The notes under the pieces are model-generated. The model saw only the letters and a list, made by a program, of their open reading frames with translations, did no database searches and was not told where the DNA came from. A stretch of DNA of 64,000 nucleotides from Antedon mediterranea (lineage: Eukaryota; Animalia; Echinodermata): contig NC_092671.1 of the NCBI RefSeq assembly GCF_964355755.1, positions 2,480,001 to 2,544,000 on the forward strand, read 5' to 3'. Shown one piece after another: positions 1 to 64,000 of the stretch. The first letter of the stretch is position 1. Every line of letters starts with the position of its first letter. The translations under genes and the position numbers were made by a program.

Positions 1-29
1 TAATATCTTCATTGCAAATATTCTTTCGC

Positions 30-325
30 ATATAATTCATATAACTTATGAATAATTTATTTACTTTATGAATATTCATGATGATAATCTGATATTACAT
101 ATTTAGTATGAATAATTCATATACACTATGAATAATCTTTCTGATAATACATATATCTTATGAATAATTCATATACACTATGAATAAACATGTTAATAAT
201 ACATATATCTTTTGAATAATTCATATACACTATGAATAATCTTTCTAATAATACATATATCTTATGAATAATTCATATACACTATGAATAAACATGTTAT
301 ATAATACGATTACGTAATGAATAAT
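30..325. repeat. AT-rich ~51-bp tandem repeat in the tensin 3' UTR region
   Basis: Recurrent TATGAATAATTCATATACACTATGAATAA. Confidence 0.8.
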
Positions 326-353
326 ACATAGCACAGTTTTATAATTTAGCAAA

Positions 354-552
354 TCAAGGCGATTTGATGGAAGTGTTATTGGCCTGACCAATCAGAACCT
401 TTGTTACAAAACTGACAATAGCTGAGGCTGGCTGTTCCTTTTCATACTCGGCAAATAAATGACAAACGTTATCCGTTAAACTACCAGGTTTGCGACTGAC
501 GAAGCCAAATATACGTGCATCAGCTTCTTTACTATTCTCGTCTCTAAGCCAT
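354..552 (-). CDS. TNS: Tensin last coding exon (PTB C-terminus, stop)
   Basis: tgcag acceptor; [65 protein letters not shown]. Not in the supplied ORF track. Confidence 0.95.
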
Positions 553-3500
553 CTGCAAGAGTAAAAATATAAAGAAAATTAAATTCATTATTATATTCAA
601 CGATGTCAGACTGGGGCAAAATTGTATAACGTCTCTTGTCATTAAAATAACTGTTTTAATAATTTATGCCAAAAATGCGAGAATTTGTCTATTTACAATG
701 AAACCCACCTTCTACTGCCTGAATCTGAGCCACAGAAAAGAACAGATTCTACCGGATAATGACGTCTAAAAAACAATCTGTTAAAGAAATTTAAGAAATA
801 AAATATAAGTACTTTTAAATATATATCAATTCACAGGCATTGTAAACTGTAAACTGCCCAGTGATATACTGATATGATACTGATACAGAAATCTGTGAGA
901 ATGATAAAAAGCTACCTCAAACAAGACTCGAACAAGATACCTTCTGCTTCATACATATATACTACTAATATAATAGGTTGTTAGATTAAATCAGAGCAAA
1001 GCAGAGCAGAATACAAATAGTCAAAGACGCTAGTTATAACTTTTACTGCCCGACAGACTTTTTCATGAGGAGTACCTCTCTCTGAATATAATGAATATAT
1101 ATATATATATATATATAATTTGTTTTTAAATTGTAAAAACTCACTTTCTATTATTATCTGTGACGGTAATTCCCTTTGACGATACTTTAAAATGTACGAT
1201 GACAGAGGGCGGTTTAGTTTGCAATTCCATTAATCGCTTTGATGCTTCTGACACCGCGCTTGATCCTGTCAATGACTCCATGTCAAATGAATGCAGATAT
1301 AAAACATTGCAAGCTGAAATTATAATATTATACAAATAATTATTATTATTAATAAATGAATAATGAATAAATGAATATAATGAATAAATAAATAAATGAA
1401 TAAATGAATAATGAATATAATGAATATAATGAATAAATGAATATAATGAATATAATGAATAATGAATATAATGAATATAATGAATAAATGAATATAATGA
1501 ATATAATGAATAATGAATATAATGAATAATGAATAATGAATAAATGAATAATAAATAATATAATAAAATCCATGCCATGTGACCCACAATCGTCTAATTA
1601 AATGACAGGAATTTTTTTAGGTGTTACATAAAATGGTTTATTTGACGGGTCTATTTTGATGAGATTTCGATCGGAGCATAAGTGAGGGGGTATGTGGTGT
1701 TATTCAGAATAATATCCTGTCTGTCTATAGAATCAACCTTACATACCTGCACCTTTGGCCAACAAGTTAGCACGTGAGTTAGCATCGTTTGTGGATCCTG
1801 CAACATTTGCTGGATCTATTTAAAAGTAATTATATATTTATAAAATAATGCTATTCAAATAATTGTTAATATTAATTCATAAACTAATCACGTGTGAACA
1901 AATATGATTAGTAAAACTTAAAGAATATAATCCGACTTTGAATAGGCCAATGTAAATAAAGTAATAAAACAAGTAATAATAAAAGTTATTCAGTTCCAAA
2001 TAAATAAATAAATAAGAGAACACAAATAACTATTTATAAAAATAATAATTAAACAGTTAAATTTAACCAAAAACTGATTGTCTGACAATTTGACTAATTT
2101 TTGCTTTACGTTTTTTCAGGTACATAATTTGTCTAATATATCTTAAAGATGTATTGTCCCTTGAAACACAAAAATGAAGGTCAAATATTCTATATTTAAA
2201 TTGGCCATATCAAAGTAATATTAAAGTTATTCACTTTAAGTCGAAAATTCGAGCCAAAAACTACAAGTTTACGTAATTAACCGGTAAATTAATTTGATTA
2301 CATTTTGCTGGAAAATCGTCGCGAGCGAAAGTAAACAAAGATTTCAAACCATGAGTATGCATTATGCATGATGCTAATTAGGATTGTTTACAACTCGTCA
2401 CGGTTTGAGAAGGTGTTTTCACACAGATCGCAAGGAACTTTTATGATTATGCATACAGAGCAGCCAAACAAGCGCGTTGCATTATGAGATATGTTTTGAT
2501 CGAAAATTTTGACTGGAAGTCAAAGTTATTTTTTGAACAAAAAAATGTCTGTATTTCAGTTAAATTATTTTCTTTTCGACTAATTTTTAGTGAAAGTTAA
2601 TAACTATTATGATACTTCAAAACGACCCACTTTTTTTCGAAATATTAAAAAAAAAATTTTTGGGAATTAGTCAAAGGGACAATACATCTTTAAATACCAA
2701 TTAATTAATTATTTATTTATGGAAGTAAGTAAAAGTTTAATGCAGCAGATTGTATAGAGGTCAATCTGAGACGAAAAGGTCAATGGGACAACTATGACGG
2801 ATACTTGACATAAAATGTATTGAACATGTGATCCCTGAAGAGAAACACTAACATATGCTAAGAAAGATACACAGTACTTTTAACATGTCTGAAGATTCCA
2901 ACTAAGATTTCTAACCTTACTGTCTGCTTAGTTTTTAAAATTAAGTATCAATCAGTCCACTTAGAAAAACTAATAAGTAGAGAAATAAATGAACATGATG
3001 CTGTAGCTTGTTACTTAACAACCTGGCCTACAAACTCCAGAGTATAGGTTCAAATCCTGCACCAATACCAGCTGTCAATAGCTACTGTCCTAGGTTTAAA
3101 TCCCATGACTAAACTTGGGGGTTTTCACATTTTGGTCATTTAAGTTCTGTCTACACTAGTTTGATAAAAATGTGATGCGCCCAAATATGGTAGTGATATG
3201 ACATCATCATGGCCATATATGGGCACATCACAATTTTTTGTCACATAAAGTTTCTCTATACTATTAAACTTTATGTGTCAAAAAATGTGATGTGCCCATA
3301 TATGGTAGTGATAATATGCTTAAATACGGTAGTGATATGACATCATCATCATGTCTATATATGGGCACATCTCATGTTTTTGTCACATAGTTTGATAGTG
3401 TGGACAGAGCTTTAGACTAGAGAACTAATCATCTTACCTGATTCTGGCAAGACAAGTTTGCATGGTAATGCCAATTGCTTCATTATATGTTGGTAGACAA

Positions 3501-6500
3501 GCGCTGAAAGACTGCCAAATACGGGTTCATTCTGGCAACCTTTAAGTTTGACGCCTCGTGAGTTAGGTTCAATGAGGAAGTGCCGTACAAGTTCACATAC
3601 TGGATCACCAACTAACGAAAACAAATTTTCAAAATTAAAAAAGCATTCAAAGTGTTACAATAATCTAAAATAAAAAATTATTACCATATATGGTCAAGCA
3701 TAATCCCATGCTCGTGTAAAATCTACCCGCTTATTTGTCACCAAATTTTGTACCCAGATCCCATGGGACTATAATTGGTCATATACAGTAGTTATATATA
3801 TATTATTTCGTACATTCGTTGAACTTCAACTGAACTTAACTGACATTTAAATTAAACTTAAAATCGGTTTCACTATATTTGCGAAAAAATTAGTTTGTCG
3901 AAATTGTGTCACTCACCTTTCTTCTGCTGCGGAGCATTGGGAGGTGGTGTTGCAACTTTAACTGCTAAGCCAAAGGCACCAGGGAACGAGTTACTATCAC
4001 GTACCACAAACGTACCTGGCTGTTTGTCCTTCAACATGGCTATCGCTGTAATTAGAAAAGGTTATTAAGTTATTAGTGACGCAGTAGGTAAACGTTGTTA
4101 ATATGATAACGCATTAATCAGTAAGCCACTGTTTTTGGAAAATGATCATTATATGAAAATTAATTAATACAATCTGTCATCTAGGAAATTATATAAGCAT
4201 TTCTGTTTTCTGTTTCCTCTTAGTGATTCCAAATAAAAAGCTCTCACAGATTTGTTTTCTTTTCCATTTTTTTTTTATTATTTATTAATTAATCTACCTG
4301 ATTCTCTGTATCGCCAAATACTAGAATATAGTACTGTATCACAGGAAAATTTCATAATACAGTATCACATGTGTATCACATGTGATGCCTGTTATCATAC
4401 TCACCGTCATCTCTTGTAATGTTTGGTTTGTACCACCAAGATGACAAATCCTTTACAAATCGAACATTTTCAACTCCTGGTTCTAAATAAGGGAATTGAA
4501 ATATACAGAAATTAGTATCATTCTGTTTAAAATGGTAATATAAAATATAAGAAGATTTTCATTGCAAACGAAAAATATGTTCCCTTAGTAGAGGTGTCCC
4601 TTGAATAGGTGTTGACCAAACACATATATTGCCTCTCGTTAATTTCATGGGAAAGTGTCCACATAAAAGGGGATGGCCTTGTGTGTTACCCTTCGTTCAT
4701 TTCAAAGGAAAGTTTTTACAGAATAGGTATCCCAAAGGTTATTATATGTAAAATGTATGTTTTAATCATTTAATTGGATCTTGTGTAATAAAGTACTATG
4801 AATAAAATATACAGTATACATTTATATATCTGTTACGCGCAGTCAAGAACATACTAATATTCCATTTAACACTAGGATGGCTTTTGCATGCCACTAATTT
4901 TTCATAACACGGATGTGAGGTAATTACCCACAAATCCTGCACAGATTAAGTTAAACTATCTTAAACATGTGACTAATTCATCAACAACATGTAGGCATAG
5001 TTCAAGGGGCAGCTAAACAGTTGAAATCTATCAGTAGAGGCTGCATTCAATGCTCTAATCAACCCATCCCAACTCTTAAATTCTTGGCCTAGAAACATAA
5101 TTTCAAAATTAGTTTTGATGTCTATCTGTCAAAGACAGTGTCCTTAACATGCTGATCAATAAACTAAACAGAAGAAGTTTATCACCGGGGTATGAATGTA
5201 ACATTTATATAGCACCTGTATTTAAATTTACCACCTATCGTTTTTAATGTATCGTCATCATTTTGAAAAATGACATCAAATTATCTAATTTATTATCCTG
5301 TATAACATTCAACGAATCATTCTAAATGACATGTTGAGAATGTCATTTTACCAGGATACCAAATACATGACATACCATCTTACATTTAACCTTTCAAACA
5401 ACAAAAATTATTGAGTTATATTTATTTTTTCTGTTCTCCACCCTAAAGGCACCCTAGCAATGGGTAGCTTCATGGTATGGTATGTTTCAAATATGATTGT
5501 TAAATATTTATGTTATAAACCAGTTTCAGATAATACATTCAAAGCAAACATACTATTTTGAGTGAGTGAGTGGCCGAGCGGTTTAGACAGTGGAACCGTA
5601 ATCACGTAGCCATAACATCGGCAGGGGTTCGAGGCTCACTCACTCCATGGTTCTGGTGGTAGAACGAGTCTTCTCGGATAAGGACTATAAACCGTAGGTC
5701 CAGTGTACACAACTTGCTCGTGTGCACTTTAAAGAACCTAGTACATCTTTCGAGACGAGTAGGGGGTTACCCCGGTGTATTAGTACATCACAGCCACTGA
5801 TCACCAACTGGGCCCTCTGGGAGATCAGTCTTTGACTGAAGAGGTCACCCAGTATAAAGATAAAACAAACAATTTAAATTGATTGAACTTTTTAATGCAT
5901 TAAATTACTATTGTATCATCAAACCCAGTATACATACATTCACCTATTAATAAAATGTTATGTGTTATCAGCGATATTTACAGGGACAACGTTAGAATTT
6001 ATATGAAGAAAATTAATGATTTATTAAGCGCAATTGAATATGACTGACCTACAGGGAGCGAAGGTTACAAGATTGACAAAAAAAGATGAACTTGGCTTTA
6101 TGAGCCCATAGGGGTGTAATTGATAAGAAATTTTGATTGCAAATCTAGAGGACCTTCTCACCATGAAAAGCTTTAATTTAAGTATCTCTTGAATGTCTGT
6201 GGATTGCTGTGGAATGATTTAATAATTATTACAAATAAATTTATAGCCTTCCTGTGAGACATCCCTATTCAGGGGATAATGTTTTAACACTATTTTAACT
6301 TCCATTCAGGGTGCACACCTATTAAATGGACACGTTCTGATGGGGTTCTACTTAAATAGATTTGTTCAACTTTAATCAGAATAGTCTAGGACATTAAAAA
6401 GTGTAAACAAAGATAAACAATTTATAATTATTATTTCCTAATTATTATTATTACCTCGAAATTAAAAAACCACAAATTCCATTAAAAGTGACTTTATTGA

Positions 6501-9500
6501 ATATTTAACCTTTAATGTGTTACATTTGATACAAACAAAAATATCAAATTTCTTGCAAAACCAGTTGTATCTATGAATAGAGCAATTCATAATTAAAATA
6601 ACATGAAACCATAGCATGATAACGATCTCTAAGGTCCAATATGGTTTAATAGGTTATTAACAAATCCGAATGGATCAAAACAAGTTGATCAGTTCTTGGA
6701 AAAATTAGAAAAAAATATATCATGTCACTTTTACACTGTCCTTCGAAATATGAATATCTGTATTTTTATTTATTTTTAAAAAAATAATATTATATTTTCA
6801 GTTCACTAGATGGTATACCAAGTTAGTAGAACCACTCCTATTCATCAGACATCAAAACCACAATTAAAAATGTATTGAAAAAAACATGAAAAATGAAGAT
6901 TAATTAAATCAGAATTTGAATATGTTATTTTGTTTTGTTTTAATAAAGTTAATCACTTCCATAGGAAAAAAAAACGAAAAAAAATAATGTTTTCACTTAT
7001 AAAATGACAAAATAAATGGTTAAATTCAACCAAAAATTTATTGACTGGCAGCCAATTTGACCATTTTTTGCTTTATATTACATTTTTTTCAGGTAAATAC
7101 ATTTTTTTTCAATCAAATTTTTGGTCAAAGTGCGTTACATTAAAAAAGAATATTCAAGAAAAATTTTGTTAAGAATTTCAGGGGGACAATACATCTTTAA
7201 GAGGACATCCTCATTAAGATAACACTTGGGCTTGGCTTTGAAGATGTCCCATTTTATAGTAGGTCTATTGTAATCCTAAAATCCCAATTTTTTAGAGAAT
7301 GAAATGCCATTTAATTACATTTTTCAAACAAAAAGTAAAGTTACCTGCTAGAGAAGTCTGACTTGAAGACAATGATGGCTGCTCATTCAGGTAAAAGTTA
7401 GAGGGCGTTGTCCTTCCCGACTCACCCACCGACGATGCACTTCGCACAGAGCCTGGGCTGTTGTCATAAAAAATAAAAACCATTTTATTGTCAAAAGTTG
7501 TTTCAGTAAGTATCACTCTAGACTGAATGAAATCGTAAAGTTGTTGTGATTTATACTTTCTTTTTTTGTTGATATAGACAGCAATCAGGAAGCTGACTCA
7601 ATGGCTGGAGATAATGATAGTAACACCCCTTACACTCACCAAGAGGAAAACACAAAACGTCAAAAGCTTTAAGTGCTTTAAATTAATTGAATTACCTCAA
7701 AAGGTGAGTTCTGTCAATAAGATCTTGGATATTAAATTGTGTTCATAATCACTAGGTCACAACTACATTTTAATTGAACTGTGTTGTGTGTTGTTCTTTG
7801 TCGTTTTAATTGACTACACAAATCAAGGAAAAACTTATATTACAATATTTGTCACTTTAAAATCTTGTTTAATAATATAACAAACCATATAATTAATACT
7901 GTAAACAAAACTGTCTATTTCAACGAAAATGACCCATTTTAGAAAATGTTGTTTTAAAATGATAAACTTTTATCATTTTAGCATTTTTACACTCAATTTC
8001 TCTAGTATTTTAAACAATTTCAACTAATCCACTCTCGTGAATATAATATTATTAACATACAATAAAGACTGCAAACTCGTTTGCATTCTGGCACCCTCAA
8101 GTATGTATGACTCTAGTGATTAAATCTCAAGTATTTCTCAAGTGCAATAAAGGAATGCGTAAACAATTAAAACTGCATATCAGCAATATGTATCAATTTG
8201 TAATAGCAAATTAATTGTACGTTAAAGCTTTGCTCTACAAGCAGATTAGTGAGATTAGGAGTTGCATTTGATTCAACTAAATCAGATTATTGGAATAATA
8301 GATTATAGAATAAAATACAAAACAGAAATGCCTTTGGATACATTCTGAGAAAACAACTTTCCACTTTCTAAAGAATTTTATGTATTAATTTAAGATTTAC
8401 AAACTAGCGTATTAAGTTGAATTTGGATCATTTTTAAATTGGTAATATGTGACATTTCCTAAAAAGTAAAAGACTGACTCAATCAATATGGAATATTTAT
8501 TTACATAATTTCGAAAACCATTCACATAGTTGCACATACAATTATTTTGAGTAGATTAACAGAATGTTTGGTTGTCGATAAAACATTTATCATTTAACAT
8601 TCCAATGTCAAGCACACTGCACCACACATACTCCTTGTCTATGTAATAATTATCATAAGGATCAATTGAATAGATTAGAAACAAATTGTGTCTCTTCACT
8701 TACCTTCCAGGTTGTTTTTGTAATTTTCCTCTATTATCATAAACTGTCCTGTAACCACTCATCTCGGCCTCTCCCTGAACACTTCTAGGCCGCTCACTTT
8801 CTGGCAACTTATCATGATGAGCATTCCTATGCGACGCTTTAGACTTCAACCTGTCACTGAATGTTGGGTAATAGTTCTTAGGAGGCATTTCAACAGAAGC
8901 GAACGGTGCTGTTGGAGAGACATCTTGAGAGCTAGCTGGTGAGATTTGTCCGTTGTTTGTAGTATTTAAACCTCCATTGTATAAAGTGTATTGAGGATAG
9001 GGTTTTGTGCATTCTACACCAAATGGCAAGGAATGAGGCATCTCGGTTACTTTAGTTTGTGGTGGTGAAGGCTCATCTACCAATAGATCTGCCATTGGTG
9101 AAGACTGATCCCTCATTGGTGAAGGCTGGTCTCTCATTGGTGGAGAATGATGCACCTGCACTTCAACTAGATGTTGATTGGTTGGAATTATTTTTCTGTC
9201 TGCTTCAACAAACGCCATATCCTTCATATTTCGTTCATTTCGATTCTCATCTTGTTTTGGATTACCGTCGGCAAACCGCACAACCTTCTCTTGTCCTGGG
9301 CTAATTTGCGGACTATTTGTTTGGTTGTTCGTTATCAAGTTTGTCGTTTCATAAAAATCATCAATATCAAAATGAACAGATTTTTGTTCAGGAGAATGTT
9401 GTTTTTGGACAGTAGGTGACATACGTGTGTGTAGTACTTGCTGCTGAGCTACAGGGTATGAACTTGGGCCATACATCTTAACAGGACTCATGTCTGGCTT

Positions 9501-12500
9501 TTGTTCAGTTATTTTTGGAGAATACTGTTTAGGAGTAAAATGTTGCGGTGTTGATTTCTGTATGTCTCTTTCTTGTATATATAGCTCTGGTCTATTTTGT
9601 TGAGGTGTGAACTGATGCGGTGAACTGTGTTGCTGATGATGAATTATATATTGGTTTGGCGTGGCTTGTTCTTGATGTTGCTTTACTGGAGAAATAAATG
9701 CAGAGTTCCCTTGTGGTGTATATTGCTGTGGAGTGTTATACTGTTGAGGAGTACTGTGTCGCAAAGTACCCTGTTGTGGAGAAACTTGTTGCGGTGTTCC
9801 AACTAATGGAGTTCCTTGTTGCGGTGTTCCAACTAATGGAGTTCCGTGTTGCGGTGTTCCAACTAATGGAGTTCCGTGTTGCGGTGTTCCAACTAATGGA
9901 GTTCCTTGTTGCTGTGTTCCAACTAATGGAGTTCCGTGTTGCAGTGTTCCAACTAATGGAGTTCCTTGTTGCGGTGTTCCAACTAACGGAGTTCCGTGTT
10001 GCGGTGTTCCAACTAATGGAGTTCCGTGTTGCGGTGTTCCAACTAATGGAGTTCCGTGTTGCGGTGATCCTGTGTACTGTGTTTGTTGTTGGGGTGTTCC
10101 TCCTTGTGGGGGTGTTCCCATGTACGATGTTCCGTGTTGTGGTATTCTTATATGCAACGAGCTGTGGTTCGGTGTACCTTGATCCGTTGTACCATGTGGT
10201 AGGGTTGAACTGTGTTGTTCCGGTGCTGGAGATTGTGTTGTCCTTTGTAGAACTGTTGTCTGTGTTGTTGTAATATGTTGCGGCGTCACTTGTTTCTGTG
10301 TTCCGTGTTGTGGATAAGAAGGTGTTCTCTGTTGCTGACTATAATTTTGTGGTGAGTAGTGTTGGTGCTGATTATGATCTTTATCTGAAAATAGAAAAAA
10401 TATGAATGAAAATTAACTTTAAAAATAAAAATTTTTTCGTATTTCTTGAACAACCTTATACAAATACTGCCCTCTATAGGTTCAAGGTGATAAACTTATT
10501 AGGTTATATGCATTATCATGCATATAACCTCTTGATTCTGTCAAAATCTTTATTTATTTATTTATTCTTTCCTTAGCAGTATTTTGTCCGTGAATTATCT
10601 TGATATCAGTTTCATCTATCTAAGTCAATTTTTCAGAGTATATTCCTTATGGCCAGGAATCGATGTGGTTATATTTTCACGATGCGTAATCAAAAATTAC
10701 GCGGTCTACGCGCGATTTTACGAAATCACGTTTGTAATCATATCTTCACAAGCATGAATCACAATTAAACAAAATTTGGTACTCATAAATTTCAGGTCAT
10801 ATTTCATCATATGGCAATACAATTACGTGCGTAGCGCATATAACGCTTGCGTACGCGCGCTTAAAATGTTCAAAATTGTCAAAATTTATTTTCGATGAAA
10901 TTAGAGTACGTTTCAGGCAATTTTAAGCGTTTAAAAAATTGCCATGAGTGCGCAGATTTTTGCACGTGCACTGCGCGTTATACGTTAATGCGCACTCTTT
11001 TTGTCCGATTTCGGTTGTACAACCTTTCTTTAATAATATCATCATATTTTATTCACTTTTCAACGCGTAATTGCCTTATACGAGCACGTCAAAAGTGACA
11101 GGCTACGCACGTGTAAGTTAACAAAATGGTGAAAATATGCTAAATTTTAAAATTAATATAGATCGTCAGAATGCTCGGGAACACATATTTTTTATTTCAT
11201 TTTCTTGAAGTGTATGTATCTTATGTATGATTTATTATTAAACTAAGGGAACAAAAGTTGATTAAGCCATAATTAATTGCATATTAAATTAAAAAAAAAT
11301 CATTTCGACAATCAAACAAATTATGACATTTTCTTAGGCCAAAATAACAAACTTAACATTAACTTTCTTCCTCCAAAAGTTCATATATTAAAGTTAAAAG
11401 TATATAGTTTGACAGTGCATCATTTTTGTACATTTTTAGAGATGTCATCATAGTAAAAAATTATAATTCATTGCGGTATGTAATAATCTATCTGCACCAA
11501 AGTGGTTACTGCATAGTAAATACACGGAGGAATTTTTCTACAATTTTTAGACAGTTGTGTATGGCTCGGTGGTGTGTGCTCGTGTCTATGGCACTCAAGG
11601 TACCGAGATCGAGTCTCACCTTGGGAAACGAAATAAGAGTTTTTTTTTATTATCCGTATTGTTTGTTCAAATTTATTTCTTGTGTATATATTATACACAT
11701 GATTTATAATGAAATCTAGATAAAAAATAACTTATGTCTTTATTATTATGTAACAGCAAATGTGGTTTATGACATTATACGCAGAGGGATCTTTGATCGG
11801 ATTGTGATACCGGCTATTGTATTCGCGTTAGCAAGGTCCTATCATATATTATAAATAATTAAAGAATCTGAGAAAATCAATGAATCAAAATATCTTTTAA
11901 AAATCAATTATCTTTATTAAAATCAATGCATATAACCTATAATTCGTCATAGTGACGAATTAAATCTAGTTAGTAATTGATTTTGTTAATCTCAAGAGTA
12001 AACAAATGGAACAAACATTAACAAGTGTTAACATGTTAAATTAAATGAAAGAATGTATGTTTAAAAGCTTTGCTTAAGGATACAAATTTGAAACATATTT
12101 GACCTGAAACGATTCAATGAAAAAGGTTAGGCCTACTAGGAAAACTTTGCAAACAAATTAAAGACAAGGACACACTTGAGGAGGAATGAAATTATCACCA
12201 ACAAACTGAGTTTGAGGTAACAATCTTGTACTTAATGTACTTCTTAAAACATAAAACTTATGATTTAACTTAAAAATTACAGTATGTAGGTATAGCTTAG
12301 TATTAAATATACTACACTATGATTTCATTAGGTTGTAAAAATCAGCACTAAAACTATGAACCAACTTTCTAAACCATTGAGTAAATAGGGTTTGCATGGT
12401 TTACTGAAATTCTGCTTTGCGTAAATTATAAATACTTACCTTTTGAACATAAATTAACCTAAGCTATAAACTAGCAGAACAGAACTTACTGATTTAGTAG

Positions 12501-15500
12501 ATTGTCTAAAACATCAACTGCTCTTTGCGTTGGCTGAACAGAAACTGAACTAATTTAGTAAACACTGATTATAATGTAAGGGTAAACCTTGGCATTTTGC
12601 CAACAAAAGTCCACTTACCGAATAGATTATACAGATATGTAAGCTCTTGTGAGGTTAATGCCTCTAATTGGATGAAGTTCACAGAAAAATAAACTAAATT
12701 ATATACATTAATCGTTTAAATAGTAGATCACGTTCAGATTTTAGTGAAATTTAAGAAGCATTTATTAGGTAATAATCAGGTATCTCTTTTCCACTGAAAA
12801 CATTTACGTAAAGTTCTCATAAAAATCATACTTTACATAAACACTCAGTTTCACAATAAAGATACTATTTCAACAAATTCTCTATTAATCTTCCTGTTTT
12901 ATATTTCATACAAAAACCAAAGTAAATCTATTACAGTAAAAATAACAGTTAAAATAATTCCCTGTATTCGTATGCTGTCTGTTAAGTTATTAAATGGAAA
13001 TAAGTGGATAATAAATAAACAAAATTTAGACATATTAAGACCGATAAAAACATTGAGTAATAGGAATAAGAATATAAAAAAGTATAAAAATAAAACAAAG
13101 TTGTCTGAGATATTGTAATAATAATAAAGATCTCATTAAACTAATATTATTTTCCTAATCAAAATTAACAATTCATTTTCATTCTATTTGTTTAAAAACA
13201 AATTTACTTGACAAAAAGGAAGAAATTAAATTTGTACAAGTCTATGTCTGGGATTTTATTGAATAAAGTGGGAAGTTCATAGCCCATTTCTTGCGTCATT
13301 ACTACCAACACAGGAAAATAATACCACAATTGTTATTTTACCTTTAACAAACACTTCCTAAATTGACTACCGTATCTATTCGGTGTCTTTCTTCTTTTTA
13401 CAATAATTAAAGTTAAATAATACCGTGATTACGGCAGAGATAACAAAGAAATGAAAACTTAGTTTTGTATTTTTTTCTATTACAGTATTAAACCCCTGAA
13501 TAGAATTGTAATGTTAAAATATAATTTGGCTTCTGTTTGGTTCACGGAAAAGTTGAGGGTGTTTCCTGAATATGGTTGCCCATAGTGTTAAAACACATAC
13601 GGTATATTTCCCTACCATTTCACAGAAAAGTGTACCCTTAATAGAGGTGTTCCAATAATAGGGGTATCCCCTTAATAGAGGTGTTCCAATAATAGGGGTA
13701 TCCCATTAATAGAGGTGTTCCAATAATAGGGGTATCCCCTTACGAGAGTGTTGGAATGATGGGGTTCTAACTGTGCTTGTTCTAAAAAGAGTCTCAATAA
13801 GATAATTGTTATTATCACTTGAAAGTTATCTATAAATTCACCTTCACTTCTGCTGCCTCTCGCTTATAGAATGACCTACCCGCCTCTATTAGATCATGTT
13901 CGTCTACTCTCGCCTTTAAATCTGCCTTGAAAACTCATCTTTTTCTTTCAGATTGAGCTCTCTCATACACCGCGCCTTTGATCACTTACTGCTGGAATTG
14001 GCGCGTTACAAATTCATACTATTATTATTATTTATTATTATTATTAAATTAAATATTAAACAAAAATATATTCCTTCTTTAACTACAGTACAGTTTTTTT
14101 TATATTAAAAATTAATGAACTATTTTATTTTGTGTGTTGAAAAAAACTATAGAATATACAAACTGAAAATTATAATCTTATAAATACGTACTGTTATTTT
14201 GAGCAATAGCTACGATTAATATTAATGCTAGATTGAAACAGTAGATTGTTAAAGTAAGTGGACTATACAAAATAGACAATAAAAAATCAAAGAAACAAAA
14301 TTGCTCATCTTCAACAACACGATTGAAGATGGCATCACAACAAAATACTTTATCACAAATTAAGACAATTTAAATCCTATAACAGATTGTCCAATATCAA
14401 ATATAATAAACTGAGCTAACAAGGAGGTATAGAATTTTTAAAATGATGAACAAACAACAACAAACCTTTGCCCGCTAAACTACTCAAAAACTATTTCAAA
14501 AGCGTTTTGTTTGGAGGGGTTGTTTACCGACGACAGCACAGTAGATTCTGACTGTTCTCTGCTGGCAACGTGAACATCTATTATACGGCTAAAAATAACT
14601 CAAGACGTTTGATTACAAGCGAGTGGAAAATAAAGTGGCTGCCTGCTGGGTTTAATGTCCTGTCTCAATCCTGTCTCAAAGTTTTTGATTTTACAGATAT
14701 TCACCACTTTTTATAATTCATTATAATGGGAAGAACAGCCTGCATGCATGACTGACCAAAAGAGATGACGTCCTAATTGAGAACCTGCGTGGGTTTTCTG
14801 TGGTTGGTTATGGTATGTGGCATACCCTAAAGGGACCAATGAATTAACGTGTTTTCATTGCAGGGCAGTGAAATCATAATTGGGAACTCCCCAAAACTAC
14901 AACCAAGGCCATTGTCATGGCAACTATATGTGATGTCACAAAAATATTTTTATAAAGGAATTTGAAATTGGAGAGTACCTAGAAAAAATGATGGAGTTGA
15001 AATAGGATAAGCTAGTATATAATAGCAATGACGATATTTTAGAGAATTTTAAAAAAAACTGGACAGTAGGCCGATCTCTAAACATGACATATTTTTCAAT
15101 TTAAAAAAAAATCATCATTTCAATACTATGTTTTACTGCCAAACATTCTTTCATAAATTTTCTGGTAACAATCATTTTTTCTATCCATTAGGCCTACCAT
15201 TGATTGATATACATTTTCTGTCTAATTTTTTAAATCATATTAACACTGTTGTTTTTTTCATCATTTGTTTTCTACCTCTTCCACATCCCTTTTCTTTTGA
15301 GACATCACCACAGTGCATTCTTTCATTTGTTTTAACACTTTACATTTTTGTCACATTTATTTATGTATAGAGATTTATAAAGTATTATATATATATCAAA
15401 ATTTCAATGGAAACTAGTAAAGGAAATTTAAAAAATATATACTTTAATAAATTTGGTTTGATAAAACTTTTTTTTTAAATAAGTTCCATATCAAATAACA

Positions 15501-18500
15501 CAATGATTGTATCACCAAACTAGGATTATCTTCCATTCATCATACAAGCATGATAACCTTAACATGGGCTACACAGTGCAACAGAAACAGTATTTTAGTT
15601 ATGTTCCATTTATTAAGGGACCATGTTAAAACTACTTTACAGTTACTGCAGCAACATTTTGGATAATCATACCAGGGAAGAGTTTATTGCAGTGACATAA
15701 ACGTCTACATTGAAACAATTTAAAATAGTATTACAGTAACCAAATACTAGTCTACAGTAACTGCAGTAGAAATGATTGCTGAAGTGAGACATTAAAACTG
15801 TAGCAACTTACCTTGAGGAGCACCGCCCACATATGCTAGAGGGGTGGAGACCATGTTGGCATAAGGAGTGGTTGGCTGCAATGGAAAGCCTGGTGTCTCT
15901 GGTGTGCCTGGAGATTCTAGTGCTGGTGCATACCCCATCAAGCGTTCCTTTTCACGTATTGCTTCTATCTCTGGCGATTTTAAACCGTGTACACGATTCC
16001 AAAAGTATGTTTCCTGAAAGAAATCAGTCAGCTGCATTCAAAATTTAATTTACACTAAGTTTGTAAATGACATGGATGGAGCAAGCAACATTAGTTAAAA
16101 ACACTTTTGATATGAAAATCAGTGAGACATCTCGCTATGTGAAACAAAAATATTTAATTAGGCCTACCGTATGTGGTTGTCCACCAGGATTTCGTATCCA
16201 TATCTCTGGAGAGGGCGTCCTTGATCGCATACTAAGACCTTTCTCAAACCCAGTGCCACTATTGCTACGATGTAGTGATCTTGGATGACGTTCTAAGTTT
16301 GGTGGGCTCATTGATCTTTCCAGTTCATCTATTCTAGCACGAGCATCTGGGGAAAAAAATTCATCGTTGAAGAGATTTTAGGAAAATTTACAAACATCAT
16401 CCCATCATCATTGTTACATAAAAGAAACTTTATGCCAGTAACTGTCTCTTTCATTATAATATTCTATTTTCACTCTCTTAATCATTATCATTCTCTCAGA
16501 AATAATAAAAATGATTATTAGATGAAAAATAAAAATAATAATTTTTACAGAGAGAATTTGTTTGTAATTCTTCATTTTATATAAAATTACGATGTCAAAC
16601 AAACCACGTATATTACAGATAAGAGAGAGTTATTTAGTTATTTAATCGATCCTTACCAGCAACTCTGCTTGCTACTATTCCCTGTTTAATGATGGGCTCC
16701 TGGACCGGTTCTTCTGCCCTTGCATCTGGTTCATCTACTGGAGGCAGCGGCCTAGAGAAAGAGTCACCAAGAAGATTTGAATCGGAGTGGAATCGAACCC
16801 TAGCCATTCGTGGCACTTGATAACGGTCCTCCTCCTCATTAAATAGGCAACCATTTGTTATGTCTGGATAATTTGAACCTATATTTTTTAATGCGTGTTC
16901 CCAAATGGCAAGTTCGTTTTTAGGCGTGCTTGTCCGAGGAACACTTTCTTCCTGTGGTTGACTATAGTGAGGATCCTCCTCATCTAATCTACTCAGAGAT
17001 TGAGTTAGATCCACTCCATGCGTTGTTAACTTTCTATCATGCAAAAGGTTAGGTGTTGATTGAAATTGCGTTCCTGCGATTTGTCCAGTTGAGTTATAAC
17101 GCTGCGGGATTCGAAGATCTTTCATGCTTCCGGACTCATGCTGGAAAGGATGGGAGGGTCTTTTCGGGAAAGCTAATCGGATGGGTTTGCTTGGTCCCAT
17201 GTTTGTATCACTTCTTGAAAATTGAGATTGATGGGAAATTGGCCTGAATGTCGTCTGCGGAATTTGTGATAGTCCCGGTGACGGTTTGTAATACCGATTT
17301 CCCCGTAAATCTGGTTGTGATTGATATTTTGAATTCAGAGCAACATTCTCATTGGATGAGGCAATACCGTTGCTTACACTAGGAGCAACATTCTCATTGG
17401 ATGAAGCAACTCCTTTGCTTACATTTCTCAGACTTCCAATTCGATTCATTACCCAATTATAATCTGGGGCTGGATTATCAGGGGCCGGATTATCTGGGGC
17501 TGGATTATCTGGGGCTGGATTATCTGGGGCTGGATTATCTGGTTTGGGTTCTACTTTCGCATCATCTGTAGGGGTGTATTTTACGACGTCAGACCCAGGC
17601 TGAATCTCACCGTTTTGAACTAGTCTATCATACTCCCCTAACGGATAATATTTTAAAGTTGTTTTAACTTTGTGCTCTGTTGAGCGTACAACTACGCCCT
17701 CTTTATCGGCACCTGGTACGGAACGTATTAACTGTTCGTTTAGTGAATTATATGTAGGTTGAGGATGGATTAGTTGTTGGTTAGATGGGTTATATGATGC
17801 ATGCGTAGCAACAAGCGAGGTGTTAGTGTTGGGAAGAGAGGTATATGAAGAAGTTATATCAGATGATGCGGTCTGTGAAGAAGTCAAATCAAGATGCAAA
17901 TCATTAGCATGCAAAGACCTGCAATATACAACACAAATAAGAAGAAATTATAATGAAATTATAAATTAATATTTATAAAAATAAGTTATCAATATATTGC
18001 ATTTGAAAGATATAATAATAAAAATCAAATAAAAATTGTAAACAACATTGATGGTGATGTTGGTAAATATAAATCATTTGTATATAAATAAAAATAATCC
18101 TACAGGGATATTTTTTATTTACTTATTAAAAAGAATATGTAATAAATAAATGTATTCATTTAATAATCTATTTAAGATAACAATACAATTTACAGTGCAA
18201 TAAAATAAAAATTTATTTGTAGAAATTGACCAAATTCACAAACAAGCAGACAAACTTTGAACAGAAAAATCACAGAGAAAGAAAAAATATATCAACAAAT
18301 TTGGATTCTGAAAATGTAAAGTACATTTTAAAAAACTGTTAAAATTACCAAACCAGACAAGAAAATTTAATAATATATTATTAATTAAAATATACAACTT
18401 GCTAAATGTGCAAAAAATGTTGAAAAACATAACAAATTTGGACAATATTTTAAATATATAACAGAACAGAAAAACAAATAATAACGTAAAGGACAAATTT

Positions 18501-21500
18501 CCATATAAAGAAAAATGCACAAATTTCCACGACATAAACAAGCATGCATACACTTCAAATACAGTAAATATATACATATTCATATTAGAATGACCAAATA
18601 TGGTAAACATGCTACTGAACTGTTATGAATATTCGTTACTCGGTTACCTGACTACACATAGCGTATCTAGAAGCGCCTCCAAGCTGTTTATAATTGGAGC
18701 AAAATATTTTTATTCAGAAAATGTTGGTTTTTTTTAAATTAATACTGATTCACAATATGCACTATTTGTTTAATGAATTAAATGATATTAATTGTTCTAT
18801 TAAAACAAAAAACACATTAACAACACAAATATTAGGGGGGAGGTGGTAAGATGGTTAAGGAAAGGTACAAAACACTAGGGATTCTCAAACAAGAACTTGT
18901 TTTGAAGAAAGAAAGTTTATAGAAAAAAATATACATATATATATAATTGCAGTAAGTAGAAATAAATTAATTTACATAATTAATACTATATGATTAAATT
19001 AAATGTATGTATCATGAAATTTAAAATGATAAAGTGAATAAAAATCTGACATAACTATTACTATTAATTATTATTATTGAATGAAGTTAATAAATATAAC
19101 AAATTATTTATTATGATTTAGTTGATATCATAAATTACTTTTTAAAAATATATAGTAAGGAAAGCTTTAGAAATTTGTACTATGAAATTGTATTTGCAAT
19201 AAGAAAATTTGATGTTCTCAATTAAAAATTAACGTTCTTTGAAACTATAATGAAATTAGAAAAGAAAATGTAATATATAATAAGGACAAAATTAAATATT
19301 ATTAAACACTTACTTTTCAATCTGATGCATTCGTTTCTCGTTTACAGGGTTTGAATAGACTCTTTCTTTCCTTGGACTTCTTGGAGGCCTAGACACAATG
19401 TTGGGATCTACCACGTAAGAGTGCTCCGATTCCGGTCTGCTCGTTGGTTGACTTTCATATATAAACGATCCTGACATACTACCGTTAGGAAGACCACGCT
19501 GAGGCGGTGAATGGGCTTCTGGTGGCGGTACATACTGTTGGTAACGGTTTGGTGTTGGTTGGTATTGTTGTCGAGTAACATGACTCGCGATAATCGGATC
19601 ACTTATACGTGGCAAGTTTTTCACACGTGGGTCTGGCGTGTCTTTGTGAATATCAGTGGATCTATGTTTCATATATGTATCTGTTGATTTTACGCTACTG
19701 GGACTAAGCAGAGGTGGTGTGTATCGTGAGCCTATTTCATTGACCCGGTTATAAGAATCTGACCTCGGTGAAAGACTCTGAAGAGAGGGCGTTGAATGTT
19801 GATGTCCTGAATGTTTGTTACTCATCATGGTATCAATATATAATGGCTGTGATGTCGAGCCTTGCGATAGTCTTTCACGGTCACGCTTCTGTTTCAGTTT
19901 CAGCTGCTGTTTCTGAAGCCACGTTAAACCATCTGTTGATCCTTCGCTAGAGGTCTCACTAGGAGTTGGAGAAACTGGGTTCACTGTCGGTCGAAGATCG
20001 TTCAAAGGACTTGGGTTCGGTGTTTGTCGGCGCTCAGTTATAGGAGAGCTTGGATTCGCTGGAGATGTTGGCCCAGTGTGAACATATTTAATAATCTCCT
20101 TCTGTGCTCTGATTGGTGATGAAGGAGAATTTACCCTTGGGTATGAGTTTATTCTGGTAGGTGAGCTGGGCATAGAACCTTGCTTCTGTTTTTCTTGTAT
20201 GGGGCTAAAATTTGCTGAAACATTAGAATCAACAGTAGTATTTGGTAACGGTGAACTTGAGCGGTAATGTCTTTTATCATCTTGTCCATGATTCGCTAAT
20301 CGTTCATTAGCATTATATCGCAAAGGACTATGGGTACCAGGATTTGCACTATACGATGTTGATTGGACATCTGCTTGAATTTTTTCATCCACAGGTCCGT
20401 TTGTCATACCCTGGCCATAGGTCAAAAGCTGACCATTTGGCATGACCTGTCCATTTGGTATGGGTTGGATATGTGTATGTCCATTAACCATTGGTGACAC
20501 TTGTGATGGTTCGGTATTGTACATATGGCTTGTGTGATGATTTGAATTGTTCCGCATCACTGGCTCGCCATATAACAGATTATGCACTTGGCCAGCAGAT
20601 GTATGTGTGGGATTCTTATTCCCTTGTTTGTCTTTATCATGAATCTCGGCATAAGGGTTTTCTAGTTCGGTTGAAGATCGTGAGTAACCGCTGTCTCGTG
20701 AGGGCGACGTTGGTGATATGTGTGGAGCCGCACGTTGTACGGAGGTTGGCTTGGCTGCCTCTGCCTTCTGAGTTTGCGATATTTTCTTCTGAACACTAAC
20801 AAAGTTACTGGCATCAGGCGTCTGTAAAAATACAATTTTGAATTTGAAATATTCTAAACATGTCTTAAAAAGGTAAACATTAATTAAATAGGCCTTGATT
20901 TCTTCCGCTGGGCTTGTAAATTTGTCATGTGCCATTTTGCTATCATGGGAGTGGTTTACTAGAAAGTGTATTTTGGAAATAATACTGTACTAGTACTGTA
21001 CTAGTAATAGTGCTAGTACTGTGCTAGTAGTACTTGGCTAGTACTGGGCTAGTAGTACTTGGCTAGTACTGTGCTAGTAGTACTTGGCTAGTACTGTGCT
21101 AGTAGTACTTGGCTAGTACTGTGCTAGTACTCTGCTTAATACCAAGAAGCAGCAGCTTACCTCATTAGCATCAATTCCAATAAGAAGATCGTCAAAACCT
21201 TTCAACAATTCATCTAACTCTTCACGTTCTTTGTACGTTGGTCCGACGACCGTCACTGAATCAAAAGGCATATTCTTGATAGCTGCTACTGGTAACTTTG
21301 TTTGAGGGCTCTCACTTCTTGGTCGCACACCATTTGGTATCGGGCCGTTCATTTGGATAGGGCCGTTCATTAATGGTGTAGAGGCACTGTTGTTTACATG
21401 TTCGATTTTTGGTGCGTTGCTTTTGCGGACTTGAGCATACAAGCTGCCATCAGGGGCTGATAGGTGCGGTATGCTATTTACGTCTTGGCTATTCATATTG

Positions 21501-24500
21501 GAATCAACCAAGTCTGTGTGAAAAAATATGTCACATGTAAAAAAATTTTAGTAATATGAGCAAATATTCCACTCCTTGTAACTTTCACAAGTAACCTGCA
21601 TAAAAGGTATTTGCACACACGAATTGGATAAAGCGACTAGCTCAAAGCATTGTACAAATGACCCTAAACAAATTTATATATATTTTTTATTTGACATTAG
21701 ATTTTAATAGCAAATTTAAATTTTACTTTACACAGCATTTGTGAAATTACTACAGTATTTATAAAAGACCAGACTCTTACCATCTTCACCTTCTATCATG
21801 GAATCAAAATGTTCATAAGAATCCCAGCGTATGAGAGGATCATTGGAGTTTTCAAGTGGAAAGGCACTTCCGCGGACATAGTCACTATTGTGAATCTTGT
21901 CAGGCGTAGCTGAGAATATGAACTCTACTTTGGTAAATGATGGAAAGCGTGGATCTGAAAAATGAGCAGAGAAAAGCCAACATGAAATTTTTTACAAAAT
22001 CCAATAACATTTCCAAAAATGAGATAAAGTAAACTTTAGAACCAATCTTGATGTTTGTTAAGCTCTGTCTACACTTTAAACTTTATGTGACAAAAAAATG
22101 TGATATGCCCATATATGAACATGATGATGTCATATCACTACCATATTTAAACATATCACTACCATATTTGGGCACATCACACTGTAGCTATGGCATATTT
22201 TATTATTTTTATTTTTCAAATATATATTTTTTGTTCCGTTCCACATGTATTAACTTTATTTGTGCATAGCACAATCCTTAATATTGTCAGCAGTCCCAAT
22301 TACATTGATATAATTCACTCAAACCTCCAACTACTGTGTCATGATAATTCTCTCTGACAGTGGAGTTATTTTAATGGAGTCTGTGGGCTTAAAATGACTT
22401 AGTGTCTTTGTACAAAATTACCAACTGCAATTTAATATTGTTCCATAAACCAAGTGATTAAAATATCCAAGAAATACTATTAACGGATAAACTAAACGAG
22501 CCATACCTGTACACGCATCATCCAAGTCGGATTTTTGGAAAACTAGACGATATTCCATGATGGCTGTTGTGTGGAACTGCACGCGGAATATCACGTCTCG
22601 TGTTGTAGACCGGAATTTTTTGTGGTAGCATTTCACCTAGGAAAATAATAATTCTTCTAAATCAACATACTTTTTAATTACATTTTATATGAGATATTTA
22701 TCAATATTGATAATGTTAATTAATATGATTATCAATATTTACAATCATTATATATTTCAGTAGGCCTAAAGTTTTATTAATCATTTGATAATCTCTCATA
22801 AGCAAATAATAAAGCTGGGTTTATTTTTTATGAAAATAAATGTTTATTTTACTGAAATTGAAGAAATGGATGTTAGGCATAAAAAATTAAAAGCATTTTT
22901 ATTTATTTTACCGTAATAATCATTGCAATACTGGTACCTCAATCTATTATCGTTGCTGTTACATATTAATAATTATTTACAATTATTTTAATAATTAAAT
23001 TTATTGTAAATAACTAATCACTAATTACCATATTAAAAATAACTACTTTTATATTTCATTTTCACTTGTAACAAATAACATTTCACTATGATCTATGTTT
23101 AACAACAATTAAATGATAATAATGAATAAATATATTAGATATTATTTCCAAAATAGTTGTCATACCAGAATATCTCCCTTTAAAGGCAAGGCTTGGTCAA
23201 ATGGAATTGCAAACCTTGTGGTGCCCTCGGTCACGGTGCTGTGAATAAAACAAACAATATAATTTAATCACAATCGCTCAGAAATATTTATTCAGGCAAA
23301 TAATCCAGGTGAAAGGAAAAAGAATAGATACAAAACGGAAAAACAACAAAAGCTAAATATTCCTACACGCTTTTTTGATTTAGACATTCCATTACTTTAC
23401 ATGCTAGTTAATTATTGATAATCTTGTTTCACAAGAATTTGAAATGCTTTAATCTGCATGACAAGTTTAATGGAATACTGTAATCTCCAAATTGATTGAA
23501 ACAGCCAATTAAACTAGCCGTACATAATATTTGGGTCTGTTACAATATTTGTGATTGGGTACCTTGAATCACCTATTCCCCACTTAATTCTCATTCTCAA
23601 CTTGGCTACACCTGGATTTATATATAAATCACCTTAATAACAATTCACATATCTAATCAACTGCGATATTATAATTGAGTGTCACTTTCAAAGGTATGGG
23701 CAAGTGGGCTATCTAGTTAAATAAACATGCACAACTTTGATATGAATGCGTTCGGCTAATAACTTAATAAAATAATGATGGAACTTACTAAACTCCTGAG
23801 GTGAAAACCGTCTGCATATTTTGGTAAACTCTCATGAAAGGTCGACAACCTGATAATTAAAATACAATGCAAGAAAATTACAAAATACTTTCAATCACAT
23901 TCAATCAAGAAATCAATTTTCTGCTTCAACGATTAACAATGAAAAGTTTTATTACTGACATATCTTTACGCATATGTGATTTCAATTAAGAGCGAACCTA
24001 CCTCCTTCAGTGTCAAAGTTAGGTACCCCATGTATAAAGACGTAGTGAAGAAATAAAGGGCTGTTGTTGATTTGTATCGATCTTGCTAACAACCCTGAGA
24101 AGTAATCGATGTACCGATGTTGAGAGGGGTGCATCGCCGACCCTGTTTTGGCATCTAAAAACCGTCGCATGGCATATCTATCTAAAGCTGTATCAGTACT
24201 GAAAGTAAAATAATAATTTGTAATGAACCGTAACAAAGTAATTGATAATTAAATGATAAAATTTGAATTACCGTATACAATTATTTATTTCTAATTGAAA
24301 TATTTGAGTAATATTTACCTGTTACTAAAATTTAAGTAGCCCATATATGCAGATACAACTACACCAATGGGACCACGTCCTCCCTAAAGTAGAAATAATA
24401 ATATAAAGGTGAACATATTAAACTTGTATTATCAATTTCTTTTCGTTCTTTTGTGCTTTTTTTTATTTACAAAAAAAGAATGTACTTGGTATAATAAGTC

Positions 24501-27500
24501 ACACAACAATTTGCCATGGCGGGTCTAGGAGTTTAGAATAATAGTTGGTGGGGTATTTTCCCAAATGACGTAAAATCAAAATGGTACTGTGTTATGATGT
24601 ACTAGTATTCATGTCACCAATTAGCCATCCATTCTTTCATAGAACATACTGATGAAGAAGTCTAACTCTGGGGACTGTAAAATCGACCCCTGAGACATGA
24701 CTTTTAGCTGATTGGAGCTTTGGGGGTAGTGGCCAATAAAATAAAGGTAAATAAAAACGAAATACTGTGGACGAACCTTGCAATGAATAACAACAACATG
24801 CATTGGATCTGCTTTTAACCATGTCTCAATCTGCTTACAAATACTGCAAAGTTGCTCTAGAGGGGGCGCCAGATGATCAGGCCAACCGATGTCGACAACC
24901 TGAGGAGATAATTTTAAAAAGATCACCAAAATGTCATCAAAACTTTAAACTTTATCAAAATCACATTCTTTTCAGGGAACTATCAATAATTTTTGACAGT
25001 TTAAGTGTAACAATTGGGAACAATTCCAAATTCTTTTTTTTTTAAAGAAATCTTCGGATATTTTATGATAAAAAACAAGACATTATGAAGCTTAACTGTA
25101 TTTCAAATTTATTTGATATTTACCAACAAAGACGAGTCTTCATGTTAAAACTCAATTCAAATTTGAAATCTCACCTGCATATTAAGTTTGTTGATGTCCC
25201 GTCGCCGTCGTGACAAATTAAAAAACAAATAGTTGTTTCCATGTTTTCTTTGTAGCATCTGTACAACATCTTTTAAATTTGCTTGATATTGCGATTCAAG
25301 TCCACCGGCAGGGAATGACATTGCTACAAGGTAAAAAACACAATAAAGGTAAATGCGAAGTCCATGTTTATGAACATAGGGGAATCAGCTGTTAGGGGTC
25401 AATGTACTAAGTCTCTGGGCAAACTATTTAAAAAAAATATCATACACATCCATACAGGTCCACTCCATTTTGTTGAAATAAAATTAAATAAATATATCTA
25501 TTTTTTAACAAGCTTATAGACAGGGAGGGGTTTGAGGGTTCAAATGAACACCCTTTTGCATGTACAAACTAGAGAACAGCAATGGAAGTGATTTTTGGTT
25601 GTCTTAAAATCGAACCACCTGTAAAAATCCTGGTTACGAACTTGTATACAAATAAACATACTAAACATTTCAAATTACCATTAAAGTACCAAAAGTACCG
25701 TATAAAAAGTTTGACTTTTATATTAATAATTATTGAGTATTAATCATTTTTTGCACCTTTTCATGAGTGAAAATAATAATAAAACTCCACATTAAATTGA
25801 TTATTGTGAAGGTTACCATAAAACATTCATGATAACATAAAATATACACGCATACAGATATATTCGGGATCAAACATGTTGCCATCCATTAAAGGCTTAG
25901 AGAACGAAAAGTTAAGGTATTGTTTATGTCATTTAACATTCAACATTAATGCACTTGGAATTATCTGACCACACGTTTATTTCACACTCATGCTCTAAAC
26001 TTATTTCTGTTAAACTACATAATGTGTAGGAGTGTTTATTGCACTCAGAAAGGAGAATAAGTTAAGTTTGGACTAATTCTATTGAGTTAAAGTGAGTTAA
26101 ATCAATAGTTATAAATTTACAGGCATAGAACAATTAATTAATCAATTAATTTATAAACAATAAATGTGAAAATTAATGTGAGGATCAGAAAAAGCCATCC
26201 TCAACCAAGATTCAAATTCGGGACATTCTGCTTGATATGCAGATGTCCTAAATCACTGGGGCTTTCATGATATTGTTCAAATTCGATTGGATAGTAAGCC
26301 CACAGTATCTATTCTTTACAATGACAATATCATCCTTTCACCACATGTCAAGTGACTATGCGATATTAAGTTCCACAATGATTCTACACTTGATAGACGT
26401 GTAGTGTGCATTGTGAAAATAAAAGTTTGCTATTAATAATAAACCTTATACAGAACAAATAACAATATAGTCCTACTTTTTGTGCGTAATTCATTCTGTC
26501 TATTCTATCTACTGGTACTCAAAAGACAACATACTTTCATGTTTTTAGTCATGTACCAGAGGGCCAAGAGATCAACATTGAAATACATAAATATTCTTTC
26601 TAGACTCCCTGTGTATAAATGGCACCATAAAAGAGGAATGTCATCACTCTATAATGTTTCACGAGCCATTAAACTTGTCCTTAGAAGCAACTAATATATT
26701 GTGTTGAGCATGTCTATCAGAAAGGAAATGTTTTACTGCATGGAAAATAATCAAAACTTTTAGTCGTTTGTCACCAATTTTGTTTGCATCATTGTCTAGC
26801 CCTTCACAGTACCACATGTTCATAGTCTATGAACTAATATGGTCACCTAATGTTATTACGTAACATTGATATGTGATTGATGGGCCCTATGTACTTGGTA
26901 ACCTCATAATTGGGCATTTAGACTGAATTTTCCTATTCCGAGTAATTTCCGAGAGTTTATATAAAGATATATTCTACCAGTTAAATCATAATTTTCAATA
27001 GCAAATTTACTAGTGTTATATTGCAATGCAATTTGAAATAAATAAATGTATACTTACATATAATGCGTTCTGTTATGTAATCCACATCCAAGTCTAACGA
27101 CTCCATTATGTAACTTTCCACCCCTCTGTAAAACAATCAAAGTTAATTGTTTTAAACTTCATAAATAATGTATCCTCACCCTTTCCAAAATATTGGAGTA
27201 ACTGTTGATGTTTTCATTTTATATTGTATCACTGTGTAAACATTGATATTTATTTTATATTAGCATCATTTATTTGTACTAGGGCTCAGTACTGGGTTCT
27301 CCAAAGTCAATGTTGAAGTGTGAATTGAGGTCAATGGCACTTGCCATCATTTACCTAGACAGATCTCACAGAAAATAAATACGTCAGTTGTAGGTATGAC
27401 ATCAAAATAGATAATGCCTTATAAGGCAATGAATAAGTTTAAGAATTTAGCATAATGTTAATCATTTTGTACATACTTTTACTTTTAGTTTCAGAAAACT

Positions 27501-30500
27501 TTCTATGAAAACTGAATTGTATTTTAATTGTCAAAATAGTTGTATAACAATAAAAAAAAAAAAAACTAATCAAAGCTGTTTAATCTTTTGAAATTGTTTG
27601 GACAGTTTTAAAACACAAATACAGAAAAACAAAAATAATATACTGAATAGAGTAACAAATGTAAGATGTTTTACATTTTAAATATACATGATAAATAAAC
27701 ATTTTTTTACTTCAGCAACAAATCTTTTCCTAAAAGAAATGAATAAGTTTGAGAATGTGCATATGTAAATCATTTTGTAAATTTTCTAATTTTCTAATCA
27801 TTCCATAATTTTGTATCAATAAAAGAAATTAAACACAGTAGTCTACTAAATCTTAAAATATTTCAAAACTATATGGTAGTATTAAAACTCTCAAAACTTT
27901 ATAGGCCTATACCACTACCAGTATAAAATAATTATTTTCAAGTCATTTCACATTCTGAAAAGAATATTAAAATTGATTTTGCAGGCCTGACAGTTGGAAG
28001 TTTCTGTGTATGTAAATGATATAAAAAGTGTCAAGTTCTAACTAAGGGGGAAACAGAAATATTGAATTCCTGAAATGCCATTCATCATGTTATTGCCTCA
28101 ACATATGTTGTATAGCCCATGCCTACAATAATGCGATAACAATAACAAATGTGCAGGAAAAAAAAGAGGATAGAGTTACCAGACCAGACTTTAATGCTAC
28201 ATGTTAATGATTTATAGAGAAAATGTAACAAAATGGTTCGATCGTGAGAGTTTATCTGTCTGACCTCAAGAGGGCCGATGACCAGTTAATGTACCATTTT
28301 GGGAGATAAAGTTTTATCTATGAGTGGGGCTATTGGTACTCATCTATCTTACCTGAGAAGGGTTATTGGTACTCAACTATCTTTGGGAGGGGTGATCGTA
28401 CTCTACTATCTCAGCTGGGAGATGTAATCTGTCCTCTACAATGTTATACAGGAGGGTGATTGTACTCTACAATGTATCTTTATGGGAGGGGTGATCGGTA
28501 CTGTACTATCCTATACAGGAAGGGTCGTATTCTATACTGTATCTTACCTGGGAGGGGTGATAGGTACTCTAGTATCTTACCTGGGAGGGGTGATAGGTTG
28601 ATATGTACTCTAGTATCTTACCTGGGAGGGGTGATAGGTTGATATGTACTCTAGTATCTTACCTGGGAGGGGTGATAGGTTGATATGTACTCTAGTATCT
28701 TACCTGGGAGAGGTGATAGGTTGATATGTACTCTAGTATCTTACCTGGGAGGGGTGATAGGTTGATATGTACTCTAGTATCTTACCTGGGAGAGGTGATA
28801 GGTTGATATGTACTCTAGTATCTTACCTGGGAGGGGTGATAGGTTGATATGTACTCTAGTATCTTACCTGGGAGGGGTGATAGGTTGATAGGTACTCTAG
28901 TATCTTACCTGGGAGGGGTGATAGGTTGATATGTACTCTAGTATCTTACCTGGGAGGGGTGATAGGTTGATATGTACTCTAGTATCTTACCTGGGAGGGG
29001 TGATAGGTTGATATGTACTCTAGTATCTTACCTGGGAGAGGTGATAGGTTGATATGTACTCTAGTATCTTACCTGGGAGGGGTGATAGGTACTCTAGTAT
29101 CTTACCTGGGAGGGGTGATAGGTTGATATGTACTCTAGTATCTTACCTGGGAGGGGTGATAGGTTGATATGTACTCTAGTATCTTACCTGGGAGGGGTGA
29201 TGGTTGATATGTACTCTAGTATCTTACCTGGGAGGGGTGATAGGTGGTACTGTTTCTGTCTGTACAGACATTGAATTTCTTTTAGGCCCACTTCCTTGCT
29301 TTTGCTAAAAGAATAAAATTAATAAAAACTGTAATAATTTATTTTTATGTGAACAATAATAATTTATATGTATTTTTGTCAATAATTATGTAAATCAAAT
29401 GAAAAGAAAAAACAAGAATTGGCAAAAAATCATCTCTACATTGTGACATTGTTTGTTTGTCAAATAACACGTACCAAATATGCATGCCTACGCTATTAAA
29501 AAGCCATATAATTTACTGAACTTCAAAGTTTAATATGTTTAAATTTACAATCCATAAACATGTGTTTATCATCAAATAAGAGCGTTGGTAATTTTACAGG
29601 TGTTAAGTTGATGCGTAACAGAGTGAGTTCATTCAATTTTGATGGCTTAATCAGTTAATTATTTGCACTTAATTAATGTAATTAATACTATGTTTGCAGT
29701 CAACCTTGACTAAAAGCAGGCCACAGAGCTAAGATCCTGTCAAGTGCATTAACACGTTTGTAAAGCAACTACTGTAGGCGTAAACTGCATTATAGTGAAA
29801 CCTCTATTAAGGGGACAATTTCAGGACCAAAAAAAGTGTCCTTTAATATAGGGACGTCTTCTGAATATGGGTTGGTCGTAGTGGTAACACCTCACTGGAA
29901 AGTGTCTCATTATTAGGGGTTTCTTATGAATATGGCTGTAGTGTTATAGTATAGTTATATATTGTAATAATAAGCATAATGGCCACTGCTCGTTACTTTC
30001 ACAGGGAAGTATCACCTGAATAGAGGAGTCAAAAAATAGGTTCTATTGTATATGTTGTTTTTTTCTTGTTTAGTAGGCCTACCGTGTAGAACAAAGATAT
30101 GTACAAAGTACTGTAGCATTTATCTATTCTGAACCTTTATATTTACAAAACCTGACATTTACGAATGCCGTATAAACTGAGTAGTACGTAAAAACAAGGC
30201 AATCTAACAACAGGACACTGAGCTTGCAAAATAGGAACTTGTAACTGTCATTTGATCTTATGTCTGGCTGCGACAAATTCAGTGTATCCTATATACATAA
30301 ACTCTGCAGCACGCAGTGTCTGAACTGATCATGTCGCAGCCACATATAAACCCCTTTGATCTTCGGAGCTCAGCATTCTGTTAGCAACTGTACGAATAAT
30401 ATTCATTGAATTAAGGTCTCACTTGAGGATGTTCCATACAAGGGTCACCATTATTGTTATACGAAGTTCATGCTAACAAAAAGTACTACAGCATCTATTG

Positions 30501-33500
30501 TACGTAGGAATTGATACAGAAGTGTTTGTCTTTCCTTCAGTACTACAGAAGTACAATGATATTTATAAAATTCAAGATTTCTGATAAGAGGAATAGGAAT
30601 ACTAACTGAAATATATCTGAAATTATATCTAGAATAATGGTTGGAGACTACCAAAACAAGTATGTATGTAAAAGCTACCAAAAATCAAACATTGATGCTT
30701 AAAATCATCTTGATTTTAGAATAGATTTATATAATTCCAATCTAAAATCATCAATGTCTGCGTAATTTTATCCTTCCTAATTCATTATTCTTTTTAATTA
30801 TACAAAAGCAAATTCGTATCTTCAATAGTCTACAACAAACCAAAGCAATATTTAAAAAAAAAAGGAAAAGCAATTTATTATGTAATTGAAGAAAGTAAAA
30901 TGAATAAATAAATACACGAAGAGAATTCATACCATGTGATTGATTATCAATATTTATGTAGCTCAATTATAAATTTCTTGTGAACCAGGTTTAGTAGGTG
31001 CACAATATTCATTACATATTCTTTTTAATGATGTTTTCCATTGTTTTTAAGTTTATTATTATTATTATTTTTTATTCAGGCAAAAGATACATTTTACAAA
31101 ATATAATACAAATCAACAAATTAAACAAACATGACGCAAAGAAAAAAGCAGCCTAATCCACTGTCACCAATTTTAGACTGAAATTATAAAACAGGCCACC
31201 AGAAGTAGAACAATTAGAAAAGACAACAAATGGAAATGTTCCAAGAGACAAAACAGGACGTTAATTTGAAACTTACTAATTTGACTGAACTGTACGTTGA
31301 AGGATCTCCTGATCTCGGCTGCAAACAAAAAAGAAATTTACATTATTGGCATCTAAAAAATATCTATTTTGTATAAATTGATTTTTTTTCTTTTTAAATT
31401 GCCAATTGCTGTCTGAAATAGATTTATATTCACTGTTTTGTTCATTCTAAAAGAGTTGACTTATATTTTTTAAACAAAATGTTTATGCTACTCGACTACT
31501 GTATATCTTAACTTTTGTTCACAATTCATTTTTTAATTAAAATAAAAGTTTTGTTTTTATAGAATAAAGATTATTGATATTATATACAAAATGGTAAAAT
31601 ATTGGTGTTTTTTTTATAATTTTGTCAGATCTTAATAAGACCAGAAATTGTCAACAATCAGCATTTTTAGTAAAGAAAAAGAAAAGAAAGAAAACAAAGG
31701 AGAAGACGAAGAAAAAAAGGAAGAAAAAAGGAAGAGAGATATAAATGTAGAAAATGACTATAATTATAATTATGACTAAATATTAAACAATTTCCGTTAT
31801 GAAACAACGCATCGCAGAGAAATGCAACGTCATCAAAACAACACATGTTTGTCGTGGTGATTTACAATCTATGTAATATTTCAGAGCATCAACATACGTC
31901 ACCTAAATAGACTCATCCTTAGTAATTCAGTTTCTCAAAATCCGATTATAAATTTACAGCTGAAGTAGATGATATTTGCGTCCAACAAACAAAACAACGC
32001 ATGTAGAATACTAGTCATTGAAACAAACTAATAGAAGTTTTAAAACCGATTTTTATTCATGACCAGACTAGATGGTGAGACAAAAACAAATTGAGGATTG
32101 CTGCTTTCATTTAAAGAAGAAAAGATGGATAAAGAATGGAATTGGAAGAAAGTAAGGAGAAGAGTAAGATCTGGTTTAATATAAAAGAAAAGAACCTGGC
32201 CTCTTTTTTTACAGACCGACAAACTCTTATCTTGCCTCTATGTTGACAGACAGACAGACCGACAGACCGACAGATAGTGGTCTGCCATAGATTTGGAGAG
32301 ACTCTAATACTGGAGAAAGAAAGTAAAGAGAAGAGAATTATGTTTCGTTTAATATAAAAGGGAAGTTCAGATACAGGGAAAGTAGAAGGAAACAGGGTAG
32401 ACAGAATGGTCTGATAACGTCCATTAAGAACTCTGGTTTCTATGTTGAAAGACAGACAAACAAACCAACAGTAGAAAAGTATATGAGAACTGGTCTGTAA
32501 TAGATTTGGAGAGATTGAAGAAAGATACGGATAGTTGCAACACCATCTATGAAGGAAAGTAAACTCTCTACATATTACTTTCCCAAATATTACAGAAGTC
32601 ATGAATTTAATAATAATAATAATGAATAATTAAACAAATCCCTCTACTTAAATGTTAATGGACAGACAGACTGACAGTGGTCATAGATTTGCAAAGACTC
32701 AGGTACAAATGAGGAGACAGGTGGTATGGTGGTGGCATCTTTTGCAGCATCCATGAGGACACACAGACAGACAGGAAGGAAGTAAAAGCTATATGTAGCA
32801 ACTATTACAGAAGTCATGACTTTTAAAACACACCTCTTCACTTAAAATATAATCCGTGTTTATTGGCTTTTTATTAACATTTTATAATTCTGTCAAACAT
32901 AATTTATTAACCATTTATTTTCACTTAAAAGATTTATATAAAATGTATTTCAGTTTTCCTAAAAATGACATTAGTAATCATGTCAAATATTATTTATTGC
33001 CCTGCATTGATATAAATGGATTTAAATACAATTTATTTTAGCGTTAGGAAACCGAAATTACAACTGTTAATGACAATTTAAATGACGCTTATATCTTTGT
33101 AGATGGAGGTGAACATTGTAAATTTTAATGTATTTGCTGTATTTATTTCAATAAACGTCCCCCCCCCCCACCCTTTGAATAAATGCTCCCCCAACCCATA
33201 GAACGTCATTTGGAATAAACGCCCCCCCCCCCCCCCCTCTCGAATAAATGTCTTAGGGCATTTATTAATTTTCTTTAAAAAACGCCCCGTCACATGTCTA
33301 TGTACACAATATTATATTACAACCACCATTTCTATTTGTAGTAGATTTCATCGATCAATACAAACGCCTCCCCAAATAAATGCCTCCCTCAAATAAACAC
33401 AAAAAAACCCTACTGGATTATGACATTTAATTAGGGCTCTTTGATGGAATTATGTGCAAAAATCATTTATTCAAATTAATGTCAAATACAAAACGGATAA

Positions 33501-36500
33501 AAGGGCAGGCAAGGAAATACCAGGTGGGAAACACCTATGCTATTGGCCAACTGGAAACAGCCAAATAGAACAAATTAATTATGATCAAAAATTAGAACAT
33601 CTACAAAAAAACTGCAGACATTTTCTACAACATCTTAATATTTATTGTTTAATATAAAAAATGATTGCATTTGAAAGTTTTTATTTTGTATAGTACATCA
33701 TCAGTCCGTCTTAATGAAAGCAACATAATGTTAAGTAATGAAAAAACCCATAAAGATAAAACGTACATCATTATTCATATATTCACCTGTAAAATGAAGT
33801 AGACAATAAATCTTTATAGTCTGTTGCGATTGATGAATATTCTTAATTATACGTCTTCATCTTCATTTAAACGTCTAATTTGTAACAGTAGAGTAGTAAT
33901 CATCATCTTTATTTTACTCAGTATTATAAGACAGTGGGCAGACGTGAATAGGCTTTTGAGCTACAGCGACACTATCATCAATTCTATAGCCATCTTAGAG
34001 AATTTGTTTGCCTGAAGGGTTGGCAACAAATCTGTGTTTGCGATATATCTGTAGTCAAATTAGGATCCACTAATATTAAAAACGTAAAGGTGACTCTGAT
34101 GTTTATTGAATGTTGGGGATGAGCTGCTAGGTAAATTTTATTTTATGTTTTTAGGCGCATGTGACCAAGGATTACCAATAGTAAATACCAATAGTAAATT
34201 ATGACTGTCCTATCAGATAGGTGGCTATTTTGTGAACCAGTTCACCGAGGTAACCCCCTACTCGTCTCGCGTCTGGGTTTTTTAAAGTGCACACAGGTTA
34301 TAACTGTGTACACGGGACCTCCAGTTTATAGTCCTTATCCGAGAAGACTTGTTCCTCCCCCAGAACTAGGAGCGAGTCGGCCTTGAACCCTTGCCGATAT
34401 TGTTGGCTCTTTAGGTATGGTAAACGGCCCCCTTGCCATTTGACTCACTTTCAACCAGGTACTCATTTACAGCTGAGTTGTACACAACAATAAAATATAC
34501 TATTCATCCTTATAAATGCAAACATCCTATTTATGAATAGTGAAATAATGACATTTCAACAATAAATGTATGCAGTCCACATATGTCACATGATTGATCT
34601 AACAGACTTTAAAGATATTTGAATCTCATTCATCATAATACATATCTGAGTACCCATCAGAGATACTTAAAAACCGCTATCAATCAAACACTTACATTTT
34701 ATGATACTGGCCAAAAATAAACATTTCTATAATTTTTTTATTGTGAGAAAGTAAACTAAATAGGTGATCTGAAGGTCAATGGATTTAACCAGGTCAAAGT
34801 TGACAATTAAAAATCTCTATCAACTCTATCATCATAAAGAACTTTGGTCTCTACCATTTGACTCACATAATAATGTAAACAAGAGGTAGGGGCAGATCAA
34901 AAACTTTTTATGTGACACTTTAAACTAAATATTGAGCCGATTCTCTAGTGTATCCAGACAAATATCCTCATTTGTATAATATTATAGGCAAATCTGAAAT
35001 ACAGTGTCACATGTGACATTCGTTTATACTCACATCATATACTTCATATGATACAGTTGTAACATGTGACAAATATGTGATGCTGTATACAGTACAAAAT
35101 AATAGAAAATCAAGAATGCAATAACACAATAAAACCAAGCAACATTATCTTCCACAGCAATAACATAACATCCCAATCAACAATAACATTATAAACAACA
35201 TCATTAATATCAACATTAACAACAACATCATCATCAACATTATCCTGAAAAGCGTCATCATTTTCCAAACATCAATAACAACATCATTTGATGACAATTT
35301 ACTGAGATTCTCTGTGTCAATGAACCGAAACACATTTCATGTTCCTAATACCAAACATAAATTTAACTACATTCAAATAACTTACCAGCTCTTCATAAAT
35401 TTCTGCTCTACACGAAAAACAATTTAACAGAGACATAATTCATCAGATCATAAACCGAAATAACATTCCATAAATTCATCTGGTATTGACTTCATATTCC
35501 GGTTAAAAAAAACGCCTCAAAAATAGATAGCAAATCAATTAAAACAGTTTCACCAAAGCAGTGTCCACACGCACTAGAGTTAAGCCTCCATTGAACAGAG
35601 TTAAGCTAAGCTAATCATATCCAAGTTCAACCAACAAAGTGATCTTGTGATTACTGTCTCTCTTTTACCTCTGTGCTCCGATATACCTCTGATGTACCTC
35701 AAATATAACTTATTATGTTCAAAGTGTATAACCGACGTTAGATCACACGCATTTGAGCACAGCACAAGATTGACTGTATTAAACTACGATAGAGAAAACC
35801 TTATAGGAGCATAGAAAGTAATTTCCTGTGTGATCCACACAAAAGTACTTTTAGTTAACATGAATGATTGTACATTGTCATTAGGCCTACTGGTTCTTAA
35901 CAAAGGTACAAGGCTATGGAAACTTGCATGTGTTGCCTATTCTTATAATATAAATGCACTGTTTTGATAATCTTTAAAGAATAGGGATTACTGAACAATA
36001 GCAGATGGTCAGATCGCTTAATCTTCTTTAACAAACACATTACTACTGTAGTCTCCACTATAAAACCACTGAAATAGAATTACAATGAAGCCCCTAATAA
36101 GGTATACCTGTAAGGCCCAACAAAGTGTCCTTAATGAGAGTGTCCCCTGGAATAGAGGTGTTCCCAAAAATAAAGATGTTCTCTAAATATTGTTTCCAAA
36201 AGGAAAAGGAAATTATCACTGTGGAAGTATAGTATTTAATGATAAATGAAATAATAAATTGAATTACTGATGAAAACTAATTTACCAATCTCTGGTAAGA
36301 TTTTAGGGGCATAAAACTTAATATTTCAATCCATAAATACATACTTTAAAAATTAATTAATCTAAAAATCTGAAACTAAAAGTAAAAATAAAGAAGATAG
36401 ATGTGTTGATGATGATTGGCAAATGATATTAATCGATATAATAATAATGATTTATGGTCTTTCATTTCAAATTAATAGTGGTAGACAGTATCATAATACA

Positions 36501-39500
36501 GTATAGATTGTAATAATTATTCTTGTAGTAATAACCCGTTTTAACCACAGAATTAATTTATTAAAACTAAATGTTTTGTGCAATTAAAAAGAAACCGTTT
36601 TTCTAGGTCATACACAAAATACTATTGTATTGAACACACTTTCATGAAGGTTATATAAATCAGAAAAGAAATTATGTTTGTAATCTTGTAAATTGTTAAT
36701 CAAATAGCACTTAGCAAAATGTTTTATACAAATATATCACTAGATTCAGAAATCCACAGTCTTGTAGAAGGTTTGCCTTAATCTCTATCTGTGAGGAACA
36801 ATGCAACAATATAGGTTGAAGAATACCTTCATTATACGTCATACCTTGCTCAACAAATTAAGTTTACAAAAACCTTGGAGATTATAAAAGGTAGATTTAC
36901 TGGCAAAGTACTTGATTCATTACATTAAAACAAGTATAACAGGATATCTGAGATACTGCAATTGCAACAGAGAGATAGATATATCTATAATGCAAAAAAA
37001 AATGTTTTAGTTTATAATATGTACCGTAACATTGTCTCAAAGCACAGAGGGCAAAATTTCACATACTGTACAGTTACAACAAACTCTCATCCTAAAAAGG
37101 GTCTCTTTATGTCAAGCTTCCACCAAACGGTTTTCCTCATCTGTCCATCATACATACTGTAGGTGTACTGTAGATGAACCAGTATATCAGAGCAGGGAGG
37201 TATAATCAGGTGGACATCATATTTCCGAAAGATTTAAGTCCTTTTCAAGAACTACAGCTAAAGATTTAAGTCTATGGTTTCTTGTGCCTCTGGACACGGA
37301 CATGAGCTTGCCTTGCTAAGACAGGAACTCGTAATAACAGTCCTTTGATTTTATGTCTGGCTGCGACAAATACTATGTACATATTCTCCGCGGCATGCAG
37401 GTCTGTTAAAAGACATGTAACTGATCGTGACACAGCCACAGGTAAACCCTTTGATCTCCGGAGCTCAGCGTCCTGTTGGTAGATTGCTTTGGCTTAACCG
37501 AATGCCATTCGACTCAAAAGTGGTACAGTTTAGGTAAGAAGCTTCTATCAATCAATATATAAATCAATCAATCAATTCTGATGTCAAACATGCTTTCACA
37601 CATTTGTATCAAGGTGACAATTAATTTGTCACATCAGGCTAAATATTTGTGTGAAATCACAGACTTATAAACTAGGGTTCTACCTTTCAAAAAAAAAGGA
37701 GTTTCACACTAAATGCTTGTCACAAGTCATACAACCAATTTAAAACAAATAATGTATATAAATTAACTTCTAAAAATAACCTTAAAATATATTGCCTGCT
37801 GAAGTAAATTAAACGAAAATGAGGTAACAAATCTACTACATAAGAAGACGCCAATTCTCAAATGTAAAGTAAAACAGTATACTAACAATAAACTTTTTTG
37901 AATATCTTTAAAAAAAAAGTTATTAAAAGTTCAACCATTTAACCATGGTGTACCGCAAAAATAACTTTTCTAGTGTTATTCACCATGCAAACAATAAAGT
38001 TTCTGTATTATGAATCGCATAAAACATTTAAAAAACAAACCTCTTTTTTCTTGGAAAACTTCTTCCATTTTGACTTTAAAAATCTGGCTAGCATTGTTAT
38101 CCTTTTAAAACTTTAATAATGTCCGTAATAAATAATGTTCAAATTTAATCAAACAAGTGACAGTCTCCAATCATCACCTAGCTTTAATGATGACACTTGC
38201 TGATGTATTTTTCCTTATCATAAACAGCTAGGCCATGGATGAGCAGGCATGAAATAAATAACAACTAACTTTATCTTGTTCACTTTTAAGTTTTATTGTG
38301 TAAAGGAAGGGCAATTTAGGGGCTGAATTGGTGTAATAGATTTTGAATGGAAGTCATTGGATGAATAACTTTGTATAGTTAATGAGAAATCAGGCCAATT
38401 TTTGTCAGACAAGTATTAAAGTGCTTCCGTTAGCTGTACATTTCAAAGGAATAACATTGAAATGTGGTACGTACAGTATGGAGGTATTGGTGCTAGTGAG
38501 GTTGGCAGTCCAGACTAAGAACTTTTTTTTTGTCGTTTTCAACCTCAAATGTTTCTTAAGCGTTTAAAAAAAAATTTCATTACACAATATAATTATTTTA
38601 AATATTTGTAATATTTATTGACATAAATGTGTTATAATTTGTCCAGCAGGTGTCTCTTTTTGGTTTCTAGGTATAAAGATCATCAAATTAAGTGTTAAGT
38701 TCGTATGTGGTTCTGGGACACCTCTCCCATCACATTTGTGTTTTTACATATATGGTGATATTTAGTGAATTAATTTAATAAATCACATATATTTTTGTAT
38801 ATTTACAGCAACACAACTTATTTATAATGAATTAAACTTACAATATATCAGCAAGCAGACAGCAAGACAGATATGAATTCAAACTTCCTACTCCTGTTAA
38901 GTTGTATTTTCCAGTACCAGTTACAAAAAATTGGTTTGTTTACAGTACGTCCGATTCCAGCAAGTTTATTTTTTATTCAGGAACAGTTTTTATTATGTAG
39001 ATACATTTAACACTATACAGTTTATTGACACTATATCCTGCTTGGAATGACACCTTATGTACCTATTATTATGTTGATCACAAGTCATAATACGATGAAA
39101 CTTTATGTTGGATAATTACAATTATCACTACAAAATTATACAAACAGGTATAGTAGCTGATGCTGTCTATTGGTTGGTATGGAAACAGGGTCGAAGTGGG
39201 CCACCTCTGGCATGTAGGTGTCTTTAGAGAGAGTCCCCTGGCAAAGTTAACAAGGTCAAAAGCAGTCAATATACCAATGACATTATATTTCTCTAGAAAT
39301 GAATTCCTAATGAGAATTACATACACAGGCCTTGTACTTGGAGAATTAAATAGGCCATTGCAAAAGCACAGTTCAGGCCAAGATGAGTATACTACACTTT
39401 TAAATGAGAAAAACAAACCAAACTCATACAATATTGACCTTATAAGGTATACCACCTTCAAAATTTCAAATTTAATGCTAAATACAGTATTATTGGTTTC

Positions 39501-42500
39501 AGACAAAGTTCCCAAACTTAATCAAAACAGTTTTAGTGGGACAAGTATTTTTAAGATTTTATATGTGGTTGTGAAAATTCCTACTATAATTCAATAAATG
39601 TGGTTTTTATTGACAGCTAAATATTCTGTTAATCTTCTACTAAACAATTATGTGAAACTATGTAATGTACTACAGTCCTCAGTTGAGCAAAGTTGGAATA
39701 GAGACTCTACGGACCAAGTTAGGTAGCAATAGTACAGTGCCCATCATTCCAGCACATTGAGAAAAGATTCCTTCTCTGTTTGGATAGCAAACAAGCTGCT
39801 TCTTGTTCATGCTTTATACCGAAATAAATAAATAACAAATAAATAAAACCTAGTTTTTAATTGTACGGTATACCCCTTTCACATCACCAAGTCAAACTCT
39901 GGACTTGTATCGTGCGCACACTCGCCGAGTTTTGCTCAACGAACATACATCTCTCTTACAGTATAATGTAGATGGCATCAATCAATCAATCAATCGTTCG
40001 ATTTATATAGCGCCATTCCAACATTCATTGCTCATGGCGCTGTAAAAAAAATCAGAAAAGGTGAGTTTTGAGTAGTGACTTAAAGTGACTCAATAATGAT
40101 GTGTGTTTAATGTTCAAGGGTAGGTGGTTCCAGAGCCTAGGTCCAGCAACTCTGAAAGTCCGATCTCCCCAACTATGTTTGCTCCTTGGAATGTCCAGTA
40201 GCACCTGATGACTAGATCTTAGTTCTCGCTTTCCCTTCTTGACTGTCAACAATTCTGAGAGATATTTTGGAGCACAACTATTTAGGCATCGGAACACCAG
40301 CAGCAGGATCTTAAATTTAACACGTGACTCCATGGGTAGCCAATGTAACTCTTTGAACAAGCCATAAAACCATAAAACCATAAAATATGTTAGTTTAGGA
40401 TTTATAAAAGTATAGTGACATACTGTACCTTATTTTATAGTACCTATGCTTATATTATAGTTCTCTGGTTGACACATTCAAGTTTGTTTGAAATTGATAA
40501 ATATAATAACCAAAACATACAAAAATGTATTTACATTTATGCAGTGGGTTGAATGTTTTATCTAGCCATCACTGATAACCCAAAAAACGCACCTACCTGG
40601 TACGTCAACAGGTGCCAAGAATGCACTAAGGCTAGCTAGATACAGTTTTTTAATATCATCAATCATATAAACAAGCATTTAAATGTCAGCACCCATTTTA
40701 CTAATCAATAAAATTTGTTTATATCAAATGTTAAAAAAATATATATAGGTTTGCGATTTACAGGTTGCAAAATGAGGTATCTTTGCGTAGGAGGAAGATG
40801 TTTACCGGAAGTTTTATTTATTACATTCATATGAGATGTTCTTTTTTTTTTTTGGTAAATTCATTTAATAAAACTTGAATGTAATAAATCAAAAATTCCC
40901 CCTTTGTGAGTCTTCTTTAATAATCCCAGAATCCTACTCCTGCCCTTTTATACTACCATGATGAATGTCATTAGCCTCCTGTTCACCAAACTTGAAGTCA
41001 AAACTATATTGTTGTTTAATTAGCAACTTGAAATAGCTTTCATAAATAAATCTTACAGTGTTCTTTCAGGCATTGACCCCCTATTTAAAATACAATTGTT
41101 TGTCTAGGTAAATTACCCCAAATATTAGATAATTGCGTAACTAGTTAATAAAATATACATAAATGATAAATGTGAACTACTGCGAAGTAGCTTTGCGTCA
41201 GATAATTTGCCCCAGTCTGATGCAATTATACTGTTTACGTCAGAATAGGACCTAGTACAATTATGTCACTCGGAATAGGGGCTAGTACAATTACGTCCCT
41301 CAGAATAGCTAGGTCTAGTAGATGTCCCTCATAAAAGGGCCTAGTAGTAGTACAATCATATCACTCATAATAGGGCCCAGTAAAACATCAGAGTCTGACC
41401 AATTAAAATACACAACAAAACTGTAGGATGAACGTTAAACAACAGTTTGTGATGGCGCCATGTGCATTAGCTCAATAAAGACGAAAGTGATATTTTTTAC
41501 TGATGTTGAGAGGTCAATGTATTTTGTCAAGCATTGGGAGGTCAATTAATGTAAAATCCTATTAATATTAGAAATAAGACTTCTACTCTAAAATTTTAGA
41601 ATTAAAATCAAGTAAATTGATATGATGCTAATGATGACAATGACTTTGATTTTGATTTGATTTTAAATTGGTAATGGTGTGATTAGTCATAATGATAACA
41701 TTAACAATGATAATAAACAATGACAAATTATGGTAATGGTACTGTATATATTAATTATCAGTTGTTGATGTTAATGTTAAAAATTGTGATAAATATGATA
41801 ATTGTAACATATTAGTATTAAACCAAATGTTGACATGACCAGTAAAATGATGCAACTAAAATATTGTGTCAATTTACAAATAAAACCAATCGGTTTTTTA
41901 TCCATATTTAAGCGCAAAGTGTTCAAAGGTGCTAAGGCTAGTAATGTAAAAAGGAGCAGAGTAAATGTAATTTATTGGCCTTTATCCAAATGGAGTAAAA
42001 AAGGCCTAGAAAGGGTATTTTGCTTGTTTTTGTGTAAAAGAGAACAAAAACGATTAAAACTGATATCGGAATAATGAATATTGTTGTCACATAAAGTGGT
42101 GGATTATTATTTGAAGATTTCAACATCAATAAATCTATCAAAAGTTGTTTAATTTAAGTATGTACAATAATCATTGTCAGGAGTTGGATAGCCGAGTGGT
42201 TAGGACACTTGACTGTCATACAGATAGACCCGGGTTCAATTCCCGACAACTCCCAGTCCACTCAGCTGTAAATGAGTACCTGGTTGAAAATACTAGGGAG
42301 AAAAAAGGCGGCGTGGAAAGGAACTGGCCACCCTACCACATAATGCCGAGGCTTAGTACAATGAGCTCGTAACAGCTCATTTCCCTACGTTCAAAGAACA
42401 CGGGACTCACCTTTACCTTTACCTTACAATAATCATAAACTAATTAGAAAATAAGAATAAGAAATATGCCAGATCTTAATTATTTAAAAAATTAAAGAAT

Positions 42501-45500
42501 AGGTAATAAAACATACGAGAAAGAAAAGAAAGATTGAACATTAAAGAAAGATTGAAATGGAAAAAAAGATTGAAAATGGAACAAAGAATAAAAATGTAAA
42601 AAAAAATGGAACAAAGATTGAAAATAGATTAAAGATTGAAAACGGAACAAAGATTGAAAATAGAAGAAAGATTGAAAATGGAACAAAGACTGAAACTTAC
42701 CAATTCGTAGTTAACTGGTGGAGAACATCCTGTTGCTACCTACAAAATTAAACCAAACAAAAGTTTAACAAACAGAAATGAAACCTACTATCATTATGAC
42801 ACCAATATCGTGCACAATTAATATATTAATATTAATAACGGATTGCAATAAGTACTGTTGAATGAAGAGTAAACCAACACTCACTGGAACGGAATGCCTG
42901 CAGCAAAAATAAAATCCAAATTAAATGAAACAACAGCGATATATTTACAACGAACAAAAGCCGATGGCAAAGTAATAAAAAGTTATTTTAAAGTTTTGAT
43001 GAAACAGAAGAATACTGGAAAACTTGCCGACAATTCTCACAAGTTTATTCACATTAAAACAAGTTTTCTATGTAGTGTATCTTACCTAGATACTAGTGGA
43101 AATAAGATAGAGATACTTGGTAGTTAAGCAAACACTCAATTGCTATTTAAATAACGCTATGTATGAAAGTATCCCTGATGGGAAATATCTGCTTTGTAGG
43201 GTTTCACTATTCCCTACGGGCTTTTAAAAAAACAACCTACAACACCACATTTCTCTGAAATATATTATCAAATTATGGAGATTAACCTATAAAACATAAT
43301 TAGTATGGTTTACGTGAGTTTTGCACTTGAATAAAACTAATGGATTTTTAATCCAGTATATAAAAGAGATTAATGGATTAGTTTTTATCTCTTATATTAG
43401 CATGTTCAATGAAATAAAAATTGTTTTAATTAACGAACATTTATTACTAATAACTGCATCCATCAGCCTTTCTTATACATAAAGTAACAAACAAATTCAT
43501 ATGAATATGATTATTTTTGTTCTCCTAATCTGTCTATCATATGTATTTTTATTGTTGGAAAAATAAATGAAATAAAAAGTCTTCAGATATACAGTACCAT
43601 ATATGACCAAATACAGTCCCAGTGGGCTTGGAAATCAAATGTTTGGGCCATAGCCAGAGGGTTAGTGTAGCCTTTTCAAACTAGACAAAGTATGACAAAG
43701 TATGGTAAATAAGGCTAACTAGCCTAGCTTATGATGATGTTTGCCCCTTTTGTGGAAAGCGGAAGACCACACCAACAACATCCCCCTTTCACCCCTGTAA
43801 ACATCCTGACTACAGGCTTGGTTGGATTGCATCATCACTGGCAAATTGAGGGGGTGGGGTTATACTCACACATGGGACTATACAGGGGGTGGGGTTATAC
43901 TCACACATGGGACTATACAGGGGGTGGGGTTATACTCACACATGGGACTATACAGGGGGTGGGGTTATACTCACACATGGGACTATACAGGGGGTGGGGT
44001 TATACTCACACATGGGACTATACAGGGGGTGGGGTTATACTCACACATGGGACTATACAGGGGGTGGGGTTATACTCACACATGGGACTATACAGGGGTG
44101 GGGTTATACTCACACATGGGACTATACAGGGGGTGGGGTTATACTCACACATGGGACTATACAGGGGGTGGGGTTATACTCACACATGGGACTATACAGG
44201 GGGTGGGGTTATACTCACACATGGGACTATACAGGGGGTGGGGTTATACTCACACATGGGACTATACAGGGGGTGGGGTTATACTCACACATGGGACTAT
44301 ACAGGGGGTGGGGTTATACTCACACATGGGACTATACAGGGGGTGGGGTTATACTCACACATGGGACTATACAGGGGGTGGGGTTATACTCACACATGGG
44401 ACTATACAGGGGGTGGGGTTATACTCACACATGGGACTATACAGGGGGTGGGGTTATACTCACACATGGGACTATACAGGGGGTGGGGTTATACTCACAC
44501 ATGGGACTATACAGGGGGTGGGGTTATACTCACACATGGGACTATACAGGGGGTGGGGTTATACTCACACATAGGACTATACAGGGGGTGGGGTTATACT
44601 CACACATGGGACTATACAGTACACATTGATGATATGGCATTACATTTTGAAAATTACCTTTTCATAGTAACCAAAAATATTTTCATAGACATATCTTGGA
44701 GACAACATACATAAGGAGACATGGTATCAAATTTAGAAAATGAATTCCGCAAGAAATTTAAAACAGTTACAACTCATGAGGTGGTCATTGTCAGTTTATA
44801 ATTAACCCTATTGACTGGACTCTAGAGGGGGTATAATATTCATACCAACAGTTGTCAGACTTAATATGTATTTTGCTGACTAAATACACCCTTTAATAGG
44901 GTTGTTGTACCCATGGAGAACCCAACCAATGTCTTGTTTTGTACTTGATCTTAAGTTCAACGTATCCCTTGGTGTTCTACCTAATTGTTTGTTAAATTTT
45001 CATAAAGTAGGTGAATGCGTCCTAATTTACGCTGGTGATAAGACGATGTTTTGTTATTCAAAATAATGGTTTTCCTTTCAAATTTGTATAAAATAACTTT
45101 GTTGTATATAAAATTAAAATAATGCCTGTGGATAGGGCATCCCAAACAAAGAAGAAATACTTATTTCATTCATAAAATCATATAATATCTGGGTAGAAAT
45201 CAAAAACCAATTATTTAAAAATAATATTGCCAACAAAAGTATGCAAAAGCTAATGGTATATTCATCTTTAGTAAATATTATTCTTCAATATATCCCAGTG
45301 ATATAAATATATACGTAATTAAGGACATAAAAAGATAAGAACATACTTAAATGATGCAATACAACCAATAGGAACTAATAATGAAGTGACAACAACAATA
45401 TAGGCTGAGGTCACGTAAAAACAAGCAGCAACGAATATGAACAGATTAACAACTAAACCTATTGCACCAATAGATAGTACATACAATCCAACATACAGGT

Positions 45501-48500
45501 TGGAAAAAACAAAATTGTTGTACAAACGTGTAAAGCGATTATAACAAATTCAACTCTAACGCAAATGCAAAGCTTTAATCTCTTAATTAATAATTACAGA
45601 GAATCGGACACAGAACAGTCAGAAAATGTAAGCTTGGTCGTAAAGTACACAACGTTTATATAACGAGTTTTCTTTAATCAAGTCATGTTTGCCGCAGATG
45701 GAATATTTCATGTAAATGTACTGGATATATTCAGTTATGACATATGCGTTGTCAACATATATTTTAGCAGTTTTATGCTATTGTAGTCCATCCATTTACT
45801 ATTACAGCTCTTTGGCTGTATTAAATTAAATTCAATCTTTTATTTTGGAATTTCTGGTCCACAAATATTAACAAAAGTATGTATCAATTAAAAAAAAATA
45901 ATCTACTGACTGTACTGTATTACCATAAGACATGCTCTTATCTCAGCATGCTATTCCACCGAAAATAACCATTCTATTCACAATTAAAGCTATTAGCGAA
46001 ATGTACAAATTCTCCAAATCAATGAAGACTTTAAGGAAATCCTATATCTATTGACTTTAAGTGAAAGACTTGTATTTATAGGAAAGTATGTCATTCAGAC
46101 ATGTGATTGGTCAATACAGCTATATAATACTAGGATAAAGAAACACTCACTACACGCTATTAACCTCTGTAGGAAGTTCTCATCTATTTTTACATGCATT
46201 TTAACAGTTTTTCAATTACTTTCTATAAAATGTATCAAGATGACTGGCGGTAAAAGAATTTTGTGATTCTTTGAAATTAATATTTAAATGGCTGGTCAGC
46301 CTGTAGGCAAGCAGCTGCTTAGGTACGGTTTCAAAAAGCCACCTTCAACACCTCCCTAAATGGCATTTCATCCACCTGACAAAGGCTAGAAATAAAAGGC
46401 CTAGAAGCATAAACGTAAGGTATATTAACAACCATTTTTATTTCTTGTCGTACACTTCGTATTAACTTGGAAGTTAAACTTTTTCAGCCTTCGGACTGTT
46501 GCTTGTTGTAAATAAATAATACAAAAATTAAACTTTAATGTACTATACCCTTTTCACATCATTGTTCCTGTTATTCATGCTTTATACCGAAATAAATAAA
46601 TAAGAAATACATACATTTACAATTGCCGTTTCACACACTGGGGCGAACACATACAAAACGCTATGTATGTAAACTTTGGAATTTTATTAGAAGTGAAATC
46701 TACTGTAAATAAGTTCTGCATTTTATTGTTTTTTTTTATATATAAATATCAAATATGTTTTATTTTAATGTAATTTTAATTTTAATGTAATTTCAATTGT
46801 TGTTCAGTAATTTTTAATGCAAGCAATGGAATTTTTAAAAAATGGATATAAGAATAAAGTTTGAATCTTGAATATGGTATTACAGTACATGTCAAAACTG
46901 TTAAGTACTAAATTCCATACTTATTAAAGCTCAAAGAACCAATATTTAAATCCACTTCAATTTTGCTATTTTGTCGACAGATTACTATAATAACTTGAAA
47001 TAATTGGGGATATTTTATATCATAAATCACACATCCTCAAGTCATATGCAATTTGATATGAAAAGCTTTTTGAAATCGGCAAAAGAAAAACAGCATATTC
47101 ACGTATCAATACTGGAAAAAAAAGCTTGTTTATTATTTTGTTTTAAATTTGAGAATGTGACCTGGCAGGTCATATATCAATTGTTTTGAAAATTTATGTT
47201 TATTATGGTTACTGTTTTATAGTGAATGCATTTTAGCTGCAAGCCCAAATGCAAACCACTACATTAATGATGTTGAACAGAATGCGTTTAAAATTTGATG
47301 TGTCATGATACTTTACACAGCTAATGATGACATAAACACGAGTAGTGATGACATCATACAAATCATAACACAATGTTAATGAATGTGGACATGGGGTATT
47401 ATCACACTATTTTTAAAGTATGCATAATTAACATTAATAATGATTATCTTAGGAAACATGATATAACCATGTGTGAATCAAAGGTGACACTTCTCAACAT
47501 TTCCTCTTTTTAATACCATCTTTTAATATTTTTAATTTCTCTTACACATAAATTAAAATAATGAAGGGCAGGGGAAAGATGAAAATTAATTAAATTATCT
47601 TTTTAATTGGCTAAATACAGAATAATTTCATCATTTTTCAAAGCTTTTACCTAGGCTAACAGGAAGAATATAAACATGGACTAATAAGGGAGAGAGGTAT
47701 GTTCGTGTGGATTCCAGACATACCATTTATACTGGAGTCTTTCCACAGATGAGCCTAGCCTATGGTTTTATAAGTAACATCATGTTTTGGTCTCATAGGT
47801 AGAGCCAGAGGCTGTCGCTAAATGAATTATATTTTAAGGACAGGTCAAGCTATTGGATCTTAAGGGTGTCCCAGTCAATTTTTCCAAGAAACTGGAATGA
47901 CCATGTTGTCTAAGTTTGATAAATTGAGAAGCAAAGTTGTAAAAGTAGAAGATGTGGTACCTGCATGCTATTATTAAATTATAATAAAGTTTCATGATTT
48001 GATTTATTCAGTTCTAAACATGAATACAATGACACAAAAAATGGGAGTAAAAAAACGAAAAATAATTGTTATATGAATTGCATTTAATTCTTGAGAAATG
48101 CTTATGTTTATACACAAAGGGCTGCTACTTACTACTACTTACTGTATCGGTTTAGTTGTATAATATCTCTATGGTTTAGTTATTTTTTAAATATGACATG
48201 AAAAAAATAAAAATATTTATATTAATTTAAATTGAATGAACCTATCAGGGGCAGCAGATGCGTGCTACCACCTTTTGACAGCTGAAATGAAATTATTAAT
48301 TATTTGCTATCTATTTTTGACAGATATTAGTACCTGTAATATTATGCTAGCACTTCCCTGTTTAAAAAATCCTGAATAAAATAAAATAATATAATTATAT
48401 GTAATTGAGATTGAGATTCTTTATTCATCGTCATATAAATACATACATGATATGCAGTTTCCTGGGTATAAAATTCAAGACAAGATAATAAATACAGCTA

Positions 48501-51500
48501 CAAAACAAACATGACATAAAAAGTGAAACAGTACAATAAGTACAATAAGTAACAGATAATTAAATAATTGGTTATAGAAAAATATATACTATTTATGCTA
48601 TTTATGTAATTGATAATATTATTACTATTAAACAAGCTTTGTGACATTATTTCTGAGTCACAAATCTTCAAATGACAAATATACTAATTCAAAACAATCA
48701 TCAATAACATTTACAGAATAAACATAAAAATATATATTCAAAATAAAATCTTTTTACTGTTGACTTTAATATTGGTGATTAAAAAAAATGTTTTTTTATA
48801 TGGCTCATGCATTGAAAATTCTGTAAATATTTACATATGGTATGATATTTATACAACACCTACAACCCATTATTAACAAAAACAAGCAATGATACGTTGG
48901 TGTAAAATTAAAATCTAACAAATACAAATATCAAATGACATTTTGAATGAACTGACAGCAACTTTCTGGCAATTTCTGTTGGTTAATTAGCAGACGACAT
49001 CCTGTCACTGAGATATTTATTCGTCACAATTCATGAAACTTTGATAAGATTAACAGCTGGTTGGAATTTCGTAAAACCAGCGTTTGGTGACATTTCCACA
49101 AAATAGCTTTTACCTTACTAAGCCTATTGGATGTTATAATCCTTTATGAGTCATTTATTAATCAGTATTATAATTAATAATGTCATTAATGTAGTATTTA
49201 ATGTACTATTTGTATCAGATATCAACTAATAATGATTTTTATTACATGATATTTATAATAATTTATTTGTAAGAGTCACTTTTTGAAACGGTTTCATGCT
49301 TTATATCCAGATTTAACCAATATTTTAACTAAAAATTGAGTTAATTAACTAAAAAATAATTTAAAGAATAAAGAAAACTTAGATTAACGTATAAAAATTA
49401 ATTAAATACAGGATTGCACTTTAACCTACAACCAATTATATATGGTACTGTTATTATAATAAATAAATAAGTTTGATGATATTAAAATAATATAAACAAA
49501 TTTGTTTCAAATATCAAATGATATTTATGATGATTTGACAAACAATACATTCTGGCAACTTCTATTGGGTAATTAGCAGACGACATTCTGTGGAACTATT
49601 TTTATAAATATTATATTATATATATTATTCTCTCTAGTTTGTACTACTACTAGCGGTATTCATGATTTATAATAAAGTACTTTTAACTTTATTATCTAAA
49701 ATATGTTGAAAACTTTAGTTTCAATAATTCACATTCCTAGAAATATCCTACACTGTTTATGGGCCTGTTTCTGCTGAGCAGAAATAATCGATTATTAACC
49801 GTTTATTTTTTTAATCGATTATTTTTGGGCAGCAGAAACGGCGCAAAATAAAATAACCGATTAAAAATAACCGATTAAAAACACTCAATCCATTGCGTGT
49901 TTTAATCGATTATTTCTTGTTTTAACCGATTATTGCGGAGCAGTTTTGAGCTGCAACACAAATAGCGATTATTGACCTCACTTTGACCTCTAGAGTATGA
50001 CAAACTTATTCACGTCACAAAGCATGCTGTTTATTTGCGCGATATCGACGACGATCAGCAAAACCACGATCGCGATGTAGGGTAGACCGAATAACAATCA
50101 AATGTTAAACATTTGATTTTTATTATTTTGTGGGGGAGAATTATACCGAGAGACTCCGGGATTCTGTGTTACAAGTACACCCGTTACATACCACCAGTTC
50201 AGGCTAACGATGTTTTACATGTCATTTGTTAGGCCTGTTGTCTGTTGACTTGTTTCGGTAGAAATATATAGCCTCTAGGCTAGGCCCTAGCAGGCTGAAG
50301 GTAGAACCAACGAACGGCGAAACGAACTTTTTTCGCCGACGTGTCCTTATTAATATAACATCATTATTCTGTTGTATGTGGTACGGTAGTAGGCCTAGAT
50401 GTTTATTTTACAAATAATATAGCTTTACGTAAGAGTAATTTTTAATCGTAGGTCTACATGTGAGAGTTTTAGGCAGCGATAGGATGTAAACAAACCAACT
50501 CTCATCGGCCTTTCATAACTTGAACTGCGCTGTGGGGGAATGATGACGTGATTTTAAAAACCGATTACCTGAATAACCGATTAAAGTCGTAGCAATTTTC
50601 AATTGCAACGCGATTATTTTTGTGGTTTGCGGTGACTGGAAAAAATCGATTATTTTTATTTTTTCAGCAGAAACAGACCCTATGAAATCTAAGCCACAAC
50701 TTTCAAAATGGTCTAAAAATAGACATTATCTAACCTCATAGAAATGAACTCCATTGAAACAGGAATATTGATGATATGAAGAGGATGATGATGATTATGA
50801 TGATGGTGATATGATAATGATTATGATCAAGATATTATGATGATGACAATGACAATGGTGAAATGATGATAATTATATGATTATAATAATGATAATTACA
50901 ATAAAGGTGAAGATAAATTGTTGTGAATGTTATGAAAAATTGACAATTATTTAAAAGTTTTAAAACACATATTTAAATTTATGATGACAACCAAATAAAA
51001 GTACATAAATATCTTAAAAGTTAAATGTTCATTTTAATAAAGATCCCTATCAGTGCCCCTAACCTTGAACACAAAGGTATTTCACTTGTTTATAAACAAG
51101 TTATCATCTGGGAAAATTTATAAAAAGTTATAGGTGACAAGGGTTGTACCCAAGCAGACATCTGATATCAATCAAACTATCACACTTTTCATCTCATATC
51201 CATTAAAAAAAAATTATTTAATGAAAAAGTTCACTGATGAAAGAAAGAACACTCAGATTTGTAAGTTCTACTTTACTGATAAAAGAAGAAGCACTGAGAT
51301 TTGTAAGTTCTTCTGATGAAAGAAGAAGCACTGAGATTTGAAGTTCTTGTAATGACCTTTTGATGACTTGACATATAGACTCAGAAGGAATTTCTAGCAA
51401 GCTCATTCATCTGGTTTAATTGACATGGAGAACATTCTGTTAAACACCTTTTAGGTAAAAAGGAAATTGTTTCAAACACCATTTGCTCATTGTGTTACAT

Positions 51501-54500
51501 TAATTAGAAGAAGATGAAATAACCAGATTGTATAGTAACAAATGGATAAAAAATATCAACGGTGGTTCCAGGGCATTCTGTTTATTTTTTAATACTAAAA
51601 TGAAATTAATAACTACTTTTTGATACAAGAAATCTTATTGGTCGACTTTAAATGGAAATTTGTGCTTTGCTTTGTATAATCATGGAGTTATGCCTCCATA
51701 GTATAATTAAGACAAAACAACTATAAAGAAAAATACAAAAATGCTATGCCAATGTTAAAAGTACTGCTAATAGGTAGTTTTGACAGAATAGTAATATTAT
51801 ATATTTAATAGTCATTTAAATAATCCTGGATCCGCCTGGAAAAGTGAACATTTACAAAAACTCTTTATAAGACATATTTTGAAAAAATCTAAAATTTAAA
51901 TAAAAACATTACAGCTTTAAGTTGACAAAACTTACTGCTTTGCAGCCCTTTAACAGTTATACATCAAGTAGTTAAAATCTATGCTCACTTTTTATAGTCA
52001 TATTATTTTTGTAAACATGGCCTTTTCTGTCTAGTATTTTATAATACATTACTGTAATGAACAAAGTAGAAACATATTGAGTAATGTTTCGCCTCAGAGA
52101 TCTTTGTTTGAAATCTAAATGTTAAAGGTTCACAGCAAATATCTATTTAAGATTTGCTAATTTTGAGAAAGTATGAAGATCTCCTCGTACCCCTTCTTGA
52201 AAATAAAAGTCTGGTTAAACAAAAAAAGGGTGTGTCTATTTTTTTTATAAAGTAGCATTATTTATAAACCAACTAAAACTGAAATGTATTTAATAAAATA
52301 TTCATGTACCATCTCAAGTTCAATATTGGAAACAAGAAATAAATATTTAAAATCTTATTAAAACTAAGGGATAGAGTATAATTTGACTTTCAAAAGAACT
52401 TATGATGATTATAGACCAGTGAGTTGTAAAATTATTATACAACTTCCTCAATAGACATGGATAAAATGACGCATTTTTACTAATTTATTTTAGTTTAAAA
52501 AAATTAAATGTCAGCATGAAAATAAAATATTTTTTAATTAATCTGACATGAAAGCACTATGTTGATAGAAACAAACTGGTACAAATTCCAAGCACATGGA
52601 ATAGGTGGATAGACATGCTGGATGCTTTAGGCTACTAGGAACCATTATCTTGTAAGGTAACACCATCAATTAACAAGAGCAGGGCTATTAATTATCAGAA
52701 ATCTGTATAAGTTACCTTCTAAAAATAGTAAGTAAAAAGTACAGTAATCATGATCATAAATAAACTAAAACTAGGATCTAGTACTAGCCTAGTTCTAAAG
52801 TTTCTTGAGTTTTTAATATCAGTAGTAATTATAGAACCTATTTTTTTAAAGTACACATTTATAAAGAAGGCTATAATTATATGTTTATTGCCAAACGAAT
52901 TTAGAAAAAAAAGAAAAAGTTTATTTTGCTTCCAGTAAACTGGTCAAACAGGGGAATGGACTATTTTAAAATATATTTACTAATTCTATCTTAAGTATTG
53001 AATGGCAAAACAAATTAGATAAAAAAAAGTAAAAGGTAAAAGTTAAGTTTGGATGTCGGCATTGCACTAAAAAATGTCATTGGTATACAAGAAACTTATC
53101 TTTCTAATCTTCAGAATAAGTACAGACAGTAGTTTTGGAAGTTGGAACATGCATGGATACCTCTATGATGGTTAGAACTAATACTAATAACTAATAATAA
53201 TATATTAAGTGATATATACCTTTACATCCGACCAGTTTACATACACAAAACAGAAAATTTATCCTCAGGTGATGATAATATATCCAACACGACAGTTAAA
53301 ACAATTCCGCTGCAGATAACCATAAAGTTCAATAATAAAATACCAACGAAGATGATCACAACAAGTTTATGGTTACAAGTTCCATATCACATAAAGTTGT
53401 TGAGATGAAACTTGTCAGTTGCCAGTAATCAACGATGAAGAAACGAGATGGTTTAGATATCAAGCCTAATAAAATGTTGTCGGAAATGGTCCTTGAAGAT
53501 ATGGAATACCTGCTTAGTCCTCCAGTAGCAGATTCTAAAATAGGACATTTTCATATCTGAGGTCTAGTCAACCACACTGTGTGTTGTGATTGGAAAATGT
53601 ATCGGAAGATTCCATTCAAGTGATGGGTAATATACAAATTGAAGCATACAATACAAATAGATCATTTCTGTTTGAGTGATGTCACACTAAAGGAAAGGAA
53701 GTTTTCATAGTCTTTATGACTATATCAATATTTTTCATGTCATTGTTTCGTTTCATAGTAATTATTATTTAGAAAAACAATTACAGATGAAATAAATTCA
53801 ATTATATAATTGATTAAATATTTTAGTTTGGACAAATAATCTAAATAAATAAAAGAGATAATTAATCTTGAGAATTGTAGAAACTTCGGGCCAATTAACC
53901 TTGAAAATTTAAGAAAAATAAACTTATTAAAAAGTCTAGTTAAACAATATAAATTAACTATAAAGTAAATAATTATCTTTATTTAAATTTGTTATACTAT
54001 TGATTAATTTTCTTTTGTTTATTTGTTTGTATATATTTTTAGGAAAAATAATGATTTATAACCATTTTTTTTTTTCAAAAATAAAATGTAAATAATATTG
54101 TTGTATAGTATGATTTACCATTACCAACTGTTGATTTTTGCTTGTATATTATATGTTATATTTTACGACTTTCAGCCCTGTTAATGGTGACGTTTGGTCA
54201 CTGTAGGGTGATGATGAAATAAAATAAAAAATAAAAAAAAAAAATTAGTCAGTTGAAAAAAAACCTTAAATTTATCTTGGATTTAAATCCTTTCAAATTG
54301 TAATTATTATGTAGTGGTAGATAAAAAAGATAGAATTTTTTAAACTTTTATTAAAAACAAAACTAAGGAAAGGATGTCCATTTTATAAAAAATAGCATTT
54401 AATAAAAACTATTCTGAATGAAATGTACTATATCAATAAAAATTGATAAATATTTATGTGGAAACAAAAGATAAATATTTAAATTCTTATATAAATCAAA

Positions 54501-57190
54501 AGAAATAGTAATTTAAGATTCAGGAAATGTTATTTGTCCAATTAAAATGGAAATTCACTTTGCTTGACATAAAACAATAAAAGTAAAATGAAAAATGACT
54601 TGACTTTCAAATTCAAAGTATTTAAAATAGTTATTTTATGCTATTGCGCCCTCTATAGTTAGTTTAAGTAGTTTATAGTGTTAACCGGGGGAATCTGAAT
54701 ATTTATACTGTAGATACACAGCAGTACATGTAATGTAACTTGAATTATTTAAATCAATAGTTGCATGCTACTATAGTTTCTATGGTAACTATAAACATGA
54801 ATTTATACTGTAAATAGACATGTAACTAGAATCAATAATATGTTGAATATACTAATATAGTTTCTATGGTAATTATGAGTCTATAAACATTTATTTGTAA
54901 TGATTTAATTATTTTAGAAAGTTATGACCATCACCATCATCATAATATAAGAGTTAGATGCTGGCTGGAAATTTGAGGTAATCCTATTGAAGAATCACAA
55001 ATTATTTGTTATAGCAATTTCTGGGCTTGAGATTGATTCCTGCTTGGATGCAAGGTAAGGGCATACGCGCAAGTTGACCAATCAATAGTTTTTGTTTCTT
55101 TTTTCCTTTTTTCTCTTCGCATCCAACAGTGAGTAACTCATCAATTAAAGGATAGATAAAGTTTATAAACTCATTTGAGTGGAGTTGAAAGCAGTGGCGT
55201 ATCCAGGATTTCGAAGTTGGGGGGCCGGGAATTGCCAATTTGCCGACAAAATTGGTGTCATTATCTGTACATACACCTGATCAATACATGTTCTAGGATT
55301 GCATAGTCATATTGTCTTATATGGGATAACGTTGCAAAATTAAAACCAAACCAACATTATCTGTTAGTATGTTGTATTCATATTACAATAAAGAAAGAAT
55401 TAGGAAAATCTGACTTGTAGTTTTCGAAATATAGGGTCTAAAACATCGCCGAAAGTGATCGCTTTTAGCCACGAAAGAAGTAAAACAATTTGCGGCCTCA
55501 GTCGACAATTCTATTAACTACGCCATTTTTGGTTAAAATAATTACATATAATTACGTTTTTTAGTAATTTATTTTATATATCACCATTGGAAATATCAAT
55601 AAAACATGTTATTAAATGCTTATAAAATATATAAAGTTGTTTACTTAACGGAATTCGGGCAAATTCATTGCTCTAACTTTGTGTAGTAACGATCAGAGAG
55701 ATTCATGGTACACGCGCGACAGAAAACATTCCGCTGCGGGTGATTCGCATCCACCAATCAAATCAGCCAGAATCCAAAATCATTCAACCGTGAGCAATGC
55801 CAATCGCGAGAAAGCTCAGCTTTGATTGGCTTACGATGACATCATATCACAAAATGATGGTTTTGTTCCAAAAATGAAATACTTGGATATTTTTTATGGT
55901 ATGAGTGCTTTTTCTTAAAAAATTTTGAATAATAAAGGCCTCATATCGAGAAAAAACGGGTTTTTGGCACTTATAATAAATATATCTAAGACAAAAAAGC
56001 ACATGGCATGTGGAACTATATAATCTTAGCGTAGGAAGACATACAAATCCCAGGTCATGAGAGGCTCAACTGCAAAAACAAGGTTGAAAATAGGGTAAGG
56101 TCAAAGACTTTTGAGTAAAGCGTGGTTCCCACTTGCGACGCAACGCAAGGACGTAACGCAACGCAAGTGAATTGACCAATCACAAGCGATGGCTTATTCC
56201 CTTGTGATTGCTAACCGTCTATATCTATAACTTCGCTTTTCATTGGCGTTTACGTCCTTGCGTTACGTTCTAGTGGGAACCACGCTTAAACAATCTACCG
56301 CGTACGGCCGTACGTACGTGCTAGGTAGTACGATATTTTGACCACATTTTTTACTTGTTTCGCTAGATGTAATGAAAATAAAATAGTTGATCTGAAGCGA
56401 TCAATGATATGATATGTAAATAAACAAACACTCAAAATAATTATGTTTACAGTTCAATTAGTGAGAATAATACAGTAGTTTATTTTTTTCCCCGGCACCT
56501 TTGTTTGCCGACGGATGCGATGATGTGCCGACGGACACGAAATCAGGGGGGCCCGGGCCCCCCGGCCCCCACTGGATACGCCACTGGTTGAAAGAGTTGT
56601 TAAACCATGAAACTTGGACATGATTGAAACCTAGACATGATTGGGATTGGAAGGCAAAAATGTTAACCACCAAGCTACCTCCACTCCCGTTCGAATGATA
56701 CATCCCTTGATAGGTAAATGTACTTGTGCTTACGTCCTTGTGTTCTAGTGTTCTAGTGGAAACCAAGCTTTATGATAGAAAACTTTTATAGGTTTAACAT
56801 CAAAATAATAAAGAAATGTTAGACAATAATTTCTCTCTTCATACAACCAATGTCACTCTCATCACCTAATTCAATTCAACACATTTATTTTTATTACATA
56901 TTTAATTTCAAAAGTTTAAATTTCAATAAAAATTTTTATTTTCTTTGAATATTTATCTCTTAAATAAGTTAGTATTTTTCTTGATGTCATAACAGAAAAT
57001 TATATAGAATACAGTACTAAAAATTTGAATGTAATTTATTCAGCAATTAAGTTCTGAAATGGAGGCCATTTTTTATTCCATCTTGAAATTTAAGGATGAC
57101 TACAGTAATTCTGTAATGGCAACGATGCAAGAAATATAAAGTAATATATTACCTTAAATTCACACTTGTTATGACACGCATACTTGCAAA
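354..57190 (-). CDS. TNS: Tensin (C1 partial - PTEN-like PTP - C2 - low-complexity middle - SH2 - PTB); 27 coding exons in window, 5' end outside window
   Basis: Exons join in phase through GT-AG introns into one 7421-nt frame. Tensin hallmark motifs present: [96 protein letters not shown]. Confidence 0.96.
709..777 (-). CDS. TNS: Tensin PTB exon
   Basis: [22 protein letters not shown]; cag/gtgggt; phase 2-2. Confidence 0.95.
1145..1313 (-). CDS. TNS: Tensin PTB exon
   Basis: [16 protein letters not shown]...[17 protein letters not shown]; cag/gtgagt; phase 1-2. Confidence 0.95.
1352..1565. repeat. (TGAATAA/TGAATATAA)n microsatellite
   Basis: Directly visible. Confidence 0.9.
1747..1815 (-). 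CDS. TNS: Tensin SH2-PTB linker exon
   Basis: [22 protein letters not shown] (compare LLKQGAAC of vertebrate tensins); tag/gtatgt; phase 1-1. Confidence 0.9.
2147..2689. mobile_element. Non-autonomous DNA transposon with TTAA TSD (Kolobok-like)
   Basis: TTAA|AGATGTATTGTCCCTT ... AAGGGACAATACATCT|TTAA; a solo matching end occurs at about 7183-7200. Confidence 0.8.
3143..3411. mobile_element. Palindromic MITE with TTA TSD (PIF/Harbinger-like); partial second copy at about 22061-22182
   Basis: TIRs AGTTCTGTCTACACTA / TAGTGTGGACAGAGCT; internal duplicated hairpin unit. Confidence 0.7.
3438..3611 (-). CDS. TNS: Tensin SH2 exon (C-half)
   Basis: [41 protein letters not shown]...[10 protein letters not shown]; tag/gtaaga. 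Confidence 0.96.
3917..4045 (-). CDS. TNS: Tensin SH2 exon
   Basis: [42 protein letters not shown]; the FLVR-type Arg is intact; cag/gtgagt. Confidence 0.96.
4405..4482 (-). CDS. TNS: Tensin SH2 N-terminal exon
   Basis: [25 protein letters not shown]; tag/gtgagt. Confidence 0.95.
5559..5872 (+). mobile_element. tRNA-derived SINE (central domain resembles Deu/Nin-type SINEs)
   Basis: A box TGGCCGAGCGG, B box GGTTCGAGGC, core CGGATAAGGACTATAAACCG...GAGTAGGGGGTTACCCCGGTG, (AAAC)n tail. Family assignment is from memory. Confidence 0.8.
7345..7457 (-). CDS. TNS: Tensin Ser-rich pre-SH2 exon
   Basis: [37 protein letters not shown]; phase 2-1 fits both neighbours; cag/gtaact. Confidence 0.85.
8704..10384 (-). 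CDS. TNS: Tensin large low-complexity exon (1681 nt) containing the [10 protein letters not shown] repeat
   Basis: Open frame of 559 codons; tttcag acceptor and AG/gtaagt donor; phase 1-2. Confidence 0.85.
9786..10055 (-). repeat. Coding 30-bp tandem repeat, 9 x GTPLVGTPQ(H/Q)
   Basis: Direct 30-nt periodicity inside exon 8704-10384. Confidence 0.95.
10496..11971 (+). mobile_element. Non-autonomous Helentron/HINE (DINE-1-like architecture)
   Basis: 13-bp subTIR AGGTTATATGCAT (10501) with a local inverted copy (10518), (TTTA)n microsatellite, 3' subTIR (11926), hairpin AATTCGTCA-tag-TGACGAATT, then CTAGTT. Confidence 0.8.
13838..14046 (+). mobile_element. L2-type LINE 3' end fragment
   Basis: Decayed ...LPASIRS...[10 protein letters not shown]; CGCGCC...GGCGCG 3' stem; (TAT)n tail. 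Confidence 0.75.
15812..16013 (-). CDS. TNS: Tensin exon (PETPGFP..PTTPY motif); alternative in-frame acceptor possible at 16031
   Basis: [17 protein letters not shown]...[20 protein letters not shown]...GGAPQ; ttctttcag/gtaagt. Confidence 0.88.
16168..16346 (-). CDS. TNS: Tensin middle-region exon
   Basis: [30 protein letters not shown]...PGGQPHT; ttccccag/gtaggc; phase 1-0. Confidence 0.85.
16657..17918 (-). CDS. TNS: Tensin large exon (1262 nt) with (PDNPA)5
   Basis: Open frame of 420 codons; tgcag/gtaagg; phase 2-1. Confidence 0.85.
17462..17542 (-). repeat. Coding 15-bp tandem repeat (PDNPA)5
   Basis: TCTGGGGCTGGATTA periodicity. Confidence 0.95.
19314..20821 (-). CDS. TNS: Tensin large exon (1508 nt)
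   Basis: TPDASNF...[16 protein letters not shown]...RMHQIE; ttacag/gtaagt; phase 0-2. Confidence 0.88.
20983..21131. repeat. 25-bp palindrome-rich tandem repeat
   Basis: GCTAGTACTGTGCTAGTAGTACTTG units. Confidence 0.9.
21161..21513 (-). CDS. TNS: Tensin post-C2 exon
   Basis: Contains [10 protein letters not shown] and [16 protein letters not shown] (LD-like motif); cag/gtaagc. Confidence 0.92.
21781..21954 (-). CDS. TNS: Tensin C2 C-terminal exon
   Basis: [14 protein letters not shown]...[13 protein letters not shown]; cag/gtaaga. Confidence 0.95.
22507..22636 (-). CDS. TNS: Tensin C2 exon
   Basis: [23 protein letters not shown]...[11 protein letters not shown]; tag/gtatgg. Confidence 0.96.
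23166..23238 (-). CDS. TNS: Tensin C2 exon
   Basis: [24 protein letters not shown]; cag/gtatga. Confidence 0.94.
23789..23849 (-). CDS. TNS: Tensin C2 exon
   Basis: [19 protein letters not shown]; cag/gtaagt. Confidence 0.95.
24002..24198 (-). CDS. TNS: Tensin PTP/C2 junction exon
   Basis: [13 protein letters not shown]...[16 protein letters not shown]...GVPNFDTEG; cag/gtaggt. Confidence 0.96.
24319..24383 (-). CDS. TNS: Tensin PTP exon (second half of P-loop)
   Basis: [21 protein letters not shown]; tag/gtaaat; phase 0-2. Confidence 0.94.
24777..24899 (-). CDS. TNS: Tensin PTP exon (WPD loop, HCK)
   Basis: [41 protein letters not shown]; cag/gttcgt. Confidence 0.96.
25175..25323 (-). CDS. 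TNS: Tensin PTP exon
   Basis: [49 protein letters not shown]; tag/gtgaga. Confidence 0.95.
27058..27125 (-). CDS. TNS: Tensin exon at the PTP domain start (internal ATG: [10 protein letters not shown])
   Basis: [22 protein letters not shown]; ttacag/gtaagt; phase 2-1. Confidence 0.95.
28320..29245. repeat. 41-bp minisatellite (33- and 40-bp variants) built from the tensin exon 3' end plus 5' splice site
   Basis: Unit CTGGGAGGGGTGATAGGTTGATATGTACTCTAGTATCTTAC; 18 CTTACCTGGGA copies from 28543 to 29233; about 6 degenerate ~33-bp units at 28320-28540. Confidence 0.95.
29228..29304 (-). CDS. TNS: Tensin C1-PTP linker exon whose 3' end and donor seed the adjacent minisatellite
   Basis: Strong ttttattcttttag acceptor; [25 protein letters not shown] + AG/gtaaga. 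Phase 0-2 is exactly what is needed to bridge 31277 to 27125. Confidence 0.8.
29791..30051. mobile_element. Old MITE family (AGTGAAACCTCTATTAAGGGGACA / GTGTCCCYTAATAGAGG motifs)
   Basis: Related degenerate copies at about 4580-4750, 6250-6350, 13625-13770, 36080-36200 and 63010-63175; superfamily uncertain (Tc1/mariner-like). Confidence 0.5.
30199..30386. mobile_element. Palindromic MITE-like repeat; second copy at about 37290-37490
   Basis: Nested inverted repeats (CAGGACACTGAGCT/AGCTCAGCATTCTG; TGGCTGCGACA/TGTCGCAGCCA) shared by both loci. Confidence 0.6.
31277..31318 (-). CDS. TNS: Tensin C1-PTP linker micro-exon (42 nt)
   Basis: Pyrimidine-rich ...tgtttgcag acceptor, gtaagt donor; [14 protein letters not shown]; phase 0-0. 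Confidence 0.75.
34205..34452 (-). mobile_element. Diverged copy of the same SINE family
   Basis: Reverse-complement match to the 5559-5780 core (ggtaaccccctactcgtctcg, tttatagtccttatccgagaagact). Confidence 0.75.
39977..40362 (-). mobile_element. L2-type LINE, 5'-truncated (ORF2 C-terminus plus 3' UTR)
   Basis: LHWLP...[21 protein letters not shown]...LRS...GDRTF.VAGP.LWN.LP...[10 protein letters not shown]; AGCGCCAT...ATGGCGCT stem; (ATTG)n tail. Confidence 0.9.
42175..42424 (+). mobile_element. tRNA-derived SINE with 12-bp TSD and (CCTTTA)n tail
   Basis: TSD TACAATAATCAT at 42163-42174 and 42425-42436; A box TAGCCGAGTGG; B box GGTTCAATTCC. Confidence 0.88.
42520..42695. repeat. 18-bp degenerate tandem repeat abutting the donor of exon 42701-42739
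   Basis: AAAGATTGAAAATGGAAC units. Confidence 0.85.
42701..42739 (-). CDS. TNS: Tensin micro-exon ending the C1 domain (39 nt)
   Basis: [13 protein letters not shown] (resembles the VAxPCVPPSNHEL segment of vertebrate TNS1, recalled from memory); ttgtag/gtaagt. Confidence 0.85.
43850..44618. repeat. 35-bp G-rich minisatellite, 22 near-identical copies
   Basis: Unit GGGGGTGGGGTTATACTCACACATGGGACTATACA; I see one G deletion and one substitution. Confidence 0.97.
49761..50680. mobile_element. Non-autonomous DNA transposon with 3-bp TSD (PIF/Harbinger-like)
   Basis: TAT|GGGCCTGTTTCTGCTGA ... TCAGCAGAAACAGACCC|TAT; many subterminal AAYCGATT motifs. Confidence 0.85.
51232..51348. repeat. Three ~35-40-bp tandem units
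   Basis: CTGATRAAAGAAGAAGCACTGAGATTTGTAAGTTCT repeated. Confidence 0.75.
55192..56586. mobile_element. Non-autonomous hAT-like element
   Basis: Perfect 15-bp TIR CAGTGGCGTATCCAG; 8-bp TSD GTTGAAAG at 55184-55191 and 56587-56594. Confidence 0.9.
56119..56286. mobile_element. Harbinger-like MITE nested in the hAT-like element
   Basis: TAA|AGCGTGGTTCCCACT ... AGTGGGAACCACGCT|TAA. Confidence 0.85.
57153..57190 (-). CDS. TNS: Tensin C1 zinc-finger micro-exon (38 nt)
   Basis: [12 protein letters not shown] matches the C-x4-H-x2-C portion of C1; ttcttccag/gtaata; phase 1-0. Confidence 0.88.
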
Positions 57191-57756
57191 CTGGAAGAAA
57201 AAATAAAACCATTGTTAACTTAATTGAATTTAAATTACTTCAACATTTCAAACAGGACAAACAGACAAAAAAAAAACTAAATGACAAAAGGTAATGACAA
57301 AAGAATATATATATATTAAATTAACAGTATTTTAACTGATACTCAAGAATCTCGTAGAATTTTCATTCAATGAAATAAGTACTTATTACATTTGCGTAGT
57401 ATTGTATAAATAATCTGGCCTATTTGAAAAAAAATGTTCTAAAAAGGAACTATCTATGGCAAACCATGAGTAAATTAATGTGTATTCATTTGTACGTTCA
57501 GTGTAATATCAGTGGCATATCCCAATACAAGGAGCAATGGTAGAATATTGATATGTATACATCATGTCTATACGTAAACCATAACCTGTAAAAAGTCTGT
57601 ACCTTCACTCTGATGATTTACCAATAAGACATAATCAATTGTAATAATATTCTGCAATATCAGAATAACTGCTCACTCAAACACTATACATACACATTGA
57701 TTATATGATAACATTAACATTTGTATAGCACAAATGTCTATAATAAACATAATCAG

Positions 57757-57853
57757 TCCTGAGGACGATCAAAGCATATTGATCGAGATGTCGAGAAACT
57801 CAACAGTTCTTTTCACAACTAACATACGTGGTGTATCGCAAACTTATATCAAC
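57757..57853 (+). mobile_element. 97-bp insert with decayed hammerhead motif and 12-bp flanking direct repeat
   Basis: AAACATAATCAG at 57745-57756 and 57854-57865; the insert begins tcCTGAGGA-CGATCAA-agcata-TTGATCG-AGATGTC. Confidence 0.5.
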
Positions 57854-58009
57854 AAACATAATCAGCAAAGCTAATATACCAATTTATAACATTTATCAAA
57901 ATAAAATGCCTTTCAATTTCAACTGGTAAATTGATGGTAATATTCCCTTGTCATTGGGCAGATTTTTCCATATTTTATATAAATATTATGGTACAATATA
58001 GTAAAACTA

Positions 58010-58345
58010 TTGTTTTTTCATTTATTTCTTCAACATCAAAAATGTCGTGGGATCTCAAAAGCAACAGTCACCATAACCTATAGGGCCCCAAAAGAACTTA
58101 ACTACATAGAATTATTTATCAAAATACAAAATACATTTAAACATATATAAAAGGATAATGAAAATTGATTCTGATATGATCAGTGACACTATTACGACAA
58201 TTGATATACAGACATCGAAAAACTAACAAGAATAAAAAAACTTCACGTCGGTCCTTAAGGGACAACCAATTTAGTTTCTTCAGCCGCTCCTTGTACGGAA
58301 TAACTCCCAATCCAACTCCATCCAATATACGCTTAGTGGCACGCC
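58010..58345 (-). mobile_element. CR1/L2-group LINE ORF2 C-terminal fragment
   Basis: PYKERLKKLNWLSLKDRR...LVFRCL motif; boundaries approximate. Confidence 0.65.
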
Positions 58346-59059
58346 GCTGGATTTGTCAATCAGTGCTTCGCTTAAACTGGTCTCCATGCTGGTGGGCCAT
58401 ACTCAATGATGGGTAATACCATGGTTTTATAAAGACAGGACATTGCCTCAGGAGAACTGTCATCAGCATGGGAACCAACACCAACCTTTGTATATCTGTT
58501 GATTAAACAGTTTTCTGACATCTTCTGATGTGTTATTAATATATGGTACTTACAGTATAAGGCCTCCTACTAAAAAGATCAGAGCCTTGTACATACATCA
58601 TAAAATGATACATCTTAAAATTTCAAGAATTAAAACATACGGAAAAAATAATTAAGGTTAAAATTTTGCAGTATATAAATAAAACGATCATTACTAGAAT
58701 AAAAATTACTTAGTCTTTTTGATAACAAGACGTCACAGTAAAAAAAAAAACTGACGTGCAATCTGTATTTGCACATTATCTGAGCTGTTTTCAATTCTAA
58801 AATGATGTTTTTCACAATGTTTATTTGTATACCAATTGAAACCAAAACAATTACTTTGCAAATATTATTTTCGGTAAATGTTATCAACTCTTATAAGTTT
58901 TATGGGACAGGTTGTGCGATAATATTCAAGTAAACATTTTAATTATATTGATATATTTGGCTTTCACAGAATCTAATGTATTATTTTGCTGATAACACAC
59001 TTCTGCAAATAAAACAATCTATATGCTCAGCTAAAAAAAACTCTTTTACCCTATATAAT

Positions 59060-60830
59060 TTGCTGTAAATGTTATTAGGTTTTTGTGTGACAGGTTGTGA
59101 TAATATACAGGTAAGCCTCTCAGGTAACATTTTAATTATATCAATATTATTTGACTTTCAAATAATTTAATGTTGTATCTTTAATTTTTTTTGTTGAAAT
59201 TTAAGGGGAAGAGGGGTGGAGGGGTCGGAGGGGCATGCACCAGTCCACTAATTGGATCTGACTATGAATTTCAAATAAGTTCCTTTTCTTAAAATTTATA
59301 TGTTTTGGGAAAACATTAAGAATTCATTTTTTTTGTTGCAATTAAAAGTAAACTTAGTTTGGCATATAGTCCTTCTTATAAATTAATAATTAATTAGAAA
59401 CTGTAATCATTAGGCAACTTCTGTAAATAAAATTAATTTTGACAAAAAATGTAAAGTCTTGCAAATTGTATTTGGTTTTTTATTTTTACAAATTGTGTTT
59501 TTGACAACATAATGTTTATTTAACACTCATATCAGAACCCAATCACAAACCCATTGTACCAGACAATAACCATTGAATAATAATGAAATCTATAATCTAC
59601 TATGGTCATCAACGTTATCATTGATACAAGTGTTTGTGTGACAGAAGGTCGTGGGATAATATTAAGGTAACATTTCAATTATATAGTTATAATTTGGTTT
59701 TCACAGAAGATTTTCAGAATGAATTTAAATAAAACTAGAATTTAATTAAGTCACTTTGATGAATTATACTGTAGGTGATCCTTGTGATGGAAGATAATTT
59801 TACTAGCATTTACTAGCATTTAATTTTGTTTAATGCAACATGCACGCACATTATTACCCAATGTAATGTGTTACAGTATATATTGTACGCACCAGTGTAG
59901 AGGTGAAATTTAAATAAAATACGGTAAACAATTCCGGTTTTGGGAAAGTATAAGTAAGGTAAAATGATTAAATTTCCAGGAATATACCCATATTTTCTAC
60001 ACTTTCTCAAGCCCATCCTCAAGCACCAAATTTTGCATCTTTAGTCGTCCAGTAGGTAACGTAACGCATAACATTGGTTAGATATCAAAATTGTGTGTGT
60101 ACCTTGAGCTGTAACGAACGAAAGATCACTGTCGTAAGAGGTGGCTTCCACTACTCTTTTTCTGGTTCAGACCTATGGAGTTGTACAATACAAAAGTATA
60201 ACTCCGCAGCTTCAACACGACCACAATGCTGTTTTTGCTATTTTCCCCTAACTCTGTGCTGTAAATGTGACAGGTTGCGATAATATCCAGGTTAGCCTAT
60301 CTTGTAACATTTTGTTATATCGATATCATTTGCCTTTCAAATAATCTAATTTTTTATCGTTTGTATTGTTTTTGCTGAAATTTAGAGGGGTTAGAGGGGC
60401 ATGCAGCAATCCACTAATTGGATCTGAATTTCAAATAGGGTCTTTTTCTTAAATGTATGTTTTTGGAAAACATAGGGGAGTAATTCTTTTTTTCAATAGG
60501 CTTAAAAGCAAACTTAGTTTCCTTTCTTATAAATAATAATAAAATAAAATCTTTAATCATTAGGCTACATCTGCAAATAAAATAAAATTGATTTTAATTA
60601 AAGTCATGGAAGGCTTGCAAATTGTAAATGGTTTTTGCATTTAGTTATACAAATTCTATTATTGACAACATAATGTTTATTTTACACTCATATCACAACT
60701 CGATCACAAACCCATTGTACCATACAACTTAACAATAACCCTGTCAACTAATAATACAATCTATAATCTGCGACGATCTTTCATTTATACATTATGTATT
60801 TTTGTGACAGACGGTCGTGGTCGTGAGATA
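59060..60830. repeat. Diverged local duplication (about 59060-59670 vs about 60255-60830)
   Basis: Shared blocks GGGGCATGCA..TCCACTAATTGGATCTGA, AAACTTAGTTT, GACAACATAATGTTTATTT, ATCACAAACCCATTGTACCA. Confidence 0.85.
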
Positions 60831-61272
60831 ACTTCCTGATTGATTGATCAAAATGGTACTGGGTTTGGTCTACTAGCGTTCCTGCTCCCAACTCATCACC
60901 CATTCATAGAAGCCTTGATGAAGTAAGCCTACCTGGTGGTGACTATAGAATGGTATATACTTCGGCTTTAGAAAATATTGATTTCTAGATGATAGTTTAA
61001 AATGTATAGTACAAATCTTCACTGTAGCTGTTATTAAATGTGTATAATTAAGTTAAGATATGTTAGAAATATTGATATTTCATCATCAGTCAAATTTAAT
61101 TAGATTGGATAATTATTACGATCAATACCAGTTCTTTGATATCTTTCACAGTTCACAGTATCTCGATGAGATTGGATGATTATATGTAATACTAGCTCTT
61201 TTTATTCTCTTATTTGTTGTTCACAGTGTTTGGGACTGAGCATATAGTAGATCTCAAGGTACATACAACATC

Positions 61273-61330
61273 ATGAAGATTTTCAGTGGAAAATCTGTTT
61301 TTATGTGTTTCTGTTTCATACTGGTATCAG
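61273..61330 (+). CDS. Nested gene exon: signal peptide (exon acceptor probably at 61227)
   Basis: ATG at 61273; MKIFSGKSVFMCFCFILVS then G/gtaggt (phase 1); upstream ttgttcacag acceptor. Confidence 0.7.
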
Positions 61331-61350
61331 GTAGGTTTTTTACACTTTAC

Positions 61351-61858
61351 ATTCATTCATTCATTCATCTTTTATTTTGGAAAAAAAAAATTCTCCATAG
61401 TTCAGTAACAAATTAGTGTACATTATTGCAAATATAACAAATACATATAAATATATATGTAGATATATATAAAAAAAACCTATGCTACATAGTCACAGTT
61501 AGAACAATAGATTCATCCATCTACTATGTAGAATGGATGAAGGAAAAGCAAATTCATGAATACATTTTATGACAAAATTGTCTGACCTCCCTAACCTGCA
61601 CAACATGCCAAACACCACCTTACGTTGTAGTTCGTAGAACGAGCAGATGTGGTTTTCTACAAACATGGTGCTGGCACTGCATGACCTAGGTTTATTAAGG
61701 AGCAGGCGTAAGGCTTAGTGCTTCCATAGATTTTACATTAAAATTTGCCCACAAAGAAGCACAGTATAAGTTACTACAATATGTTTTAAACAAAAAACAC
61801 TTTATGTTTTTAGAGCATTTTGAGAAAGTTCTACATAGTGTATTAGCTCTAACTTTAC
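61351..61858 (-). mobile_element. 508-bp segment with 7-bp flanking repeat and (GAAT)n tail; probable retroelement 3' end
   Basis: ACTTTAC at 61344-61350 and 61852-61858; the segment is absent from the duplicate copy at about 63456-63462. Confidence 0.55.
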
Positions 61859-62137
61859 TGGCCAAGTAAGAAGTTTTTAAAAAGTTATGATTATATTAGG
61901 CCAGGAACACTGTACACTTATAATTGAAAAATTGGAAATCTGCTCAGGATAGATACAGATTTTACGTGGGACAAGTTATGCACTCGCCTATGTAAATTGA
62001 CAATAAGGAAAACGTACATGGTATACATTTTTTAATACACTAACCGTTTAAATGAAACAATTAAATAATATGATTTTCAATATTTATCCAAGCAGATTAA
62101 GGTCTACATGCCTTTAAATATATATATATATATATAT

Positions 62138-62302
62138 CCAATCTGCAGACAGTACTGTTTCGATCTTATTAGATCTCGTCAGTGCAGCTCAGGTTTCGAA
62201 ATGAAATGTACCGCAGAACTGGCACAATATATAGGCTGAGCCAGGTATGCGGGACATGGTACACTGATTATGAACACAAAGAGTGCACAAGCTCAACGAG
62301 CG
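62138..62302 (-). mobile_element. 165-bp hammerhead-bearing insert (retrozyme-like or Penelope-like fragment) in a (TA)n tract
   Basis: Absent from the duplicate copy at about 63728-63755, which shows only the (TA)n empty site. Confidence 0.65.
62143..62187 (-). ncRNA. Minimal type I hammerhead ribozyme
   Basis: Minus strand reads CTGCA-CTGACGA-GATCT-AATA-AGATC-GAAA-CAGTACTG-TC-TGCAG. Stem I 5 bp, CUGANGA core, stem II 5 bp, GAAA, palindromic stem III, GUC cleavage triplet. Confidence 0.9.
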
Positions 62303-62603
62303 TATATACAAATTAGGCATAGGAAAATCAAAATTGCACAGTAATACTAAAAATTAATGTTTATAAATATTGTTGAGAAACTAGAAAACTTATAGTGTGT
62401 TGGTATATATTACATAGGCTAATTTGCCTCTTGTGACCCAAAGTCGGCTATGCTTTGAAGCCCAGAATGGTACAAAACATTTTTGAAAATGAGAAAAAGG
62501 CGTCCTAATCGAGATTCAAACCAAGAACCCTCTGCAAACTTTTCTGAGTAACTAAACTTAAATTAACTAACTATAATTATTGTATATTATATCCCTACTG
62601 TAG

Positions 62604-62873
62604 GAAAGAAACTAGATATAACTATTGAAGGAGATAAGATATATAAGGTTGGGCAAGAATTGGAGTTAAAATGTCTTGGAAATGAGACAATGGATGCCAC
62701 CTTTAAATGGATTATAGAGCCTGATGACGATTTCAAATGTGTGCAAGAAAAAGGACCAAAGTTGACTGCAAAAATACCATCTATTTGCCAAGTAAACATC
62801 ACTTGTCTGGTTGAGGAGAACGGAAATTCTGGTTCTGAAACAATCCCACTGACCATTGAGGAGCCATGTTACA
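62604..62873 (+). CDS. Nested gene exon: Ig-like domain
   Basis: KKLDITIEGDKIYKVGQELELKC...FKW...VNITCLVEENGNSGSETIPLTIEEPCY. Shows B-strand Cys, C-strand Trp and F-strand Cys; two N-x-T sequons; symmetric phase 1-1 270-nt exon typical of Ig modules. Confidence 0.75.
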
Positions 62874-63271
62874 GTAATTATAAATACAATATTACAATTT
62901 TATTAAGCATTCCACTAAGTTTAAAGCCTCATTCATTCATTACTCCACCCATTATTTAAAATAATCAGTTATTTCATCAATAAGGTTTGTAATTGGTCAA
63001 ACATCTCTTCTTACAGTGCTTTCATAGCCCAACAAGTATCCTCTTAGTAGGGATGTCTCCTAATTAGGGATATGGCCTTTCCTTGTTCGTTTCATAGTAA
63101 AATGTCCCCTTAATAGGGATGTCCATTTAAGAGGAGTGTTCTCTGAATAGAGGTGTCCCAAAAAAGGGTTTCTTCTTTACTAATTACAGCCCCTAAAGTA
63201 TTATACTAATGACAAAAAATTCAATAATATGTATTTTTTATGGATGTTAATCTATTTTTGTAAATTTTTAG

Positions 63272-63328
63272 GAAATGAAAATGAAGAACCCGATGAAACC
63301 ACTCCAACCATGGAAACATGTTCTGATG
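63272..63328 (+). CDS. Nested gene exon: acidic/Thr-rich linker
   Basis: tttttag acceptor; NENEEPDETTPTMETCSD; G/gtaatt; phase 1-1. Confidence 0.65.
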
Positions 63329-63390
63329 GTAATTACAAATTTTTTTTTTTTGGTTGATGTAATCAGCTTGCTTTCAATACATATATTCAT

Positions 63391-64000
63391 ATTTTCAGTG
63401 GAAAATCTGTTTTTATGTGTTTCTGTTTCATACTGGTAGCAGGTAGGTTTTTTACACTTTACTGGCCAAGTAAGAAGTTTTTAAAAAGTTATGATTATAT
63501 TAGGCCAGGAACACTGTACACTTATAATTGAAAAATTGGAAATCTGCTCAGGATAGATACAGATTTTACGTGGGACAAGTTTTGCACTCGCCTATGCAAA
63601 TTGGCCTTGACAATAAGGAAAACGTACATGGTATACATGTTTTAATACACTAACCGTTTAAATGAAACAATTAAATAATATGATTTTCAATATTTATCCA
63701 AGCAGATTAAGGTCTACATGCCTTTAAATATAGATATATATATATATACAAATTAGACAGGCATAGGAAAATCAAAATTGCACAGTAATATACTAAAAAT
63801 TAATGTTTATAAATATTGTTGAGAAACTAGAAAACTTATAGTGTGTTGGTATATATTACATAGGCTAATTTTCCTCTTGTGACCTAAAGTCGGCTATGCT
63901 TTGAAGTCCAGAATGATACAGAACATTTTTGAAAATGAGAAAAAGGCGTCCCAATCGAGATTCAAACCAAGAACCCTCTGCAAACTTTTCTGAGTAACTA
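63391..64000 (+). repeat. Near-identical tandem duplicate of 61279-62554 (lacking two inserts); runs off the window end
   Basis: Base-by-base match from ATTTTCAGTGGAAAATC to TTTTCTGAGTAACTA. Confidence 0.95.

What the first reader, a model, noticed from the sequence alone, without database searches (positions are those of the whole stretch)
62138..62302. Intact hammerhead ribozyme in a 165-bp mobile insert, sense to the tensin pre-mRNA
Seen: a perfect minimal type I hammerhead on the minus strand, with predicted cleavage after GUC (between 62148 and 62147) and a palindromic stem III (ACAGTACTGT). The neighbouring duplicate shows the empty (TA)n site, which defines the insert. Established: minimal hammerheads with a palindromic stem III occur in Penelope-like elements and small non-LTR retrozymes of animals, and often cleave efficiently as dimers. 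Inference: this is a young retrozyme or PLE monomer. If the tensin intron spans this site, nascent long-isoform RNA could self-cleave while the nested plus-strand gene is spared.
Basis: partly seen in the sequence, partly recalled or inferred. Interest (0 to 1): 0.8.

Follow-up and report, generated by a model that had tools for sequence, protein, structure and literature searches.

The report
Truncated retrozyme copy in tensin intron
A 165-base insert carrying an intact hammerhead self-cutting RNA motif is one shortened copy of a very abundant repeat whose unit is likely about 190 bases; it likely sits in a tensin intron, was likely pasted in by a Penelope-type enzyme, and is probably an ordinary mobile-element insertion, not a control switch for the gene.

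Summary
In detail: an intact type I hammerhead lies on the minus strand (cut 62148/62147) at the 3' end of a 165-bp insert that the neighbouring duplicate lacks. It is not 'minimal' in the published sense: it has a 3-bp helix III, a distal helix I and U1.7. Sequencing runs show a high-copy family: summed contig depth is hundreds to about 1,800 times the flank. One contig holds a head-to-tail junction, which gives a 190-bp unit, so this copy lacks about 22-25 nt of its 5' head. A coral family with 241-246-bp tandem units shares helices I and III, and 73 of 89 copies end within 14 nt after the cut site. The intron condition is probably met: the second part of tensin's C1 domain is an internal exon at 57153-57190 and the first part is not in the window. 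Verdict: a new member of the known animal non-LTR retrozymes, in an echinoderm-type genome. Cleavage, circular RNA, the driver element and any effect on tensin are untested; a selected regulatory role is unlikely.

The parts
62138..62302 (-). Solo, 5'-truncated copy (165 bp, GC 0.46) of a non-coding repeat with a unit of about 190 bp; the ribozyme-side edge may extend to 62135
62138..62196 (-). Type I hammerhead ribozyme motif: proximal helix I (5 bp), internal loop and short distal helix, helix II (5 bp, 4-nt loop), helix III (3 bp, GUAC loop), complete catalytic core
62147..62148 (-). Predicted self-cleavage site, after GUC (C17 = 62148)
   Evidence: cleavage not tested
62149..62158 (-). 10-nt palindrome that forms helix III; predicted duplex -13.4 kcal/mol as a dimer against +1.3 as a hairpin at 37 C
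62141..62141 (-). U1.7, the seventh base after the cut, the position proposed to contact the last A of loop 2; U in 98 of 101 coral-type and 4 of 5 L026-type matches
62203..62257 (-). Predicted long hairpin in the body of the element, upstream of the ribozyme
   Evidence: prediction only
62117..62137 (.). (TA)n target tract at the ribozyme end of the insert
63727..63749 (.). Empty (TA)n site in the neighbouring duplicate
   Evidence: a 322-nt contig of run X1 with the duplicate's diagnostic letters bridges an empty site
61852..62554 (.). Copy of the local duplication that carries the insert; its partner starts at 63456 and runs off the window end (1.9% substitutions)
57153..57190 (-). Tensin internal exon (AG...GT) coding the second part of the C1 domain; its acceptor lies 4957 nt downstream of the predicted cut
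42701..42739 (-). Tensin exon following the C1 exon in homologues (13 codons, in phase with it)
27058..27125 (-). Tensin exon opening the phosphatase-like domain, with a Met that could start a short isoform
62604..62874 (+). Exon of a nested plus-strand gene, Ig-like domain, phase-1 splice sites on both sides
   Evidence: atlas 0.92-0.93 to Ig clusters; Pfam gave no match; contigs of run X5 begin at 62602

Best explanation
The insert is a shortened solo copy of an abundant, protein-free repeat of likely about 190 bases that carries a type I hammerhead motif (a non-LTR retrozyme), and it was likely pasted into a (TA)n tract of a probable tensin intron by a Penelope-type enzyme. Inferred mechanism: tandem copies elsewhere are transcribed, cut by their ribozymes into unit-length RNAs and closed into circles by a host ligase. 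A Penelope-type endonuclease nicks (TA)n DNA, the nicked end primes at the AU-rich stretch about 10-14 nt downstream of the ribozyme's cut site, and reverse transcription runs back through the intact ribozyme; here it stopped about 22-25 nt short of a full unit. Because the copy spans the cut site, the template must have been a circle or an uncut multimer, not a cut linear monomer. The place in tensin is likely chance. The copy may cut nascent long-isoform RNA at some rate, but most likely with little effect on mature mRNA and no selected role. Shown: motif, insert, repeat abundance, one tandem junction, end points, exon layout. Inferred: cleavage, circles, driver, priming.
For: Abundance: summed contig depth over the insert in X1 is 199,056-532,948 against 347-472 on the unique flank bins, and in X6 15,560-57,379 against 55-119; X8 reaches 179,179 against 504. 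The insert is covered in all 6 runs laid (of 11 listed), coded as organisms A, B and C. Tandem: one X1 row joins 62301 to 62135 through 23 letters at depth 301.6, so the unit is 167+23 = 190. Head: loose ends behind 62301-62303 start alike in X1 (7 contigs), X8 (7), X10 (2), X6 (5) and X9 (3). 5' truncation gradient in X1: 681,846 at the ribozyme, about 212,000-233,000 at 62243-62282, 28,359 at 62299-62306. Relatives: 107 of 135 pattern matches fall into two families and 98 of these keep helices I and II; tandem units of 241, 242 and 246 bp. One such locus (L037) carries a TRPA gene whose 5 named hits of 12 are all stony corals; the published Acropora unit is 220-245 bp (PMC7229834). Coral-type copies: 73 of 89 end within 14 nt after the cut, and 39 of those 73 meet (TA)3 against 2.9% background; 40 of 51 cover under 200 of 241 nt upstream. 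Two helix II pairs change on both sides. (TA)n targeting and 5' truncation are described for Neptune and Naiad elements (PMC8557442 passages), internal priming for a Poseidon element (PMC11167929), and a Penelope origin of retrozymes in bioRxiv 10.64898/2026.07.22.740005.
Against: The tandem unit rests on one contig row, at single-copy depth; no array was seen, and 193 loose-end rows were not shown. The loose-end consensus of X1 and one X9 contig continue differently past the shared head, which could be the body of a longer parent element. Summed contig depth is not a copy number by the tool's own statement. No genome is held, so copies, arrays and a driver could not be counted; six Penelope-like frames from the coral-type loci found nothing in the window. 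No circular RNA or cut end can be seen in contigs. Similarity to the relatives outside the ribozyme is weak: head alignments were matched by 8 to 209 of 500 shuffles. The covariation rests on 9 hand-picked sequences from three lineages, and helix III was fixed by my search pattern. In Xenopus only 1 of 9 dimers cleaved in vitro.
Confidence: 0.78

Rival explanations
1. The insert is the 5'-truncated 3' end (pLTR) of an autonomous Penelope-like retrotransposon, and the one 190-bp junction is a rare rearrangement.
For: Most Penelope insertions are 5'-truncated and carry the ribozyme near the 3' end (PMC8557442 passages; PMC4209133). A second, non-tandem continuation past the head is shared by the X1 consensus and one X9 contig. 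Depth falls steeply from 3' to 5'.
Against: Animal Penelope ribozymes are mostly minimal, without helix III, whereas this one has canonical architecture and U1.7. The X6 and X8 loose-end consensus runs into AT-rich letters right after the head, as a unit-length solo copy would. The coral family with the same helices forms ORF-free tandems, and the Penelope ORF in L062 is separated from them by microsatellites.
Confidence: 0.15
2. The copy is a working cis-regulator: it cuts nascent long-isoform (C1-containing) tensin RNA before the next exon is made and so shifts output towards the short isoform.
For: Sense orientation, intact core, and the first 28 residues of C1 are not found between the site and the next exon (best score 10 beyond 57200, self scores 105-113; the second part scores 52, next best 27). 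The cut is 4957 nt before the acceptor. The coral retrozyme cleaves as a monomer at about 0.8 per min in vitro (PMC7229834). The intronic CPEB3 ribozyme, 9.9 kb before its exon, lowers host mRNA (PMC10274809 passages).
Against: The copy is young (in one of two duplicates 1.9% apart), and in X1 only the empty duplicate's letters were listed on the flanks, so it may not be fixed. 42-44% of Xenopus retrozyme copies lie in introns, so the setting is common. Introns cut by a hammerhead were spliced normally in two studies, as reported in PMC2995048. A solo copy cannot dimerise in cis, and the monomer fold costs 4-6 kcal/mol in nearest-neighbour terms. Expression of the C1 exon was not tested.
Confidence: 0.05
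3. The filled state is ancestral and the empty duplicate arose by deletion between the flanking TA runs, or the two duplicates are haplotypes assembled in tandem, which would make this an insertion polymorphism.
For: TA runs flank both edges. 1.9% divergence is in the range of allelic difference in marine invertebrates (own knowledge). X1 shows only the second duplicate's letters on the flanks.
Against: The duplicates also differ by a 500-bp block and the sequence between them is not duplicated in the same register. The tool warns that missing contigs prove nothing. Either case leaves the identity of the element unchanged.
Confidence: 0.1

Closest known systems
Metazoan non-LTR retrozymes, coral type (Cervera and de la Pena 2020, PMC7229834; parts 1-4 of 6 read, supplement unreadable)
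   Same: Short (170-400 nt) non-coding unit, GC under 50%, type I hammerhead, many copies, head-to-tail junction; helices I and III match a 241-246-bp family from coral-type contigs.
   Different: Unit about 190 bp, different helix II and body, echinoderm-type host. This copy is solo and truncated. Circles and cleavage not shown. That my coral-type family is the published Acropora one is inferred from unit size only.
Retrozyme monomers and Penelope pLTR derivatives (Li et al., bioRxiv 10.64898/2026.07.22.740005; parts 1-3 of 5 read)
   Same: Dispersed solo monomers, often intronic, proposed to be moved by Penelope enzymes.
   Different: That study sampled vertebrates, three insects and one coral; a matching pLTR was not found here.
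Minimal hammerheads of Penelope-like elements (Cervera and de la Pena 2014, PMC4209133; parts 1-2 of 4 read)
   Same: Type I topology, palindromic helix III region, position at the 3' end of a truncated copy.
   Different: No ORF; helix III, distal helix I and U1.7 are present; no unpaired base between A9 and G10.1.
Conserved intronic hammerheads of amniotes (HH9/RECK, RF02275; PMC6155905 passages)
   Same: Best Rfam match; intronic, sense to the host pre-mRNA.
   Different: Below gathering score (32.5 against 52); one of many copies of a young repeat; no sign of conservation at this locus.

Membership tests
Type I hammerhead ribozyme | Complete catalytic core and three helices, helix I open | tested here: met
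Type I hammerhead ribozyme | Rfam gathering score | tested here: not met
   HH9 32.5 bits against 52; 0 matches at gathering
Type I hammerhead ribozyme | Self-cleavage | not testable with these tools
   only contigs were available
Canonical (tertiary-stabilised) type I hammerhead | Distal helix I and loop 1 / loop 2 contact bases | tested here: inconclusive
   U1.7 and an A-ending loop 2 are present and kept in relatives; the distal helix is short and has alternative registers
Minimal hammerhead of Penelope-like elements | No helix III or loop 3, unpaired base before helix II | tested here: not met
   3-bp helix III with GUAC loop, no extra base
Non-LTR retrozyme | Short unit of 150-450 bp, GC under 50%, no ORF | tested here: met
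   unit about 190 bp, GC 0.46, no stop-free frame above 54 codons over the insert among those listed
Non-LTR retrozyme | Occurs as head-to-tail tandems | tested here: inconclusive
   one junction row in X1; no array seen; the window copy is solo
Non-LTR retrozyme | Many genomic copies | tested here: met
   depth ratios of hundreds or more and varied flanks in several runs; not a true count
Non-LTR retrozyme | Expressed as monomeric linear and circular RNA | not testable with these tools
   no run on record as RNA; contigs cannot show circles
Autonomous Penelope-like element | RT and GIY-YIG ORF joined to the pLTR | tested here: not met
   none in the window; other copies in the genome could not be searched
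Penelope-mobilised insertion | 5' truncation, AT-rich or (TA)n target, optional 30-40-bp tail or inverted head | tested here: inconclusive
   truncation and (TA)n target are present; this copy shows no tail or inverted head (alignment)
Domesticated intronic ribozyme | Conserved at the same locus across species | tested here: inconclusive
   no filled-site junction was listed in any of 6 runs laid, but the tables are cut and holes prove nothing

The most novel reading that the evidence does not exclude
A freshly landed retrozyme acts as an isoform-selective self-destruct switch: it cuts nascent C1-containing tensin RNA 5 kb before the next exon and lowers the long isoform, while sparing the short isoform and the nested antisense gene. 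Hundreds of such sense-strand intronic copies would then make retrozymes a standing source of heritable gene-dosage variation in invertebrates, using one ribozyme design shared almost unchanged between corals and echinoderms.
Probability: 0.12. Interest if true: 0.65.

Novelty: new member of a known kind. Interest (0 to 1): 0.3.

Why it matters
As it stands, it adds an echinoderm-type family to a known class of animal elements. My two literature searches on this showed no report of an echinoderm retrozyme; the library lacks most subscription journals and relevant supplements were unreadable. Two points are useful beyond the locus. First, solo copies in coral-type contigs, and this copy, end just after the intact ribozyme at an AT run, which fits priming on (TA)n DNA from a circular or uncut template, a step that is still only proposed for retrozymes. 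Second, a filled and an empty version of the same intron site give a ready test of whether a sense-strand intronic hammerhead costs its host gene anything; one search for an orientation-bias study found none.

Tried and rejected
28 of 135 pattern matches, including 11 of 13 in prokaryote genomes, do not form the helices and were set aside as chance or unrelated. No second copy of the insert in the window, and the head motif had 1 two-mismatch match, at chance level. No RNA holder listed; X5 is only a guessed RNA run, so its depth was not used as evidence of expression. Nearest-neighbour folding cannot decide activity: the penalty for the active fold is 4.1 kcal/mol here against 4.8 for L029 and 5.1 for L026 at 37 C, and core and tertiary contacts are ignored. 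Horizontal transfer between corals and echinoderms was considered and not claimed: only the ribozyme aligns well (89% over 54 nt to L026-type, 82% over 45 nt to coral-type), the pattern forced 20 of those bases, and the head match is marginal. Pfam and solved-structure searches named nothing for the nested exon. No paper holds the core sequence as text. The supplement of PMC7229834, which may show the coral ribozyme and further phyla, could not be read; bioRxiv supplements are closed. PMC5680766 passages had no mention of echinoderms; PMC3365414 passages added nothing.

Full report
Observation. The minus strand at 62196-62138 reads as a type I hammerhead with a complete core. Helix I pairs 62187-62183 with 62147-62143, helix II has 5 bp and a 4-nt loop, and the 10-nt palindrome at 62158-62149 gives a 3-bp helix III with a GUAC loop. 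Rfam gives nothing at gathering score in the window but matches Hammerhead_HH9 at E 6.3e-6, 32.5 bits against a threshold of 52, in a 1501-base search. A pattern scan found this one site in 64 kb; 100 Markov controls gave 14 relaxed sites and none with stems as strong. The duplicate from 63456 lacks the 165 bp and matches at 523 of 533 aligned bases. No target-site duplication can be read inside the (TA)n tract.

Kind of ribozyme. The published minimal hammerheads of Penelope elements lack helix III and have an extra base before helix II (PMC4209133, parts 1-2 of 4). This motif has neither trait. It has a short distal helix I and a U at the seventh base after the cut, the position proposed to pair with the last A of loop 2 (PMC11875169 passages). 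So it is of the canonical metazoan kind. A palindromic helix III that forms a 10-bp stem in a dimer is already described (PMC3088659, legend of Figure S8). Folding predicts -13.4 kcal/mol for that duplex and +1.3 for the hairpin. The active monomer fold costs about 4 kcal/mol in the short fragment and more with flanks, the same as for two relatives, so this calculation does not decide activity.

The family. No genome is held. Eleven runs hold parts of 61000-63400, none on record as RNA; I laid six of them. Summed contig depth over the insert is 199,056-532,948 in X1 against 347-472 on unique flank bins, and 15,560-57,379 against 55-119 in X6. The tool states that this is no copy number; I read it as hundreds to low thousands of copies. 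In X1 depth falls from 681,846 at the ribozyme to about 220,000 in the 5' third and 28,359 at the last bases, the pattern of 5' truncation. Of 10 variant rows at 5% or more, one lies in the ribozyme and keeps its pair as U-G, so the window copy is close to the family majority. Loose ends behind 62301-62303 start alike in five runs. One X1 row joins 62301 back to 62135 through 23 letters, a head-to-tail junction that gives a 190-bp unit. The insert therefore lacks about 22-25 nt of its head. Against this: it is one row, many rows are hidden, and the X1 consensus and one X9 contig share another continuation past the head, which could belong to a longer parent.

Relatives. A narrow pattern found nothing. 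A broader one gave 118 metagenome loci from 31 of 64 parts and 13 prokaryote-genome loci. Of 135 matches, 102 belong to one family and 5 to another; 98 of these 107 keep helices I and II, and none of the other 28 does. The large family forms tandems of 241-246 bp. One of its loci carries a TRPA gene whose 5 named hits of 12 are stony corals, and the published Acropora retrozyme is 220-245 bp and cleaves at about 0.8 per min as a monomer (PMC7229834, parts 1-4 of 6). I could not confirm that it is the same family. Helix II shows two pairs changed on both sides among 9 chosen sequences, in effect three lineages. Outside the ribozyme the likeness is weak, so I do not claim horizontal transfer.

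Mechanism. Of 89 distinct coral-type contexts with enough downstream sequence (92 in all), 73 end within 14 nt after the cut, and 39 of these run into (TA)3 against a 2.9% background. Of 51 with enough upstream sequence, 40 cover under 200 of 241 nt. The window copy has the same layout, and in the tandem junction the element's own AT run follows the ribozyme. Loose ends on this side cluster at 62132-62135, but the stretch I laid began at 62131, so that cluster is partly forced. A cut linear monomer primed at this AT run would yield only 10-14 nt, so the template was likely a circle or an uncut multimer (inference). This fits the proposed retrozyme cycle, (TA)n targeting by Neptune and Naiad elements (PMC8557442 passages), internal priming by a Poseidon enzyme that needs no ribozyme cleavage (PMC11167929, parts 1-2 of 4) and the pLTR origin of retrozymes (bioRxiv 10.64898/2026.07.22.740005, parts 1-3 of 5). 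No driver was found: six Penelope-like frames from the loci have no match in the window.

Host gene. A tensin exon's three best hits are sea-urchin proteins at 66-72%; earlier unchecked notes call the genome a feather star. An exon at 57153-57190 with canonical splice sites codes the second part of the C1 domain (score 52, self 56-60, next best 27), and 42701-42739 follows it in phase. The first 28 residues of C1 score at best 20 in the window and 10 beyond 57200, against self scores of 105-113. Unless that exon is lost or split into very small pieces, it lies beyond 64000, and the insert is in the intron before the C1 exon, in sense, 4957 nt before the acceptor. A plus-strand Ig-like exon lies 300 bp away and is antisense to the ribozyme.

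Does it regulate tensin? Possible but unlikely. The copy is in one of two near-identical duplicates, and X1 lists only the empty duplicate's letters on the flanks (absence is no proof). 42-44% of Xenopus retrozyme copies are intronic and only 1 of 9 dimers cleaved in vitro. Introns cut by a hammerhead were still spliced, whereas a fast HDV ribozyme blocked splicing (as reported in PMC2995048 passages). In favour, the CPEB3 ribozyme affects its mRNA from 9.9 kb before the next exon (PMC10274809 passages), and a rate like the coral one would be fast enough to act within 5 kb. I put some measurable loss of long isoform at about 0.12 and a selected role at about 0.05.

Verdict. A real feature and a new member of a known kind: a truncated solo retrozyme copy. 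Searches for an echinoderm retrozyme and for an orientation-bias study showed none in the library held; unread supplements may bear on this. Several earlier unchecked notes reach the same kind of verdict in other animal genomes; they are not independent evidence. Interest 0.3.

Noticed in passing
window 61940-61982: A fragment of a second very high-copy repeat: summed depth 97,000-161,000 in X1, with shared GC-rich loose ends on both sides in all four runs and short go-back joints. Not identified.
   Followed up: no
window 57153-57190, 42701-42739 (minus): Small 5' tensin exons of a C1-containing long isoform, separated by introns of about 14 and 15 kb; at least one more exon is needed between 42701 and 27125 to keep the frame.
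   Followed up: partly
window 61227-63330 (plus): Nested plus-strand gene with an Ig-like exon and short exons; X5 holds one contig identical to the Ig exon and one with 14 differences in 99 bases, so an allele or paralogue exists.
   Followed up: partly
window 58900-60850: An older local duplication with about 1160-bp spacing and 76-90% identity beside the younger one.
   Followed up: no
L062:1550-4680 (minus): Frameshifted Penelope-like ORF (RVT_1 plus GIY-YIG, with a Cys linker as described for Neptune) upstream of a coral-type retrozyme tandem, separated from it by (GATA)n and (GA)n; a degenerate hammerhead-like motif seems to follow the ORF, read by eye only.
   Followed up: partly
   Followed up: no
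L026, L061, L079, L100, L104: A third family, closest to the window's ribozyme (89% over 54 nt) with a similar head and (TA)n flanks; host not determined.
   Followed up: partly
L019:1911-2107, L077:186-351: Coral-type copies with an inverted partial copy beside them, a layout described for Penelope insertions.
   Followed up: no
L005, L023, L047, L071, L103, L108: Six loci share a different repeat that matches the core pattern with a 17-nt spacer but fails my helix test.
   Followed up: no
window 43849-44619, 28558-29245, 9787-10070: Very homogeneous minisatellites (35 bp x 22, 41 bp x 17); the third (30 bp x 9.5) lies within a tensin coding exon.
   Followed up: no
window 40055-40429 and 58140-58566 (minus): Short frames that look like decayed LINE reverse-transcriptase tails (by eye; Pfam gave no match).
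   Followed up: no
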